Positions 1 to 64,000 of a DNA stretch of 64,000 bases are shown piece after piece. A program made the translations under genes and the position numbers. The notes under the pieces were generated by a model. That model ran no database searches and had not been told where the DNA came from. It worked only from the letters and a program-made list of their open reading frames with translations. The number at the start of each line of letters is the position of its first letter. Position 1 is the first letter of the stretch. This stretch comes from an uncultured Dehalococcoidia bacterium (GTDB taxonomy: Bacteria > Chloroflexota > Dehalococcoidia > Lucifugimonadales > UBA3495), in the NCBI GenBank assembly GCA_950072105.1, contig CATMOE010000002.1, forward strand, positions 64,001 to 128,000, read 5' to 3'.

Positions 1-1
1 T

Positions 2-487
2 ATGGCTTGGATGGATCACCAATGGGGGGATTTCAGCATGACGCCGGTGGGTTGGGACTGGTTGAGCCTACAACTGGACGACGGCTCGGACTTGATGATT
101 TCCCTGGTTTGGGACTCTTCTGACCACCAACCAATCGTCAGCTACGGCACCTACGTGGCGCCCAACGGCCAACCTAGGAATTTGGCCGGTGAAGACATCT
201 CGTTGATCGCCACCGGATCGTGGACCAGCGCCGTCACGGAAACCACTTACCCGGTGGGCTGGGATCTGGAGGTGAAGTCTTTGGACCTGGAATTGACGCT
301 CACGCCGGCGCTCTTGGATTCCGAATTCCAGGGTAGCAAGTTCGTACCACAAGCCTACTGGGAAGGGTCTATCAAGGCGGCCGGGACGCTGCACGGACGG
401 AGTGTGGCCGGAAGAGGCTTCGCGGAGCTGGTGGGCTACGATACCCGGGAGTTCTCGTTCCCGAATCTTGGGGACACCAGGAGATAA
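2..487 (+). CDS. Lipocalin-like/AttH (carotenoid hydratase-like) protein, C-terminal part; probably 5'-truncated by the window edge
   Basis: Motifs WMDHQWG, GWDWLSLQL, W.S..T..TYPVGW, YWEG and G.GF.EL.GY typical of the AttH/lipocalin_9 C-terminal domain. Confidence 0.75.
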   Translation: MAWMDHQWGDFSMTPVGWDWLSLQLDDGSDLMISLVWDSSDHQPIVSYGTYVAPNGQPRNLAGEDISLIATGSWTSAVTETTYPVGWDLEVKSLDLELTLTPALLDSEFQGSKFVPQAYWEGSIKAAGTLHGRSVAGRGFAELVGYDTREFSFPNLGDTRR

Positions 488-500
488 AAGGCTACATCAC

Positions 501-740
501 TTAGCCTTGATCGGCCTCACGAATCATTTCCGCCAACCGAGCCTGCTCGCCTGGCACATCTTCCGGTTGCACGGGTATGGGCAGGGCGCTCAACCGCTGC
601 AAAACCGTCGTTTCCAGCACAGACGTCTCCTGGTCCGACAACTCCCACCGCCGAGCTACGTCATCGGCGCCATACAGCACGGCCTGGCGGAATCCATAAT
701 CGGCCACGGCCCGATCGGCTATCTCAATCACTTTATCCAT
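501..740 (-). CDS. Small helical protein, Os1348/NHLP-leader or LigA-like
   Basis: GGAGG RBS before ATG; I.DRAVAD..FRQ.......WELS.QE pattern; directly downstream of the SDR. Confidence 0.5.
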   Translation of the reverse strand: MDKVIEIADRAVADYGFRQAVLYGADDVARRWELSDQETSVLETTVLQRLSALPIPVQPEDVPGEQARLAEMIREADQG

Positions 741-760
741 TTTGACCTCCCCCCGGACGG

Positions 761-1531
761 CTAGGTAGCCAAGGCCCAGGCGCCACCGTCGATGATGTAG
801 GTGCTGCCGCTGACGTAGGAGGCTTCCTCCGAAGTCAGCCAGGTTATCAGGTTTGCTACCTCATCGGGACGTCCCACCCTTCCCATTGGATGCTCCACGT
901 TTCGCTCTTGAAACGTCTCGGCGCTGGCGGTGCTGCCCCGCATCTGGGGTGTGTCGATACCGCCGGGGGCGATGCAATTGACCCGCACGCCCTGATGGGT
1001 GTACTGAGCGGCGGCCACTTTAGTCAGGTGGATCACGCCCGCCTTGCTGACGGCGTAGGGGACAGAATAGGCCACGCCCCGCACTCCTGACATGGAAGAG
1101 ATATTAACGATGGACCCGCCACCGTGCTCCAGCATCGCCGGTATCGCGTACTTGCAGCAGTAGAACGTCCCTTTAAGATTGGTGTCCATGGTCAGGTCCC
1201 AGTCCACGTCCTCTACGTCGACCAAGGGAGGTGTCCGGATCAGGATGGCGGCGCCGTTGACCAATCCGTCCAGCCTGCCGAACTTGGATACTGTGTCCTC
1301 TACCATCTGCTTTACTTGGCTGGAACGGGATATGTCGACCCTGGATACCGCCGAGTTCTGGTCGTTACCTTCCATCAATTCCCGGGTCTCTTCCGCCCCC
1401 GCCTGATTCCGGTCGGCGACGACTACCTTGGCGCCTTCCTGCCGGAGGCGGTAACAGGTGGCCCGGCCGATGCCCGACCCGCCACCGGTTACAATCACCA
1501 CTTTATTCTCCATTCTTCCGGCCAACAGCAC
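761..1531 (-). CDS. SDR family NAD(P)-dependent oxidoreductase
   Basis: TGGGSGIG, NGA, YAVSK catalytic motif, VRVNCIAPG; the start may be the second Met (MENKVV). Confidence 0.92.
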   Translation of the reverse strand: MLLAGRMENKVVIVTGGGSGIGRATCYRLRQEGAKVVVADRNQAGAEETRELMEGNDQNSAVSRVDISRSSQVKQMVEDTVSKFGRLDGLVNGAAILIRTPPLVDVEDVDWDLTMDTNLKGTFYCCKYAIPAMLEHGGGSIVNISSMSGVRGVAYSVPYAVSKAGVIHLTKVAAAQYTHQGVRVNCIAPGGIDTPQMRGSTASAETFQERNVEHPMGRVGRPDEVANLITWLTSEEASYVSGSTYIIDGGAWALAT

Positions 1532-1588
1532 CTCCCCAGATCCAGATCAGCCTCAAGTTTCTGCCGCGTTGGAGATTATAGCACGGGG

Positions 1589-1621
1589 AAAATCCCCCCA
1601 ACCCCCCTTTACGAAAGAGGG
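1589..1621. repeat. Palindromic repeat family A (AATCCCCCCAACCCCCCTTTACGAAAG..GG)
   Basis: Near-identical copies at 47569, 47747 (inverted), 51741 and 60133. Confidence 0.8.
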
Positions 1622-1723
1622 CGATTCAAGAGACCCTTGCGCCCTCACACCATCGGCGTTATTATGCAAACCTCGTGTGTCCGGACGGCTACACCTAACT
1701 TATAAAAAGGATCCGGTGCCTGG

Positions 1724-2821
1724 TTGACCACCTCGAATCTACGCACACCTCTATACTCAGCTCATGTCGCCTTGGGAGCACGCATCGTTCCCTTCGGCGG
1801 GTGGGACATGCCGGTGCAATACACCGGGATCTTGGGGGAGGTGGCCGCGGTCCGTACCGGCACGGGTTTGTTCGACGTGTCTCACATGGGCCGACTATAC
1901 ATCTCGGGGCCCCGGGCCACGGAGTTTCTGGACTGGGTGCTCACCGGCTCAGTTGAAAGCCTCCGGGTGGGCCGTGCCCGCTACTGCATGATCTGCAACG
2001 AAAAGGGTGGGGTGATCGACGATACGATCTTCTACCGGTTGGCTGAGGACCGCTACCTGCTTATACCCAACGCCGGCAACCGCGATACGGTAGTCGCCTG
2101 GTTCCAGCGTTGGCTTGATGAAAAACTCCCCACCGGTTGTGAGATCGAAGACCGCACCGAAGCCACGGCCTTGCTGGCGCTGCAAGGCCCAGCCGCCGCC
2201 GAGGCCATGGACCGTCTATGCAGCGAACCTCCATCGTCTATGCGCCCTTTCTCCTGGCAGGAGAATCAATTTCAGGGTACGCCGGTACTGCTAGGACGCA
2301 CCGGTTATACCGGAGAAGACGGCTTTGAGATAGTGGCCGACGCGGACCAAGCCGCGTCCCTCTGGCAGACATTGACGGAGCACGGAGCGACGCCCTGTGG
2401 ATTGGGGGCCAGAGACGTGCTCCGATTAGAGGCAGGCCTGCCCCTCCACGGGCACGAGATAGACGAAAATACCACGCCCATCGAGGCCGGTCTGGAGAGA
2501 TTCGTTCGGTTCGACAAGGAGTATGTGGGCTCCGATGTTCTACGCGGCCAGCATGAGAAAGGTGTGGCGCGCAAGCTCATCGGTCTGAAGATGCCGGGCC
2601 GGAGCGCCCCAAGAGCGGAGTACGCCATCCTGGACCAAGGCCAACCCGTCGGCAGGGTTACCAGCGGCAGCTACTCCCCCACTCTTGACACCAGCATTGC
2701 CATGGGCTACGTTGGCGCGAGCCGCGCCGAAGCTGGGACGATGCTGGAAGTGGATATACGAGGCCGCACCGCCCCAGTTGAAGTGACGCCTCTCCCCTTC
2801 TACACAAGGCCAAGGAGATAG
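1724..2821 (+). CDS. gcvT: Glycine cleavage system T protein (aminomethyltransferase)
   Basis: [42 protein letters not shown]; first gene of the gcv operon. Confidence 0.96.
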
Positions 2822-2825
2822 CAGA

Positions 2826-3212
2826 TTGAGCCCCGACGACCGCAAATACTCAAAGGAACATGAATGGGTCAAGATGGAGGACGCCACCCAAGCCTTGGCC
2901 GGAATCACCGTATACGCCCAGGACCAGTTGGGGGACATCGTCTATGTAGACCTGCCCAAGACCGGCGCGACCATCAGATTCATGGAGAAGATGGGCGAAG
3001 TGGAGTCGGTAAAGGCGGTTTCAGATCTGTTTTCTCCAATCACCGGTGAGGTAACCGAGGTCAACGAACGCCTGCTTGACCATCCGGAGTTGGTCAACGA
3101 AGACCCACTGGGAGAAGGCTGGATGATGCGAGTGACCGTCTCCGATGCCGCCGAGTTGGACCAGCTTATGTCGGCCGAAGAGTACGAGGCATTCCTCAGC
3201 GGTTTGTCGTGA
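2826..3212 (+). CDS. gcvH: Glycine cleavage system H protein
   Basis: KEHEW, AQDQLGDIVYV, lipoyl-Lys motif VESVKAVSD. Confidence 0.96.
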   Translation: MSPDDRKYSKEHEWVKMEDATQALAGITVYAQDQLGDIVYVDLPKTGATIRFMEKMGEVESVKAVSDLFSPITGEVTEVNERLLDHPELVNEDPLGEGWMMRVTVSDAAELDQLMSAEEYEAFLSGLS

Positions 3213-4633
3213 CCGTCTCCAACCGGGCGGCAGACTCTTCGTCTAGTGCCCCATTCCAATTCCCGTATATCCCGAATACGCCCGATGAACAGGCGGCGAT
3301 GCTGGCTACCTTGGGAGTCGCGTCCATCGACGAACTGTTCCAGGACATTCCGGAGGAGTTCCGCAACCCACCCCTGGACCTCCCTCAACCAATGTCCGAA
3401 TTGGAAGTCCAGAAGGAACTGGACGGTTTGGCGTCACGAAACCGGGCGTTGGCCAGCGGTCCCTCTTTCCTAGGCGCGGGCTGTTACAACCATTTCATTC
3501 CAGCCATCGTCAAAGCGTTGATGACCCGGGGCGAGTTCCTGACCGCGTATACGCCCTACCAAGCGGAAGCCAGCCAGGGCACGTTGCAGGTCATCTACGA
3601 GTTCCAAACCCTGATAAGCCACCTCTACGGCATGGAGGTGGCCAACGCCGGGATGTACGACGGCGCCACCAGCCTGGCCGAAGGGGTACTCATGGCCTGC
3701 CGGGTGACCCGGCGGAGCCGTGTGGCCGTTGCCGATACCCTGTCCCCTTTTTACCGGCAAGTGATTGGGACCTATTGCCAAGCCCAGGGGATAGAGATTC
3801 AAAGTGTCTCGCCCAGCCCATCACCGGCTCTCGACGGGGAAACGGCATGCCTGGTGGTCCAATACCCCAACTTCTACGGTTATATCGAAGACTTGGCCGG
3901 GCTGACCGAGGCCGCCCATGCCCAGGGAGCGTTGATCGTCGTTTCCGCCGACCCAATGGCGATGGGGATGTTCCAGCCGCCCGGCCATTACGGGGCCGAC
4001 ATCGTCACCGGCGAGGGTCAGCCGCTAGGCATACCTCCCAGCTACGGCGGTCCTTACGTCGGCCTTTTCTCCACAAAACAGGAATACATCCGGCAGATGC
4101 CCAGCCGCCTATCGGGCCGAACCTTGGACAACCAGGGGAGGACCGGTTACGTGCTGACCCTGCAGACACGGGAGCAGCACATCCGCCGGGAGCGGGCCAC
4201 CAGCAACATTTGCACCAACGAGGCTCTGTACGCCTTGGCAGCGACCATTTACCTGGCCGCTTTAGGTAAACAAGGCCTGCAAAGTGTGGCCGAGCTCTGC
4301 TACCAAAAGGCCCATTACGCCGCCGCCCGCATCGCCCAGTTGCCCGGCTACACCCTACCAATCCAGGGCACGTTTTTCCAAGAATTCGTGGTCCAGTGTC
4401 CCGTCCCACCAAACAGTATCAACCGCCGTCTTCTTGAACAGAACATTTTGGGTGGTCTAGACCTAAACGAAGCGTATTCCAACGTCCCCCCTTCAGAAGG
4501 GGGGACCACCGGTGGGTCGCCGTCCCAACCGGCGGGAGACTTCACCAACGCCATGCTTCTATGCGTTACCGAGATGAACTCCCGACAAGAGATCGACGCG
4601 CTGGTAGAGGCGCTGTCGGAGTTCAGCCGATGA
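3209..4633 (+). CDS. gcvPA: Glycine dehydrogenase (decarboxylating) subunit 1
   Basis: FLGAG, TAYTPYQAE.SQG.LQ, LQTREQHIRRERATSNICTN; GTGA overlap with gcvH. Confidence 0.95.
   Translation: MTVSNRAADSSSSAPFQFPYIPNTPDEQAAMLATLGVASIDELFQDIPEEFRNPPLDLPQPMSELEVQKELDGLASRNRALASGPSFLGAGCYNHFIPAIVKALMTRGEFLTAYTPYQAEASQGTLQVIYEFQTLISHLYGMEVANAGMYDGATSLAEGVLMACRVTRRSRVAVADTLSPFYRQVIGTYCQAQGIEIQSVSPSPSPALDGETACLVVQYPNFYGYIEDLAGLTEAAHAQGALIVVSADPMAMGMFQPPGHYGADIVTGEGQPLGIPPSYGGPYVGLFSTKQEYIRQMPSRLSGRTLDNQGRTGYVLTLQTREQHIRRERATSNICTNEALYALAATIYLAALGKQGLQSVAELCYQKAHYAAARIAQLPGYTLPIQGTFFQEFVVQCPVPPNSINRRLLEQNILGGLDLNEAYSNVPPSEGGTTGGSPSQPAGDFTNAMLLCVTEMNSRQEIDALVEALSEFSR
4484..4506. repeat. Perfect 11-bp inverted repeat inside gcvPA, related to family A
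   Basis: GTCCCCCCTTC-A-GAAGGGGGGAC, encoding VPPSEGGT within an apparent ~20-aa insertion. Confidence 0.6.
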
Positions 4634-6102
4634 CCGGCGGCGGCAACCGGGACACTACCAAGCTGCTGATGGAGCGCAGCGTTCCCGGACGCGTGGGAGC
4701 GGTGCTGCCCCAGCCGGACGTGCCCGCCCAACCCCTTCCTGACCCATCGTTGTTGCGCACCGCATTGGATCTGCCGGAAGTATCCGAGCCGGAAATCGTT
4801 CAGTACTTCACTGCGTTGAGCCAGCGCAACTTTTCCATCGACACTCATTTCTACCCCTTGGGTAGCTGTACCATGAAGTACAACCCCAAGATTAACGACG
4901 AGGTGTCCTTCCTGCCGGGACTCGCTGGGATCCATCCGCTGCAACCGCCGGAGTCCGCCCAAGGCGCGTTGGAGCTCCTGTACCGGCTACAGGGATTCCT
5001 GGCCGAGATTACCGGGCTGCCGGGAGTAGGTCTGTCTACTTTGGCCGGGGCCCACGGCGAGCTGGCCGGCATGTTGATGATGCGGGCCTACCATCTGGCC
5101 CGGGGCGACACCAACCGCCGCCAAGTGCTGATTCCCGACAGCGCCCACGGCACAAATCCGGCCTCGGCGGCCATGGCGGGGTTCGACGTGGTCACCGTGG
5201 CTTCCGACGATCAAGGGAACGTGGACCTGAAGGCCCTTCACGAGTTGGTTGGACCAAACCTGGCCGGAGTGATGATAACCCTGCCCAGCACACTGGGGCT
5301 GTTCGACACCGGAATAGTAGAGGTCTGCCAAACAGTCCACCAAGCCGGTGGGTTGGTTTACGGCGACGGCGCCAACATGAACGCTCTGCTGGGCCGGGTG
5401 AAGCTGGGGCCACTGGGTTTCGACGTTGTCCACCTGAACCTGCACAAGACCTTCAGCACACCCCATGGCGGCGGCGGTCCCGGCGCGGGGCCGGTATGCG
5501 TGACCGACTCCCTTATTCCCCATCTACCAGCCCCGGTGGTAACTCAAAGCAGCGGCGACGGCGCGCCGGTGTACGGTTTAGCGGCGCCGGAGAGAACGAT
5601 TGGCAAATTGAGCGGCTTTCACGGGAATTTTGGCGTACTGGTTCGCGCTTTCACCTACATATTGACGCTGGGCGGAGAAGGATTACGCGCCATCAGCGGC
5701 AACGCGGTGCTGAACGCCAACTACCTGATGGACGCCCTCAAGGACACTTACTACCTGCCCTACGACCGCCGTTGCATGCATGAGGCCGTCTTCTCCGCCG
5801 ATTGGCAGAAGGCCCGGGGCGCCAGCGGCTTGGAGATCGTCAAGAGGCTTCTCGACTACGGCTTCCACGCCCCCACTCTGTACTTCCCGCTGATCGTTCA
5901 CGAAGCGCTGATGATCGAGCCAACCGAGTCCGAAACCCGGGAAACCTTGGACGCATTTATCCAAGCGTTGCGAGACATCGACCGGGAAGTCACCGAAAAC
6001 CCCGAACTGGTTCGCGGCGCACCCCACACCACCCCAGTGTCCCGCCTAGACGAAGCCACCGCCGCCCGGCAACCAGACCTAAGGTGGCGCGCGGCGGGGT
6101 AG
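4630..6102 (+). CDS. gcvPB: Glycine dehydrogenase (decarboxylating) subunit 2
   Basis: YPLGSCTMKYNP, SAHGTNPASA, PLP-Lys motif HLNLHKTFSTPHGGGGPG, MIEPTESE; ATGA overlap at 4630. Confidence 0.95.
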   Translation: MTGGGNRDTTKLLMERSVPGRVGAVLPQPDVPAQPLPDPSLLRTALDLPEVSEPEIVQYFTALSQRNFSIDTHFYPLGSCTMKYNPKINDEVSFLPGLAGIHPLQPPESAQGALELLYRLQGFLAEITGLPGVGLSTLAGAHGELAGMLMMRAYHLARGDTNRRQVLIPDSAHGTNPASAAMAGFDVVTVASDDQGNVDLKALHELVGPNLAGVMITLPSTLGLFDTGIVEVCQTVHQAGGLVYGDGANMNALLGRVKLGPLGFDVVHLNLHKTFSTPHGGGGPGAGPVCVTDSLIPHLPAPVVTQSSGDGAPVYGLAAPERTIGKLSGFHGNFGVLVRAFTYILTLGGEGLRAISGNAVLNANYLMDALKDTYYLPYDRRCMHEAVFSADWQKARGASGLEIVKRLLDYGFHAPTLYFPLIVHEALMIEPTESETRETLDAFIQALRDIDREVTENPELVRGAPHTTPVSRLDEATAARQPDLRWRAAG

Positions 6103-6123
6103 ATTGGTGTAGATTGCGATAGG

Positions 6124-6190
6124 TGGTTCGACGGGCTCACCACGAACGGAGGGGACTCTTCCTTACGTTCGTCCTGAGCTTGTCGAAGGA
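6124..6190. repeat. Palindromic repeat family B (TTCGAC.GGCTCA..CGAACG-spacer-CGTTCG..TGAGC.TGTCGAA)
   Basis: Imperfect inverted repeat; copies at 39084 and 50816. Confidence 0.85.
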
Positions 6191-6221
6191 CCGGGACTAC
6201 CAAGTTTAACAAGCCAGAAGT

Positions 6222-7160
6222 TCACCCCCCGCTTTTCTCTGCCTCCAGAGCCGCTCTCAGGACATCTTCGTCAACCCTCACTTCAACTCCGGCCCGCTCT
6301 TCCTGCAGCAGCATGGCCACACGGGAGTCCCGGTCTCCCCATCCCCGGTTCATGGCTTCCGTCATCTCTTGTAAGGCCAAGTTGGCCAGGCGCATAGGCA
6401 CGTCGTATTCCCGGCCCACGCCCACCGCCAGATCCACGTCCTTCCGGGCCAATCGCAGGGCGAAGTCCGGTGGGTCGAACTTTCCGGGCAGTAAGTGTTC
6501 CGCCAACCCCTCGAAAGTTCCCCGGCGGCCTTGCGCACCCCGTCGCACCGCTTGCCACAGGGCCAGGGGCTCGACCCCCGCCTTCACTCCCATGGTGAAC
6601 ACCTCGGCCAAGGCTGTCTGGATAACGTAGCCGGCGCAGTTGTGCACCAATTTGGCCACCGCGCCGCAGCCGATGGGTCCCACGTAATAGGCCTTGTCGC
6701 CAATGGCGTCCAACGCCGGACGGCACCGGTCGAAAACATCCTTGTCTCCGCCAACCCAGATCGCCAGGTTGCGGCTCTCGGCCCCTCTCGGGCCGCCGCT
6801 GACTGGCGCGTCCAGCACCTCGACACCTTGGCCCGACGCTATGTCGTGGAGACGACGGATCAGGTTGGGCGTGCTGGTGCTCAGGTCGAAGTACACCTTT
6901 CCGGCGGACATCCCTTGGAGGATGCCGTCCTCACCCAGGAACACCGCCTCAACCTCGGTGGGGCCGGGCAGAGAGGTGAACACGATATCGCTGGCCTCGG
7001 CAACCTCTCGCGGCGAGTCCGCCCAAGTCGCTCCCGCTTCCAGATGCCGGGTGGCCGACTCCCGGCGTATGTCGTGGACCACCAATTCATGTCCACCCTG
7101 GATAGTATTGAAGGCCATGCTCCCGCCCATGGTCCCCAGGCCGATAAATCCTACTTTCAT
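6222..7160 (-). CDS. 3-hydroxyisobutyrate dehydrogenase / beta-hydroxyacid dehydrogenase family
   Basis: GFIGLGTMG, DAPVSGG, G.G..AKLVHN, F.L.LARKD. Confidence 0.92.
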   Translation of the reverse strand: MKVGFIGLGTMGGSMAFNTIQGGHELVVHDIRRESATRHLEAGATWADSPREVAEASDIVFTSLPGPTEVEAVFLGEDGILQGMSAGKVYFDLSTSTPNLIRRLHDIASGQGVEVLDAPVSGGPRGAESRNLAIWVGGDKDVFDRCRPALDAIGDKAYYVGPIGCGAVAKLVHNCAGYVIQTALAEVFTMGVKAGVEPLALWQAVRRGAQGRRGTFEGLAEHLLPGKFDPPDFALRLARKDVDLAVGVGREYDVPMRLANLALQEMTEAMNRGWGDRDSRVAMLLQEERAGVEVRVDEDVLRAALEAEKSGG

Positions 7161-7342
7161 TCTTTCCTCCGGTAGTCCGGTGCGCTACCTACGCACCGGT
7201 GTTAGCCCCATTATCGAGTAGCACCTTCCCCACTGCAAGGGCCGGTGGGAGGGGTCTCTGGCAACCCAACATGGACGGCGCAACCTTTGATGGGCTATCC
7301 TAGAGGCAGTTGCTCAAATACACGTGAATTGGCGGGATCGAC

Positions 7343-8353
7343 ATGCTAGATCAGCAGGAAAAACTTTGGGATTATGACGCGGTGGAGGTTGGGCAGGCTG
7401 GTCCGACCACCGAAGTGGAGATTACCGAGGAGAACATCGCGGAGTACGCGTTGCTGGCCCAAAACCCAGACCCGCGGTTTCAGCGTCCGGGCGTCAGCCG
7501 GGAGTACGACGGGGCTATGCTGGCAATGCCCACCATGGTCATCACTTACGCCCCGTTAATGCGAGAGGAGATAGCCGAAGCCAACGGGTTCGTAGCCCAG
7601 GAGCGGTCCAACACGAACCGCCGCCAAACCCCTTTCGCCAAGTGCGAGATACGGTGGTGGGGTCCGGTCAAGGCCGGGGATACCATTACCGGCAGCCGCC
7701 GCGTATTGGAGAAGTACGACCGCCGGGGCAGCAAGTTCGTCACCTTCCGGGTAGAAGCGGCCAATCAGCACGGAGAAAAAGTCGCCGAGTACGATTACAC
7801 CTGCATCTTCGGCTACGCTCAGGGTAGTAAGTCGGTCCCCCAGATCCCAGGCTCGGCGGAACCGCAACCGCTTACCGGCAATCCAGGGGGGCAAGAGCTG
7901 GCCATGTCTTCGTCGGCGTTATTATCTTTTGACGCGCTGTCCGAAGGGACCCAACTGGCGCAGATGTCCATCTCTGAAAGTCAGGAAATCATCAATCGGA
8001 AGTCCGATTTCCGCTTGAGCGGAGAACCCAATCCCATCAATATTCACAACAACGAAGAATTTGCCCGGCAGAACATCTTCAGCGGCACGGTGTCCTCCGG
8101 TCCCGCGGCCATGTCCTACCTAGACCAGATGCTACAGATATCCTTTCCCCTGAGCGCCTTTTACCAGGGTGGACAGTTGCTGATGCGAGCCATCGAGCCT
8201 TTCCGCGCCGGCGACACCGTGACGTTCCAGGGGGAAGTGACTGCCAAAGACGCCGAGAGCGCCGGCCGCATCGTCGAGTGCCGGATAAAGGGCATCAACC
8301 AGCGCGGCGACTTGGTCAACCTGTCCGACGCCAAACTGATGCTATCCGTATAA
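7343..8353 (+). CDS. Double hot-dog MaoC-like dehydratase
   Basis: Two hot-dog units: PVKAGDTITG..RVLEKY.RRG..FV and NIHNN..FA...PFRAGDTVTF.G.V. Confidence 0.8.
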   Translation: MLDQQEKLWDYDAVEVGQAGPTTEVEITEENIAEYALLAQNPDPRFQRPGVSREYDGAMLAMPTMVITYAPLMREEIAEANGFVAQERSNTNRRQTPFAKCEIRWWGPVKAGDTITGSRRVLEKYDRRGSKFVTFRVEAANQHGEKVAEYDYTCIFGYAQGSKSVPQIPGSAEPQPLTGNPGGQELAMSSSALLSFDALSEGTQLAQMSISESQEIINRKSDFRLSGEPNPINIHNNEEFARQNIFSGTVSSGPAAMSYLDQMLQISFPLSAFYQGGQLLMRAIEPFRAGDTVTFQGEVTAKDAESAGRIVECRIKGINQRGDLVNLSDAKLMLSV

Positions 8354-8373
8354 AACCGAAGTGAAATCCTCTA

Positions 8374-8805
8374 CTAGCGCCCTGCGGGAATCCGTCCGTA
8401 TACTCGCTCGGGGGGCACCAGGAACACCACGGCGTCCTGCTCCACCATCGCGCGGTCGTACTCTTCCCAATCGGGATGGTCTTTGTCGCCACAGGCCCTG
8501 AAAACCTCCCGCAGCAGCACCCGCAACTCTTCAGCCGGGGTATTACGGCGGTCGAACAACTGGGCCTGACCCTCGACGGCAACGCAGCCTCGCCAGTCGT
8601 CGCTAACCGACAGAACCGTGCATTGCGGATTGCGCCGCAGGTTGCGCACCTTGGCGGAACTGCCTTGCACTGAGACGAACGCGGCGTTCCCTTTGTAGGC
8701 GCCGACCACAACGATGCTGGTCTGTACCGCCCCGTTGCGTTGCATCGTGCTGATCACTCCCCGGTGGTTGGTTTCCATGAATGGCCGGGCATCCTCGAAT
8801 TCCAT
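8374..8805 (-). CDS. PPOX-class (probably F420-dependent) oxidoreductase
   Basis: ST..RNG..Q.S.V, SAKVRNLRRNP, V.VEG.A, HPDW.EY..AM. Confidence 0.85.
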   Translation of the reverse strand: MEFEDARPFMETNHRGVISTMQRNGAVQTSIVVVGAYKGNAAFVSVQGSSAKVRNLRRNPQCTVLSVSDDWRGCVAVEGQAQLFDRRNTPAEELRVLLREVFRACGDKDHPDWEEYDRAMVEQDAVVFLVPPERVYGRIPAGR

Positions 8806-9080
8806 CAGTTCACCTCAATCCAGCTTGCCCGCGCCGGGCGTATGGCCAATAGGCCGCGATAAATATCAGCCAAGAATACTCCTGGCTGATTGGGATTGTT
8901 ATACCATAGTTGGCCCACTCTCGCTTGAGATTCGAAACAATTGCTGAACCCGACTATATCTCGGCCAGACTGCGCGACAGCAACAGCGTACAATGATTAT
9001 TAACATGATTAGGCGTAAAAAAAGCTTCTGGCTGGTTGTGGACGTGGCCTCGTGACGCGGCCAGTACGGGAACAGTAGGG

Positions 9081-11716
9081 ATGGTCCGGCAGCGATTCAC
9101 GGGCATCATAGCTTTGGTCCTAATGACGGTTATATTGAGCTGCAGCGGCTCGGAAGCCGCCGATCCCACGCTCGATCCGTCACCGCAGGCGGACGTGCCT
9201 GGTACGCCCAACGTCGAGGCGACCATCGCCGCGGCATTGGAATTGGGCGCGCTGCCCGATGCCGAGCCTGATTCCCCGTCAGTTGTGGACCCTCGGAACT
9301 TCCCATCGGGCCTGGCAACCATCCTCGCGCCGCCGCCGCTGGCATTGGACACGCCAGTCCCTCCCACCGCGACTCCGGCGCCTACGTTCACGCCGGAACC
9401 GACCCATACGCCAAAGCCCACTCCAGTTCCCACACCAACACCGGTCCCGACCGCCACGCCGGAGCCGACTCCCGCCCCGACTCTGCCCGTCCCAACGGCC
9501 ACTCCCGATCCAACTCCGACTCCCTTCCCGGTAACCAAGTTCAAGCCCAATTTCACCGGCTTGATCCCCTCGGTGGATTCCCGCGTTACCGAGCTTCGTT
9601 TTTTCGAGTCCGGCGATATCCTCCTGCCTACCGCAGACAGGGTCTACCGGCGGACCTTAGCACAGTCGACAACCCGATCGGTCGCTTGGGAATTGAACCT
9701 TGCCCACCCGCCCCCGGCAAACGAGAAACAATTCACCCTCAAAGCGGTGTACTACCGGCCTGACGGCAGTGTGCTGAACAGCTTGACCCACAACGCTAGC
9801 ATTCCTGCTGGTTCAATTCTTAGTTCCGGCGCCTTAGCTTGGGGATGGACCTTGCCTGGCAATTAGCCAATCGGCGTCTACAAAGTTGACCTGAACGTCG
9901 ATTCCAAGTTGGTGGCCTCCGGAGAATTCGAGGTAGTTGACCTCCTTATCCCGTTTTCCGGCCGATTCTTGGCCATCCGCGATGACCTTACTTGGTCCAC
10001 CGGCTCACTTACATACGACAATCAGCGAGACCTGGAGAGCCTGGCAGCGCTGATGAGAACAGACCCCAACATGGCTGCCACAGTCGCGGCCTATCCTTGG
10101 ATCCTATCCGGCCCAACCGCCGCTAACCGGGGGCTTTGGAATACTTGGCGTTGTTGGCGGAGCAGGATCTGATCTTGGCCATGCAGTTGGCTGGGATGCC
10201 ATGGATAAAGGACGGCCTCAACACGGACGAGCTCGCTGTTTTGGGGGACCTCAAATCGTTGGCTACTCAGGATTTATTCTTATTGCAAAATCTCACCCGG
10301 AGTAACTGGGTGATTAAAAGCCCCTCCGGAGATGGCCGCCAAGCCCTTCGGAGTATCAACAACCTGTCCCTTCGCGACAAGTCCCTGGCCAGGTACGTCA
10401 CATCTTATGCCTGGGCCGGCGAGGACATCTCTACCCACGAGTCCTATGCGATAAATTCCATCGACGAAATCCATACGCTCGACGCCGCGCTGGGCGTGAC
10501 CGTGGCCGGCTTCCCCTGGGTCGTCGACGAGATATCCAAACGGGAACGGGCGGCGCTGTCGGACCTTGCGGGTATCGCCGCGAAAGACACGGCCGTGGCC
10601 AAAGTGGTTGCGGGCTTGCCCTGGCTCACCTTTAACATTAGCCAAGACGAAGGCGAGGCATTGACCCGTCTCCGAGAACTCCTGTCCCAGAATGCGTCGG
10701 TAGCCAAACAGGTGGCCGGGATGCCCTTTTTATCAACGTCCTTTGAGAGCCAAGACAAAGACGCTCTCCTGTCCCTGCTCCACCTGGCCGTCAACTTCCC
10801 CACGGTATTGACGCTGATAGCGCAGCAACCTTGCTTCTTGGACGGTCTCGACGACCAAGAAGCAAAGTTCGTGATCGTGGTGGGTACGCCCAAGGGCCGA
10901 TTTTTCGGGCCGGAAAGCTTTACCAAGTTGATCGTAAAGCACCAAGTCGAATCCCGGATTGCCACGATGCCATTAAGCGGAGAGGTTCGTCTGACTTATA
11001 TCCAGTCATCCTTAGATCCGGGAACCGGCGAGCTTGTGGCCCAGGTGGAAGACGCCATGCGAACCATGGAGAGCTTCATGGGCGTCCCCTTCCCCCGGCA
11101 GGAGGTTATTCTACTTCTAGCCGCGCCCTTGGAATTAAATAAGCCCTTAGATTTCGAATTGACCGGAATAAACCGGGGAACTCATATACTGGTCAATTCG
11201 GAACTCGGCAGACAAGGCGACACCAACCGAATCATCACCCACGAATTAGCCGGCTATTACTGGGGGCCCCAAGAGGCGCCACGTTGGTTCCAAGAGGGCG
11301 GCGCCTCTTTTCTTGCCAGCTATGTCCGGAACACCCTTTACGGCGAATCCCTGGAAGACCGGTCGATCTACACGCTGAGTAGAGCGGTAAGCGTCTGCAA
11401 ATCGACCGGTCTTCAGTCGATCCAAGGTCTGATCGACCGGTTGGCGGTGGATGGTCTGACTAAGCACCAGGCATCACCCTACTTCACTTGCAACGATAAC
11501 CAGGGAGAAAACCTATTCTTGGATCTATACAATACTCTGGGCTCGGAGTCTTTCCGGTCGTCCTGGAAAGAACTGTACGAGTTGGCAAAACGGGAGGGCC
11601 GGGCCGTTAACGAAACACAGATATACCGGGCATTCCTCAGGCATACCACCACTGATACAGTCGATGAGTTCAACGACTTATACGGCCGTCTGCACGGAGG
11701 GGTCTTTGAGGGGTAA
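9081..11716 (+). pseudogene. Disrupted large lipoprotein: PT-rich linker, Ig-like domain, ~35-aa helical repeats, C-terminal gluzincin-like domain
   Basis: Lipobox ILSC. In-frame TAG at 9864-9866 (PGN*PIGVYKVDL continues in frame). One-base frameshift in the G5 run at 10129-10133 (adding one G gives NRGALEYLA). Degenerate HELAG...EG motif. The ORF track splits it into three pieces. Confidence 0.7.
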
Positions 11717-11787
11717 TCGTTTGTCTGACGCTGAAATCATCAGAGTTTAAATCCCTGGAATCTAAATCCTCGGAGAGTCTGCATTCT

Positions 11788-12576
11788 ATGGAACTGAAAG
11801 AGTTGGGACGCACCGGCGTTATGGTGCCGGAGATTGGGCTGGGCACTTGGAAATACAGCGGCGGCTCCGCGCCCCTGCTCCGGGGGATTGATCTCGGCGC
11901 CAACTTGATAGACACCGCTGAGATGTACCGAACCGAAGACGCGGTGGGGCAAGCCATCGCCGGACGCCGCGACGACGTTTTCCTTGCCACCAAGGTTTTG
12001 GGCAGTCATCTTCGCTACGACCAGGTGTTATGGGCCGCTGATGAGAGCCTGCGCCGATTGGCCGTGGATCGTATCGACCTTTATCAGATCCACTGGTCCA
12101 ACCGCAGCGTCCCCATCTCCGAAACGATGCGGGCGATGGAGGAACTGATCGACGCCGGAAAGGTCAGATACATTGGGGTAAGCAACTTCTCCGTCAATGA
12201 ACTTCAAGAAGCCCAGGAAGTAATGACCAAACACCCCATAGTGTCCAATCAGGTCCTTTACAACCTGAACTCCCGCCGCATCGAGCAGGACTTGCTGCCC
12301 TATTACCAGGAGCACCATATCACAATTATCGCCGATGGCTCTCTGGCCACCCCCTCTCGCTTTCTTACAGACCGCCGGCTCAAGATCCTAGAGCAGGTGG
12401 AGGCCCAGACAAACAGGACTATGGCCCAAGTGGCTCTGAACTGGTGCACCTCTAGGACTAACGTAATCGTCATCCCGAAGTCCAACAGCGTCACCCGGAC
12501 CGAAGAAAACTGTACCGCATCGGGCTGGCGTCTGTCTCCGGCCCAGGTCCGGACTCTGGACGAAGCCTTCGCCTAG
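11788..12576 (+). CDS. Aldo/keto reductase
   Basis: IGLGTW, IDTAEMY, ATKV, IDLYQIHW, IGVSNF, VIVIPKS. Confidence 0.9.
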   Translation: MELKELGRTGVMVPEIGLGTWKYSGGSAPLLRGIDLGANLIDTAEMYRTEDAVGQAIAGRRDDVFLATKVLGSHLRYDQVLWAADESLRRLAVDRIDLYQIHWSNRSVPISETMRAMEELIDAGKVRYIGVSNFSVNELQEAQEVMTKHPIVSNQVLYNLNSRRIEQDLLPYYQEHHITIIADGSLATPSRFLTDRRLKILEQVEAQTNRTMAQVALNWCTSRTNVIVIPKSNSVTRTEENCTASGWRLSPAQVRTLDEAFA

Positions 12577-12608
12577 TGAGCCCTATTGGAGTAAACCCTA
12601 CCCTCAAG

Positions 12609-12637
12609 TTGACAAACCATGGGGGACACGCTAGGGT
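12609..12637 (+). promoter_or_regulatory. Putative sigma70 promoter of the ABC ATPase gene
   Basis: TTGACA-17 nt-TAGGGT. Confidence 0.4.
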
Positions 12638-12778
12638 AGCCACTGGGTTATCGCCTCACGCCTATGTCTCCAACTCTGGTATTCTCCCCTTGCCCGGTTT
12701 CGCATCTCGCAAGTCTCGGTCTTGATGAGATATATGCCAAACCAACCCTTAGAAACCGTGGGCACCCAGGAGTTAATC

Positions 12779-14047
12779 ATGCGGCCCGGTTTTGAAACAG
12801 GCCATGAGCTCCCTAGCGCTGGCTCCCCAGGCGAGCCCGGGGCCGCGGTTACACCACAAAACGGCGAATACACAATCTCGGTGAGGTCTCTTTGGAAGGT
12901 GTTCGGCAAGAACCCGGAAAGGGCACTGGAAGCCCAAAACCTTCAGAAAAGCAGAACGAAGATCCAACAAGAGCTTAATCTGGTGGTAGCCCTCAAGGAT
13001 GTCACATTTGAGGCTACTACCGGAGAGACTTTCGTTGTCATGGGCCTTTCTGGGAGCGGTAAATCTACCCTGGTGCGTTGTCTCATACGACTCATAGAGG
13101 CAACTTCGGGGGATATCCTTGTTGATGGGGAGAACATAATAGACTACGACTCAAACCAGCTGAGAAACTTCAGGCGCTCAAAGGTGGCCATGGTCTTTCA
13201 AAACTTTGGCCTGCTGCCACACAAGAACGTTTTGGATAATGCCGCCTACGGGCTTGAAGTCCGTGGCGTGGGCAAGGAACAGCGGTACGAAGTTGCCTCA
13301 GAAATGCTGGCGAAAGTGGGATTGACCGGCTGGGAAGGGTCCTATCAAAGGGAGTTGAGTGGCGGCATGCAGCAACGGGTGGGCCTGGCACGGGCCCTGG
13401 CCCTGGACCCTGAGATTTTGCTCATGGATGAACCGTTCAGTGGTCTCGACCCGCTGATCCGGCGCCAGATGCGTGGCGAGCTAGCCTCTCTCCAAGAAGA
13501 GATCCAGAAGACCATCATCTTTATCACCCACGACCTGGATGAGGCGGTTACGGTAGGCGACCGGATCGCCATAATGAAGGACGGGGAAATCATACAACTG
13601 GGCAGCCCGCAGGACATTATCATGAACCCCGTCGACGACTTTGTTAAGGAATTCACCCAGGGCATTCCCAAGACCAAGGTAATCAACGTCGCCAGTATAA
13701 TCAGCGAACCAGAGCTGATTATAGCGGATTGGCGACGCATAGAGGATTTGGTTGCTCAGATGGACCGCGCAGGTACTGAATATGCGATTTGCGTGGATAC
13801 CGACAACAAATACATCGGCGTTATCCCCAAGCAGAAAGTAACACTCCTGGCTGGACGACCAGCCGGAGACCTCACAGACATTCTCCACACCGATGTGGCC
13901 ACTGTGCACCCGGAAACTCTGCTAGAACAAGCCCTCGCTGCTCTGGTGGATGCCACCATTCCCATTCCTGTAGTCGACGGAAGCAATTGCTTCCTGGGTG
14001 TAGCAGCGCAAAGGGATATACTTATGGTCATTGCCGCCAACCTTTAG
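12779..14047 (+). CDS. proV: Glycine betaine/proline-type ABC transporter ATP-binding subunit with CBS domains (ProV/OpuAA-like)
   Basis: GLSGSGKST, LSGGMQQRVG, LLMDEPFS.LDPLIR, C-terminal CBS pair; start chosen after the AGGAG RBS (ORF is open from 12722). Confidence 0.88.
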   Translation: MRPGFETGHELPSAGSPGEPGAAVTPQNGEYTISVRSLWKVFGKNPERALEAQNLQKSRTKIQQELNLVVALKDVTFEATTGETFVVMGLSGSGKSTLVRCLIRLIEATSGDILVDGENIIDYDSNQLRNFRRSKVAMVFQNFGLLPHKNVLDNAAYGLEVRGVGKEQRYEVASEMLAKVGLTGWEGSYQRELSGGMQQRVGLARALALDPEILLMDEPFSGLDPLIRRQMRGELASLQEEIQKTIIFITHDLDEAVTVGDRIAIMKDGEIIQLGSPQDIIMNPVDDFVKEFTQGIPKTKVINVASIISEPELIIADWRRIEDLVAQMDRAGTEYAICVDTDNKYIGVIPKQKVTLLAGRPAGDLTDILHTDVATVHPETLLEQALAALVDATIPIPVVDGSNCFLGVAAQRDILMVIAANL

Positions 14048-14267
14048 TCCCCACCCTATTCGTTCCCACCCTCCGCCAGCTTACACTCCTCAATATAAAT
14101 AGAGATGGGCACCAGTTGCCGATGCCGATCCGCCAATCCTGGCAGTCAATGAAAGCAATACGTTCATCGCCCCTAACAGATAGACTTGTCCAAGGTGAAA
14201 GTAAAATCTTTGTGGACTGTGGTGAGTACGGTCATTGAATTTCCATCCTCAGCGAAGCGAGTGAAAT

Positions 14268-15278
14268 ATGGGAATCAAATTCAGGAAGATCGCCAACCTG
14301 ATCACCGGCAAGGGCGCAACACGCGCCAGCGAAAATGCCGAGAGAATTCGCAAGATGGCCATAATCGCGGCCGTCATCGGCATTGCACTCCTGGCCTCGT
14401 TCCTTGTTCACAAGTACGGCGTCACCGGTGCGCTAAAGTACCCGACGAACTTGGGACCTGAGCTTACCGGTCTCCTAGACGGGGGATTTCAGTGGATACT
14501 TGTAAACGGGGAATGGTTCTTTGACGCCATCAGCGACAATTTGAAGATTGCCCTCGGCAAATTGAGAGACTTCTTGGTCTGGATCCCTTGGCCTGTGGTC
14601 GTAGCTTTGATCTTCCTGCTCGGCTGGAGAATAGCCTCCTTTGCCGTTGGAATAGCTTCAGCCCTGGGAATGGTAGCCATCGGATTGGTCAATCTTTGGG
14701 AGCCGGCAATGGTCACAGTAGCCATTATGATGGTATCAGTGTCCATTGCCATTGCTTTCGGCATCCCTATGGGCATATTGGCGGCAAGTAGTAATTCGGT
14801 GGAAAAACTAATTCGTCCTGTATTGGACGGTATGCAGACGATGCCCAGCTTCGTTTACCTAATCCCAGGCATCATGCTCTTTGGCCTCGGCAATGTGGCA
14901 GCAATCCTGGCGACTGTGCTCTACGCCCTTCCACCGTGTATAAGGCTGACCAACTTGGGGATACGGCAGGTCGATCCTTCAGTCGTGGAGGCCGGCCGGT
15001 CGTTCGGCTCAAGCCCATTCCAGTTACTTTATAAAGTGCAGATTCCTATGGCCGTTCCGACCATCATGGCAGGGATCAATCAGACCGTAATGATGGCCCT
15101 GGCCATGGCTACGATTGCGGCCATGGTGGGTGCAGGAGGCCTGGGTATAGAAGTGCTACGGTCTATGGGTCAACTTGAGGAAGGCGAAGCTTTCGTGGCT
15201 GGGACAGCAATCGTTATCATGGCGATTATCATCGACCGAATCTCCCAGGGATACGTCCTGTCACGCAGCGACAGTTGA
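14268..15278 (+). CDS. proW: Glycine betaine/proline-type ABC transporter permease (ProW/OpuAB-like)
   Basis: RPVLD.MQT.PSFVYLIP, IRLTNLGIRQV, EAGRSFG, IMAGINQT. Confidence 0.88.
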   Translation: MGIKFRKIANLITGKGATRASENAERIRKMAIIAAVIGIALLASFLVHKYGVTGALKYPTNLGPELTGLLDGGFQWILVNGEWFFDAISDNLKIALGKLRDFLVWIPWPVVVALIFLLGWRIASFAVGIASALGMVAIGLVNLWEPAMVTVAIMMVSVSIAIAFGIPMGILAASSNSVEKLIRPVLDGMQTMPSFVYLIPGIMLFGLGNVAAILATVLYALPPCIRLTNLGIRQVDPSVVEAGRSFGSSPFQLLYKVQIPMAVPTIMAGINQTVMMALAMATIAAMVGAGGLGIEVLRSMGQLEEGEAFVAGTAIVIMAIIIDRISQGYVLSRSDS

Positions 15279-15325
15279 TCTCAGGCCCAACTCCACGCCA
15301 GGGCAGACTTGGAACAAGGGTAATA

Positions 15326-15359
15326 GAAAGGAGCCCCCGTCACGACGGGGGCTCCTTTC
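15326..15359. terminator. Probable bidirectional terminator between the convergent permease and binding-protein genes
   Basis: Perfect 16-bp inverted repeat GAAAGGAGCCCCCGTC-AC-GACGGGGGCTCCTTTC. Confidence 0.75.
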
Positions 15360-15394
15360 GTCAGAATCGTAATCTGCTTTTCGGGGCGCGGCAG

Positions 15395-16675
15395 TTAATC
15401 CTCTTTGGCTAGGGCAGCTTTGACATTGGCCCAGACATCGACAGGAACCCAGTCCCTCCAGGCATCGTTGTTCTTTAAATACCAGATGCCCGTGGCAGAG
15501 TAGATTTCTTCGCTCGATCGTCCTGCGTTTTTAAGTGCTTTTTTATTTTCACCGTACCATCCCTCTGCTGCCAGCTGGTTGCCGGCGCTCCAATCCCAAT
15601 TCTTGAAGAACGGAATCAGTTCTGGCGCGTCTGCAACTAACTCAATATTCATCGCAATCATGATTTCCGCTGCGGGGAATGCGCATCCATGCACAGGAGA
15701 GTTATCAGTGCATTCCGAAGGGTCTGGCTGTTCCAAATCTCGCATATCTAATTTGTGGGCTAACGCCGTTGGTCCCCAATAATAGAAGAGGATTGCGTCT
15801 TCTTTAGCAAATGCTCCTTCGATGGCAGCAGCCAAAGCCCCTGACGTACCAGGATCACGCAATACCACGTGGTCTTCCAAACCCATCCCGACTATTTGCC
15901 CTACCCCAGTGTCGGGTGAGCCATCTTGCATGGTACGACAACCCCAGCCAGCTATGCACCCGAGTAGTACTGCTTTACCACCATCTTGTTCGAACAATGA
16001 ATTGAATTCGTCGTTCTTCAAATCTTCGATAGAATCGAGTTCTGGGTTGGCATCCTGGAGATAACCCGGGATAAGGAAGGAACTTTGCCAGTTATCTTCC
16101 AGGCTTTTGCCAACTGGAATCACTTCGCCTGCCTTAACAGCTTCATTCCACGCTGCGTCTTGGTTGGGAAGCCAGATCTCCATGGTTATATCTACGTCGC
16201 CCTTACGAAGGCCCTGGAACAGCGGTAAGGTCGAACCTTCTATCTGCGAAGTGGGATATCCATAACCATGTTCAACAATATATCGGGCCACACCGTTCTG
16301 GACTAATGCGCTGTCCCAGTCCAACCCACCAAAAACGATTTCTCTTTTGTCCTTGACCGGCGGTGCTATCTGGACTTCTACGATTCTCTCTACGATTTTC
16401 TCTACGATTACCTCTTTTATGACCTCTACCGGAACTTCTTTGATTACCTGCTTTTCTACGGGTACCTCTTTAATTACTTCTTGCTTGACGATCTTTTCTA
16501 CAGGTACCTCTTTGATTACCTCTTTGATGACGATCTTCTCTACAGGTACCTCTTTGATAACTTCGATTTGTCTGACAGCCTGATCGCTCCCGCCACACGC
16601 CGCAACCACCGCAAAAAGGGTAAGCGCGAAGATCAGAAGAATTGCTTTCTTGGTCAGAAAATGGTGAATAAACAC
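15395..16675 (-). CDS. proX: Betaine-type ABC substrate-binding lipoprotein (ProX/OpuAC family) with an N-terminal V/E/K repeat stalk
   Basis: Lipobox VAAC; LDWDS, HGYGY, GDVD..ME.W.PN, GC..GW.C, FYYWGP; IKEVPVEK repeats. Confidence 0.8.
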   Translation of the reverse strand: MFIHHFLTKKAILLIFALTLFAVVAACGGSDQAVRQIEVIKEVPVEKIVIKEVIKEVPVEKIVKQEVIKEVPVEKQVIKEVPVEVIKEVIVEKIVERIVEVQIAPPVKDKREIVFGGLDWDSALVQNGVARYIVEHGYGYPTSQIEGSTLPLFQGLRKGDVDITMEIWLPNQDAAWNEAVKAGEVIPVGKSLEDNWQSSFLIPGYLQDANPELDSIEDLKNDEFNSLFEQDGGKAVLLGCIAGWGCRTMQDGSPDTGVGQIVGMGLEDHVVLRDPGTSGALAAAIEGAFAKEDAILFYYWGPTALAHKLDMRDLEQPDPSECTDNSPVHGCAFPAAEIMIAMNIELVADAPELIPFFKNWDWSAGNQLAAEGWYGENKKALKNAGRSSEEIYSATGIWYLKNNDAWRDWVPVDVWANVKAALAKED

Positions 16676-16816
16676 GTGGTCGCCTCCAATGTCATCGGCT
16701 GGGTACGCAGCGACTACCCTATACTAGAATAAGCGGCGGCGTCAACACCCAAATACCCGTGGCCACGCCAGGCAGTCCCGATTTGCGCCCGTGTAACGAC
16801 CAAAGGCTTTAGCTCG

Positions 16817-18307
16817 TCAGTCGCTCTTTCCAGACCTACCGAGGCCGGTCCCCATTGCCAGAGCGGGGAGAATAGCCACCAGCGCAACGCCCGCGGCAAC
16901 CCTTAGAAAATTGTGGAATAGGGACAGTCCAACGGCGTTCAGGCCCGCGCTGTACTCAGCCAGCCGGGTTTGAACCTCCTCGGCGCTCTCCCCGGGTTGC
17001 GGCAGCGGAAACTCCAATTCGGACATAAGTGTCTGGAAATGCTCCACTCCCCAGGCGGACAACGCCGCCAGGCCCAGCGTCATCCCCAACATGCGGGCAA
17101 CTACCACCAGCGAAGCGGCGGTGGCCCGGTAGTCGTCGGACACGGAGGTAAGGGCCTGCGTCATTATCGGCGAGATCACCAGCCCAAATCCCAATCCGGC
17201 AACAGCCAGGTGCAGCGTCAACTGAGGCTCTCCCACGTCCAGTTCCCAACCGCTGACCAGGAACAATCCAAGGGCCGTCAGCCCTAGCCCGGCTACCATA
17301 ACCGGCCTGATTCCCACCCGGCTCAACACCAAACCGCCAACCACCGCCCCCAAGGGGATGGCTCCAGTGATTCTCAGCAACCACATGGCGCCGGTCAGCG
17401 GCGTTTTCCCCATGACGGTGTTGGCCATCAGAGGCACAGTCACCATGGCGATGATCAGGGAGACGCCGACCAATAGTTGGGCTCCGTTGGCCGCCAGAAA
17501 CGACGTCGCGCGGAATAGGGCGGGCGCGAGCAAGGGTTGCTCCGTCCGGCGCTCCACCGCAAGCAGTAACCCCGCCAAAGCCAGTCCGGCGGCCCCCAAG
17601 ACGAAGGGAAGCGGCGACGAAAGCGTGAACAGGCTGCTCCTGGACAGCCCTAACGACACGAGAAGCAGGGCCGCCACCAGCAGGGCGCTGCCCAAGTAAT
17701 CTATCCTATTCTGCCGGTTCGGTTGGTTGGGCAGCCAGAACAGGGCCAGGAACAGTACCGCGCTCTGGGGGACGTTCAGCCAGAATATCCAACGCCAGTT
17801 GGCCAGCTCGATGATGGCCCCGCCATAGGCCGGGCCCAGCATGGAGCCGGCCTCCGCCGCGCCCGCCACGATGCCCAAGGCCAACCCCCATTGCTTCCGG
17901 GGAAGGGCGCTGCCCGCGATGGCCAACCCGATCGGCACGGTTGCCCCACCGCCCACGGCCTGTATCACCCGGGCGGCGACCATCCACTCCAGGCTTTGAG
18001 ATACGGCCACCAGGCTGGTGCCTATGACGAACACCACTAAGGAGACTTGATAGACTCGGGTATAGCCGTAGACATCGGCCAGGCGGCCTATCACCGGCAT
18101 CGCGGCCGTGTAGCCCAACAAGTAGGCGGTGATGATCCAGGACGCCCGGTCCAGTTGGGTTAAAGATATCTTCAGATCCAGCATCAGACTGGGCAGGGCC
18201 GTAACCACCACCGTTTGATCCAAGGCGGTAACGAAGGCGCCCAACCCCACAACGGTGAGGATCATGGGCGCCGGCAAAGTGCGAGATGGTCCAATCATCG
18301 AGCCCAT
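16817..18307 (-). CDS. 14-TM MFS transporter, Rv1410c/P55-like
   Basis: ALDQTVVV, WI.T.YLLGY.AAMP..GR..D..G, WRWIFWLNVP, VVVARM.GM..G.AALSAWG. Confidence 0.85.
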   Translation of the reverse strand: MGSMIGPSRTLPAPMILTVVGLGAFVTALDQTVVVTALPSLMLDLKISLTQLDRASWIITAYLLGYTAAMPVIGRLADVYGYTRVYQVSLVVFVIGTSLVAVSQSLEWMVAARVIQAVGGGATVPIGLAIAGSALPRKQWGLALGIVAGAAEAGSMLGPAYGGAIIELANWRWIFWLNVPQSAVLFLALFWLPNQPNRQNRIDYLGSALLVAALLLVSLGLSRSSLFTLSSPLPFVLGAAGLALAGLLLAVERRTEQPLLAPALFRATSFLAANGAQLLVGVSLIIAMVTVPLMANTVMGKTPLTGAMWLLRITGAIPLGAVVGGLVLSRVGIRPVMVAGLGLTALGLFLVSGWELDVGEPQLTLHLAVAGLGFGLVISPIMTQALTSVSDDYRATAASLVVVARMLGMTLGLAALSAWGVEHFQTLMSELEFPLPQPGESAEEVQTRLAEYSAGLNAVGLSLFHNFLRVAAGVALVAILPALAMGTGLGRSGKSD

Positions 18308-18311
18308 CAGG

Positions 18312-19010
18312 CTATTCCGGCGGAGCTATGTCTACCGGCACGTTAACATCGTCAATGAAAAGCAACCTTACGGTTTCCGGCACGTCACCGTTAACCACTG
18401 GGCCGGTGATGACCACCCGGCGCAGCAGGCCGTCTGCGCGGTCCACAAACAATTCCAACTTGACCTCAAGGCCCTCCGCCGCGCCCGGCACCAACGATGC
18501 CAGGGCTTCAGAACGCACCAGACCGGTGATACGTTGGTATTGCCGGCCTCCCGATTCTTCAACGCCCGACAAAGCAGGATCAGTGACAGCTTCCACTATG
18601 CTCGCCAAAGTTTGCCCGAAGTCCAAGAAATTCACCGGCAGAGATTCCGGAGGCACCATACGCCACTGCCCGGTGAAGAGATCGGTCATATATGCCTCTT
18701 GCCCAATGATGATAACGTTGATCTCCACAAAAGTGCGGGGGGCCGTTACCTCCGCCTCCACCGTCAGGCGTAGCCGGTCGGGAATATCCACCTCCCCCGT
18801 GGCTTTCTTCATGACCAAACCGGGCAGCAGCTGCGTGCTACCTATCTGGTGCTCTAACGTGAAGGCCACCGAGTTTAGCGAGAGCAGGTTGGCCACGGCA
18901 AGGGCCAGGGTTGCTTTCGGATCCGGCGGCGGTTCAAGCGTTGGCGTGGGGATGGGAGTTGGAGCCGATCCACACCCTGCCGCAAATGACAGCACCAGGG
19001 CCGCCAACAA
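18312..19010 (-). CDS. LppX/LprAFG (LprG-like, LolA-fold) lipoprotein; start uncertain, probably slightly further upstream
   Basis: Lipobox AAGC, PT linker, A.G.V..PD, Y...TG.W, C-terminal V..PV.I.PP; immediately upstream of the P55-like MFS. Confidence 0.7.
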   Translation of the reverse strand: MLAALVLSFAAGCGSAPTPIPTPTLEPPPDPKATLALAVANLLSLNSVAFTLEHQIGSTQLLPGLVMKKATGEVDIPDRLRLTVEAEVTAPRTFVEINVIIIGQEAYMTDLFTGQWRMVPPESLPVNFLDFGQTLASIVEAVTDPALSGVEESGGRQYQRITGLVRSEALASLVPGAAEGLEVKLELFVDRADGLLRRVVITGPVVNGDVPETVRLLFIDDVNVPVDIAPPE

Positions 19011-19104
19011 GCCAAGCAGAACGTGGAACCTCGTTCTCCTAGGGCAGCGGCGTCCGGACCTAAAGTGGTATCCGGGCGAAAGGGAAGATTGTCCGGCCCG
19101 CCGC

Positions 19105-20481
19105 CTAATTCCACGACCAAAAAGCCAGCGACCCAGCTCCAACCTCCACCGGCTCGGAAGACCCGCTGGCTTCGACGACGAATATCCTGGGCCCCGGCGG
19201 CGTAGAACCGTTTCGGCCCTCTCTAGACCGGTTCGGGACGATCGCCAAGACCAGACGAGAGCTGTCGGGAGACCAGGGGGAGTGGGAATAAGCGTATTGA
19301 TCAAAAAAGCTCAGCGTGACCAGCATGTCGTTTGATGGTTGAGCGCGCAGCAGTTCCCGGGCCTCGCCTCCTTCGACGGTTGCGGCCCACCAAACGAACT
19401 CCCTGTTACCGCCATCCAGTCCCACCCAGGCAAGCATCTCCCCATTGGGCGACCAATAGAACGCAATGATGCGGCCCTCCGCCACGGTCTTGATCGAACC
19501 ACCATCACCGGGGACAACCCTCAGCCTATTAAAGGTGGGCGCATTGTCGTTCTGTTGGTCCGCCACCGCCAAGTCTCCACCTTGAGGAGACCAAGCGAAA
19601 GCTGCCCTGGAACCGATGTCAAGTGCATTTCTGGCGGTACCGGTAGCGCCCGTCTCGGCGATCAGCAATGACCCCGAGGTCGCACCAGTTCCCATATAAG
19701 CCATATATCTGCCGTCGGGGGACAGGGCCGGCACGCGAAACCCCGGATCGGCGTCGATAGGCTGACCCGATGAAGCACCGAAAGGCCGGGTCAAAAATTT
19801 AAGCTCATCGCCCACGTGCAACAGCATCGATTGGCCGTCCGCTCCCCAATGGAAGTACAGGGGCGCTCCTGACTCGATCACCGTTGGATCGGTCAATGAT
19901 TCCGTGTCGGCGGCGAATAGGGTTAATCCTTGTGGAGTACTGGCTAGCACTGCCAAAGTCCGGCTATCAGGCGACCAATAAAGGTAATGGGGCGCATTCT
20001 CAGCCACCAAGCCGGGGACTTCGTTCCGAAATACGGTAGTGGCCGCTCCTGTCGCCGCATCTATAACTTGGACAGATATCTCGGGCTGTCCATCGGTTAC
20101 CTCCATCAAAGAAGCCGCCAGTTTTTTCCCATCGGGCGACCACGTCGGCCAGGAGTAGAAGAAATTCACGCCGCGTGGCTGAGCCATCACCGCGCCTAAA
20201 GGACCTCCCTGCACCTGGGTGTCTCCCGCAAGCTTTAGTTGCTCAGAACCGTCGGGGTTCACCAGGAACAGTTCACCGTCCGTTGTCATGAAAGCAATCC
20301 GGTCTACGGCCACCTCTTCGCTCTCTCCTTGCTCGACGATCCCAGGCTCCACCACTTTGTCAAGTTGTTCTTCGACCGGTTCGCTGGTCCCATTACAAGC
20401 GAGAGCCAGCGTCAATAACGAAAGTATAATTACCCAGCCGCCGGTTTTCTTCCCGCTGTAGGAGACCCGATCCAAGTCCAT
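19105..20481 (-). CDS. TolB-like (PD40) beta-propeller lipoprotein
   Basis: Lipobox ALAC; repeated WSPDG/WSP motifs. Confidence 0.8.
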   Translation of the reverse strand: MDLDRVSYSGKKTGGWVIILSLLTLALACNGTSEPVEEQLDKVVEPGIVEQGESEEVAVDRIAFMTTDGELFLVNPDGSEQLKLAGDTQVQGGPLGAVMAQPRGVNFFYSWPTWSPDGKKLAASLMEVTDGQPEISVQVIDAATGAATTVFRNEVPGLVAENAPHYLYWSPDSRTLAVLASTPQGLTLFAADTESLTDPTVIESGAPLYFHWGADGQSMLLHVGDELKFLTRPFGASSGQPIDADPGFRVPALSPDGRYMAYMGTGATSGSLLIAETGATGTARNALDIGSRAAFAWSPQGGDLAVADQQNDNAPTFNRLRVVPGDGGSIKTVAEGRIIAFYWSPNGEMLAWVGLDGGNREFVWWAATVEGGEARELLRAQPSNDMLVTLSFFDQYAYSHSPWSPDSSRLVLAIVPNRSREGRNGSTPPGPRIFVVEASGSSEPVEVGAGSLAFWSWN

Positions 20482-20898
20482 TACCTTCTCTTAGACGGTA
20501 TCTCCCCAACCTTCACTATTTCCCCGCAGCCGCTCCGCCTCATCTTAGCCGCCTCAGGATACCACCCGCCTTTCCCCCCCGCAACGCCGATATTGGCATG
20601 CTTCCGCGGCTTCTAATACGCCAGCCTCAACTCGAATTCCCAGTGGATAACTGACATTTACTTGTTGACAATTTCCAGTTCGGCATGTATTACTGGTCCT
20701 CCTCAATACGAACGTCTTCAAGGCCGTGCACACATACCAACTTATTCCCAACTCTGTCAACTCCTGGCGCCAAGTACTCCACTCTCCGAAATATCTACGC
20801 CATGTTAAAATAACAAGAGCCACCTACAAACTCGCACCCTTCACCCAAGTTCTCCACACTGTCAACGCTATTATTATTACTCTATAGGTTAGGTCCAT

Positions 20899-22185
20899 TT
20901 GATTGATACAGTTAGACTAAATATTCACGCCGGTAGTGGCGGAAACGGTTGTATCAGCTTTCTGCGTGAAAAGTACCGCCCTAACGGAGGCCCGAATGGT
21001 GGCGATGGGGGTGGCGGTGGCAGTGCGTACATCAGCGGCGACTCTTCGTTTAATACCCTGCTACACCTGAAGTTCACGAGTACTATCTACGTAGAACGGG
21101 GTGGCCATGGACGTGGTAAAGACCGTACGGGACGGAATGGTCAGGACCAGATCATCCGCGTGCCAATGGGAACGTTGATCTGGAAAGAAGATGAGGACGG
21201 GGAGAGGTTCTTGTTGGCGGATATCTGTGATACATCTCCAGTAATGGTCGCTCAGGGGGGACGGGGCGGTTGGGGGAACACTCGCTTTGTATCGCCGACC
21301 AACCAAGAACCGTTGTTGGCCCAAAATGGTGACCGCGGGGACCGGGAAATCTTATTTCTCGAGTTGAAGCTGCTAGCGGATGTGGGGCTTTTGGCATGTC
21401 CTAACGCGGGCAAGTCGACATTGATCTCCCGGTGTTCCAGAGCAAAACCCAAAGTCGCCGAGTATCCGTTCACGACAGTCGAACCGGTGTTGGGCGTGGT
21501 AAGCGCCCATGGGCAAGATTTCGTCATGATGGAAGTTCCTGGATTATTGGAAGGGGCACATAGCGGGGTGGGATTGGGGCACCAATTTCTGAGGCATGCT
21601 GAAAGGGCTAGGGTTTATATCCATGTAGTCGATGGATTGGCCGAAGATCCTGGCCGGCAATACCAGATGCTCAATAATGAACTGCGCCAGTTTAGTGAGA
21701 AACTAGCGGAAAAACCCCAGGTCGTCGTCGTCAACAAGATGGATCTCACCGACGTGAAAGAACTGCAGGACGAGATTGCTGACTCGATACGCCAACGGGC
21801 CAAAGAGGATGGAATAGACGACTTGGATGTGTTGTTCATGTCGGCTGTAACCGGAGAGGGAGTGAACGAGGTCTTGGGAAAGGTTGTGGAGTTGCTTGCG
21901 GCGACGGCCAAAGAGGCTGCAGAACAAGAGATCGTGCCGGAACCGGTGAAGTGGGGGCAAAGCAAGAGGACCCCGATCCGAGTCAGTCGAGAAGATGGAG
22001 TATTCGTTGTGCAAGCCCAGGAATTGGAGCGGCTGGTCGGCATGGCCGATACCAGGGATAGGCGCGTCTTATTGCAGCTATGGGACCAGATGAACAAGAA
22101 TGGTGTAGCCAGAATGTTGGAGGATGCGGGAATAGAGGCGGGCGATACAATAAGGATCGGCAATTCCGAGATCGGGTGGTTCTAG
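20899..22185 (+). CDS. obgE: GTPase ObgE/CgtA with C-terminal DUF1967-type domain
   Basis: Gly-rich GSGGNG..SF.REK...GGP.GGDGG, LELKLLADVG, PNAGKST, YPFTT, GLGHQFLRH, NKMD. Confidence 0.95.
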   Translation: MIDTVRLNIHAGSGGNGCISFLREKYRPNGGPNGGDGGGGGSAYISGDSSFNTLLHLKFTSTIYVERGGHGRGKDRTGRNGQDQIIRVPMGTLIWKEDEDGERFLLADICDTSPVMVAQGGRGGWGNTRFVSPTNQEPLLAQNGDRGDREILFLELKLLADVGLLACPNAGKSTLISRCSRAKPKVAEYPFTTVEPVLGVVSAHGQDFVMMEVPGLLEGAHSGVGLGHQFLRHAERARVYIHVVDGLAEDPGRQYQMLNNELRQFSEKLAEKPQVVVVNKMDLTDVKELQDEIADSIRQRAKEDGIDDLDVLFMSAVTGEGVNEVLGKVVELLAATAKEAAEQEIVPEPVKWGQSKRTPIRVSREDGVFVVQAQELERLVGMADTRDRRVLLQLWDQMNKNGVARMLEDAGIEAGDTIRIGNSEIGWF

Positions 22186-22186
22186 C

Positions 22187-22792
22187 GTGCGGGTAGGTGT
22201 TCTTGGGGGAACCTTTGATCCGATCCATCTGGGACACCTAAAGATCGCTGAAGAAGTCCGGCTTAAGCTGGACCTGGAGCGAGTCCTGTTCATCCCCACG
22301 GGACAGCCAAGGTTGAGAGTGGATGAGTTCCTGTCGCCGGTGGCGGACCGGCTGCGCATGGTGGAGCTGGCGACGTCCGACGATCCGTATTTCCAGGTTT
22401 GTGACAACGAGACGCGGCGCAGCGGACCAACGTATACCGTGGATACACTGATCGAGTTGCGAGACAGCCTGGGGACAGACGCGGCTTTGTACTTTATCGT
22501 CGGAGTAGATATTCTGAGCCGGTTTCAAGACTGGAAGGAGCCGGAGCGGGTACTGGAACTGTGCAATCTGGTGGTGGTGACCCGTCCGGGTTACGAAGAT
22601 TTTGAATGGCCCGCCTGGTTAAGCAGTTTCCCCCAGGCCGCTGACCGGTTGACACGGTTGGATACGACCATGGTGGATATTAGCGGGACTGAGATCCGGC
22701 GCCGAAGTGGGCAAGGGAAATCGGTGCGCGAGTTGGTCCCTGACTCGGTGGCGGAGTATATTCAAGAGCGGAACTTATACGCGCGTCAATAG
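22187..22792 (+). CDS. nadD: Nicotinate-nucleotide adenylyltransferase
   Basis: GGTFDPIHLGH, YTVDTL, FIVG.D, IS.TEIR. Confidence 0.95.
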   Translation: MRVGVLGGTFDPIHLGHLKIAEEVRLKLDLERVLFIPTGQPRLRVDEFLSPVADRLRMVELATSDDPYFQVCDNETRRSGPTYTVDTLIELRDSLGTDAALYFIVGVDILSRFQDWKEPERVLELCNLVVVTRPGYEDFEWPAWLSSFPQAADRLTRLDTTMVDISGTEIRRRSGQGKSVRELVPDSVAEYIQERNLYARQ

Positions 22793-22829
22793 CTCAGATA
22801 CGTTCGTATGAATCTGGGAGGTGGAGTAA

Positions 22830-23399
22830 GTGAGCGAAGGGGTTGACCGTCTTCTCCAGTTGGCGTTGGAGAAAGGCGCGCTGAAGTACGGAGATTTTAC
22901 CCTCACTTCGGGCAAAAAGAGCACCTACTATTTCGACGGACGGCTGCTGAGTTTGGACCCGGAAGGGGCCTATTTGATCTCCCGATCCCTACTGCCCGTG
23001 CTGCGGCAAGCCGGTGCGGAGGCTGTGGGAGGTCCGACCTTGGGGGCCGACCCGATCGTCGCGTCCATCGCTCTAGCCAGCTACATCAACGAAACGCCGA
23101 TACCGGCCTTCATCGTCAGGAAGGAAGCCAAGAGTCATGGCACGGGCAAAGGAGTAGAAGGCCCACTGAAGGTGGGCAGCAAGGTAGCTATCATAGACGA
23201 CACCTGCACCACCGGAGGGTCTCTCTTCCAAGCTATCGAAGCGGCCGAGGGAGAGGGCTGTGTCGTCGTGAAAGTGGTGGCTGTGTTGGATCGCCGGGAG
23301 GGTGGGGGAGAGGAGATACGGAGACGAGGCTACGACTTTATCGCCTTGTTGGAGGCCGATCCCGACGGGAAGATTCAGGTAGCCGCCGAATTTATGTAG
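22830..23399 (+). CDS. pyrE: Orotate phosphoribosyltransferase
   Basis: GDFTLTSGKKS.YYFD, VRKEAK.HG, PRPP motif IIDDTCTTGGS. Confidence 0.95.
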   Translation: MSEGVDRLLQLALEKGALKYGDFTLTSGKKSTYYFDGRLLSLDPEGAYLISRSLLPVLRQAGAEAVGGPTLGADPIVASIALASYINETPIPAFIVRKEAKSHGTGKGVEGPLKVGSKVAIIDDTCTTGGSLFQAIEAAEGEGCVVVKVVAVLDRREGGGEEIRRRGYDFIALLEADPDGKIQVAAEFM

Positions 23400-23418
23400 C
23401 AGATAGTTAGTAGCTGGG

Positions 23419-24507
23419 TTAGCTAATCTTGTCCGGTCCGAACAGATGGGGCAGGGCCGTGATCTCAGCCTGGCCGCTGGAAGGATCGGCAAGCTCCAAG
23501 ACGTTGCCCGGCGATGCGCTGGCTTTCCGCACGTACGCCATACCGACCAGGCCTAGGCCGTTGGGTAGTTTGGTCACCGAAGTAACCTTACCCACGTCAT
23601 GGCCGTCATCGTTCAAAGTGTCGCCCTCGGACACGGTGGCGTCCGCGGAAAACTCCAGCCGTACCAGGTGCTTCTGTATCTTCTGGTAAGTGTCCAGCCT
23701 GGCGATGACTTCCTGGCCGATGTAGCAGCCCTTGGCGAAATCGATGGACCCGATAAGTCCGGCCTCCAAGGGATTATAAGATTCGCCAAGTTCATGGCCG
23801 TACGCGGGCACGGCGTAGCTCAAGCGAACCGCTTCAAGGGCCTCTTCTCCCACCGGCGGGACTCCCGACTTCGATAGGTGATCCCAAACGCCGGCTGAGG
23901 CGTCCGGATCCATCAAGAGATCGAAGCTGGGGAGTCCCCCAAAAGGGCGATTGACTATGCGAACTTGGTGGCCGGCCATTTCCGCAGTAACTGAATGATA
24001 GGGCGGCAATTCGTTCAGTGAGGTTCCTGCCGCCGATTCCACCGCAGCTTTGCTGGCCGGCCCCAAAACCGACAGCATGGTGGATTCCCCGGTGATATCC
24101 TCGACGACGAGGTCCTCCATTATCGTGTATTTGTCCAGCCAGTCGATCACCTGCTGTTGGGCTCCAGGGCTGGTGATTAACAATATATAGTCGTCAACGT
24201 TGACCACCCCGATCAAGTCCAGGATGCGTCCCCGGGCGGTGGTCAGGATGGTTGGAGCTCCTTGCCCCGGCTGTAGGTCCAACACTTTGTTGGTGGACAA
24301 TCGGTTCAGCAGATCCAAGCCGTCGGCCCCGATGGCCCTGAGCCGTCCCGTGTAGGAGGCGTCGTGAACGCCCGCCGCTGTTGTTAAGGCCAGGTACTCT
24401 TCTTCGACGGTGCTATACACCGTGGCTAGGTCCCAACCGTGGCGCTCCTGAAATGCTGCTCCAGTGGCGGCGGCAACGGGATGGAGGGCTGAACGCCGTA
24501 GAGCCAT
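23419..24507 (-). CDS. ygfZ: YgfZ/GcvT-family folate-binding protein (Fe-S cluster maturation)
   Basis: Signature KGCYIGQEVIAR; GcvT-like N-terminus. Confidence 0.8.
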   Translation of the reverse strand: MALRRSALHPVAAATGAAFQERHGWDLATVYSTVEEEYLALTTAAGVHDASYTGRLRAIGADGLDLLNRLSTNKVLDLQPGQGAPTILTTARGRILDLIGVVNVDDYILLITSPGAQQQVIDWLDKYTIMEDLVVEDITGESTMLSVLGPASKAAVESAAGTSLNELPPYHSVTAEMAGHQVRIVNRPFGGLPSFDLLMDPDASAGVWDHLSKSGVPPVGEEALEAVRLSYAVPAYGHELGESYNPLEAGLIGSIDFAKGCYIGQEVIARLDTYQKIQKHLVRLEFSADATVSEGDTLNDDGHDVGKVTSVTKLPNGLGLVGMAYVRKASASPGNVLELADPSSGQAEITALPHLFGPDKIS

Positions 24508-24532
24508 TGTGTCCTCCGAATCATCCGGAATT

Positions 24533-24574
24533 TAAAAGACGCCGCCTGTCTCTCGATAGGGCGGCGTCTAAAAG
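24533..24574 (-). terminator. Rho-independent terminator after iscA
   Basis: AGACGCCGCC/GGCGGCGTCT stem followed by TTTT on the minus strand. Confidence 0.65.
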
Positions 24575-24591
24575 TTCAGTTGTGGTTGACG

Positions 24592-24948
24592 CTAAACGCT
24601 AAAGGAAGTGCCGCAACCGCAAGATGTCTTGGCGTTGGGATTGGTAAAGACGAATCCCTTACCGTTGAGACCGTCGGAGAACTCCAACTCTGTCCCAACC
24701 AGATAGATGTAGCTTTTCTTGTCGACCATAACCTTTACGCCATGCTGCTCGATGGTCTTGTCGCTCTCCAATTCCTGGTCGGTGATCTGCAGATCATAGG
24801 TCAACCCGGAACAGCCGCCGCCTTTGACCGAGACCCTTACGCCTACGTTCTCTTCGATACCTTGCTTATCCGCGAAGTATTTTATCTTAGTGGCCGCCAA
24901 CTCGCTGATCTTAACGCCCAGTTCGACGCCGTCCATTGTGATAGCCAT
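24592..24948 (-). CDS. iscA: A-type Fe-S carrier protein (IscA/HesB family)
   Basis: GGGCSG.TY, NPNA..SCGCG.SF. Confidence 0.92.
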   Translation of the reverse strand: MAITMDGVELGVKISELAATKIKYFADKQGIEENVGVRVSVKGGGCSGLTYDLQITDQELESDKTIEQHGVKVMVDKKSYIYLVGTELEFSDGLNGKGFVFTNPNAKTSCGCGTSFSV

Positions 24949-24993
24949 TGTATCCTCCAGAGCACTGCAATCCCGTACGGGTTAGCTAGTCTT

Positions 24994-25023
24994 ATTCTAG
25001 GTGGGAAGCGGGTTGCAAGTCAA
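24994..25023 (-). promoter_or_regulatory. Putative sigma70 promoter of iscA
   Basis: TTGACT-18 nt-TAGAAT on the minus strand. Confidence 0.45.
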
Positions 25024-25024
25024 G

Positions 25025-26071
25025 CTAAGATGACGTGGTCAAGACGGCAGAAAGAGCTTCCATGTCTAAGTTTTGCCGCATGAGCTGGCCGAACCTTTCT
25101 ACCTTAGTTCGGGAGTAAGGCGTGGCCCGTTCCAAAACGCCCGCTAGGGCCTCGGCGGTGCTCAGCGTGCTTTCCGTCACCGAGATCAACGGCACGTCCT
25201 TTTCCAAGGCTTCGGCTTTAACGTAGTCCGAGGGCTCGGAGCCGCCGGTTAATACCAGGCATTTGGTGTCTTCCATCAAGCTGGCCATCTGGATATCGGG
25301 CCGCTCCGCCCGGACGATCACTGCCTGGTTGGCGTAGCGTCCATAGTATGTGTGTCCAGCGTCCATTATGTTGCCGCCCAACAAGAACCGGTCGATGCAG
25401 GCGTCCGTGTTCACCGGGTCTTGGATCCACCGCCCGCCTAGCTGCTCGGAGATCTGCTGCACAGTCACTCCCAGCATGACACGGTCTTCGGGGATAGCGC
25501 CAAATACCGTTGCTCCGGCGGCGCGCAGTTGAGCCAGTGATCCCCGCTCAACGTCTCGTTGCCGATAGCTAGTCACGCCGTTGATGACAAGTCCGGACAA
25601 GCCTGGGGAAAAGCTCTCGGCGGCGCTTAGCACCGTCTGGAAGTCCAGTCCGTTAGCGTAGGGGAATATCAACAAGGCCGGGCACGCCAACAGATCGGTC
25701 AGGTCGATAGGCAGGGACCAAGGCTCTCCATCCGGTGACACGGCGTCGGGGCCCTCGATCAGGACTACGCCGGCGGTACTTTGAATTTCTGATAGACACT
25801 GACGGATGGTTTGGGATTGTTCCTCCGGCAGGAGCGGGCCGTTAGAGCCGTTCCTCGGCAGCGCCAAAGGCGTAGGAACCGGCGGGCCGTCCGTACCGGC
25901 AAGGATCGTTTCGGAGATAAATGAGATATCCGGGTCGTTGTCCGGGGAGGTGGAGAATGGTTTGTAATAGGCCACTCTCCGGCCTTCAGCGAGCAGCTGG
26001 GTCAGAAGCGCCGCTACCAGGCTGGTCTTGCCGGAGCCGGAAAGATGGGCGGAGACTAGCAATACTCCCAA
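25025..26071 (-). CDS. Phosphotransacetylase N-terminal-like protein (BioD-like P-loop + DRTGG domain)
   Basis: GSGKT, YYKP, VLIEG, G.IPED..., R.DIQ.A, CLVLTGG. Confidence 0.8.
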   Translation of the reverse strand: MGVLLVSAHLSGSGKTSLVAALLTQLLAEGRRVAYYKPFSTSPDNDPDISFISETILAGTDGPPVPTPLALPRNGSNGPLLPEEQSQTIRQCLSEIQSTAGVVLIEGPDAVSPDGEPWSLPIDLTDLLACPALLIFPYANGLDFQTVLSAAESFSPGLSGLVINGVTSYRQRDVERGSLAQLRAAGATVFGAIPEDRVMLGVTVQQISEQLGGRWIQDPVNTDACIDRFLLGGNIMDAGHTYYGRYANQAVIVRAERPDIQMASLMEDTKCLVLTGGSEPSDYVKAEALEKDVPLISVTESTLSTAEALAGVLERATPYSRTKVERFGQLMRQNLDMEALSAVLTTSS

Positions 26072-26116
26072 GAAAACCTCCCGGGGTATACCGGCGGAAC
26101 TGATGTATTCAGAACT

Positions 26117-26818
26117 TCAGTCCAGCACATCCTTCTCACCGGTGTGGTAGGGATCGAAACCCTGGGGAAATCGAGTGGTATCGTCGAACTTGGCCATGCT
26201 GAGGTCGGAACGGTGGAGACTGGCCCGGTCGAAGTTAGCACCCCTCATGTCGGACATAGTCCACATAGAATCGCGTATCATCGCCTTGGTAAAGTCCGCG
26301 CCGGTCATCACCGCCCGGTCCATGTCCGCCCCGTTCATGTTGGCCGACTGAAAGCAAGCGTTGGTCAGATCCGTGCCGCGAAGGTCTACTTCCAACATGG
26401 TCGCCATGCTAAAGTCGGCCCCGGTCAGGTCGGCGCTTAGGAAGCAGGCACGCACCACACGGCTCCAGCGAAGGTTGGCTCCTCGTAGCGAAGCCCGCTT
26501 AACGTCGGCCCAATACAGATTAACGTTGGTCAAGTTTGCGCCTTCCAAGTTTGCGCCGGCTAGAGTAGCCCTGCCCATATCGGCGCCTTCTAAGTTAGCG
26601 CTGGTGAGGTCCGCGCCGGCAAAGCTGGCCCGGAAGAGAGATGCTCCGGCAAGAGAGGCGCCGCTCAGGTTGGCGTTCCTGATCTTACACTCTTTTAGAT
26701 CGGCGCCGGATAGGTCTACGCCTTCCAGGTCCAAAGCGACTCCCGGGTTCTCTTCACGCCAATCGGCGATGGACTTGGGGCCGGCTTTGACCACCGCTAG
26801 ATGCTCTTGGTTGGCCAC
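26117..26818 (-). CDS. Pentapeptide repeat protein
   Basis: Extensive A[D/N]L.. repeats; N-terminal EHL.....G....WR. Confidence 0.92.
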   Translation of the reverse strand: MANQEHLAVVKAGPKSIADWREENPGVALDLEGVDLSGADLKECKIRNANLSGASLAGASLFRASFAGADLTSANLEGADMGRATLAGANLEGANLTNVNLYWADVKRASLRGANLRWSRVVRACFLSADLTGADFSMATMLEVDLRGTDLTNACFQSANMNGADMDRAVMTGADFTKAMIRDSMWTMSDMRGANFDRASLHRSDLSMAKFDDTTRFPQGFDPYHTGEKDVLD

Positions 26819-26921
26819 TAGTTACGCTCCATGTATCAGTGCTTCACAAAATATGCAGCCCTGGAAAAGACCCCAGAGCTGCATCCCAACGAAGTTATCC
26901 TAAGTTGGCCTAGGCACGCTA

Positions 26922-27221
26922 TTATCCGCTGGCCACCGCCGTATCGAACTCGAATATCTTCTCGGCGACCATCATTTTTAGCTCGTTGATCTTGGTGAGG
27001 TTGGGGAACCCGTTGGGGTCGGCCTTGCGGTCGAAGATCAACTCCCCGTTCAGCATGACTTCAAGCCTGCCTTGATGGACCGGGGTTAGCTTGATCGCCA
27101 CATCTCCGGGGTCATGGGCGGTCCACAACTCGGTCGCCATCCACGAGGCGACGGGATAGTAGCCTCAAGCCAAGCAGTAGATGACTTCAATCTCCACTTT
27201 GCCATACTCTGGATCCGGCAT
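26922..27221 (-). CDS. SelW/SelT/SelH (Rdx family) selenoprotein, CxxU
   Basis: AGGAGG RBS, ATG at 27221, MPDPEYGKVEIEVIYCLA-TGA(27167-27165)-GYYPVASWMATEL...GRLEV..NGELIF....GFP; hairpin directly after the UGA. Confidence 0.85.
27133..27152 (-). promoter_or_regulatory. Putative bacterial SECIS element
   Basis: GUCGCC-UCGUGGAU-GGCGAC stem-loop starting 12 nt after the in-frame UGA. Confidence 0.65.
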
Positions 27222-27321
27222 GTTCCTCCTAAGTTAAGGACCGATATATTCGCAGTGTAATCATTCCGTATATTGGATGCAACCGGACTAACACCCGGTG
27301 CTTTGATCTACGGCGGCGTTG

Positions 27322-27741
27322 CTAAACGATGGCGGTACCGATGCCGGCGGCGGTCCTGTCATGGTTCTGGTTTTCGCAGTGGAGGTCCACCGTGATTTCC
27401 GTCCCATTCTCAACCTGCCGCTGGCTGCTGACCGAGCCAGTGACGGTAATGGTATCCCCGTTCTTCACCGGGCGCAGAAACTTGAGATTGACGCTGCCGG
27501 TGTGATGAAAGACGTCGGGGCCGAAGAACTTGCGCATGGCTTCAGAAGCAAAGGCTATGGACATACGGCCGGAAGCCAGCGTATAGGTGGTGCCCAAGCG
27601 TTGCTTGGCCAGTTCTTCGTTGTTGTGGATATTTTCGCGCTCCAGAATCGCACAGGACTCGAACTGGAGAATACTTTCCGTGGTCACGGATTTGGTAACC
27701 GAGGGAATCTGAGCGCCGATCTCTATGTTTGTGGATTCCAT
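27322..27741 (-). CDS. MaoC family dehydratase
   Basis: NIHNN, ASG, LKFLRPVKNGDTITVTG. Confidence 0.85.
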   Translation of the reverse strand: MESTNIEIGAQIPSVTKSVTTESILQFESCAILERENIHNNEELAKQRLGTTYTLASGRMSIAFASEAMRKFFGPDVFHHTGSVNLKFLRPVKNGDTITVTGSVSSQRQVENGTEITVDLHCENQNHDRTAAGIGTAIV

Positions 27742-28148
27742 TTCTTTCCTACCTCATCGGGTTTTTTCATTTGATACGTCTTAAGCCTTTCCAACAACCG
27801 CCCGTCCTCATCAGTGGCTGTGGCCTCGATCACCAGATAGGGCTTGTCCCGGCGAAGGTACTTGTCGGCGATGCGGCCTTTGACGAAGATTTTCTTGCCG
27901 GGGATGGGTGGGTTGAAAAACTCAACCTCGTTGCCCGCGTTTACACCGCCGGTGGTGTCGTTATAAACTATGTTCAGAGCGGTGGCATCGTGCTTGACGG
28001 CGAGTGTCGGAAAGCAGGCTTCAGGGTCGTCGATGGAAGCGCGGAAGTTGTCCAGCATTTCCTGGGTGAGGAGGTATTCGTAGGAGCCCAACTCCTCACC
28101 AATCTCCAGCTTGTCGTAGTCTAATATCTTCAGTGGTTGCTCGGCCAT
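27723..28148 (-). CDS. MaoC-like (hot-dog) dehydratase partner subunit
   Basis: EFFNPP.PG.....GRIADKY.RR.K.Y; overlaps the downstream MaoC gene; AGGAG RBS before ATG 28148. Confidence 0.8.
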   Translation of the reverse strand: MAEQPLKILDYDKLEIGEELGSYEYLLTQEMLDNFRASIDDPEACFPTLAVKHDATALNIVYNDTTGGVNAGNEVEFFNPPIPGKKIFVKGRIADKYLRRDKPYLVIEATATDEDGRLLERLKTYQMKKPDEVGKKWNPQT

Positions 28149-28330
28149 TTGCAATCTCCTCCTGGCTGTTGGGTGTCCGGCGAGCCTGACGTATTCTATC
28201 ATGTAACCGCCTAGCTCGGCGTCGTCGTGATCGGCCCCAGATGGGTTTGTCCTTAGCTCCCGCCATAGCCTATAATGAGCTTACCGATCCGGCCGGATGG
28301 ATGATTGTTGCAAGGAAAGCACAAAAGAGT

Positions 28331-29125
28331 ATGGACTTAACCTTCGACATAGGAGACCCACGACGCCCCAAAGGGCACGCCGTGTTGTATTTCCGGGTGG
28401 ACACGGAGCCGGATAAAGTGTACGCCACTTACGTTGTCACGCTGCCCATCAAGGCAGACCTGGGCAAGTATGTCCCGCCATTCCTGGCGACACATCTTGG
28501 CGGGCTGCCCTTGAACGATCTATCTGCCTTCGCCATGCCTCCGCTACCGGAACCCGTGGACAGCTTCACGGAGTTGGAGCGCATCAGCAAATTGAGGCAA
28601 GACGATCTGGTTTACGCCAGCAGTATGTTTTCCTTTGATCTGCCCCGAATGATGGAAGCGGTGACTGAGGCGGTACAGGCGTACTCCGACCTTTGGACTC
28701 AGTGCCTTGGCGATGCTGGCATGGCGCCTGTTGAGGCCATTGAAGAGGCCACCACTTCGGATGTCCCAGCCCCCGAAGTCGATGATGATCAGTCTTATCA
28801 GGTAAACGAGGTCCTCTTTGGCTTGATGAGCGAAAGCGACAAACTGGCTGAGTTGGCGCGCTTACTGGGGACTATGCGGTTCGCCGTGGAAGGCGGAGAC
28901 GCGGGCACCGTAGATGAGATGTCTCAAGAGATCACTGTCCTCGCCCGGCACCTGCCGGAGACTTTCCGAGTTAGCAGCCTGCTGGCGGTTGCCAAGGATA
29001 CGTCACAGAAAGCGTCAAGGTTGGCTCAACTTTATCTGGACCGCTGCTTCCGCTTATCCGCGGGCGATTATTCCACCGTTCAAGGTCTTGACGACGAGAT
29101 ACGTGCCCTCGAAACCCAGGAATAA
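28331..29125 (+). CDS. Hypothetical protein (acidic, helical C-terminus)
   Basis: Long ORF with globular N-terminus (PKGHA.LYF, KYVPPF, AFAMPP.PE); start uncertain (open from 28241). Confidence 0.7.
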   Translation: MDLTFDIGDPRRPKGHAVLYFRVDTEPDKVYATYVVTLPIKADLGKYVPPFLATHLGGLPLNDLSAFAMPPLPEPVDSFTELERISKLRQDDLVYASSMFSFDLPRMMEAVTEAVQAYSDLWTQCLGDAGMAPVEAIEEATTSDVPAPEVDDDQSYQVNEVLFGLMSESDKLAELARLLGTMRFAVEGGDAGTVDEMSQEITVLARHLPETFRVSSLLAVAKDTSQKASRLAQLYLDRCFRLSAGDYSTVQGLDDEIRALETQE

Positions 29126-29270
29126 TCTGCTCCGCGCTTTCCCGTCCCCGAACGAGTATGTTCTCCCCGAAGATGACCCCTAACCGGTCCTGACTGTTTT
29201 AGCCCTACCCGGCTGGTACAATAAACGCGGCAAGCGCCTCAGGGCTAGGAGTTGCTACTTCCGGGAGGGA

Positions 29271-30497
29271 ATGGACCGGGTGGCCTACATCTCACGCCTC
29301 AGCCTGACTAATTTCCGCAATCTAGTGGAGCTGGAACTGGACCTCCCTATAGGCGTGTCCGTGTTTTATGGCGCCAATGCCCAGGGTAAGACCACATTGC
29401 TGGAGGCCATTTACCTCTTGGCGATCGCTCGCTCCTACCGGGCGGAGAACGAGCGGGAAGTGGTCAACTTCCAGGCGGCCGCCGAGGGAGGTCAAGCCTT
29501 GGTGGGAGGCATCGTCGAAAAGGACGGGGAGCGGCTGGCGGTCTACGTGGGTTACCAGAGCGTGCCCCACAGGACGGATCCTCAAAGCGCTGAGAGGGTT
29601 ACCGGGACTAAAGGCTACACCGTTCGAAAAGAGATCCGGGTTAGCCGGGTCCGCCGGACCGCCACCGAATTGGTGGGCATGGTCAATTCGGTTCTCTTCA
29701 CCGCCGACGATATCCAACTCGTCTTCGGTCCTCCGGCCGGCCGCAGGCGCTACTTAGACATCCTTATCTCCCAAGCTGACAATCAGTACCTGAAGGGGTT
29801 GCAGCGTTATCAGCGGGTGGTGCAGCAGCGCAACCAGCTACTGCGTCTCGTCCGGGACGGGCGTGCCAGGGCGGACGAATTGGAGTTCTGGGATGGGGAA
29901 TTGGTGCGTGAAGGGGCGTGGCTAACTTGGAAACGGCACGAAGCGATGAAAACGTTGTATTCTTGGTGCGCCCAGCGGCATCGTGATCTGAGCGGGACGG
30001 ACGAAGAGTTTCGGCTGGAATACCGTCCAAGCGTTCCGGTAGCTGAAGATTCTAATGCGGTCGAGAAAAACTTTCGCGATTCGTTGGCAGCAGCCCAAGC
30101 CAAAGAACGCGCCACCGCCGTTACGGCGGCAGGCCCGCACCGGGATGATTTCTCTCTTCTGATAGACGGGGTCGACATGGGCACCTTCGCGTCCCGTGGG
30201 CAGGCCCGCACCATCGCCCTTACGCTACGGTTGGCTGAGGCCGCCTATCTGTCGGCGGTGCGGCACGAGGCTCCCATTATCTTGCTAGACGACGTATTGT
30301 CGGAGATGGACGCGTCCCGCCGCTTACGAGTGATGGAGCAAGTGACCCAGTATCAACAAGTTTTGATCACCACCACCGACTTGGAGCCGGTGCGGGACTT
30401 CTTCGGCCCGGCGGCAAGTTACTTCCGGGTTGGCGAGGGTAAGGTTTACCGCGAGGATTATCAGCCGGATGGGTCGCATCCGGTGGGCACGTATTAA
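29271..30497 (+). CDS. recF: DNA replication/repair protein RecF
   Basis: NFRN, G.NAQGKT.LLEAI, G.P..RRR.LD, GPHRDD, S.GQ.R, LLDDV.SE.D. Confidence 0.95.
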   Translation: MDRVAYISRLSLTNFRNLVELELDLPIGVSVFYGANAQGKTTLLEAIYLLAIARSYRAENEREVVNFQAAAEGGQALVGGIVEKDGERLAVYVGYQSVPHRTDPQSAERVTGTKGYTVRKEIRVSRVRRTATELVGMVNSVLFTADDIQLVFGPPAGRRRYLDILISQADNQYLKGLQRYQRVVQQRNQLLRLVRDGRARADELEFWDGELVREGAWLTWKRHEAMKTLYSWCAQRHRDLSGTDEEFRLEYRPSVPVAEDSNAVEKNFRDSLAAAQAKERATAVTAAGPHRDDFSLLIDGVDMGTFASRGQARTIALTLRLAEAAYLSAVRHEAPIILLDDVLSEMDASRRLRVMEQVTQYQQVLITTTDLEPVRDFFGPAASYFRVGEGKVYREDYQPDGSHPVGTY

Positions 30498-30538
30498 ATG
30501 ACTCCTGATGTGTCCGAACGAAAGGTGCTAGAACCCCT

Positions 30539-32743
30539 ATGACAGTTACTCAACAAGAGCTGGATGAAATAGCCCTTTCCAGGGCCGAATACGACTTGAT
30601 CTTGGACCGGCTGGACCGGGAGCCTAACCCGGTGGAGCTGGGCATGTTCGGCGCTCTTTGGAGCGAACATTGCGGATACAAGCATTCCCGCCCTCTGCTG
30701 AAGTTGTTCCCCAGCCGCTCGCCTCGGGTGCTGTCCGATCCAGGTGCGGAGAACGCCGGCGCGGTGGACTTGGGGGATGGGATCGTAGCGGTCTTCAAAG
30801 TGGAGTCCCACAACCACCCCTCGGCCGTGGAACCCCTTCAGGGCGCGGCTACCGGTGTTGGCGGAATCGTGCGCGACATATTGGCTATGGGCGCCCGTCC
30901 AATCGCCCTGCTCAACTCCCTTCGCTTCGGTCCCCTGGATAACGCCCACAACCGCCACCTGTTCCAGGGCGTGGTGGGAGGCATCTCCTGGTACGGCAAC
31001 TGTATCGGGATCCCCGACGTGGGGGGCGAGATCTACTTCGACAGTTGCTATTCCCAAAACCCGCTGGTCAACGCCATGTGTGTTGGTTTGGTGAACAAGG
31101 CAGACCTGGCTACGTCAGCGGCGGGCGACGAGGGCAACGTCTTGCTGCTGGTGGGTTCAGGGACGGGCCGTGATGGGATCCACGGCGCTTCGGGGTTGGC
31201 TTCACGCACCTTTGAGGAAGCGCAGGAACTGCGGCCCACCGTGCAGGTTGGCAACCCGTTTCTGGAAAAAATCTTGATAGAATCCTGCCTCGAAGCCTTG
31301 GCAACCGGCGACGTGGTGGCGATCCAAGACCTGGGCGCCGCCGGACTGACCAGCTCAACCGTGGAATCGGCGGACAAGGCAGGGAAGGGGTTCATCCTGG
31401 ATATATCTCAGGTGCACCGGCGAGAGGACGGTATGACTCCCTACGATGTCATGCTGTCCGAGTCTCAAGAAAGAATGCTATTGGTGGTTGCGCCGGCCAA
31501 GGTAGAGAGGATTCGCCGGATCTTCGATAAGTGGGAGATTCCCTGCCGTGATATCGGGCGGGTGATCAGCGATCCCGTTGCCCGCATCGTCGAAGAGGAT
31601 AAAACGATAGCCCAGGTGCCCATTCGCCACCTGTCGGACGCCCCCAAGTACCGGCTTAAAGGGGTTCCTTCTGAGGATCAAGCGCGGCGGCAGCGGCTCT
31701 CCCTTTCCGAAGTGTCATTGCCCTCGGTAAGTCCGGAAGAGGTGCTGTTGCGGCTTCTGGGGGCCCCAAACATCGCCAGCAAAGAAGGGGTGTACCGCCA
31801 ATACGACCATCAGGTGCAAACCAACACGGTGGTGGGGCCTGGCAGCGATGCCGCTTTGCTGCGCCTCAGGGGCACGGACAGGGCCATTGCGTTGAGCATT
31901 GACGGCAATGGCCGCTATTGCTACCTGGACCCCTTCCGGGGCGGCCAGATAGCCGTGGCCGAAGTTTGCCGCAATCTGTCTTGCTCAGGCGCCGAACCGA
32001 TGGCCCTTACCGACTGCCTAAATTTTGGCGACCCAGAGAAGCCGGAGGTCTATTACCAGCTTGAGTGGTGCATCCGCGGCATGGCCCAGGCGTGCCGTGT
32101 CCTGGGAGTGCCCGTGGTTAGCGGCAATGTCAGTCTGTACAACGAGTCCCGGGGACAGGCGATCCATCCTACTCCGGTGCTGGGTGGGTTGGGCCTGCTG
32201 GAGGATATCGCACGCTACGCCCAATCCGCGTTCCCGGGTGATGGGCTGACGGTGGCTTTGTTGGGAGACGTTGGGAGCAGGCCCCGGTCCTCGGACCTGG
32301 CCGGAAGCGAGTATCTACAAGTGTTCCACGGCAAGATCGAAGGCCGTCCGGCTATAGACCTGGATATGGAGCGGAAGTTGCAAGCCCTCTGCCGCCGGGC
32401 TATCCGGGACGGAATCTTGGCTTCGGCTCACGACTGCGCCGAGGGCGGCCTGGCGGTGGCCCTGGCGGAATGCAGCGTTCAGGGCGGAGCCGGATTCATG
32501 GGTGAGTTCCCTCTGCCGCAAAGGTGGGACGCGGCTCTGTTCGGAGAGCGCCAATCCCGGATAGTGGTGTCCTTAGCTGAAAACGACTGGACGGCGCTGC
32601 AGCGGCTGGCGGACGAGTCAGGAGTCCCAATACGCCGGCTTGGGACCACCGGCGGGGACCGGTTTAGGGTGAATCGTCAGATCGACCTTCCCCTTCAGGA
32701 GATCAGCGGCGCTTGGCGGGAAGGGTTGGAGCGGGCGTTGTGA
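30539..32743 (+). CDS. purL: Phosphoribosylformylglycinamidine synthase subunit PurL
   Basis: WSEHC.YK, KVESHNHPS, TGRDGIHGA, QDLGAAGL, SESQERM, NFG.PE. Confidence 0.96.
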   Translation: MTVTQQELDEIALSRAEYDLILDRLDREPNPVELGMFGALWSEHCGYKHSRPLLKLFPSRSPRVLSDPGAENAGAVDLGDGIVAVFKVESHNHPSAVEPLQGAATGVGGIVRDILAMGARPIALLNSLRFGPLDNAHNRHLFQGVVGGISWYGNCIGIPDVGGEIYFDSCYSQNPLVNAMCVGLVNKADLATSAAGDEGNVLLLVGSGTGRDGIHGASGLASRTFEEAQELRPTVQVGNPFLEKILIESCLEALATGDVVAIQDLGAAGLTSSTVESADKAGKGFILDISQVHRREDGMTPYDVMLSESQERMLLVVAPAKVERIRRIFDKWEIPCRDIGRVISDPVARIVEEDKTIAQVPIRHLSDAPKYRLKGVPSEDQARRQRLSLSEVSLPSVSPEEVLLRLLGAPNIASKEGVYRQYDHQVQTNTVVGPGSDAALLRLRGTDRAIALSIDGNGRYCYLDPFRGGQIAVAEVCRNLSCSGAEPMALTDCLNFGDPEKPEVYYQLEWCIRGMAQACRVLGVPVVSGNVSLYNESRGQAIHPTPVLGGLGLLEDIARYAQSAFPGDGLTVALLGDVGSRPRSSDLAGSEYLQVFHGKIEGRPAIDLDMERKLQALCRRAIRDGILASAHDCAEGGLAVALAECSVQGGAGFMGEFPLPQRWDAALFGERQSRIVVSLAENDWTALQRLADESGVPIRRLGTTGGDRFRVNRQIDLPLQEISGAWREGLERAL

Positions 32744-33906
32744 GCGACGCCCCTCTCCGGGTCCTATTTTTGACCCCTTATTTTCGCCCTTACCTGGGCG
32801 GGATCGAGCGGGCCATCGAGCAACTCACTTTCCAGATTCAGAAATCCGATCAAGTTGAGGCGGTGGCGGTACTAACCACCAAGTACGCTTTCCCCCGGGT
32901 GCCTCATCCGGACTGGGCCGACCGGGAAACCACGGAAGAGGGCATCGGCATCTACCGGCTGAAAGGATTTCCCAAACGTTCTATCCCGCTGTATTCTTGC
33001 CCGCTGGTCTGGTTCTCGCCGATGCAGGTACGTGGTTACCTCAAAGAATTCAACCCCAACGTTGTCCACTTCGTGGGCGATGGCTGGTTCTGGGGACACT
33101 TCTGGTCGTGGTTCTGGTACCGCAATCAAGCCCGGTTCGTGTTCACCCCCTCCTACCACGCCTTGCCCCTGATCCGCTGGTGGCTCCGGCCCATAAACGC
33201 GTTCATCTGCAATGTGGTGGACCATGTGATCGCCCTGACTCGCCAGGAGGCCAACCTGGTGCGCCGGGCCTATCTGGTACCCGGGAAGAAACTGGGTATC
33301 ATCGGGTGGGGGGCGCCCCTGCCCGAGACCACGCTTACTCCCGATCCCCAGGGGGCAGGTGAACCTCTCACTCTTTTATGCGTTGGACGGTTGGGCCGGC
33401 ACAAAGGTCAAGAGTGGCTGCTGGGAGTATACCGGCGGGCTCGCGGTCAATTTCAACGTTCGGTGCAGTTGATCCTGGTAGGACGAGATGAAGGTGATGA
33501 AAAGAAGATTGCTGGAATCATCCGGGATTATGGATTGGGCGATGAGGTAGCGATGGTCGGGGAAGTCTCCGATAAAGAGCTTACAGACTGGTACGCCAAA
33601 GCCGACCTCTTCGTCCTGTTTTCTCAATACGAGGCCTTCGGGTTGGTATTTTTCGAAGCGATGGCCTACGGAGCTCCCGTACTTACCCACGACGTAGGCG
33701 CCAATCGGGAGTTGTTGACCCGGGGCGCGGTGGTGGTGGAGCGGTTCGATGAGGATGAGGCCGTTGGAGAGTTGGTGCGGTTGGTGAACGACGGCGCCCA
33801 CCGAGATCGATTAGCCGAGGACGCCCGGGACTACGCACTGTCAGAGTTCACCTGGCCGGCGGTTGCCGAAAAATACTTGGGCGTTTATGAGGTTGCGGGT
33901 TCTTAG
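32740..33906 (+). CDS. Glycosyltransferase family 4
   Basis: GGIE, VGRL..HKG, EAFGLV..EAMA.G.PV; GTGA overlap with purL. Confidence 0.9.
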   Translation: MSDAPLRVLFLTPYFRPYLGGIERAIEQLTFQIQKSDQVEAVAVLTTKYAFPRVPHPDWADRETTEEGIGIYRLKGFPKRSIPLYSCPLVWFSPMQVRGYLKEFNPNVVHFVGDGWFWGHFWSWFWYRNQARFVFTPSYHALPLIRWWLRPINAFICNVVDHVIALTRQEANLVRRAYLVPGKKLGIIGWGAPLPETTLTPDPQGAGEPLTLLCVGRLGRHKGQEWLLGVYRRARGQFQRSVQLILVGRDEGDEKKIAGIIRDYGLGDEVAMVGEVSDKELTDWYAKADLFVLFSQYEAFGLVFFEAMAYGAPVLTHDVGANRELLTRGAVVVERFDEDEAVGELVRLVNDGAHRDRLAEDARDYALSEFTWPAVAEKYLGVYEVAGS

Positions 33907-33961
33907 AAGCTGATTCCCACGAATTTAAGGGAGAAATTTCTCCTCCACATAAGGATTTAGG

Positions 33962-35191
33962 ATGGATAGACAAGAATTGGAAGCCAAAGCTCGGCAGATT
34001 TTGTTGACCAATCTTAAGCAGGGAGTGGCCGACTGGAACGGCAAAGAATACAGCTTTGTTTGTCCCTCTCTGACCGGTTACCCCTTCCAGTGGTTCTGGG
34101 ACTCCTGCTTCCACGCCATCGCCCTCATCCACTTGGACCTGGAACAGGCCAAGAAGGAGTTAACTACCCTGATGAGCGGTGCGCTGCCCAACGGCTTCAT
34201 GCCCCACATGATCTTCTGGGAGATGGAGAAGCAGCCTGACTTCCTGAGCCGGAACATCGTTGGAATGACTACCCCCAATACTTCAGCGACCATGCAGCCG
34301 CCCATCATCGCTTATGCCGTGGAGCGGGTCTACCAGGCCACCGGCGACGAGGCCTTTAAGGATGCGGCGCTACCGGTGTTAACCGGGTTCTACCGATGGC
34401 TGCGCGAGATGCGCGATCCCGATAACGACGGTCTGATCGCGGTTATCCAGCCCGAGGAGGCGGGTACCGACTGCTCGCCCAAGTACGATGAGGTCTTGGG
34501 CCTGGAGGAGTTGAGCAACCAGGGATTCATCACCGCGTTGCGCAAGGTCTATGCGGCGTACGAGCCCCTTCGTGGCGACGACCACCGGATTCTGGCCGCC
34601 GATCTGTTCCATGTGGAAGACGTTCTGGTGAACTCCATCTACGTCATGGGATTGCGTTCGTTGGCCAGACTGTTGGGCGACGCGCCGGAGGCGGCGGAGT
34701 TTAACCGGGAAGCCGACAAGACTCGAGACGCTTTGCTGGCCAAGTGTTGGGACGAGGAAGTGGGTGCCTTTTTCGATCTATCCGGAGTGGCCGAGAAGCC
34801 TCTGAAAGAAGTGACGATAAGCTCGTTGATGCCGCTGGTGATGGAAGACCTGCCCCGGCCCATCGTCGAGCGGTTGGTGAACACGTGGGTAACGGATCCC
34901 AAGCATTTCTGGACACCCTACCCGCTGCCATCGGTGCCCGCCTCGGACCCCAAGTTCATGCCAGGTAACCCCAGAGGGTTCATCTGGCGTGGGCCTTCCT
35001 GGATTAACACCAACTGGTTCTTGTCCCACGCCCTCCGACGCCATGGCTATGCGGACCTGGCGGACACGATCGTGGCGAAGAGTCAAGAGTGCATCGAGAA
35101 GTCAGGATTCCGGGAATACTACGAGCCATTCACCGCCGTAGGACTGGGGGCCAGGGACTTCGGCTGGTCCACCCTGATTCTGGACATGTGA
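33962..35191 (+). CDS. (alpha/alpha)6 glycoside hydrolase, GH63/MGH1-like (glucosyl/mannosyl-glycerate hydrolase family)
   Basis: YPFQWFWDSCF, QPP, WRGPSWIN.NW, F.EYY.P..G.GLGA..F.WS. Confidence 0.8.
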   Translation: MDRQELEAKARQILLTNLKQGVADWNGKEYSFVCPSLTGYPFQWFWDSCFHAIALIHLDLEQAKKELTTLMSGALPNGFMPHMIFWEMEKQPDFLSRNIVGMTTPNTSATMQPPIIAYAVERVYQATGDEAFKDAALPVLTGFYRWLREMRDPDNDGLIAVIQPEEAGTDCSPKYDEVLGLEELSNQGFITALRKVYAAYEPLRGDDHRILAADLFHVEDVLVNSIYVMGLRSLARLLGDAPEAAEFNREADKTRDALLAKCWDEEVGAFFDLSGVAEKPLKEVTISSLMPLVMEDLPRPIVERLVNTWVTDPKHFWTPYPLPSVPASDPKFMPGNPRGFIWRGPSWINTNWFLSHALRRHGYADLADTIVAKSQECIEKSGFREYYEPFTAVGLGARDFGWSTLILDM

Positions 35192-35201
35192 GGCGATCGA
35201 A

Positions 35202-36204
35202 ATGGTGAATTATTGGCAGATTGCCGCTGGTTCGCGTGGCCGCGACTACTCTAGAGTACTTTTTCCGGTTTGGCATCGCCTTCGTTGGTGGGAAAATAAA
35301 TTCAGAATTGATGACTGAGGTTGAACTTGGCGACCAGGTGCTCCTGAAAAAGGGCAGATCGCAATTAGTGGCCGCCGGGGAAGTCGTTAGCCGTGATGGC
35401 AAGCATCGTGGGAACGGAGACAAGAAGTGGCTGAAGGATGTTGATGGCTGGGACCTGAGTGCCTATTGCTACGTTGATTGGCATATTCCGGCCAAGCCGG
35501 TGGGCGTTGAGGGATTCACTCGTAACACGATTCAAAGGGTGCATAAGCAACAACTTCGGTTGGACGCAGACCAAGTTATCTCAGATTTTCCTGCCCAGGA
35601 GATCATTGCTTCCGGACCGGGGCAAACCACGGTGGTCGACGATGATGAAATCGTACAGCACTTGATCAGCCAAGGGCTACGCCCCGGGGCGGCGGAGGAA
35701 TTGACTGCGACCTTTAACCGGATCCGCCGCCTGGCTCGGTATTACCATGGACGCCGTTGGGAGGATGTCGGGGAACACGAGGCTCGTACCTTCCTAGTTA
35801 TTCCTTTGCTTTTAGCTCTGGGCTAGGCTGAGCAAAAAATAAAGATTGAATTACCGGCCGGAGGGCGAGAACGGGCGGACATAGCCTGTTTTTCCAGACC
35901 ATATGGGAGAAACAATGGCGAATGTGTCCTTATTATCGAGACCAAGAGCTTTAGCCAAGGTCTACATTACGCTCGGAACCAGGTAGAGAGGTACGCGAAG
36001 GAATTCCCGAATTGTAAGTGCATCGTCGTTTCAAACGGTTATTGATATAAGACGTGGGAACGTAAAGAAGACGGAGGATTCGGAAATGATCCATCAGCAT
36101 TTCTTAATCTACTGGCGCCAAAGAATTGCTACCCGCTCGATCCTGACAACGTTCTAGGCTGTCTTGAGGTCCTCAGGATGCTACTGCCAACGACCTGGAT
36201 GTAA
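35202..36204 (+). pseudogene. Disrupted restriction endonuclease-like gene (C-terminal HsdR_N-like PD-(D/E)xK domain)
   Basis: Starts MVNYWQIAAG at 35202; frameshift near 35250; in-frame TAG at 35824 (LLALG*) and TGA at 36043; the frame continues ADIACF...IIETK...Q..RY...VVSNG to TAA at 36204; lower GC. Confidence 0.7.
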
Positions 36205-36241
36205 TATCGTCGGGTGCTGGCTCTGGGCGAGCCTGTTGGAA

Positions 36242-38062
36242 TCACCGGTTAGAGCGGAAGATTCTGGAGAGGAAAGAAGGCTCCGTTGAGTCAGCAGTTC
36301 CCTCGTTTGTGGACGTCCCAATAGTGTCGGAACTATCCCCGTATTCGGAGGGTCCGGCAGGTTCGGGACCGGCTACGGATACGGCGGCAACAGGTTCGTC
36401 CTGGGATTCCTGAGGGGCCCAGCGGTCTTCTAAAACCTTCTCCACCAAGGGATGGGTGCGGTTCAGATAGAAAGTCCGCAAGCGCCTGCTGCGCCCCGAC
36501 TCGCTGTCCGTGGCTGTGTGCCAACCTTTGGTGAACAGATCGGCGTTCCCCAGACTTCGGACCATCTTGGTAACGTAGGTCCGGGAAAAGTCCTGGCCCC
36601 AACGCTGAGTGATTTCCAGGTGCTCCGCTTTCAGCCCTTCGTCCAGTGCCTGGCAGACCTCGCTCACCAGGAAGTTGAAAGCCACGTGGCTGACGGCTTC
36701 TTGATGTTCCAGGGTGTCGGCCATGATGATAATGTCGGCTACCCGGCGGCCGTCCAAACCGTCCGGCTGGCTTGGCGGGAGGTTAAGTTGGGGAAGTGTC
36801 TCGGCTAGTATCGCGGCTAGTCCGTTGATCTGGGTGGTTTGCGGGACCGCGACAGCATCATCGCTGACGAATTCGCCGATGATTTTCGGGGATACATCTT
36901 CCGGAACATCCTGGGGAGCGTCGTCGGGCTCATCGTCAACGCTTCCAGCGGCCATTGTGGGTGACTCGACCGGTTGTTCGGTTGAATCATCCTCGGTTGA
37001 AACATCTTCAGCCGGTTCTTCCGGGGTCTCAGCGGCAGTCTCTTGCCGCTCTGGGGTCCTGCGCCGCCCAAAGGAGAAACGGCTTCGCTTGACTTCCGCT
37101 GGGCACTCGTCTGAGGAATCATCCTCTGCGCTTTGAGCACTATCTGATTCAGTGGCTTTGGCGTCCGCAGGGGTCTCTTCGTCGGCCATGATGGCCCAAT
37201 CGACCAGTCCAGCGGTTATCAGCCGGATGTTTCCTTCCTGGGCCACACGGGACATGAGCTTTTTGAAACCGGAAAAACCGACTTTTTTCTCGTCGAAGTC
37301 GGGGTAGCGGCGCAATAGTCGTTGTTTGATCGACGTGAGCAGGGGCGTGCCCCCGGCCTGACGCTCGGTGCGGATAATATCTTCGATCGCCGAGATGATC
37401 GCCGCCAGATCCTGCTTGCCGACAGGCGCACTTGGCCGGGCGGGACCGCGTCCGCCGGTTGCCGGAGGTGGCTCCGACGGGGCACGGGCGCCGGTGCCGG
37501 TTGCCGCAGCCGGCTCCTCTGGGACAACGGTGTCGATGTCTTGGTCGTAGAGGATAAGGGCGTCCACCGTGTCGGCGAACCGGCGGGACGTGGCCCAGGA
37601 AACGCCGATGATAATCACCCGCTTGCCCATGGTCCGCAAGGCGTTGATCACGTGGATGAAATCCGAGTCGCCTGAAACCAGAACGTAAGTGCCGATGTTG
37701 GGGTAGGAGTGGGCGATCTCGATGCAGTCGGCGGTCATTTTAACGTCGACGCTGTTCTTCACCCTGGTGGTGCGAGAGGAGTTGCTGCCCAAAGCCAGAC
37801 GGGTAGGCACGTAGACGGGCTCGATACCCGCGGCGTAGAGGGCAGGAGGGTCGTTGATGAACTGGCTGGCGCCCCGCAGTTCGGGGGCGCGGGTTACCCA
37901 GTCGGCATAGGCTTTAGCTACCACCACCCGGCCGTGGTTGGAAACCTCTTCCTTCAGGGCGGAGACGTTGGGAGTCCGGTGGCCCACCGCCAGGCTGATC
38001 TTAAAGTTCTCCCAATCGATAAAAAGGGCTACGTCGTCGCCGGAGTGTATAGGTCCGTTCAT
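36242..38062 (-). CDS. NYN (PIN-like) domain protein with OST-HTH/LOTUS domain, acidic linker and C-terminal domain
   Basis: ALFIDWEN, AYADW, KNSVD, LVSGDSDF; LOTUS-like L.S.K..L....PDFDE...GF..FKK. Confidence 0.85.
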   Translation of the reverse strand: MNGPIHSGDDVALFIDWENFKISLAVGHRTPNVSALKEEVSNHGRVVVAKAYADWVTRAPELRGASQFINDPPALYAAGIEPVYVPTRLALGSNSSRTTRVKNSVDVKMTADCIEIAHSYPNIGTYVLVSGDSDFIHVINALRTMGKRVIIIGVSWATSRRFADTVDALILYDQDIDTVVPEEPAAATGTGARAPSEPPPATGGRGPARPSAPVGKQDLAAIISAIEDIIRTERQAGGTPLLTSIKQRLLRRYPDFDEKKVGFSGFKKLMSRVAQEGNIRLITAGLVDWAIMADEETPADAKATESDSAQSAEDDSSDECPAEVKRSRFSFGRRRTPERQETAAETPEEPAEDVSTEDDSTEQPVESPTMAAGSVDDEPDDAPQDVPEDVSPKIIGEFVSDDAVAVPQTTQINGLAAILAETLPQLNLPPSQPDGLDGRRVADIIIMADTLEHQEAVSHVAFNFLVSEVCQALDEGLKAEHLEITQRWGQDFSRTYVTKMVRSLGNADLFTKGWHTATDSESGRSRRLRTFYLNRTHPLVEKVLEDRWAPQESQDEPVAAVSVAGPEPAGPSEYGDSSDTIGTSTNEGTADSTEPSFLSRIFRSNR

Positions 38063-38255
38063 ATTTGTATTCGTAGTAATTCCAGAGGTGTATTTGTCTA
38101 ATGCCCAGTGTAAGCGGCCCGCTGGAACCAGTCAAGGAAACAGTAGGAGAGTTCCGGACGTTTTAGCGGCTTGAGCCTGGCTTGACAAGTCCCGGCATTT
38201 CCTTGATTGTACCATTTAGCCAAGAAACGCAGGCAAGAACCCAAGGAGCAAACCC

Positions 38256-39068
38256 ATGCCGGAACGACCTAGACTGGAAGGTAAAGTAGCCATCGTCACC
38301 GGGGCCGGGTCCAGCGGGCCTGGGATCGGCAACGGAAAGGCGACCTCGCTGTTGTTTGCCCGGGAAGGGGCCAAGGTATTGCTGGTGGACGCCACCCTGG
38401 AACGGGCCGAAGAAACGCAAAGGATGATCCAGGAAGAAGGAGGAGAGGCCTCCGTGTTCGAGGCCGACATGACCAACCGCGACGATTGCCAGGCGATGGC
38501 GGACGCGGCCGTGGAGCGCTACGGCCGGCTGGATATCTTGGACAATAACGTTGGTATGTCCATGCGGGGAACGGTGGTGGACGTTAGCGAGGACGACTGG
38601 GACCGCATCATCGCGGTCAACGTGAAAAGCATGATCTTCGCCAGCGGCGCCGCGATTCCTTACATGATAAAAAGCGGCGGCGGATCCATCATCAACATTT
38701 CGTCCATCGCCGGGCTCCGGGCCCATTCCCAAACACCTTACACCACCACCAAAACCGCCGTTATCGGTCTGACTTTTTCGATGGCGGCTGATCATGGTAA
38801 GGACAACATCCGGGTCAACTGCATCGCTCCGGGCCTGCTGCACACGCCGATGACCGCTCCCCGGATGAACGACGAGCAGCGCGAGCAACGCAAGTCCGCG
38901 GCGCCCCTGGGCACCGAGGGAACCGGTTGGGACGTCGGTTGGGCTGCGGTCTTCCTGGCCAGCGAAGAGGCCCGCTGGATCACCGGGATAGTTCTGCCGG
39001 TGGAGGCGGGCTTAACCGTGACTAGCCCGGTCACTTACACGACTATAGGTCAGCAAGCCCGGTTCTAG
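38256..39068 (+). CDS. SDR family oxidoreductase
   Basis: VTGAG....IGNG, NNVG, YTTTK, IRVNCIAPG. Confidence 0.92.
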   Translation: MPERPRLEGKVAIVTGAGSSGPGIGNGKATSLLFAREGAKVLLVDATLERAEETQRMIQEEGGEASVFEADMTNRDDCQAMADAAVERYGRLDILDNNVGMSMRGTVVDVSEDDWDRIIAVNVKSMIFASGAAIPYMIKSGGGSIINISSIAGLRAHSQTPYTTTKTAVIGLTFSMAADHGKDNIRVNCIAPGLLHTPMTAPRMNDEQREQRKSAAPLGTEGTGWDVGWAAVFLASEEARWITGIVLPVEAGLTVTSPVTYTTIGQQARF

Positions 39069-39083
39069 AAGCAGGCCGGGATG

Positions 39084-39150
39084 TGGTTCGACAGGCTCAC
39101 CACGAACGGTAATTACTTCTTCTCACGTTCGTCCTGAGCTTGTCGAAGGA
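39084..39150. repeat. Palindromic repeat family B copy
   Basis: Arms nearly identical to 6124-6190. Confidence 0.85.
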
Positions 39151-39154
39151 CCTT

Positions 39155-40696
39155 TCACCTGGATCGAGCCAGGTCACCCACGGCCTTCACTCGGACTAGG
39201 GTGGCGTTGCTGGGGAGGTAGGTTAGTGGGACTTCGTCGATCTCCACGACTTCCACCGTGTCCCGTTTGGCGCCGGCGGCTACCGCTTTGTTGATAGCCT
39301 CGGCTCGGGCTTCGGCCAAGGCCTCTTGACGGCTCGTAGACTCGAGAGAATAAACCCTTTCAACCTGACCACCTACCTGGGCGATAGCCGCTCCGATGGC
39401 GTTGGCGACGTCGCCATGTTCCGGGCGCAGCACCTGAGAAGCTCCGCTTAGGGAGCTGTCCGCCAGGATGCGACCCCCGCCTACCAGGACAACGGGCACA
39501 TCCGTAGAGCTGACCTTGACTTGGTCGATGGCGGTTTCCATTCTGTGCTGAATCTCTTGCGACGCCTGCTCCACCAACGAGCTTGCCAGCCCTTGTACTA
39601 GAGCGGGGTTTCCGACTTGGGCCAGTCCCGCGGACACGGCAATATCGGTACCGGTCAGCGTGCCACCGCCGAAAACTATCGCTTCCTCGGTTAAACGGTA
39701 CCCCACGCTGTTGGGGCCGATGCGCAGTGGATTTTCTTGGATAACGCTGCCCCCGCCCAAGGGAATAGATAGTACGTCCGGCATCCGGAAATTGGTCCGC
39801 ACGCCGGCTATGCTGACCGCCACCGCCGCTTCCCGGGGGAAACCCTTGACCAAAGCGCCCACGTCAGTGGAGGTGCCGCCCACGTCCACCACGATGCCGT
39901 CGCGGACACCGGATAAGAAGGCAGCACCTCGCATGCTGTTGGTGGGGCCTGAAGATATCGTTAGCACCGGAAACCGGGCGGCGAATTCAGCGTCCATCAG
40001 CGTCCCGTCGTTCTGGCTCATGTACAGAGGAGCTTCGAGGCCCAAGGATCTGATGGCGTTTTGGATGCCCTGAATGGTACGCGCCGCGACATCGCCGAGA
40101 CAGGCGTTGAGCGCGGCGGCGTTTTCCCGTTCCAGCAGGCCGATGCGCCCATTCTCGTGGGAGAGGGTTATCTTGAGACCGGGAGCTACCCGGCTTATCA
40201 CGGCGGCGGCCTCGATCTCGTGGGCCGGGTTCACCGGGGAGAACACCCCGGAGATGGCGACGGCCCGTACCCCTTGACGCAGCATTTCTTTCGCCGCGTC
40301 AGCAACTTTCGAGGCGTCAAAGGAAGAGATTTCCCTGCCATCGAACTCGTGTCCACCAGGCACCATGTAGGTGAATCCGCCGATGGCATCCCGCAAGGGG
40401 CCGGGCCAGTCCACCAGAGGAGGAAGTAGAGTGGTGGCGGGAAGACACAACCGGATGACCGCGGTTGGAGTCAGTTGCCGGCTCTCTAGGAGGGCGTTGG
40501 TGAAGTGGGTGGTGCCCACCATCACTCCATCCACCGTTCCATCGGAAGGCCGCTGGGCAAGAACCTCTGTCAAGGCGGCCACGATACCCTCGGTTACGTC
40601 GGGCGTAGTGGACAGCTTGGCCTTGGCCAGCAGCTCTACACCGTCCATCAGGACGGCGTCGGTGTTGGTTCCCCCCACGTCGACGCCTATAAACAC
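39155..40696 (-). CDS. Hydantoinase/oxoprolinase family protein
   Basis: GVDVGGTNTD, SGPTNSMRGA, DVGGTSTD, VANA.GAA. Confidence 0.9.
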   Translation of the reverse strand: MFIGVDVGGTNTDAVLMDGVELLAKAKLSTTPDVTEGIVAALTEVLAQRPSDGTVDGVMVGTTHFTNALLESRQLTPTAVIRLCLPATTLLPPLVDWPGPLRDAIGGFTYMVPGGHEFDGREISSFDASKVADAAKEMLRQGVRAVAISGVFSPVNPAHEIEAAAVISRVAPGLKITLSHENGRIGLLERENAAALNACLGDVAARTIQGIQNAIRSLGLEAPLYMSQNDGTLMDAEFAARFPVLTISSGPTNSMRGAAFLSGVRDGIVVDVGGTSTDVGALVKGFPREAAVAVSIAGVRTNFRMPDVLSIPLGGGSVIQENPLRIGPNSVGYRLTEEAIVFGGGTLTGTDIAVSAGLAQVGNPALVQGLASSLVEQASQEIQHRMETAIDQVKVSSTDVPVVLVGGGRILADSSLSGASQVLRPEHGDVANAIGAAIAQVGGQVERVYSLESTSRQEALAEARAEAINKAVAAGAKRDTVEVVEIDEVPLTYLPSNATLVRVKAVGDLARSR

Positions 40697-40765
40697 GTTA
40701 GTATTGACTCCTGTCGGTTATACTCATTCGCCCTATTATTTAGGTTACGCAAGCGTGTCCTGTAG

Positions 40766-41836
40766 TCACAACTGGATCGGGGAGAAGTCGGTGTCATAGC
40801 CGAAGACTCGGGGTCCGGCCACCGCTAATCCTTCCGGAGTTGTCCACAGGTCAGGCGCGGGCAAACCCAGGACGATTACCCGCAACCCGTAGCGCAGCAA
40901 CTCCGTGGTCACCGGCTCCCCGGTCTCCGAGTCTACGACGCAGATCAGGTCCGGGACGGTGCACACGATCTGCCCGTCACGGCGGGCGATGAGGTTTTCA
41001 TTCTGGAACTCGATGGCCAACCGTTCGCCGTTGTAGTCCGCCAGTCCCTCGATGGATAGGCTACCCCGGGCGAAGCCCGCTGTCGTCCGCCGATCCACGT
41101 CGGCGATTTTACCATTGAACAGAATCTTGCCCGGACACGTGCCTAAGATGGATTCGATTGGGTCTTCACCACGCACACGAGCGGTAATGACCGCGTCTCC
41201 CAAGTTCCGGGCCAAGGATAGAGTGTTCAGCACCGCCGTCCGCCGAACCTGCTCAGCGGTCATGGGAGCTACGGCGTAGCAGGCGACGCATCCCATCTGA
41301 ACCGTTATCGCCCGGGCCAGTCGTTCGGCCCATGCCGGGCTGATGGTTTCGGGGATGACCACGGTGTTGCCCTTTTCGTCGGCGATGGCCATGGGGCAGC
41401 AAGGCACTCCGTAGACGAAGAAGGTTTTCATCTGAAACTCGGGAAAGGCCCGGCCCATGCCGTCTGCGTCGACCACTGGGAGGCCAGTCATGGCCGCCGG
41501 TATCAACGGCTCCACCGAGTTGCTCCCCCCGATCTCGTTGGATATGAGGGCGGTGGCTTTCTTGCCGGTGAACTCTTCGATGGCCCGAAGAGCGTAAAGC
41601 GATTGGAGGTCCCGCACCTTCTCAATCCCAACCGTAGGCGCACCGATGCCTCCCACGCAGATGACCTGGGCATCGTCAGGCAGTTCATCCGGGTCCAGCA
41701 CTGTTACCGGGCCGTGCTCTTTGATCGCCTGCCGGGCTCGAAGCTGACCTATATAGGGGTTGCCGCCCCCGCCCGTGCCCAATATCCCCGCGCCCATGGC
41801 GATGGCTTCCAGGTTGTCCTCGTTGGCTTCCCACAT
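40766..41836 (-). CDS. DUF917 family protein
   Basis: G..ILGTGGGG.P, GAPTV..EK, EIGG.N, D.D.MGRAFPE.QM, FQNE.L, VPDLI; AGGAG RBS before ATG 41836. Confidence 0.9.
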   Translation of the reverse strand: MWEANEDNLEAIAMGAGILGTGGGGNPYIGQLRARQAIKEHGPVTVLDPDELPDDAQVICVGGIGAPTVGIEKVRDLQSLYALRAIEEFTGKKATALISNEIGGSNSVEPLIPAAMTGLPVVDADGMGRAFPEFQMKTFFVYGVPCCPMAIADEKGNTVVIPETISPAWAERLARAITVQMGCVACYAVAPMTAEQVRRTAVLNTLSLARNLGDAVITARVRGEDPIESILGTCPGKILFNGKIADVDRRTTAGFARGSLSIEGLADYNGERLAIEFQNENLIARRDGQIVCTVPDLICVVDSETGEPVTTELLRYGLRVIVLGLPAPDLWTTPEGLAVAGPRVFGYDTDFSPIQL

Positions 41837-41909
41837 ATGTGGTGTGTCTCCTGATTGTCGCACCGGGGTAGGCCGGCGTCCACGGCTAAACAGGTTGCCA
41901 GCGGGTCCG

Positions 41910-41936
41910 TGGATTCCGGTATGCGCCGGAATGACG
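41910..41936. repeat. Short palindromic element, family C (ATTCCGG-N6-CCGGAAT, VIPAxAGI-type)
   Basis: Minus strand reads CGTCATTCCGGCGCATACCGGAATCCA; single copy in the window. Confidence 0.5.
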
Positions 41937-41967
41937 GGAACCCTCCTGGTGGCGTGGCAACTACCGT

Positions 41968-42015
41968 TATACAATGGGCGGCATCATCCTGTATACAATG
42001 GGCGGCATCATCCTG
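41968..42015 (+). repeat. Perfect 24-bp tandem duplication
   Basis: TATACAATGGGCGGCATCATCCTG x2. Confidence 0.9.
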
Positions 42016-42070
42016 ACAAATTTGGGCCGCTAAAGACGGGAGAGCCAACGAGCGCCGGAGGGGGAACAGA

Positions 42071-44404
42071 TTGGGTTACACAGGACAGCCAGTCAGAAGA
42101 TTTGAAGATGCCAGGCTCGTGTCCGGGCAGGGTTCGTATGTGGATGACATCAAGATTCCGGGGATGCTTCACGCCGCTTTCCTGCGCAGTCCCCATGCGC
42201 ATGCCCGAATCAGGTCCGTAGATGTGGCGGCTGCGCAAGAGATGCCCGGCGTGGAGGTTGTACTGACCGGAGAGGACATATTAGGAATCGTTCCGGACCT
42301 GCCTACCAGGTCAATGAGCGGGGAGTGGGAGGTGGACGAATTCAACGCTCCGGAGCATCCTGCCCTGGCCGTGGGGAAAGTTTCCTACGTGGGGCAGACG
42401 GTGGCGGTGGTGGTGGCTCAAGACCCTGGCCAGGCTAGAGACGCCCTTGAAATGATACAAGTCGACTACGAACCGCTGCCGGTGGTGTTGGACCCATGGG
42501 AGGCGGCTTCTCCGGACTCCATCCCGATCCATGAAGAGTTGGGCACCAACGTGGCGTTGCGCATCCACCACGACCGGCAGGGCGAAGAACTGGATAAAGC
42601 CTTTTCCCAAGCCGACCTGATCGTGGAGCAGCGTTACGACGTGCAAAGGTTGGCGCCGGTGCCGATGGAGACGAGGGGCCTGGTCGCCCACTACCAGCCC
42701 GAAGACGATTTCCTGACCATCTGGGCCTCGACCCAAGGGGCCCATCGGGTGCAAAAGCAAATTTCCCGGCTGCTGGATTTCCCAGAAGCAAAGATTCGTG
42801 TGATCGCTCCCGACGTGGGCGGTGGGTTTGGCGAGAAGGGCGGCGTGTTTCCCGAAGATTTGGCGGTGTCCTACTTGGCGCTGAAGCTGGGCAAGCCAAT
42901 CAAGTGGGTGGCGGACCGGCAGGAGAACATGCTGGGGTTCCATGGCCGGGGACATTCGGTGAATGTGGAAGCCGCCGTACAGAATGACGGAACGATATTG
43001 GGCATCCGCCTCCAGATCGTTGGCGACGGCGGGGCTTATTTCGGCAACTCGACACCGGGACCGCCCTACCGGGCCAGTCACCGCATCATCGGTCCCTACA
43101 AGACTCCGACGGCGAGAATCGAGGTGCTGGGAGTCGTTACCAACAAGCCGCCCACCGGCGCTTACCGGGGGGCGGGAGGCCCTGAGTCGGCATTTTGCAT
43201 GGAGCGGACGGTGGACCTGGTGGCCCAAGAGTTGGGTTTGGACCCGGTGGAGGTGCGAAGAATCAACTTTATCTCCTCCGATGATTTCCCTTACCTGACG
43301 CCTACCGGCCTTATCTACGACACCGGCGACTATGACACAGTGTTCGACCGGACCCTGGAAATGGCCGACTACTCCGGATGGCGCGAAAAGGCCCGGGAAA
43401 GCAAGAACGGAAACGGCCCTCTCATCGGCGTAGGCGTGGCGACCGTGATCAAGATGTCCGGAGGGTCGGGAGAGTCGAGAAACGAGGAAGCCTGGCTCAA
43501 GATTGAGCCGGACGGCCGGATCACGGCGCTGACCGGCATTTCTCCCCACGGCCAAGGCTCGGCAACAGCGTTTGCCCAGGTTGTGGCCGACCAGTTGGGG
43601 GTGACGCCCGCCGACGTTCAGGTATTGCACGGAGACACGGCCGTGGTGCCTTCAGGCGGTGGTACCGGCGCGACCCGGGCCACCGTGGTCGGTGGATCCG
43701 CCCTTTACCTAGTTGCCGAGAAAGCCCACCACAAGTTGGTGAGCATCGCCGCCCATCAACTGGGGTGTGCCGAAGCAGACGTTGTTTTGGAAGAAGGACA
43801 GGCCTTCAGCAGTCATGACCCTGGGCGAACCGTTGCCTTCCGGGAGCTGGCGGCCGCGGCTTATAGCGAAGAGCGGTTGCCACCGGGCGTTACGGCGGGT
43901 CTGGACTTCAGCGGAAGCTTTACGCTGGGTCAACCCTATCAAAGCCCCCACTCATTCAGCACCCACGTGGTGGCAGTCCAAGTTAGCCGGGAGAACGGCA
44001 TGGTGGAAATCCTGAACTATACCGCCATCCATGACTGCGGCCGAATACTTAACCCTATGCTGGTTGAGGGTCAGGTCCATGGGGGTATAGCCCAGGGGAT
44101 CGGGCAGGCATTGTGGGAAGGAGTGGCCTATTCCCCGGATGGCCAACCCCTGACCGCCAGCCTGATGGACTACGCCATGCCCTTGGCGCAAGGTCTACCC
44201 GAGTTGAACTTGGACACTCACGAAACACCCTCCCCAATGAATCCGTTGGGAATCAAAGGAGTTGGAGAGTTGCCCACGGTGGCGGCTCCCGCCGCGGTAG
44301 CCAACGCGGTGATGGATGCCCTGTCCGGCTTCGGCGTGCGCCATATCGACACGCCGCTGACGCCGGAAAAAGTCTGGAACGCGATGCAGGGACGGACCGG
44401 ATGA
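42071..44404 (+). CDS. Xanthine dehydrogenase family molybdopterin-binding subunit (CoxL/CutL-like)
   Basis: RSPHAHA, PMETRG, DVGGGFG.K, AYRGAG, GQ..GG..QG.G, KGVGE; TTG start. Confidence 0.9.
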   Translation: MGYTGQPVRRFEDARLVSGQGSYVDDIKIPGMLHAAFLRSPHAHARIRSVDVAAAQEMPGVEVVLTGEDILGIVPDLPTRSMSGEWEVDEFNAPEHPALAVGKVSYVGQTVAVVVAQDPGQARDALEMIQVDYEPLPVVLDPWEAASPDSIPIHEELGTNVALRIHHDRQGEELDKAFSQADLIVEQRYDVQRLAPVPMETRGLVAHYQPEDDFLTIWASTQGAHRVQKQISRLLDFPEAKIRVIAPDVGGGFGEKGGVFPEDLAVSYLALKLGKPIKWVADRQENMLGFHGRGHSVNVEAAVQNDGTILGIRLQIVGDGGAYFGNSTPGPPYRASHRIIGPYKTPTARIEVLGVVTNKPPTGAYRGAGGPESAFCMERTVDLVAQELGLDPVEVRRINFISSDDFPYLTPTGLIYDTGDYDTVFDRTLEMADYSGWREKARESKNGNGPLIGVGVATVIKMSGGSGESRNEEAWLKIEPDGRITALTGISPHGQGSATAFAQVVADQLGVTPADVQVLHGDTAVVPSGGGTGATRATVVGGSALYLVAEKAHHKLVSIAAHQLGCAEADVVLEEGQAFSSHDPGRTVAFRELAAAAYSEERLPPGVTAGLDFSGSFTLGQPYQSPHSFSTHVVAVQVSRENGMVEILNYTAIHDCGRILNPMLVEGQVHGGIAQGIGQALWEGVAYSPDGQPLTASLMDYAMPLAQGLPELNLDTHETPSPMNPLGIKGVGELPTVAAPAAVANAVMDALSGFGVRHIDTPLTPEKVWNAMQGRTG

Positions 44405-44437
44405 GGTTAACTGCTTAAACAGCCAATACCGCCAGCC

Positions 44438-44596
44438 CTATCTCTGGCTACGGATATATTCAACGAGGAAAAGGACTCCGCTCACGAAGATTATCGTGAT
44501 GCCTACGTTGATGTCCAGGTTATCGGTGCTTGCGGCGACCGCCCCGGCTAGCATGGCGATGGCGGCGGCGAGCAGCCGCACTTGCACGTTGGTCAT
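44438..44596 (-). CDS. Small two-helix membrane protein
   Basis: Two hydrophobic segments; ATGA overlap with the upstream propeller gene. Confidence 0.5.
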   Translation of the reverse strand: MTNVQVRLLAAAIAMLAGAVAASTDNLDINVGITIIFVSGVLFLVEYIRSQR

Positions 44597-45570
44597 GGGA
44601 GCTCCCGAACTATCCCAGGAGACCAATCAGGATAGCTTTCATCCGCCGGGTTGTTAGTCAGGTTTGTCTGGTTGGATCCATCGGGACTCATCACGTATAT
44701 CTCCTCGTTACCGTCCCTCCCGGACGTGAAAGCGATCTGGCGGCCATCGGGAGACCAAGCAGGCCACGCATCTGAGCTATCGTTATCGGTGAGCCTGGTT
44801 TGGTTCAAGCCATCCGAGTTCATGACATATATCTCCCGGTTGCCGTCTCTCTCTGAAACAAAGGCCAGCCTCTTCCCATCGGAAGACCAGGAGGGAAAGA
44901 AGTCGGATTCTGGATGGTTCGTGAGGTTGGTCACTTCCGACCCGGTTGCAGTCATGACGTAGACCTCGCTGTTGCCGTCCCTGGTTGACGTGAACGCGAT
45001 CTTTGCGCCATCGGGTGACCAGGAAGGATGCACGTCGGTAGACGCCCCGAAATTAGTGAGGCTGACGGGGTTAGAGCCCGTGGCGTTCATCATGAATATC
45101 TCGAATAGCACGACTTGCCGGTGGAAAGCTATCTTTGACCCGTCAGGGGACCACTTGGGGAAAGCGTCGAATCCGGGGTTATTGGTGAGGCGGGTCTGAT
45201 TGGATCCATCGGCGTCCATTACATAAACCTCCGACCCCTCCCGGCTGCCGTCCCGGTCAGACGTGAAAGCGATCCGTTTGGCGTCGGGAGACCATGCGGG
45301 CGCATCGTCCTCAGACGGGTCGTTGGTAAGTCTCGTTAGGCCGGAGCCATCGGCATTCATGGTGTAGATCTCATGGTTGCCGTCTCTATTGGACCGAAAA
45401 GCGAGAAGGGAAGGCCGTTCTGTCAGGTTGGTGTCTGCGGGGGCCAATGTCTGAGGAGTCGCCGGAGTATCTTCCGGGCCGCCACAGGCAATCATCAGCA
45501 ACAATACGAACAGCGACGTAATCACAACTATGGGATGTACCGCTACTTTAGCCGCTAATTTTTGCAGCAC
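44593..45570 (-). CDS. TolB-like PD40-repeat lipoprotein
   Basis: Lipobox MIAC; repeats of P.WSPDG..IAF.S.RDGN.EIY.M..DGS..T.LT. Confidence 0.9.
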   Translation of the reverse strand: MLQKLAAKVAVHPIVVITSLFVLLLMIACGGPEDTPATPQTLAPADTNLTERPSLLAFRSNRDGNHEIYTMNADGSGLTRLTNDPSEDDAPAWSPDAKRIAFTSDRDGSREGSEVYVMDADGSNQTRLTNNPGFDAFPKWSPDGSKIAFHRQVVLFEIFMMNATGSNPVSLTNFGASTDVHPSWSPDGAKIAFTSTRDGNSEVYVMTATGSEVTNLTNHPESDFFPSWSSDGKRLAFVSERDGNREIYVMNSDGLNQTRLTDNDSSDAWPAWSPDGRQIAFTSGRDGNEEIYVMSPDGSNQTNLTNNPADESYPDWSPGIVRELP

Positions 45571-45842
45571 TTGAAAAACCTCACTTGGGACGTTCTTGCC
45601 TTTCCAGCTTCGTATAAGACGGAAAGGCCCTGGGAAAATTTCCTTTGCAGCGCATTTTAACTAGCCAATAGTTCGGCAGCATCCCCCGGATTGTGTATTC
45701 TGGTTCGACGATCCGGCCCATTAGGTTCCCGGCCTGAAGGCAACACTTCCCTTTGTGCGCCCGGACGTCTTAGGACCCATGACCAGGTGTGCCACTAGGA
45801 GTGCATTTTCGATAGATTGTCATGCCCGTCAGCCCAGAACTT

Positions 45843-46019
45843 CTAATTTCTGGTGAGCCGCAAAATAATCACAGGTTGTGATCCGAATGCTGGTGGAGAA
45901 ATTTGCATGTCGACTACTTCCCACCCTTCCTTTTCTTTCTCCGCGATACGTTCGTTCAATTCGAACTCTTTCTTCTCCGGGGTTCCGACCAAACCACGAA
46001 TCAATACCGTCGACTGCAT
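45843..46019 (-). CDS. Small hypothetical protein (DUF4177-like)
   Basis: GGAGGTG RBS; ELN......EGWEVV pattern. Confidence 0.55.
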   Translation of the reverse strand: MQSTVLIRGLVGTPEKKEFELNERIAEKEKEGWEVVDMQISPPAFGSQPVIILRLTRN

Positions 46020-46313
46020 AAGTAGCACCTCCGTTTAAGTCCCAGTGTTGTACGCCACTATGGCCACTGTTATTGATGTTGAATCAACCATACAGGGCAA
46101 GATCCTGGGCTGTAAACAGGCGTTAGGGGGATAGTGACATAGTCAAAAAGAACTATTTCGGTGTCCGCCAGACTGCCAGAGGACGAGGAGTTTCGGCCAA
46201 CGGCGTGTTGCTTGAAGGGAAAGTCTTTCCTGCCGTATCCAACCACGAGTGGGAGGAGGGACCGAGTGGTGGTAAAGCAGGCAGGGGTTTAATGTTTAGT
46301 GGCGAAGCCGGAG

Positions 46314-46745
46314 CTAAGCTGCTTCCCTCAGAATGGGCTCCAATGTCTGAATCATGGCAGATAGCCTGAATGAGAGTTCCACCAGGAAGTCGTCGTCGAG
46401 GGTGTCTAGTTCCACGGTCGTGTGAACACGGGTCCACCCTCGGACCCATTCCTCGACCTCAATGTCGGCGCCCAACGATTCCTTGATATCCTCTGACCGT
46501 TGGCTCATCAACTCAAGATACTCGAAGTTGGTGTCGGGGTCGGACTCGAAGTGAAGCCCTAGCTCTACCTCTTTCTTCTTTTTCTGGATATGGACCTCGT
46601 AGTGGACGGCAAGACGGTCGTAATACATCTTGGTGAGGCTGGTAGCCCGGTGGGCTATCTGGAAATCGGCGAACTCCGGTGGAAGTTGCTGCCTTAGTAG
46701 GTCTGGCAGAAGCTCCAGGAATTCTTTGGTCTTCATTGTCGTCAT
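46314..46745 (-). CDS. Hypothetical protein
   Basis: TAATG overlap with the upstream amidohydrolase; HYEV, E.GLHFE, EEW..GWTR motifs. Confidence 0.75.
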   Translation of the reverse strand: MTTMKTKEFLELLPDLLRQQLPPEFADFQIAHRATSLTKMYYDRLAVHYEVHIQKKKKEVELGLHFESDPDTNFEYLELMSQRSEDIKESLGADIEVEEWVRGWTRVHTTVELDTLDDDFLVELSFRLSAMIQTLEPILREAA

Positions 46746-47545
46746 TACAGGCCTATGAACAGCCTGGCGTTTTCGCCCAAGATGCCTTCCTTCTGGGTGT
46801 CGGACAGGGGGAGACTCTCGATGTAGTCGGACTCTTCGGCTTGACTGACCAGCGGGTAATCGGTGCCGAAGCAAACTTTATGGGCGCCGTGTTTGTTGAT
46901 GATGGCGGTTAGGGTGTCCGAGGCTATATCCCGCAGTGACGGCGGCCAGGTTGTGTCAACGAGCACGTTTCCCTGGCCGATGACTTCCCGCTCCGCCTCA
47001 TCCAACATGTAGAGTCCGCCTAGGTGGAGAGCAATCACTTTTAGGCGAGGGAATTGGCGGACCACGTTCATGATCCGCTCCGGCGCCGCATAAAGCGTTT
47101 CGTCCGGCTGGGCGTTGGGGAACCGGCCCGAGTGTATCTCAAGGACCATGTCGTCACCCAGTTCTTCGTAGACGGGGAACATCTGCGGGTCGTCAGGATA
47201 AAAGCTGTTCATCATGGGGTGAAGTTTGATGCCCTTGATGCCGTTCTCGCGGAGGCGGCGCACCTCGCCGGCTTTGTCATCCATGGCCGGATGTAACGCG
47301 CCGAAGGGCACGAGCATGTCATCTTGGATAGAGATGAGCCAGTCATTGGCCCGCCGCACCTGGTTGGGGCGGTCCACGATGCCCAGCACGATGGACTTGT
47401 CCACTCCTGAGGCCCGCATGTGGGCCTTGATACCGTCCACCGTGTTGGAGGAGACTGCCTCAAAGCCCAGGTCCTTGGTCATTGAGTCCAGCACAGCCTC
47501 GGCGATGCGGTCCGGCCAGACATGGGTGTGAACGTCTACCCGCAT
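46745..47545 (-). CDS. Amidohydrolase family 2 protein
   Basis: DVHTH, GIKGIKLHP, LHLGG, FGTDYP. Confidence 0.9.
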   Translation of the reverse strand: MRVDVHTHVWPDRIAEAVLDSMTKDLGFEAVSSNTVDGIKAHMRASGVDKSIVLGIVDRPNQVRRANDWLISIQDDMLVPFGALHPAMDDKAGEVRRLRENGIKGIKLHPMMNSFYPDDPQMFPVYEELGDDMVLEIHSGRFPNAQPDETLYAAPERIMNVVRQFPRLKVIALHLGGLYMLDEAEREVIGQGNVLVDTTWPPSLRDIASDTLTAIINKHGAHKVCFGTDYPLVSQAEESDYIESLPLSDTQKEGILGENARLFIGL

Positions 47546-47568
47546 AAGTTTTGACTCACTAAATCCTT

Positions 47569-47776
47569 AAAATCCCCCCAACCCCCCTTTACGAAAGCGG
47601 GGTTGGGGGGGTACCCGCTCAGCCGTGTTACTGGCTTTTCGGCGACCCTTGATGGGGATACTTTAATTCAAAATTATGGAACCGGCGACTGAAGACTCTC
47701 CGTTCGGCGGCATAGCTCAAACCGAGTCTTCCAACCCCCGATCTAGCCCCCTTTCGTAAAGGGGGTTGGGGGATTT
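47569..47776. repeat. Inverted pair of family A repeats flanking ~135 bp (REPIN/MITE-like)
   Basis: 47569-47611 forward copy and 47747-47776 reverse-complement copy. Confidence 0.75.
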
Positions 47777-47778
47777 CC

Positions 47779-48990
47779 CTACGCAGTCACCTCGGCCGCT
47801 TTTACTTTGCTGGGGGCGTGCTCCAGGTTGAAGAATTTTACGGTGTTGCCGGCCCACATCTTGAGCTTCTCGTCCTCTGGGACGTTGGCGTAGATCTCTT
47901 CAACGATGGGCTTGGTGTCCGGCCACTCACATTCGATGTGGGGGAAGTCGGTGGCGAACATGATGTGGTCCACACCGATGTGGTGGCGCAATTCCACGGC
48001 CACCCGCTCGTATTGGACGCTGAACAGGATGTGTTCTCTAATGACTTCGCTAGGCAATCGTTTTAGCGGCTTGAAGCCCAACTGCTCCTCCGCCCATCCG
48101 ATGTGGCGCTGGTACCACAGGTCCGCGTGCTCCAGCCAGAATGGCACCCAGCCCAGGCGCGTCTCAGCAAAGAACACTTGCAGCGAAGGGAACCGGTCGA
48201 ACACGCCGGAGAAGACCAGCTGCATGATCCCCACCGCCGGCCTCTGGCCGAAGTTGCATACCCATTCCAGTAGAGGCCGGCGGATCCTCCGCATGGTTTC
48301 CGGGTCTTCTATTGGGTACCTGAAGGTGGGCTCGTGCTCACGAGGTCCCGAGCGGTCGAAGGTCACGTGCACCGTCACCGGCATGTTCATGTCCACCGCC
48401 GCCGCCCAGAACCGGTCGTCCTCGGGCAGGGGGTAGGACTTTCCGTTGGGGTGCGCGCCTAGAACAACCCCTTTCAAACCCAACTTGGCGATGTGTTCCA
48501 GTTCTTCGATGGCGTCGTCCACGTTGGTCCACGGGATTATCCCCATGCCGATCAGGCGGTCCGGGTCCACCGGGCAATACTCCTCGCCCAGCCAGTCGTT
48601 ATAGGCCCGGATCATCGACTTGTAAACATCATCGTGGCTGATGTTGCGCCACAGGGACGGCCCGGCTACCTGGGCTGGGAACAACACCTCGCCGTCAAGA
48701 CCGTCCTGGTCTTGCTCTTGTATCCGCTGCTCCGGCGAACCGATGCCCGCCGCGCCCTCTACCCTCAATCCGAAGGGCTGCCACTGGCCGGTGGCCCGTC
48801 CGGCGCGAAGGTCCAGGAAGTTCGCCTCTCTGAGGGGTTGTCCTTCGATCAGCAACGCGTCGCCGCCGTTGGGCAAAGTGATGCTGCGGGGAGCGCGGTC
48901 GCGGTATTTCTCAGGTACACGGTGTACCCACCGTTCCGGGGGTACTTCCAGGTGGCCGTCGCTGGACATCAGTCGGTAATCCCGAGCCAT
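47779..48990 (-). CDS. Amidohydrolase family 2 protein (decarboxylase/hydrolase-like)
   Basis: S.DGH, AYNDWL.E.Y, GVFDRFP.L, E...GW.P, FATDFPH; GAGGAGG RBS before ATG 48990. Confidence 0.9.
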   Translation of the reverse strand: MARDYRLMSSDGHLEVPPERWVHRVPEKYRDRAPRSITLPNGGDALLIEGQPLREANFLDLRAGRATGQWQPFGLRVEGAAGIGSPEQRIQEQDQDGLDGEVLFPAQVAGPSLWRNISHDDVYKSMIRAYNDWLGEEYCPVDPDRLIGMGIIPWTNVDDAIEELEHIAKLGLKGVVLGAHPNGKSYPLPEDDRFWAAAVDMNMPVTVHVTFDRSGPREHEPTFRYPIEDPETMRRIRRPLLEWVCNFGQRPAVGIMQLVFSGVFDRFPSLQVFFAETRLGWVPFWLEHADLWYQRHIGWAEEQLGFKPLKRLPSEVIREHILFSVQYERVAVELRHHIGVDHIMFATDFPHIECEWPDTKPIVEEIYANVPEDEKLKMWAGNTVKFFNLEHAPSKVKAAEVTA

Positions 48991-49298
48991 GAGATCCTCC
49001 TCGTGCGATTCGATACGTCTATTCGAGTCTAGGGTTAAACTGTGGGCACATGCTAATACTTCTCGACTAAGGTGGCAACTATTGTCCGCCAACGCCACCA
49101 CAAGTTACGGATATCTCCGTCAGATTGCCCGAAAGACTTAAGCAACGTATAATCGCAGGGATTCTAAGCGCCGGTTCCGTCCTGCGGCGCGTGCCGAGAA
49201 TGCGCGCCCGGAAAGCGTGGATAAATAGCGTCGAAAATGACAGTAGGACATCCGGTTAGGCAAAATTCCTAAGCTTGTTTCCCCAGAGGTGGTACTAA

Positions 49299-49901
49299 GT
49301 GCTACGGTCGCTATTCGGAAAAGGGAAGAAAAAAGGCGACGGCTCTCCCTCTTCGCAAGATGACAGTATCCGGGCGGCAAAGGTTGGGGACGTCGTTTCC
49401 ATCTCCGGGCTGCGGCTGGAATACGACGATGTGTACTTTTTCATCGAGAAGATAAACCGCTACTCCAGTGAGACTGAGACTTGGTATGAGGCGCTGTGCG
49501 TGGATGGCGATAATCAAGTGTGGATCGATTGGACTGATGGTCACGATCTCACGGTAACAGCCACCGATGATCCTGAACCGGTAGGTCTGGGGAGCATTGG
49601 GACTACGGAAGAAGAGTTGATTCAACTGGACGAAGAACACTCCATCGACAATTTCATCGAGGTTGAAGGGGACAAGTACTATTACCGGAACAGTACCGAA
49701 GTGACGTTCTACCAGGACAATCGTGGCCAAGGCGAGGGATTTTATAATTGGGACTTGGTCCACGAGGATGGTGAACACGTCTTATCCGTGTCCAAGTGGG
49801 AAGGGAAGCCTTTCGAGGCTACGTTCAGCGAGGTGATATCACCGGATAGGATCGTCTTATACAAAGGGGACCGCGGGGACGCTGGGAAAGGGAGGAAATA
49901 A
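49299..49901 (+). CDS. DUF4178-like domain protein
   Basis: VGD.V, RY......WYE, W.D, Y.Y..S, ..Y.WD......LS..KW; overlaps the DUF350 gene by 1 nt (TAATG). Confidence 0.65.
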   Translation: MLRSLFGKGKKKGDGSPSSQDDSIRAAKVGDVVSISGLRLEYDDVYFFIEKINRYSSETETWYEALCVDGDNQVWIDWTDGHDLTVTATDDPEPVGLGSIGTTEEELIQLDEEHSIDNFIEVEGDKYYYRNSTEVTFYQDNRGQGEGFYNWDLVHEDGEHVLSVSKWEGKPFEATFSEVISPDRIVLYKGDRGDAGKGRK

Positions 49902-50803
49902 TGATTGAGAGCATTATCGACACGCTGCAGGCATTCCCACGGGGGCTAGTGTTCGTTGGGTTGGGGTTGGTGGTACTTCTACTGGCCAAACTGGCGCGAG
50001 ACTTGATAACGCCATACAAGATCGATCAGGAAGTCGGCGAAAAACAGAATCTAGCGGTGTCTTTGCGGCTGACCGGATACCTTGCCGGAGTGATTCTGGT
50101 TTTCCTGGGTGCGTTATATCAAAGTCCGACGCTGGTAGGCCCTGAAGGGCTGGGATTCGACCAAGCCTTTGGACAAGAGGTATTAAGGGTCTTCATTTAC
50201 TCTCTAGCCGGGATAGTTGCGTTGAACCTGGTTCGGCTGGTGATGGACCGGGTGATACTGTACAAGTTCAAGCTAGAGGAAGAAGTGGTGCGGGGGCAAA
50301 ACGTGGGCGCCGGGGCCGCTGAGTTGGGCATGTACGTGGCCACGGGACTGATGATTGCCGGTGCGATTTCCGGCGATGCAGCCGGCACGGAGCTCAATGC
50401 GGCGTTGATCGCCCTGGCGTTCTTCGGGCTCGGATTGGCATTGCTGGTGGTATTCGCTCTGTTCTATCAGATCACCACGCCCTACGATATACACTCGGAG
50501 ATAGAGGGCAGCAATACTGCGGTGGGTGTCGCCTTCGGTGGCAACTTGGTCGCGATCGGCCTGGTGACCTTTAAAGCCCTTTTCGGGGATTTTACCGGGT
50601 GGGGCGAAAGTATCGCGGCGTTCCTCACATTCGGAATAATCGGGTTTGTTTTGCTATACGTGATGCGGTTTCTGATCGATCTGCTTCTACTGCCCAAATT
50701 CAACGTCTCCCAGGCTCTGGCGAATGGACGGAACGTGGGTGTCGCTGTCATTGAAAGCGGGGTGGTAATCAGCGCGGCATTGATCCTGTTTCTGGCGATC
50801 TGA
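49901..50803 (+). CDS. DUF350 (YjfL-like) membrane protein, tandem domains
   Basis: Repeated TPY.I..E....N.AV and EE....N..AG motifs; about 8 TM helices. Confidence 0.85.
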   Translation: MIESIIDTLQAFPRGLVFVGLGLVVLLLAKLARDLITPYKIDQEVGEKQNLAVSLRLTGYLAGVILVFLGALYQSPTLVGPEGLGFDQAFGQEVLRVFIYSLAGIVALNLVRLVMDRVILYKFKLEEEVVRGQNVGAGAAELGMYVATGLMIAGAISGDAAGTELNAALIALAFFGLGLALLVVFALFYQITTPYDIHSEIEGSNTAVGVAFGGNLVAIGLVTFKALFGDFTGWGESIAAFLTFGIIGFVLLYVMRFLIDLLLLPKFNVSQALANGRNVGVAVIESGVVISAALILFLAI

Positions 50804-50815
50804 CCGTTAGCGGGG

Positions 50816-50881
50816 CCTTCGACAGGCTCAGGCCGAACGGAATGAAACACTCCCGCCGTTCGTGGTGAGCCTGTCGAACCA
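50816..50881. repeat. Palindromic repeat family B copy (opposite orientation)
   Basis: CCTTCGACAGGCTCAGG..CGAACGG...CCGTTCGTGGTGAGCCTGTCGAACCA. Confidence 0.85.
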
Positions 50882-51062
50882 CTGTTTTCAACTAGGTCTA
50901 GTGCTTCATCCAGGTAGAAATGCCGAATGTCGTTCCCACCCTTCCGCCGAAGGGCTGGTGTCGGAAGGACAAAGTGTGCGACCGAAAGTTGTCCATTCTA
51001 TTTTCGGAGCAATGACAGGCTGTCGCAGCCAGCTAGTAGACCACAATTAGCTTGACCTAGCA

Positions 51063-52163
51063 CTAAGACTCGGCCCTTGCGCTCTGGATAATCTCTTCCC
51101 GGCTTGCTGATTCTCTGGCCTCTTCGTGCTTCTCCTCTAGATACACGAAACCAGCGCCTACGATACGCTCCAACAGCTGCTCTTCTACGTCTTGCCGGTT
51201 TACCACGGGTTCGAGAATTCCGGCAAAGAAACTTTCGTCGCTGATTAGTTCTTGCCAGGTTGACCCGAAGGCATCGAGGGTCCCGTCGTACAGGCGCAGC
51301 AGGAAAAGAGTCCTTATGGGGTCCAGCCCCTCGGCGATAAATACCAGCACACGCAGGTCAGCGCCGCGTCCTGTGTCGAATTCAACCATATCAGCGTCCT
51401 CTTCAGATGCGGTGTCTTTGAAGTGGTCGTACAGGTCGATGTAGGACTCGGTTTCGGCCAGCAGGCGGCCGATGAACCTCCGGCCTTCTCGGGTGATGGC
51501 GAAAGTGTTGGTTTCTGGAGAGAGGGCTATCAGTTCTTGTGCCTGGAGCAAGTGGGCTATGGATAGCAAGGCATGATCAACCACGCCGGGCGGAGATACC
51601 TGGAGGCGCAGTTCGTGTTTGTCCATGAAGTAGAGAAGGGTGTGGGTTTGCAGCCATTCCAGAAGTTCGGCTTTGGTGTCCCAGAAGCCTTGCCGTATCG
51701 CGTATTCCAGCGGCTGGTAGTGGCGGTGGATGTGCAGGTGAAATCCCCCAGCCCCCCCTTTCGTAAAGGGGATCTTTGCGTCCCCTGGTTGCAGATGATT
51801 TGTGATCGGGTCAGCCAGGTCTAGAGGCTGGTTGGCATCGTTTTGGAAGGATAGGGTGGAGCGACCGGTTCTCCACTCATCGAAAGCGTCCAGGATGGTT
51901 TCGTAGATGTCTGGTAGGTCTGGATTGGCGCGGACGTCCAACAGGGAGATCACTCGTTGCTGTTGGTCTTCGTCCTCGGGAAAGACCTGGTCCAAGAAAT
52001 CGGACAGGGAAGTAGCCGCGGACGGGGACGGCAATTGGATGCGCAGGCCGTCCTCCGGGTCCATACCGTCCAGCGCCACATGGAGTTCAAATGCGCCACC
52101 TGATTCTGGCGTGGGATGTTGTGGTGATTGGTCTGGGCCGGGAACTGCGCCGCCGTTGTTCAT
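51063..52163 (-). CDS. Hypothetical protein with possible beta-grasp N-terminus and winged-helix-like central domain
   Basis: L.AQELI.....F.IT.EGR wing pattern; ATGA overlap with the upstream lipoprotein gene. Confidence 0.75.
   Translation of the reverse strand: MNNGGAVPGPDQSPQHPTPESGGAFELHVALDGMDPEDGLRIQLPSPSAATSLSDFLDQVFPEDEDQQQRVISLLDVRANPDLPDIYETILDAFDEWRTGRSTLSFQNDANQPLDLADPITNHLQPGDAKIPFTKGGAGGFHLHIHRHYQPLEYAIRQGFWDTKAELLEWLQTHTLLYFMDKHELRLQVSPPGVVDHALLSIAHLLQAQELIALSPETNTFAITREGRRFIGRLLAETESYIDLYDHFKDTASEEDADMVEFDTGRGADLRVLVFIAEGLDPIRTLFLLRLYDGTLDAFGSTWQELISDESFFAGILEPVVNRQDVEEQLLERIVGAGFVYLEEKHEEARESASREEIIQSARAES
51741..51771. repeat. Family A repeat inserted in-frame in a CDS
   Basis: AAATCCCCCAGCCCCCCCTTTCGTAAAGGGG, read as PFTKGGAGGF on the minus strand. 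Confidence 0.75.
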
Positions 52164-52966
52164 CCAGGCCGGTTCCCGGTGTTTATCCGCATGGCGCCGC
52201 CACCCCCTCTCGCCCCGGAGCGACCCGAAGAGCGGAAGGAAGACCTTGACGACCGGGTGCGGGACACCGCGCTGCTTTTCTTGAAGGCACCGCTGGTCTT
52301 CTGGGTCTGCTGATAGGTTTGGCGGTTGCTGCCGACGTTGTTTCTGGCTTGCTGATATCGAGACCCGGCGAATGACGCCTGTTTTCGGTTAAAATTGCTG
52401 TTTCTTTGCGCTTGCCGGCTATAGGCTGAGGACTGGCGGTATCTGGACCGCTGGTTCCTCATCGTGGATCCCCGGGATATGGGAGTAGAGTAGTAATAGC
52501 CCCGGGGAGAGATGGCGGAGATCAGCATATAGGTGAACAGGAAATTTCCGGCGCCAAAGGAGCTACGGTAGTACCCGTTGCCGTTGTGGCCCCTCATGTT
52601 GTATTGATTTTCGTTGCCCTTGACGATGGAGAACAATCGATCGTCCTTGGCGTCGTCAATCTCATTGTTGCCGTCCAGGTCTTCCCATCCTTCCAGGGTC
52701 AACCCTTCACCGTCCTGGCTAGCCCGGATCAGAACCAGGCCGTCACCCTCGTAGATCTTGTTGACTTTTTCCTCGAATTCCGTGGCGCTCTTGGAGTTTT
52801 TGAACGCCTCTTGAACGTCGTCCAGGTTGATCCGGCCCGCCGCTCCGTCGGTGGCTGCCCAGTTGTCGTAGGACGCTCCGGAGCCACATGCGGCGATCAG
52901 TGGCGATGCGGCTACGACGCCGCCCAAGGAAACCGCCGTCCACTTGCTGAAACGTTTGCCAGCCAT
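52160..52966 (-). CDS. Lipoprotein with basic R/S/Q-rich low-complexity tail (UPF0323/DUF1190-like)
   Basis: Lipobox IAAC; EF-hand-like DLDGNNEID; hydrophobic FL..YM patch followed by an R/S/Q/G tail ending RGGGG; AGGAGG RBS. Confidence 0.75.
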   Translation of the reverse strand: MAGKRFSKWTAVSLGGVVAASPLIAACGSGASYDNWAATDGAAGRINLDDVQEAFKNSKSATEFEEKVNKIYEGDGLVLIRASQDGEGLTLEGWEDLDGNNEIDDAKDDRLFSIVKGNENQYNMRGHNGNGYYRSSFGAGNFLFTYMLISAISPRGYYYSTPISRGSTMRNQRSRYRQSSAYSRQAQRNSNFNRKQASFAGSRYQQARNNVGSNRQTYQQTQKTSGAFKKSSAVSRTRSSRSSFRSSGRSGARGGGGAMRINTGNRPG

Positions 52967-55900
52967 CTAGTTCCTCCTTGTCGATCCCGAATCCCCAGCC
53001 AGGGCCATTGGCCGGTCCGCTATGAGTGTTTGTACGTCGTCGTTCAACTGAACTTTAGGTGTAGAGAGGGCGTATCCCTTGGCCGAAGGGAAGGCAAATA
53101 GGCGAAACATGAACTCGGCGTTCACCCGCTCCCAGAAGCCTTGCCACGCTTGAAAACTACGTTGGATGTAGAGGGCCACCGCCGATTTGTGGTCGGTGGA
53201 CGCCAGCAGTTGGTTGGAGATAGAGTCCTGCAACTCGACGATGTGCGCCTTCCAAATCTCGTCGCAGGCCTTCAAGTAGATCGAACGGGCCAGGGCGGCA
53301 TACTCTTTGGCGCCCTGGCTACTCTCCAGATCTGCCATTCTGTCGATGAACAAGTGGCCAAGTTCTTCGGGAAGGATGTTCATGTCCCATCCCCTCAGTG
53401 AGGAGCAATCGACTTGGTAGTCCAGTTGAACTTCTTCAACCAGCCGGTCGAACTGGGCATCGTATTCTTCCAAAGTGACCTGGGGAAAGTGGGCGGACAC
53501 GAGTTCAATAGCCCTTTCCTGGGCCTGATCGCGCCAGAGAGATGGACCGGAGCCCGGTGAACCGGCAACGGCTACTTCCCCGCGCCGCCGGTAAAACAAT
53601 CTGGTCTGGTGGTCCAGCACCGAGGCGTAATCCTGTACCAAGGCGCGTTGGGTCTCGCCCTCATGTTCGGCGATACCTTGCACCTCTTGAACGTGCCGGT
53701 CGACGTCTTGGCCCGAATAGTAGGTTCGGCCCATTCCATCCAAGTCGCGGCGCTTGGTCAGCTTGAGCACGCCGTCCACGTGAAGGTTAAGCAACCGGTC
53801 TTCCAAGGACAGGAAAGTTTGGGACACACCGAAGCTGCCTTGACGGCCGCTGCGGCCGTTCAGTTGGAGGTCGATTCGCGGAGTATCGTTGAGTTCGGTG
53901 CCAATCACCCGAAGACCTAAAGCGAAGTCCAGCGATCGCGGCTTGGCGGTAATGCCTGAGGTGTCATGGAGCCGAACGGTGAGCCTGAGGCCGTTCGGGG
54001 AACCCTCTTTTTCTACGCGAAGGCCGGAATCGGCTAGCAGTAGAGATTTCAAGACGCTGAACTCCCGGGGAGACAGGCAGTTGATCTCAACGGAGCCGTC
54101 TTCTCGCTCGAGAGTCTGGTGGACCAATCTGATGCAACGCTGGGCGATCTGGCCGTCTAAGCCCGGCGCCAGCAGGATGTCGGTACCCCGGCCGGCCATG
54201 TTGGTTGCTACCGTGGCCGCGCCGAAGGAGCCGGCATTCCTGATGATTTCCGCTTCGGTGTCCGAATTGACGGCGTTGAGCAGGTTATGAGGAATCGCTT
54301 TATCCGAGAGCATTCGGCTGATCTCTTGGGATTGCTCCACCGTGAGGGTCCCCACCAGGACCGGCTGTCCCAGTTCATGACTGGAGATCACCTGATCGAT
54401 GATCGCCGAAGTTTTTTCAGCGTCGGTGAGATAGACCCGATAGCCAAGATCCACTCGTTGCAGGGGATGCATCGGCGGCAGCACGGTTACCGGTAAACCG
54501 TACTTCTGCTGAAATTCGTCCTGGGAACCGATGGCGGTGCCGGTCATTCCGCAAAGAGATTGGAACTGCTTGACGAACCCTTCAACGGAGATATGACCCA
54601 GGGTTTCACCCTCCGGATTGGGAGTAAGCCCTTCTTTGGCTTCCAGAGCGGGCTGCAGGCCGTGCTGGTAGATGGCGTCGGGCTTAGGCCGCCCCGTGGC
54701 TTTGTCGATAAGCACCAGTTGGTCCTCGGCCACCAGGTAATCCACGTCCCGCTCCAGCAGCAGGTAGGCCCGGAGCATCTGATAAACCTGGTTGCCCAGA
54801 TTGTATTGCCGGGCCAGGCGGGTGGTTAGGCTCGCCGCCTTCTTGCGGCGCTCTGCCAAGGGCATTTCGCGGTTGGTCCAAAGGGACTCCAGAGACTCCT
54901 CCATCGAACGGCCGTCGTAGAAAGGACCCAAACATTGGGTAAGGAAATCCCGGCCCTTTTCCGCCAGGGTAACGAAACGTCTATCTGGGTCGATAACGTA
55001 ATAAAGCTCCGATGTGAGGCCGGTCTGTTCCTGCTCAGCTTCAGATTTAATCTCTTTGAAGCGTCGGGGGTTGTCACGTAATCGCTGCTCTAGGGCGGGG
55101 TTATCCGGTTCGGCTAGGAGCAGCTTGGCTAGGATGTGGGAGGCTCCATCTAGGCTCGTGTCCGGCCGGGCGAGTTCACCCGCTAATTCCCGGACAACGT
55201 CCCTTTGCAGCCGAATCAGTTGGGTGACGGCCTTCTTCACTTTGGCCGTGGGACTACGGTTTCCCAGGGGAGCGCCGGATATAATCATCGGCGTTGACGC
55301 TTCGTCGATCAGCCCGTGATCCGCTTCGTCGATGATGGCCGCATCCAGCTTGCCTTGAACGCGGGACGAGGCGGTTGTCTTAAGATTGTCACGGAGATAG
55401 TCGAACCCCATCTCCCGCATAGTGCTGTAGACGATCGCCATCTGGTAGTTATATCTTCGTTCGTCGTCCTCCATGTATTCGAGCACGGCCCCTACGGTGA
55501 TGCCCAGTGACTGGTAAACGGGAGCCAGTAGGTCGGCGTCCCTGGCCGCCAGGTAATCGTTGGCGGTGATGACATAAACTGAGGTCCCAGCCACGGCATG
55601 TAACACTGCCGGAAACGCCCCGGCGACGGTTTTGCCTTCGCCGGCGTTCATCTGGACGATATTTCCTTGAAATAGGTGCAGTCCAGCCAATAACTGCTCC
55701 TCGGTAGCTTCAAAGGTGAGATGCCCTTTCTCGTCTTGCCTTCGCAATGCTTGGTAAAACCCGGCGGGCATGGAGATGTCCCAAGGCGGCCTAACTTGGA
55801 TCTCCCGGTGCACCATTAACATGGCATCAACGATGGTCTGTTGATCGGGGCCGGTTGCGGCTGTCCCGGATGACCCTCGGGAGAGGTCTGCCGTTCGCCA

Positions 55901-56227
55901 ACAGGTTTGCAGGGATTCAGGAAGGGATTTCCGGTCGAAGCCGGTGTCAAACAGCCGCCAGGCGCCAAGGCGGCGACTGATGACCTCGCTAACGATGGCG
56001 AAGACTTCCGGCAGGACTTGACTGACGCTCGGATGCGGCGGACGTGTCCGTAGGCGCGCCATCGCGTCCTTGAGATCCGTGTCGGAATAGGCTGTTACGT
56101 CGTGCCGGCGAATCGCGTCCAAAACCGCCCGGCTGTCTTTCGGCGGCCCGAGCTTCGGATGTGAAGTCGGCGGTCCCTGGTTAACCGGCCCAAACGTCAA
56201 TGCTGATGATCCCAACAAGGAATTCAC
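52967..56227 (-). CDS. secA: Divergent SecA paralog (accessory SecA2-like translocase ATPase)
   Basis: M.AGEGKT, T.NDYLA.RD, GFDYLRDN, IIDEAD..LIDEA.TP.IISG, EAKEG, GMTGTA, GQPVLVGT, ATNMAGRGTDI, QL.GRSGRQG, LSLED; no C-terminal Zn-binding motif. Confidence 0.85.
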   Translation of the reverse strand: MNSLLGSSALTFGPVNQGPPTSHPKLGPPKDSRAVLDAIRRHDVTAYSDTDLKDAMARLRTRPPHPSVSQVLPEVFAIVSEVISRRLGAWRLFDTGFDRKSLPESLQTCWRTADLSRGSSGTAATGPDQQTIVDAMLMVHREIQVRPPWDISMPAGFYQALRRQDEKGHLTFEATEEQLLAGLHLFQGNIVQMNAGEGKTVAGAFPAVLHAVAGTSVYVITANDYLAARDADLLAPVYQSLGITVGAVLEYMEDDERRYNYQMAIVYSTMREMGFDYLRDNLKTTASSRVQGKLDAAIIDEADHGLIDEASTPMIISGAPLGNRSPTAKVKKAVTQLIRLQRDVVRELAGELARPDTSLDGASHILAKLLLAEPDNPALEQRLRDNPRRFKEIKSEAEQEQTGLTSELYYVIDPDRRFVTLAEKGRDFLTQCLGPFYDGRSMEESLESLWTNREMPLAERRKKAASLTTRLARQYNLGNQVYQMLRAYLLLERDVDYLVAEDQLVLIDKATGRPKPDAIYQHGLQPALEAKEGLTPNPEGETLGHISVEGFVKQFQSLCGMTGTAIGSQDEFQQKYGLPVTVLPPMHPLQRVDLGYRVYLTDAEKTSAIIDQVISSHELGQPVLVGTLTVEQSQEISRMLSDKAIPHNLLNAVNSDTEAEIIRNAGSFGAATVATNMAGRGTDILLAPGLDGQIAQRCIRLVHQTLEREDGSVEINCLSPREFSVLKSLLLADSGLRVEKEGSPNGLRLTVRLHDTSGITAKPRSLDFALGLRVIGTELNDTPRIDLQLNGRSGRQGSFGVSQTFLSLEDRLLNLHVDGVLKLTKRRDLDGMGRTYYSGQDVDRHVQEVQGIAEHEGETQRALVQDYASVLDHQTRLFYRRRGEVAVAGSPGSGPSLWRDQAQERAIELVSAHFPQVTLEEYDAQFDRLVEEVQLDYQVDCSSLRGWDMNILPEELGHLFIDRMADLESSQGAKEYAALARSIYLKACDEIWKAHIVELQDSISNQLLASTDHKSAVALYIQRSFQAWQGFWERVNAEFMFRLFAFPSAKGYALSTPKVQLNDDVQTLIADRPMALAGDSGSTRRN

Positions 56228-57292
56228 CTAACCCATTGCCTCCTGCAATCCCTGCCATGTATAGCGGTGCGAGCTGATGTACACCAATAGGTCTCCAGGG
56301 GACAAAAATAGGTCTCCGAACTTGAAATGGGGCTTTTTATCCCGAATCACCCCAAGCAGGTTTATATCCTTGCTCAGTAGCTTCACGGCTACCTCTTGGT
56401 AGGTTAACCGCTCTCCAACCGGAGGGTCAACCATCGTGCTGGCCATTGTGCCTTCGACCTTATTGCTGGTCATGGCCTGGGCCAAGATGGTCACGCCCGG
56501 GTCCTGGGTTTCCTGGATCAAGAGATTGTTCGCCATATGTATCGTATAAACCAGGGAGACATCCGCCAAGTTGCTGAACAAGAGCTCGTGACTGAGACTC
56601 AGACATTCGGCGACGACCCTCACGTGGGGGCTCAGGTGGTTGATCACCGAAGCTACCGACGCTACGACGCTGTCGCTGTTGGGATCGTCGTAATCGGTGC
56701 TCAGTATGATGGCCTTGGACGCCCTGCTGAGTTGGGCCCGTTGGTAAGTCTCTTGTTCGAGAGGAGAGCCACGGACGAAAGAGACGTTGGGGTGGCTGAA
56801 TGGCAGGGTCTGTAATTTGTCGGTGATCACGACAATGTCAACTTTTTTGTGGTTGTTGTCGGAAACGAACTCCTCCACGATGTGGCGGACCCTGGTCTCG
56901 TTCGGGAAATGGATGATTAGCAAATGATCTTTGGATTGCACGGTCGCCATACCGTTTTGCTCCCTCATGCGAAGGTCGAATATCCAGTCAACCAACATCC
57001 CGGCGGTAGTGGTAAAGGCCACCAAACCGACCAGAACGATAAAAAACACAGTTCCGATACGGGCGCCAACCGTAGACGCGGACAGATCCCCGTATCCAAT
57101 GGTTGTGATAGAGATGATGCTATACCAGAAACTGTCTCCGAGATTATATTCCGGGTGGACCGGGGCCTCGAAGTAAAAAAAAGTGAGGGCGTTCCCAATC
57201 ACACTGGCAACCAGCACCGCGAACATGGACAGTAAGCCGAGGGTTCTCCTCCGCCGGATCCGGTGCATCAACCTTTTTATCGAATAAAACAT
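56228..57292 (-). CDS. Two-TM potassium channel with RCK/TrkA-N domain
   Basis: Selectivity filter TTIGYGD between two TM helices; FVRG.P......RA....A..AII RCK motif. Confidence 0.9.
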   Translation of the reverse strand: MFYSIKRLMHRIRRRRTLGLLSMFAVLVASVIGNALTFFYFEAPVHPEYNLGDSFWYSIISITTIGYGDLSASTVGARIGTVFFIVLVGLVAFTTTAGMLVDWIFDLRMREQNGMATVQSKDHLLIIHFPNETRVRHIVEEFVSDNNHKKVDIVVITDKLQTLPFSHPNVSFVRGSPLEQETYQRAQLSRASKAIILSTDYDDPNSDSVVASVASVINHLSPHVRVVAECLSLSHELLFSNLADVSLVYTIHMANNLLIQETQDPGVTILAQAMTSNKVEGTMASTMVDPPVGERLTYQEVAVKLLSKDINLLGVIRDKKPHFKFGDLFLSPGDLLVYISSHRYTWQGLQEAMG

Positions 57293-57313
57293 GTGGCGGT
57301 GTTCGGGCGCGGG

Positions 57314-58765
57314 TCACCGGTCCAGAGGGACCGGTGATTGGTTAAGTAGCTTCATGATGACTAGCCCTGCTTGATGGCCGGGGCCGTCGCACTCGTCCAG
57401 ACGGGTCAAAAGATGTCCCCCAGCCCGCAAGATTTTATCGGTGACGGTCGGCTCAGATCGGCGGAACTCTTCTCCCAAATGCGAGTCCAGTGTCCAATCA
57501 GCGGTGACCGAACATTCCAGCCCGGCCCGCTGGGCAACATCCAGGTACTCCTGACGCTCCCTGCTGAACTCTTTTTCACTCTTGAAGGCCAAAGGCATCA
57601 CGTAGAATTCCCTGGACAGATACAATCCCAGTTCGTTATCGAATACTTGCATCAGGTCGGAGAAGGACACCCAGCCTTCCAGGGCGAAGAAAAAGTTTTC
57701 GGGAATATCCTGGGGCACGCGATGGTAGTAGAAATCTTCATCCGCCTCAACCATCTTCACCGTGACTGGAAGCTTTTTTTGGTAACCCAGGATGCGTTCC
57801 GCCGCGTCGTCCTTAAGGAATAAGAAGGGTATGTTCCCATTGGTGGCGTCCACTAAGACTTGAGTACCATCGATATCATACAACAACGCCGTGTGCTGCC
57901 AGAATCGCATGTAACGCTTGGAAAAGCGAAAATCGAACGTGGTTAGAAGCTCCCGTAGTTTCTCGACAGGCACGGGGCCGGTAGCGTTTTCCCCGGCGAT
58001 GATGTATTCCGACTGAAGTCCGTAGTGATCAGTGAGGAACTTCAGCGCCTGCACTTTTTCCGAGCAGATCGCCCCGGCGCCTTCCATGATGTTATCAATG
58101 GTCTCGTCTCCCGATTTGTAGACCAGTTTCTTGCCGATGAACCGGGAGTAGTTTTCAAATTGGGCATCCCAGATCGTTTTGGCCAGTCCTTTCAACAGCT
58201 TTATCTTGTGGCTGGTGGATCCCAGTTGAAGAATGGCATCGGTCTCGTGGCTGCCGAACTCGTGAATCAGGGAATCTCGCACGAATCCAGAGTATCTGGA
58301 TTTGTTGCGGAGCCACTTGCGCCGATGGAAGCCCGTCCAATTGCGGCTGTATTGCAGGTTGATGCGGTCTATCGTTAAATCAACCACCGAAACGTCTTGA
58401 CCCTCCACCTGAAGCTGGTGATTTGTGGGGACCTGGTCCAAAGCGAGGGACTCTTCGCCCTCTTTGAACGCCATACCGGAAAACATGTCCTTCAGTTCAC
58501 CGGCGTCCGTGCTCAGGTAGACCAGGTCTTGCATCGCATAGAGGGCGGCGGCGGAGGGCTGGGTGATGCGGGATTCTTGAAGAAGTTGGCTGATGGGAGG
58601 TTGCTTCAGATATTTGTCCAGCAAGCCTCCTAAAGACAAATAGGCGTCGCCGGGGTCCATACGTAGAGTACATCTCCGGTTGGACACCGTGTCCCACAGT
58701 TGAAGGATCTGATTGTTGGTGTTTTCCACTAAGGGCGCAAACCCGCTGTTCTTAATCTTGATCAT
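57314..58765 (-). CDS. Transglutaminase/NAT-like (papain-fold) protein with N-terminal extension
   Basis: G.GAICSEK..AL (Cys), WQHTALL (His), LVDATNG (Asp) in triad order. Confidence 0.65.
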   Translation of the reverse strand: MIKIKNSGFAPLVENTNNQILQLWDTVSNRRCTLRMDPGDAYLSLGGLLDKYLKQPPISQLLQESRITQPSAAALYAMQDLVYLSTDAGELKDMFSGMAFKEGEESLALDQVPTNHQLQVEGQDVSVVDLTIDRINLQYSRNWTGFHRRKWLRNKSRYSGFVRDSLIHEFGSHETDAILQLGSTSHKIKLLKGLAKTIWDAQFENYSRFIGKKLVYKSGDETIDNIMEGAGAICSEKVQALKFLTDHYGLQSEYIIAGENATGPVPVEKLRELLTTFDFRFSKRYMRFWQHTALLYDIDGTQVLVDATNGNIPFLFLKDDAAERILGYQKKLPVTVKMVEADEDFYYHRVPQDIPENFFFALEGWVSFSDLMQVFDNELGLYLSREFYVMPLAFKSEKEFSRERQEYLDVAQRAGLECSVTADWTLDSHLGEEFRRSEPTVTDKILRAGGHLLTRLDECDGPGHQAGLVIMKLLNQSPVPLDR

Positions 58766-58815
58766 GATTCCGAGTTATTGACGCGCTTGCCGCCGGTGGC
58801 CGGGCCGGTCCAGTG

Positions 58816-60045
58816 TTATACGGCAGCGTGAGGTCCCAAGCCCCACCGGGCGGCGTATTGATCGAAAGTGAACGTGCTCTTCTGAACGAACTCCCCTTGG
58901 GTGGTTAACGCGTAAACCGATGGGAGGCCGATGCCGTTGAACGCGTGGGCCTTGGTCATCGTGTACGATCCGGCATTGTTGAATATTACCTTGTCGCCAA
59001 CCTTCAGCGGGTCCTGGAACCGGTATTCACCTAAGATGTCTCCGGCCAGACAAGTGCATCCAGCCAGCAGATATTTGTGGGGAGCGTCGTCGTCGTGGCC
59101 GACCACGTCGGGCTCGAAATCGTATTCGAATACCTCCGGCATGTGATTGATGCTCGTGTCCAGCACGGCCAACATCGAACCCTCACTGGGGAATACGTCC
59201 AGAACCGTGGACACGATGTACCCGGCGGCTCGGATGAGAGCGGACCCGGGTTCAAAGAACACGTCCACTTTAAGGCGAGCTTTGAGAAAATCCAAAGCCT
59301 GGTGCAGACCGTCAAGGTTTTGCCCGTCCTCGAATAGATAGCCACCACCCAAATTGATCCATTCGAGGTTCTCCAGGATGCTACTGGCGCTGGAGTAGAG
59401 GTGGCGCACCGTGGAGAGCAACTCGCCGAAGTTGGGCGAGTCGCAGTTTGAGTGGAACAGGATGCCTCGGACCCCAGCCAGGCGGGCCGGGTCGTCATGG
59501 AACGCGGCCACCAGGTCTTCCAAGGGAACGCCCAGCTTCGATGCGGGCCGGCAAGGGTCGTAGCGCTCGTCGCCCAGGAAAGAAAGTTGAGGATTTACCC
59601 TCAGCCCACAGCTGGCGCTATCTTTGATGCGGTCGCGGTACATGTCCCATTGGCTCAGGGAGTTGAATGACACGTAGTCGCATAGGGAGCCGATCTCCTC
59701 TACTTCATCGCTCCTTAGGCCAGGCGCCGTGATGTGAAGGGTGCCGCCGCTCGTATTGGCTTTTTGAGCCAGTTTGGCTTCGAAAAGGGAGCTCACAGCG
59801 AATCCGTCCAGGCGTGGGGACATGAGCTTCAAAGCATCGACGAAGGAGAAGGACTTTATCGCGAACAGTACCTGGCACCGGCCTTCTTGGCGCAGCCGAT
59901 CGGCATGGGTGAGGAGTTGGTCGAGGACTGCCTCGTCGTATACGAAGGCCGGAGTAGAGATGTGGGCAAGGCCGCCGGGAAAGGCTTTGGCGTCGTCCAA
60001 AAGGGAGGAAGGCGTTGAATTTGCGCCGGCCTGTTTGGTACTCAT
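58816..60045 (-). CDS. nspC: Carboxynorspermidine/carboxyspermidine decarboxylase
   Basis: LFAIKSF (PLP Lys), SSLFEA.L, GLRVNP, YDPC...S.LG, W.NLGGG, EPG, HMP, G.TCLAGD, YTM.K...FNG. Confidence 0.85.
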   Translation of the reverse strand: MSTKQAGANSTPSSLLDDAKAFPGGLAHISTPAFVYDEAVLDQLLTHADRLRQEGRCQVLFAIKSFSFVDALKLMSPRLDGFAVSSLFEAKLAQKANTSGGTLHITAPGLRSDEVEEIGSLCDYVSFNSLSQWDMYRDRIKDSASCGLRVNPQLSFLGDERYDPCRPASKLGVPLEDLVAAFHDDPARLAGVRGILFHSNCDSPNFGELLSTVRHLYSSASSILENLEWINLGGGYLFEDGQNLDGLHQALDFLKARLKVDVFFEPGSALIRAAGYIVSTVLDVFPSEGSMLAVLDTSINHMPEVFEYDFEPDVVGHDDDAPHKYLLAGCTCLAGDILGEYRFQDPLKVGDKVIFNNAGSYTMTKAHAFNGIGLPSVYALTTQGEFVQKSTFTFDQYAARWGLGPHAAV

Positions 60046-60132
60046 TGAACGTACATGCACGCCATAGACGTTAGGGAGTGTTTCTAAGATTGAGGAATGG
60101 GAGGGTGGTTGATGGGTATTTTAACATACGGG

Positions 60133-60163
60133 AATCCCCCCAACCTCCTTTACGAATGGGGGG
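60133..60163. repeat. Family A repeat copy
   Basis: AATCCCCCCAACCTCCTTTACGAATGGGGGG. Confidence 0.75.
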
Positions 60164-60245
60164 CTCTTTCGGTCTCATCCACACGTGGCTATGGAAGATA
60201 GGGACGTTTGCTTCTATCTTGGCGGTCGAGCCGGAAGGCGTTAGG

Positions 60246-61649
60246 CTACACCCTGGTTTGCTGGCCGGGTATGCCTGATCCGGCGATGCCATTGGTGTTG
60301 CCGGACGGCGTTTCCGCCGATGCGCCTTGGGAGTTTTCCACGGTGACCGGGTTGATAGGGCGCCGGACGGAGTTGGGAGCGATTCCCGCTTTTAAGGCGG
60401 ACATGACGCCGGCCGCCTCCCAATAGTTATCAACGATGTGAAGTTGCCCCTGCTGCCAGGGTAGTTGGGTCAGGTTGTTTCTCATGAGGTTTCGGTTTTC
60501 CCGCACGGCGATGACCGGGATGCCCTGTTCCAGCGCGGCCAGGGTGGGCAGGCCCAGGCATCCGTCGGGTATCACCAAGCAAGAAACGGCACTAGCGGTG
60601 AACACGCCGGGATTTCGGAGTGCTTCTCGATCGGTGACGATTCTGGGGCTTTTTTGTAGGCCCTTGAGGATGGACTGCAAGAAGGTGGTTGATATGGCTT
60701 CAGCGGCCATGCGGGGGTCGACGATGCCGGTGTCCGCGTCCAAGACTTCCTGGGACTCCATCATGGGGGAGTGGGCCGAGGGCACGTCGTAGATGCTGGA
60801 GATGGTGTGGGTAAGCATGGATTCCACGCCACCCCAGGGATTGACCATGCTGCCGCCGCTGTTGAAGTAGTCGCCGTGGTAGCTGGTGGGAACGGTTATG
60901 ACCGACGATATGGCCACGGCGTCGTATTCCCCGCGGTGTCTGTCCAGCAGTTCAAGCACGTGTTCCAAGTCTTCCACCCGTCCCGCCGCCCGGGACGATG
61001 AAGTGTACTCGGAGATCATCACAAGTGGCGGAGTCAACTCGATCACCAGTGGGCAGATCAGCCCATAGGATGCCCGGGCGGCGTTAACCGAGTTGACTGT
61101 CATTGTGTGAAATAGCCGGTCGGTATGCGAGTTCATCAGAACCAGGACACGGTTAGACCGAACCGGCTGCAACCCAGCCGTGCCCATCAGCAAACGGCAG
61201 ATGACGCTGCCTTCCACGTATAGCCCGTTGCCCGGAATCTCGTTGATGTCCGAGGCGTTGACCACGTTTGGGTGGGTGACCAAAGTGTCGCAGACGGAGG
61301 CCAGCAGTTGAGCCACGGGCGTGGCATCACCGGCGTGCCCCCCGATTTCAGCGCCTATCCCGGTTGGTACCAGCAGGATGGCGTTGAAGCTCCCGGTATT
61401 TTCCACTTGGCGGTGGCGAAATTCCAGGATGGAGTTATTGGGCAACCGGCTGGAATCGTTGCCGTCATCGAAGGTTGTGACCTCGCACCGGTATCCGGTG
61501 GCGTCCGAAGACGTGACCACCAACCGCACTGGCGAGACTCCACCGGGCAACTTTTCTCGTGTCTTCTGGGACAGCCATTCCAATAGGTTGCTGCTGTCCG
61601 GCGGCGGGGGTAGATCGAGTCCAATTTCCGAAAGCATCACGGATTTCAA
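60246..61649 (-). CDS. DUF3326 family protein with N-terminal extension
   Basis: VPTGIGAEIGG.AGDA, THPNV.N, YVEG, P.GGVE...H, AH.P, DPR.AAE, GL..SP, IAV.EN, V.NY.EA.G. Confidence 0.85.
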   Translation of the reverse strand: MKSVMLSEIGLDLPPPPDSSNLLEWLSQKTREKLPGGVSPVRLVVTSSDATGYRCEVTTFDDGNDSSRLPNNSILEFRHRQVENTGSFNAILLVPTGIGAEIGGHAGDATPVAQLLASVCDTLVTHPNVVNASDINEIPGNGLYVEGSVICRLLMGTAGLQPVRSNRVLVLMNSHTDRLFHTMTVNSVNAARASYGLICPLVIELTPPLVMISEYTSSSRAAGRVEDLEHVLELLDRHRGEYDAVAISSVITVPTSYHGDYFNSGGSMVNPWGGVESMLTHTISSIYDVPSAHSPMMESQEVLDADTGIVDPRMAAEAISTTFLQSILKGLQKSPRIVTDREALRNPGVFTASAVSCLVIPDGCLGLPTLAALEQGIPVIAVRENRNLMRNNLTQLPWQQGQLHIVDNYWEAAGVMSALKAGIAPNSVRRPINPVTVENSQGASAETPSGNTNGIAGSGIPGQQTRV

Positions 61650-62530
61650 TTTCTTACATCCTCATGATTGGTTGATTCAGTGGTTTCGAAGGTAGTCTTC
61701 CGGCTGGGAACCTTGTCACAGGGGGACGACCACATCTCCGCCACGTCGATGGCGCGCATGAATTCTACGTTGGCGAAGGTGCGGATGTGGGTGATCAATT
61801 GCTCCAACATTTTCAGGCGTCCGGGACGGCCGATGTATTGGGGGTGCATGGTTAGGGTGAAGGCCCGGCCATAGTGATATAGGCCCTCAAACTCGGCTGC
61901 CCAAGTTCCGTAGACTTCCTCCGGGTTGCGCATGGGGCCCAGCCGCCCCGCTGCCGGCGCGTAGACGAAATTTGGGGCGTCGTCCAAGAGCCAATGGATG
62001 GGAATCTCCACCAGGCTTTGGGGAGTGCCCGGATTGAGCATGTATGGCGCGTCATCGCCCATCAGACTGCTGTCGTACAGGAAGCCGTGGGAGGCCAGCA
62101 GGTCCACCGAGCGCTCGCTCAACTCCCAACTAGGGGACCGGTAGCCTCGGGGGGCTTCTCCGGTGATGTCGCCAAGGATGGAGCTGCCCTGGTGCAGCAC
62201 CTCTTCTTCCTTCTCCGGCGTTAAAGAGGCTGGAGGTTCGTGCATGTACCCGTGGTGGGCGATCTCATGCCCCCGGCGGGAGATCTCTTTGACCATCTCA
62301 ACGTGGGTTTCGGCGACATAGCCTGGAACGTAAAAGCTGGCCTTGATGGAGTGGCTGTCCAGCATGTCCAGGATACGGGGGGTTGCGACGCTGGGGCCGT
62401 ATTCGGCCATGGACATCAGGCTGGGAAGCTGGGCGAAGTTGGGGTCGCGGTTCAACCACGAAGAGACGCCGTCGACGTCGAACCCCAACATCACCACGCA
62501 TTGAATGTCTCCGGGCCAGATACCGGACAT
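61646..62530 (-). CDS. Polysaccharide deacetylase (CE4, PuuE/HpPgdA-like)
   Basis: FDVD, HEIAHHGY.HE, GYRSPSW, YDSS, LTMHP. Confidence 0.88.
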   Translation of the reverse strand: MSGIWPGDIQCVVMLGFDVDGVSSWLNRDPNFAQLPSLMSMAEYGPSVATPRILDMLDSHSIKASFYVPGYVAETHVEMVKEISRRGHEIAHHGYMHEPPASLTPEKEEEVLHQGSSILGDITGEAPRGYRSPSWELSERSVDLLASHGFLYDSSLMGDDAPYMLNPGTPQSLVEIPIHWLLDDAPNFVYAPAAGRLGPMRNPEEVYGTWAAEFEGLYHYGRAFTLTMHPQYIGRPGRLKMLEQLITHIRTFANVEFMRAIDVAEMWSSPCDKVPSRKTTFETTESTNHEDVRN

Positions 62531-62555
62531 GTTGTTCCTCCCCGGTCTTGATTGA

Positions 62556-63833
62556 CTACTGGGGCGGGATGGTGTCGAAGCCGGTGTAGGGACGGAGGAC
62601 CTCTGGAATCACCACCGTGCCATCCGCCTGCTGGTAGTTCTCCAAAATGGCGATCACCACCCGGGGCAGGGCCAGCCCGGAGCCATTTATGGTGTGAGGC
62701 AGTTGGGGACGGTCACCCTGGCCGGGCCGGTAGCGGATGTTGGCGCGCCGAGCTTGGAAATCGGTGCAATTGGAGCAAGAACTGACCTCCAGCCACTCCT
62801 GGCAGCCGGCGGCCCACACTTCTATGTCGTAGGTCTTGGCGGACTGAAACCCGATGTCCCCGGTGCAGAGTTGCAATACCCGGTAGGGCAATTCCAGTTT
62901 CTGGCACACGTCCTCGGCGTCGGCGAGCAGAGTTTCCAGTTCAGCTTCAGAGGTTTCCGGGGTGACGAACTTGTACATCTCCACCTTGTTGAACTGGTGC
63001 ACCCGCTTGATGCCCCTGGTGTCACGGCCGGCCGCCGCCCGCTCGTTGCGGAAACAGGGAGTTTGAGCCACGTAGCGGAGGGGCAGGCTATCCGGGGGAA
63101 TAATCTCGTCCCGGTAAAGATTGGTGATGGGTACCTCGGCGGTGGGAATCATCCACAGGTCGGCTTCCTCGTCGTGGTACAAGAAATTGCTGAACTTGGG
63201 CAGATTCCCCGCCCCCTCCATCACCTCTCGCTTGACCACTGCGGGAACCATAACCTCGGTATAGCCGTGCTGCCGCGTGTGCAGATCCAGCATCCAGGCG
63301 ATGAGGGAGCGTTCCAGCTTAGCGCCGGCGCCGAACATGGTGTAGAAGCGGCTGCCGGATATCTTCACTCCCCGCTCGAAGTCGATAAGCCCCAATCGCT
63401 CGCCCAACTCCCAGTGGGGCACCGGCGTGAAATCCAGAGTAGCCGGCTCGCCCCATTGGCGGATGATTACGTTGGACTCTTCGTCCAGCCCTTTGGGAAC
63501 GTCAGGAAGGGGTATGTTGGGCAGGCGCATCAAGATGGTACTGATCTGCTCCTCAAGCACGCCCGCGTCCTGCTCAAGCCGGCTGATCTGATCCCCGACT
63601 TGGCGCATCTCGGCAACGACGTCCGGCGGAGGTTCCTGACCGGCGCCACGGGCCTGGCCCACTTGGCGGCTAACCTGGTTACGCCGCGCCCTCAGATCGT
63701 CTGCTTCGGTGATAGCCTGCCGCCGGTTGGTGTCCAGCGTCAATAGCTCGCCTAAAGGGTCTTCCTCGCCTCTGGATTCAAGGGCGCTCTTTACGAAGTC
63801 GGGGTCTCGGCGTATCAGCTCAATGGATAGCAT
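62556..63833 (-). CDS. serS: Serine--tRNA ligase
   Basis: N-terminal coiled coil, LPNIP, PTAEVP, FR.E....GRDTRG..RVHQF.KVE, EVSSCSNC.DFQARR, HT.NGSGLA. Confidence 0.97.
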   Translation of the reverse strand: MLSIELIRRDPDFVKSALESRGEEDPLGELLTLDTNRRQAITEADDLRARRNQVSRQVGQARGAGQEPPPDVVAEMRQVGDQISRLEQDAGVLEEQISTILMRLPNIPLPDVPKGLDEESNVIIRQWGEPATLDFTPVPHWELGERLGLIDFERGVKISGSRFYTMFGAGAKLERSLIAWMLDLHTRQHGYTEVMVPAVVKREVMEGAGNLPKFSNFLYHDEEADLWMIPTAEVPITNLYRDEIIPPDSLPLRYVAQTPCFRNERAAAGRDTRGIKRVHQFNKVEMYKFVTPETSEAELETLLADAEDVCQKLELPYRVLQLCTGDIGFQSAKTYDIEVWAAGCQEWLEVSSCSNCTDFQARRANIRYRPGQGDRPQLPHTINGSGLALPRVVIAILENYQQADGTVVIPEVLRPYTGFDTIPPQ

Positions 63834-63852
63834 ATTAGGTTTGCCGGAGACC

Positions 63853-63913
63853 GCCCTCGCCCCGGCCTGCGGCCACCCTTCTCACTGAGGGTGAGGGGAC
63901 GGGGGTGAAGGGG
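63853..63913. repeat. Degenerate palindromic element, family D (CCCTC.CCCC...CCCT.CTC...GAGGGTGAGGGG), upstream of serS
   Basis: C-rich left arm and G-rich right arm able to pair; single copy in the window. Confidence 0.4.
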
Positions 63914-64000
63914 AAACGCCTGCTTTCATCAGTCTTGCCGGATATCATTCGGAATCATCCTTTTGTCCTGATTGGATTGTCCGCATCTGAGGGAACAGGA

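Follow-up and report, generated by a model that had tools for sequence, protein, structure and literature searches.

The question raised by this locus of an uncultured Dehalococcoidia bacterium is what a cysteine enzyme does in a putatively polyamine-linked envelope cluster that carries its own SecA. The locus lies in a stretch of 64,000 nucleotides, here called the window (contig CATMOE010000002.1, positions 64,001 to 128,000). The cluster, described here by gene content, linkage, folds, motifs and tail pattern, is probably an envelope module and a variant of the known polyamine-linked envelope clusters, and the comparisons support the view that a Cys-His-Asp enzyme, putatively amide-forming, occupies the usual place of an ATP-grasp ligase. 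The reading we prefer, with a probability a little below 0.4, is that this enzyme cuts the lipoprotein of the cluster at a run of glycines and moves the protein onto a polyamine.

Gene content and distribution

All eight ORFs of the initial annotation (49299..60045) were found in place, with the six minus-strand genes separated by gaps of 50, 21, 0, 0 and -4 nt and the DUF4178 and DUF350 ORFs overlapping by 1 nt (Table 1). The extent given for the cluster was nevertheless too short, as the DUF3326 gene had been left out. No significant Pfam family was obtained for the Cys, lipoprotein and wHTH proteins. The profile of the DUF350 protein matches E. coli YjfL, and a simple, crude scan gave seven hydrophobic windows in it.

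Table 1. Genes of the cluster, with positions in the window
Feature	Position	Strand	Basis and remarks
DUF4178 protein, 200 aa, acidic, no predicted TM segment	49299..49901	+	PF13785 E 2e-10; hydropathy, charge; in 29/31 loci
Tandem DUF350 (YjfL-type) membrane protein, 300 aa	49901..50803	+	PF03994, two stretches, E 1e-52
Ubl (beta-grasp), winged helix and acidic helical domain protein (wHTH), net charge -39	51063..52163	-	AlphaFold model, charge
Lipoprotein, lipobox Cys27, weakly hydrophobic signal, basic Gly-run tail	52160..52966	-	Alignment, tail statistics; candidate substrate
SecA paralog, 1086 aa	52967..56227	-	All four SecA domains by Pfam
2TM K+ channel, TIGYG filter, RCK domain	56228..57292	-	PF07885 (Ion_trans_2), PF22614
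Ubl domain (17-137) and predicted NAT-clade Cys234-His291-Asp306 enzyme	57314..58765	-	AlphaFold model, folds
NspC/CASDC-family fold-III PLP decarboxylase, start 60060 GTG or 60045 ATG	58816..60060	-	TIGR01047, profile search
DUF3326 protein (PavB family), absent from the initial annotation	60246..61649	-	PF11805 E 1e-90

The earlier proposal of a conserved multi-gene system akin to the DUF350, lipoprotein and polyamine clusters was borne out by co-occurrence in 31 loci found via the Cys protein. NspC and DUF3326 were each present in 30 of these and adjoined each other, in either order, in 30, while SecA, lipoprotein, wHTH, DUF350 and DUF4178 were present in 29 and K-channel sequence in 11 (10 full length). 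In a single family of marine Dehalococcoidia, about 60% of the genomes sampled carry the cluster: the Cys enzyme, a second SecA, the wHTH protein and DUF3326 occurred together in 90 of 150 genomes, and none of the four in 52. At locus L067 the arrangement SecA-lipoprotein-wHTH-Cys-NspC-DUF3326 is kept at far lower identity. The K channel was found in 10/29 full clusters of the family compared to 16/20 loci from other families; its sequence is 23% identical to the channel of a Rhizobium yjf cluster.

The reported lack of an ATP-grasp gene extends to the whole source genome (92% complete), in which no GSP_synth match was obtained, and no ATP-grasp ligase was found in the 20 loci of other families. 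The reported lack of PspA, in contrast, is true of the window but not of the genome, where pspA is located 88 kb from the cluster. Among relatives, pspA(-pspAA) flanks the cluster in 25 of 29, and it is adjacent in 10/12 of a further locus set of the family; the gene after pspA encodes PspAA (PF22743, E 2e-32). In the other families PspA was found in 0/20 loci, and NspC/DUF3326 were inside the fetched stretch in only four. Both counts from the other families speak against the preferred reading.

The second SecA and the putative polyamine supply

As the initial annotation supposed, the SecA paralog is not the sole housekeeping copy, and it is supported as a true second SecA: the source genome encodes a separate housekeeping SecA of 892 aa, and at least two SecA matches were obtained in 92 of 93 Cys-positive genomes of the family. 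The paralog has intact ATPase motifs and an insertion in the preprotein-binding domain, and is without the C-terminal Zn motif and the fingertip tyrosine. Within the family, Walker A is retained in 29/29 paralogs, DEAD in 27/29 and motif VI in 28/29; across families the fingertip is unconserved and motif VI is off pattern in 5/17. The paralog scores far under the cut-offs of all SecA2 models, and the source genome gave one SecY match, i.e. no SecY2.

NspC scores 300 bits with TIGR01047 (equivalog cut-off 409), and its profile matches CANSDC 9EAF at E 9e-100 against 1e-25 for LysA. No PF16653 match to a carboxy(nor)spermidine dehydrogenase was obtained in the source genome (92% complete), controls being positive in 3/14. 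Since this partner is missing and NspC is paired with DUF3326 instead, its product need not be (nor)spermidine, as had been assumed originally. The cluster has no 7TM-spermidine synthase fusion; a TM-synthase-TPR gene is located on another contig. In the pavettamine cluster, an NspC-like decarboxylase likewise adjoins a DUF3326 gene, and PavA and PavB are jointly required for a triamine (bioRxiv 10.64898/2026.06.12.731819). The likeness is one of gene pairing. Pfam finds no Rieske domain in the NspC studied here, and a JmjC partner did not turn up, so that hydroxylation of the product is not to be expected.

The cysteine enzyme and the lipoprotein tail

By sequence and modelled fold, the Cys enzyme appears to belong to the arylamine-N-acetyltransferase (NAT) clade rather than to the classic transglutaminases, to which it had been likened. 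C234, H291 and D306 are kept without exception in 46 homologs that are close and 29 that are distant. The fold is that of a cysteine proteinase, and the triad is accompanied by the motifs PFEN and GG.C.E (PFEN..GG.C.E..H..D). For the AlphaFold model (pLDDT 79.6), the best fold matches were NATs (Z 10.6, rmsd 4.4, 203 aligned), Foldseek ranks 1-3 were of NAT type, and 7/7 PDB sequence matches at E<=10 were NAT or GdmF, although with weak E-values (0.47-2.8). Transglutaminase folds matched at Z 8.4-9.2 (best Z 9.2, rmsd 4.4, 158 aligned), and Transglut_core gave weak matches in 5/27 homologs, all 27 scanned being under the Pfam cut-off. The list of fold matches also includes the peptidases LapG, vasohibin and PeiW. 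In most of loci L036-L052 Cys homologs are fused to agmatinase, which speaks for the preferred reading; no neighbouring SecA, lipoprotein or wHTH was seen at the fusion loci, which speaks against it.

The models place a beta-grasp (ubiquitin-like, Ubl) fold at the N-terminus of both the Cys and the wHTH proteins, between which no profile similarity was found. In the wHTH protein (pLDDT 86.5), beta-grasp matches cover 22-148 (Z about 6) and a winged helix 160-250 (Z 7.2), and this acidic protein is a candidate adaptor for the lipoprotein.

Residues 166-268 of the lipoprotein hold 22 K/R and zero D/E, the tail ends in a Gly run followed by 11 residues, and the signal hydrophobicity is the second lowest among 32 lipobox-pattern ORFs. 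DUF1190 matched 1/22 members (E 0.083), the lipoprotein profile was not significant on seven DUF1190 proteins, and the atlas lead to UPF0323 reached only 0.83. Among 120 cluster lipoproteins, which are close kin (65-92% identical) and not independent, 118 have GGG within the last 30 residues, followed by 7-14 residues in 117; the background is 51/1990 long ORFs. In other families a Gly run was present in 18/18 lipoproteins, with 7-15 residues past the last GG in 17/18. DUF1190 lipoproteins beside ATP-grasp ligases end in a free GG in 6/7 cases and in CCG in the seventh (background 38/1990 long ORFs), a control of seven proteins that are ligase substrates only by conjecture. The L067 lipoprotein lacks a Gly run even though the Cys gene adjoins it. 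In the P0422 family (named members Planctomycetota), a Ubl domain that shares 25% identity with the L067 wHTH protein across 153 aa (E 5e-8) is fused to a hydrophobic stretch, a lipobox and a Gly tail, which ends 1-2 residues past GG in 90/98 full-length members; in L069/L070 the gene lies directly beside that of a Cys homolog. The pattern makes the lipoprotein tail a likely substrate of the Cys enzyme. That part of the earlier proposal stands, but the best-conserved feature of the tail is the masked Gly run and not its glutamines, several of which are nevertheless conserved.

Proposed mechanism and alternatives

The Cys enzyme probably couples the Gly-rich lipoprotein tail to an amine that is likely to be a polyamine, and the second SecA would handle the product. 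As the PavA/PavB genetics suggest, NspC and DUF3326 would form a polyamine of the triamine type with no part played by the usual dehydrogenase. The acidic Ubl-wHTH protein may bind the basic lipoprotein precursor and deliver it to the Ubl-bearing Cys enzyme, which would attack a peptide bond of the Gly run, free an end of 7-15 residues and form an acyl-Cys. Discharge by polyamine would give a protein-Gly-polyamine amide without ATP, the same amide that the ATP-grasp ligases YgiC and YjfC could form from a free Gly-Gly end. Modification would take place in the cytoplasm and movement afterwards, the SecA paralog handling the modified, very basic lipoprotein with its weak signal via the single SecY. 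DUF350, DUF4178 and the K channel, with PspA in the Dehalococcoidia family, would form a membrane-stress side. Taken as a whole, ATP-free C-terminal transamidation by a Ubl-docked NAT-clade enzyme, with NspC-DUF3326 polyamine and dedicated SecA delivery, is a tentative and somewhat unlikely scheme.

The alternative to be taken most seriously, though we find it rather doubtful, is that the Cys enzyme works as other NATs do, as an acyl-CoA:amine N-acyltransferase, and acylates a polyamine or a lipoprotein amine with acyl-CoA from a PaaK-like ligase. Characterised NAT-clade enzymes take thioester donors, the fold and motifs are of this clade, and free amine would be supplied by the agmatinase fusions. 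A PaaK-like acyl-CoA ligase, which occurs in 11/20 other-family loci (with a degenerate copy in 9) as well as in the operons of L054 and L069, fits an acyl-CoA donor and counts against polyamine transamidation. However, the source genome and 41 full family loci have no PaaK-like homolog, so that housekeeping acyl-CoA would have to serve, and the masked Gly run and the Ubl-tail fusion are left unexplained.

The same tail pattern, the peptidases among the fold matches and an adenylating enzyme beside Gly-tailed substrates in L069 and the 11 other-family loci would also suit a processing peptidase or amidase, which either exposes Gly-Gly for an adenylating enzyme (PaaK-like where present) or strips polyamine. 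This is unlikely, as the source genome has neither an ATP-grasp ligase nor a PaaK-like homolog to complete the reaction. The original proposal, that a transglutaminase adds (nor)spermidine to tail glutamines, is improbable: among 22 aligned lipoproteins Q185 and Q205 never vary and Q206, Q219 and Q222 hardly do, and the transglutaminase fold and Transglut_core matches lend it something, but NATs rank higher by fold and by sequence, the Planctomycete fusion retains the Gly run with no Gln-rich tail, and the dehydrogenase for (nor)spermidine was not found in the source genome. Equally little weight is given to NspC-DUF3326 (and pspA) being separate cassettes beside a polyamine-unrelated Cys-SecA-lipoprotein-wHTH core, with the SecA paralog possibly a remodelling ATPase, for although the pair is unlinked in 16/20 other-family loci, occurs without Cys in G415, G446, G473 and G408 and lies apart in G460 (DUF3326 apart in G421), and the SecA fingertip is degenerate, in several genomes the pair has been relocated to the other arm as one cassette and still remains in the cluster, it adjoins the Cys gene again in L067/L071 and L054-type loci, and the fusion to agmatinase provides a separate, independent tie to polyamines.

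YgiC acts as a peptide-spermidine ligase, and for the widespread YgiC/YjfC enzymes the physiological substrate is stated to be unknown (PMC11762307). If transfer at the Gly run is true, the Gly-Gly-ending DUF1190 lipoproteins (YgiB, YjfM) would be the physiological substrates of YgiC and YjfC. The contrast of free Gly-Gly ends next to ATP-grasp ligases with masked Gly runs next to the Cys enzyme provides a cheap test, in E. coli itself, of polyamination at the lipoprotein C-terminus. The cluster would also offer a new, unstudied NAT-clade enzyme family with a Ubl domain, a type of SecA paralog that the described SecA2 models do not cover, and an opportunity to see whether DUF3326 forms polyamines.

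Comparison with known systems

With the NAT family (NAT1/2, FDB2 malonyltransferase, GdmF amide synthase) the Cys enzyme has in common the predicted fold, the Cys-His-Asp triad, PFEN and GG.C.E, but identity is 8-16%, it has the extra N-terminal beta-grasp domain and it is under the Pfam Acetyltransf_2 cut-off. Accessory SecA2 systems (SecA2-only, SecA2/SecY2) have a second SecA without the C-terminal Zn motif beside a substrate and a modifying enzyme. The SecA paralog resembles them in the missing motif and in adjoining a candidate substrate and modifying enzyme, and differs in the large insertion, in the lost fingertip tyrosine and, from SecA2/SecY2, in having no SecY2. GPI transamidase and ubiquitin-precursor processing follow a logic similar to the proposed exchange of the end piece.

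The E. coli yjfIJKLMC and ygiBC clusters (third group of Ravi et al.; YgiC/YjfC peptide-spermidine ligases) likewise have DUF350, a Gly-tailed basic lipoprotein, an amide-forming enzyme (putative here) and a related K channel, whereas the present cluster is without the ATP-grasp ligase, its lipoprotein is not DUF1190 and its Gly run is masked rather than terminal. The second group of Ravi et al. 2024 (PMC11237479) comprises CesT/Tir-PspA, 7TM-spermidine synthase, 8TM DUF350, the Ctha_1186 lipoprotein and DUF4178. The words SecA and transglutaminase are absent from the main text of that paper, and SecA and DUF3326 from one supplement. Tandem DUF350, DUF4178, a lipoprotein with a low-complexity tail, and a polyamine enzyme are common to this group and our cluster, and a nearby pspA is found in most family members though not in the window. 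In the latter, however, PspA is divergent and partnered by PspAA and not by CesT/Tir (DUF2170), NspC and DUF3326 stand in place of the 7TM-spermidine synthase, and the SecA paralog, the putative Ubl-NAT enzyme and the Ubl-wHTH protein are additions.

Gene content and conservation of the cluster

All eight open reading frames described initially were recovered, with gaps of 50, 21, 0, 0 and -4 nt and a 1-nt overlap between DUF4178 and DUF350, and Pfam and NCBIfam bore out the domain calls (DUF4178, double DUF350, complete SecA, 2TM+RCK channel and NspC-like decarboxylase), with no significant family in either for the Cys-His-Asp protein (hereafter Cys enzyme), the lipoprotein and the wHTH protein. 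One further cluster gene, DUF3326, was absent from the initial annotation (see table). The source genome is 92% complete with 6% contamination and has one SecY. The SecA paralog is an extra copy, as had been assumed, the housekeeping SecA with its C-terminal Zn motif being found on another contig. Of the two genes claimed to be missing, a GSP_synth ATP-grasp ligase was indeed not found in the 92% complete genome, while PspA is lacking within the window only: pspA-pspAA sits 88 kb off on the same contig.

Co-occurrence of the genes, which the proposal of a system implied, was found. A search with the Cys enzyme gave 31 loci, of which 30 contain NspC and DUF3326 and 29 contain SecA, lipoprotein, wHTH, DUF350 and DUF4178. 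Across 150 genomes of this family the Cys gene was detected in 93, DUF3326 in 94, wHTH in 92 and at least two SecA matches in 93 (in G546 both SecA matches listed score as housekeeping copies); all four occur together in 90 and none in 52, counts that are not independent as the genomes are kin. A sample of 400 further genomes from the phylum gave no Cys gene. Relatives are named Dehalococcoidia or Chloroflexota, which we take to be SAR202.

In other families of the order, wHTH was found in 26 of 117 genomes, and 20 of these 26 loci were sampled at up to 20 kb each. They contain SecA (18), lipoprotein (17-18), Cys enzyme (16), K channel (16), DUF350/DUF4178 (14), a PaaK-like acyl-CoA ligase (11) and a degenerate copy of it (9), with NspC and DUF3326 in just 4 and PspA or ATP-grasp genes in none of these stretches. 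The counts from both sets of loci give a core of Cys-(K channel)-SecA-lipoprotein-wHTH facing DUF4178-DUF350. Within this family pspA-pspAA lies beside DUF4178 in 25 of 29 loci; of another 12, chosen for odd gene order, 10 have it there too. NspC-DUF3326 shifts as a cassette from one arm of the cluster to the other. A metagenome scan (40 loci) gave SecA-lipoprotein-wHTH-Cys-NspC-DUF3326 at far lower identity in locus L067, together with agmatinase-Cys fusions (most of L036-L052) and the loci L069 and L070. Plasmid searches with the lipoprotein, DUF3326, the Cys enzyme and P0499, a fusion protein from Singulisphaera, gave no matches. The cluster is real and conserved.

The agmatinase-Cys fusions are about 770 aa long and often lie 3' of genes for a DnaJ-TPR protein and DUF711; neither SecA nor a lipoprotein is encoded near them. 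In other families, proteins of a 220-256 aa family (one from L114 and 8 homologs) are encoded immediately upstream of SecA; GNAT matches one of them weakly (E 0.005), and the source genome has no homolog.

Contigs from four marine metatranscriptome runs, which are strandless, do not tell one transcript from several and may include DNA, covered all 30 bins of 47500-63900, a range that takes in the flanks. Promoter and terminator scans of the cluster gave no more than in shuffles, and a strong hairpin 3' of DUF350, considered as a cluster-specific terminator, was rejected as a genome-wide repeat. Two repeat families occur in and around the cluster (see table), one copy of the second falling between nspC and DUF3326.

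Coordinates of cluster genes, repeats and related loci (positions in the window unless a locus, L, is named)
Feature	Position	Remark
Cys enzyme	57314-58765	
DUF3326	60246-61649	
Intergenic hairpin and second element	50804-51062	REP-like repeats; jointly ~100 BLAST matches on 51 contigs of the genome
Second palindromic repeat family	47546-47778; 60130-60165	29-45 matches genome-wide
Operon with P0422	L069:2336-6734	degenerate PaaK-like gene, PaaK-like ligase, Ubl-lipoprotein-tail fusion (P0422), Cys enzyme
Family upstream of SecA	L114:6669-7334	
Glutamine-synthetase-like genes (putative)	L091:6564-7919; L086:14935-16290	directly 3' of DUF3326, two genomes
Predicted AAA/ABC-type ATPase gene	L092:7471-8742	adjoins NspC-DUF3326 in G415, a genome without the Cys core
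YgiB	L099:2245-2916	candidate physiological substrate of YgiC
YjfM	L100:2888-3526	candidate physiological substrate of YjfC
Membrane spermidine-synthase-like protein with TPR repeats	L076 (G000:C22:49253-51136)	not linked to the cluster

The Cys enzyme and the Ubl domains

The Cys enzyme had been called transglutaminase-like. The Cys-His-Asp triad behind this name is invariant among homologs, but another class appears closer. In the model (pLDDT 79.6) a beta-grasp domain occupies residues 17-137 at the N-terminal end (Z about 7), alongside a cysteine-proteinase fold, for which arylamine N-acyltransferases (NATs) score best (Z 10.6, rmsd 4.4, 203 aligned) and factor XIII next (Z 9.2, rmsd 4.4, 158 aligned); Foldseek places NATs at ranks 1-3. 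The PDB matches to a profile of 29 distant homologs are weak (E 0.47-2.8) and are all NATs or GdmF, with PFEN and GG.C.E motifs aligned. The enzyme is best called NAT-clade, and it may still have transglutaminase activity. A second Ubl-NAT subfamily (P0206-P0259) was seen at about 20% identity, one cluster being named Verrucomicrobiota.

A beta-grasp domain likewise opens the wHTH model (pLDDT 86.5; residues 22-148, Z about 6), followed by a winged helix (Z 7.2) and a helical C-terminal part. The protein is strongly acidic (net -39; family median -36), and the last 100 residues of the lipoproteins are basic (median +18). A Ubl fold common to the Cys and wHTH proteins is suggested by the predicted model of each, at middling Z (6-7), and a profile-profile comparison of the two domains detected no similarity (probability 0.4%). 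An ESCRT-like reading (PspA, winged helix and Ubl) was rejected, as PspA is unlinked in 20/20 other-family loci and the best matches to the winged helix are PadR/MarR.

In L069 and L070 the gene immediately preceding the Cys homolog encodes a fusion protein, in which a homolog of the wHTH N-terminal domain (25% identity over 153 aa, E 5e-8) is joined to a basic region, a hydrophobic segment, a lipobox and a short Gly tail. The signal-like segment of the fusion lies at its C-terminal end, where 71/98 members have an Arg pair and lipobox. A further 109 proteins belong to this family, those with a named source being Planctomycetota, including Singulisphaera; the P0422 profile gave no credible PDB sequence match. 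This fusion ties the Ubl domain, lipoprotein tail and Cys enzyme together.

The SecA paralog

Among 29 SecA paralogs, Walker A is kept in 29, DEAD in 27 and motif VI in 28, the Zn motif in none, and the fingertip position is non-aromatic in all 29; the L067 SecA retains the tyrosine. E. coli SecA Y794C still translocates (PMC3518217), so loss of the fingertip tyrosine does not exclude export. The lipoprotein signal has the second lowest hydrophobicity among 32 lipobox-pattern ORFs. It is plausible that the paralog exports a late-modified basic substrate. Alternatively, it may be a non-export ATPase, as the fingertip and motif VI vary among other families. The invariant HKSAVA fingertip loop of this family was dropped as a functional signature because other families do not keep it.

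The polyamine arm

By sequence NspC is a CASDC-family enzyme. No carboxyspermidine dehydrogenase was found in the 92% complete genome, and SpeE is unlinked to the cluster. According to one study, formation of bis(5-aminopentyl)amine depends on PavA, which carries an NspC-like domain, together with the DUF3326 protein PavB (bioRxiv 10.64898/2026.06.12.731819). By analogy, and because the genome has no dehydrogenase, DUF3326 is likely the condensing partner of NspC; its profile gave no credible PDB sequence match, and neither DUF3326 nor the lipoprotein has a structure in the atlas consulted. The product of the glutamine-synthetase-like gene could act as a polyamine glutamylator. Against the transpeptidation proposed below, most other-family loci have no linked polyamine genes and contain a PaaK-like ligase, which speaks for acyl-CoA chemistry.

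Comparison with known systems

Seven proteins whose genes adjoin ATP-grasp ligase genes were compared: E. coli YgiB and YjfM, and five DUF1190 proteins from Alphaproteobacteria, chosen among the 25 plasmid records listed out of 95. Six end in Gly-Gly, the exception being an alphaproteobacterial one that ends in CCG. The cluster lipoproteins, whose profile found only close relatives among the matches listed, have instead a masked run: GGG lies within the last 30 residues in 118 of the 120 best matches, and 7-14 residues follow the last GG in 117. The Gly run recurs in 18/18 other-family lipoproteins, with 7-15 residues beyond it in 17/18. The L067 lipoprotein is a counterexample to the pattern. 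The full-length fusion proteins end 1-2 residues past GG in 90/98. As background, among 1990 long ORFs of the source genome a terminal GG occurs in 38 and a GGG close to the C-terminus in 51. A free carboxyl end would suit a ligase, whereas a cysteine enzyme would require a leaving piece; we therefore propose that the Cys enzyme would release the end piece behind the Gly run by transpeptidation.

In the largely open-access literature searched, we found neither a description of this contrast between free and masked Gly nor, in agreement with the initial annotation, a described system with this gene combination. Judged by its gene content, the cluster is a variant of the DUF350-lipoprotein-polyamine envelope clusters, in which the enzyme family and the SecA paralog are new.
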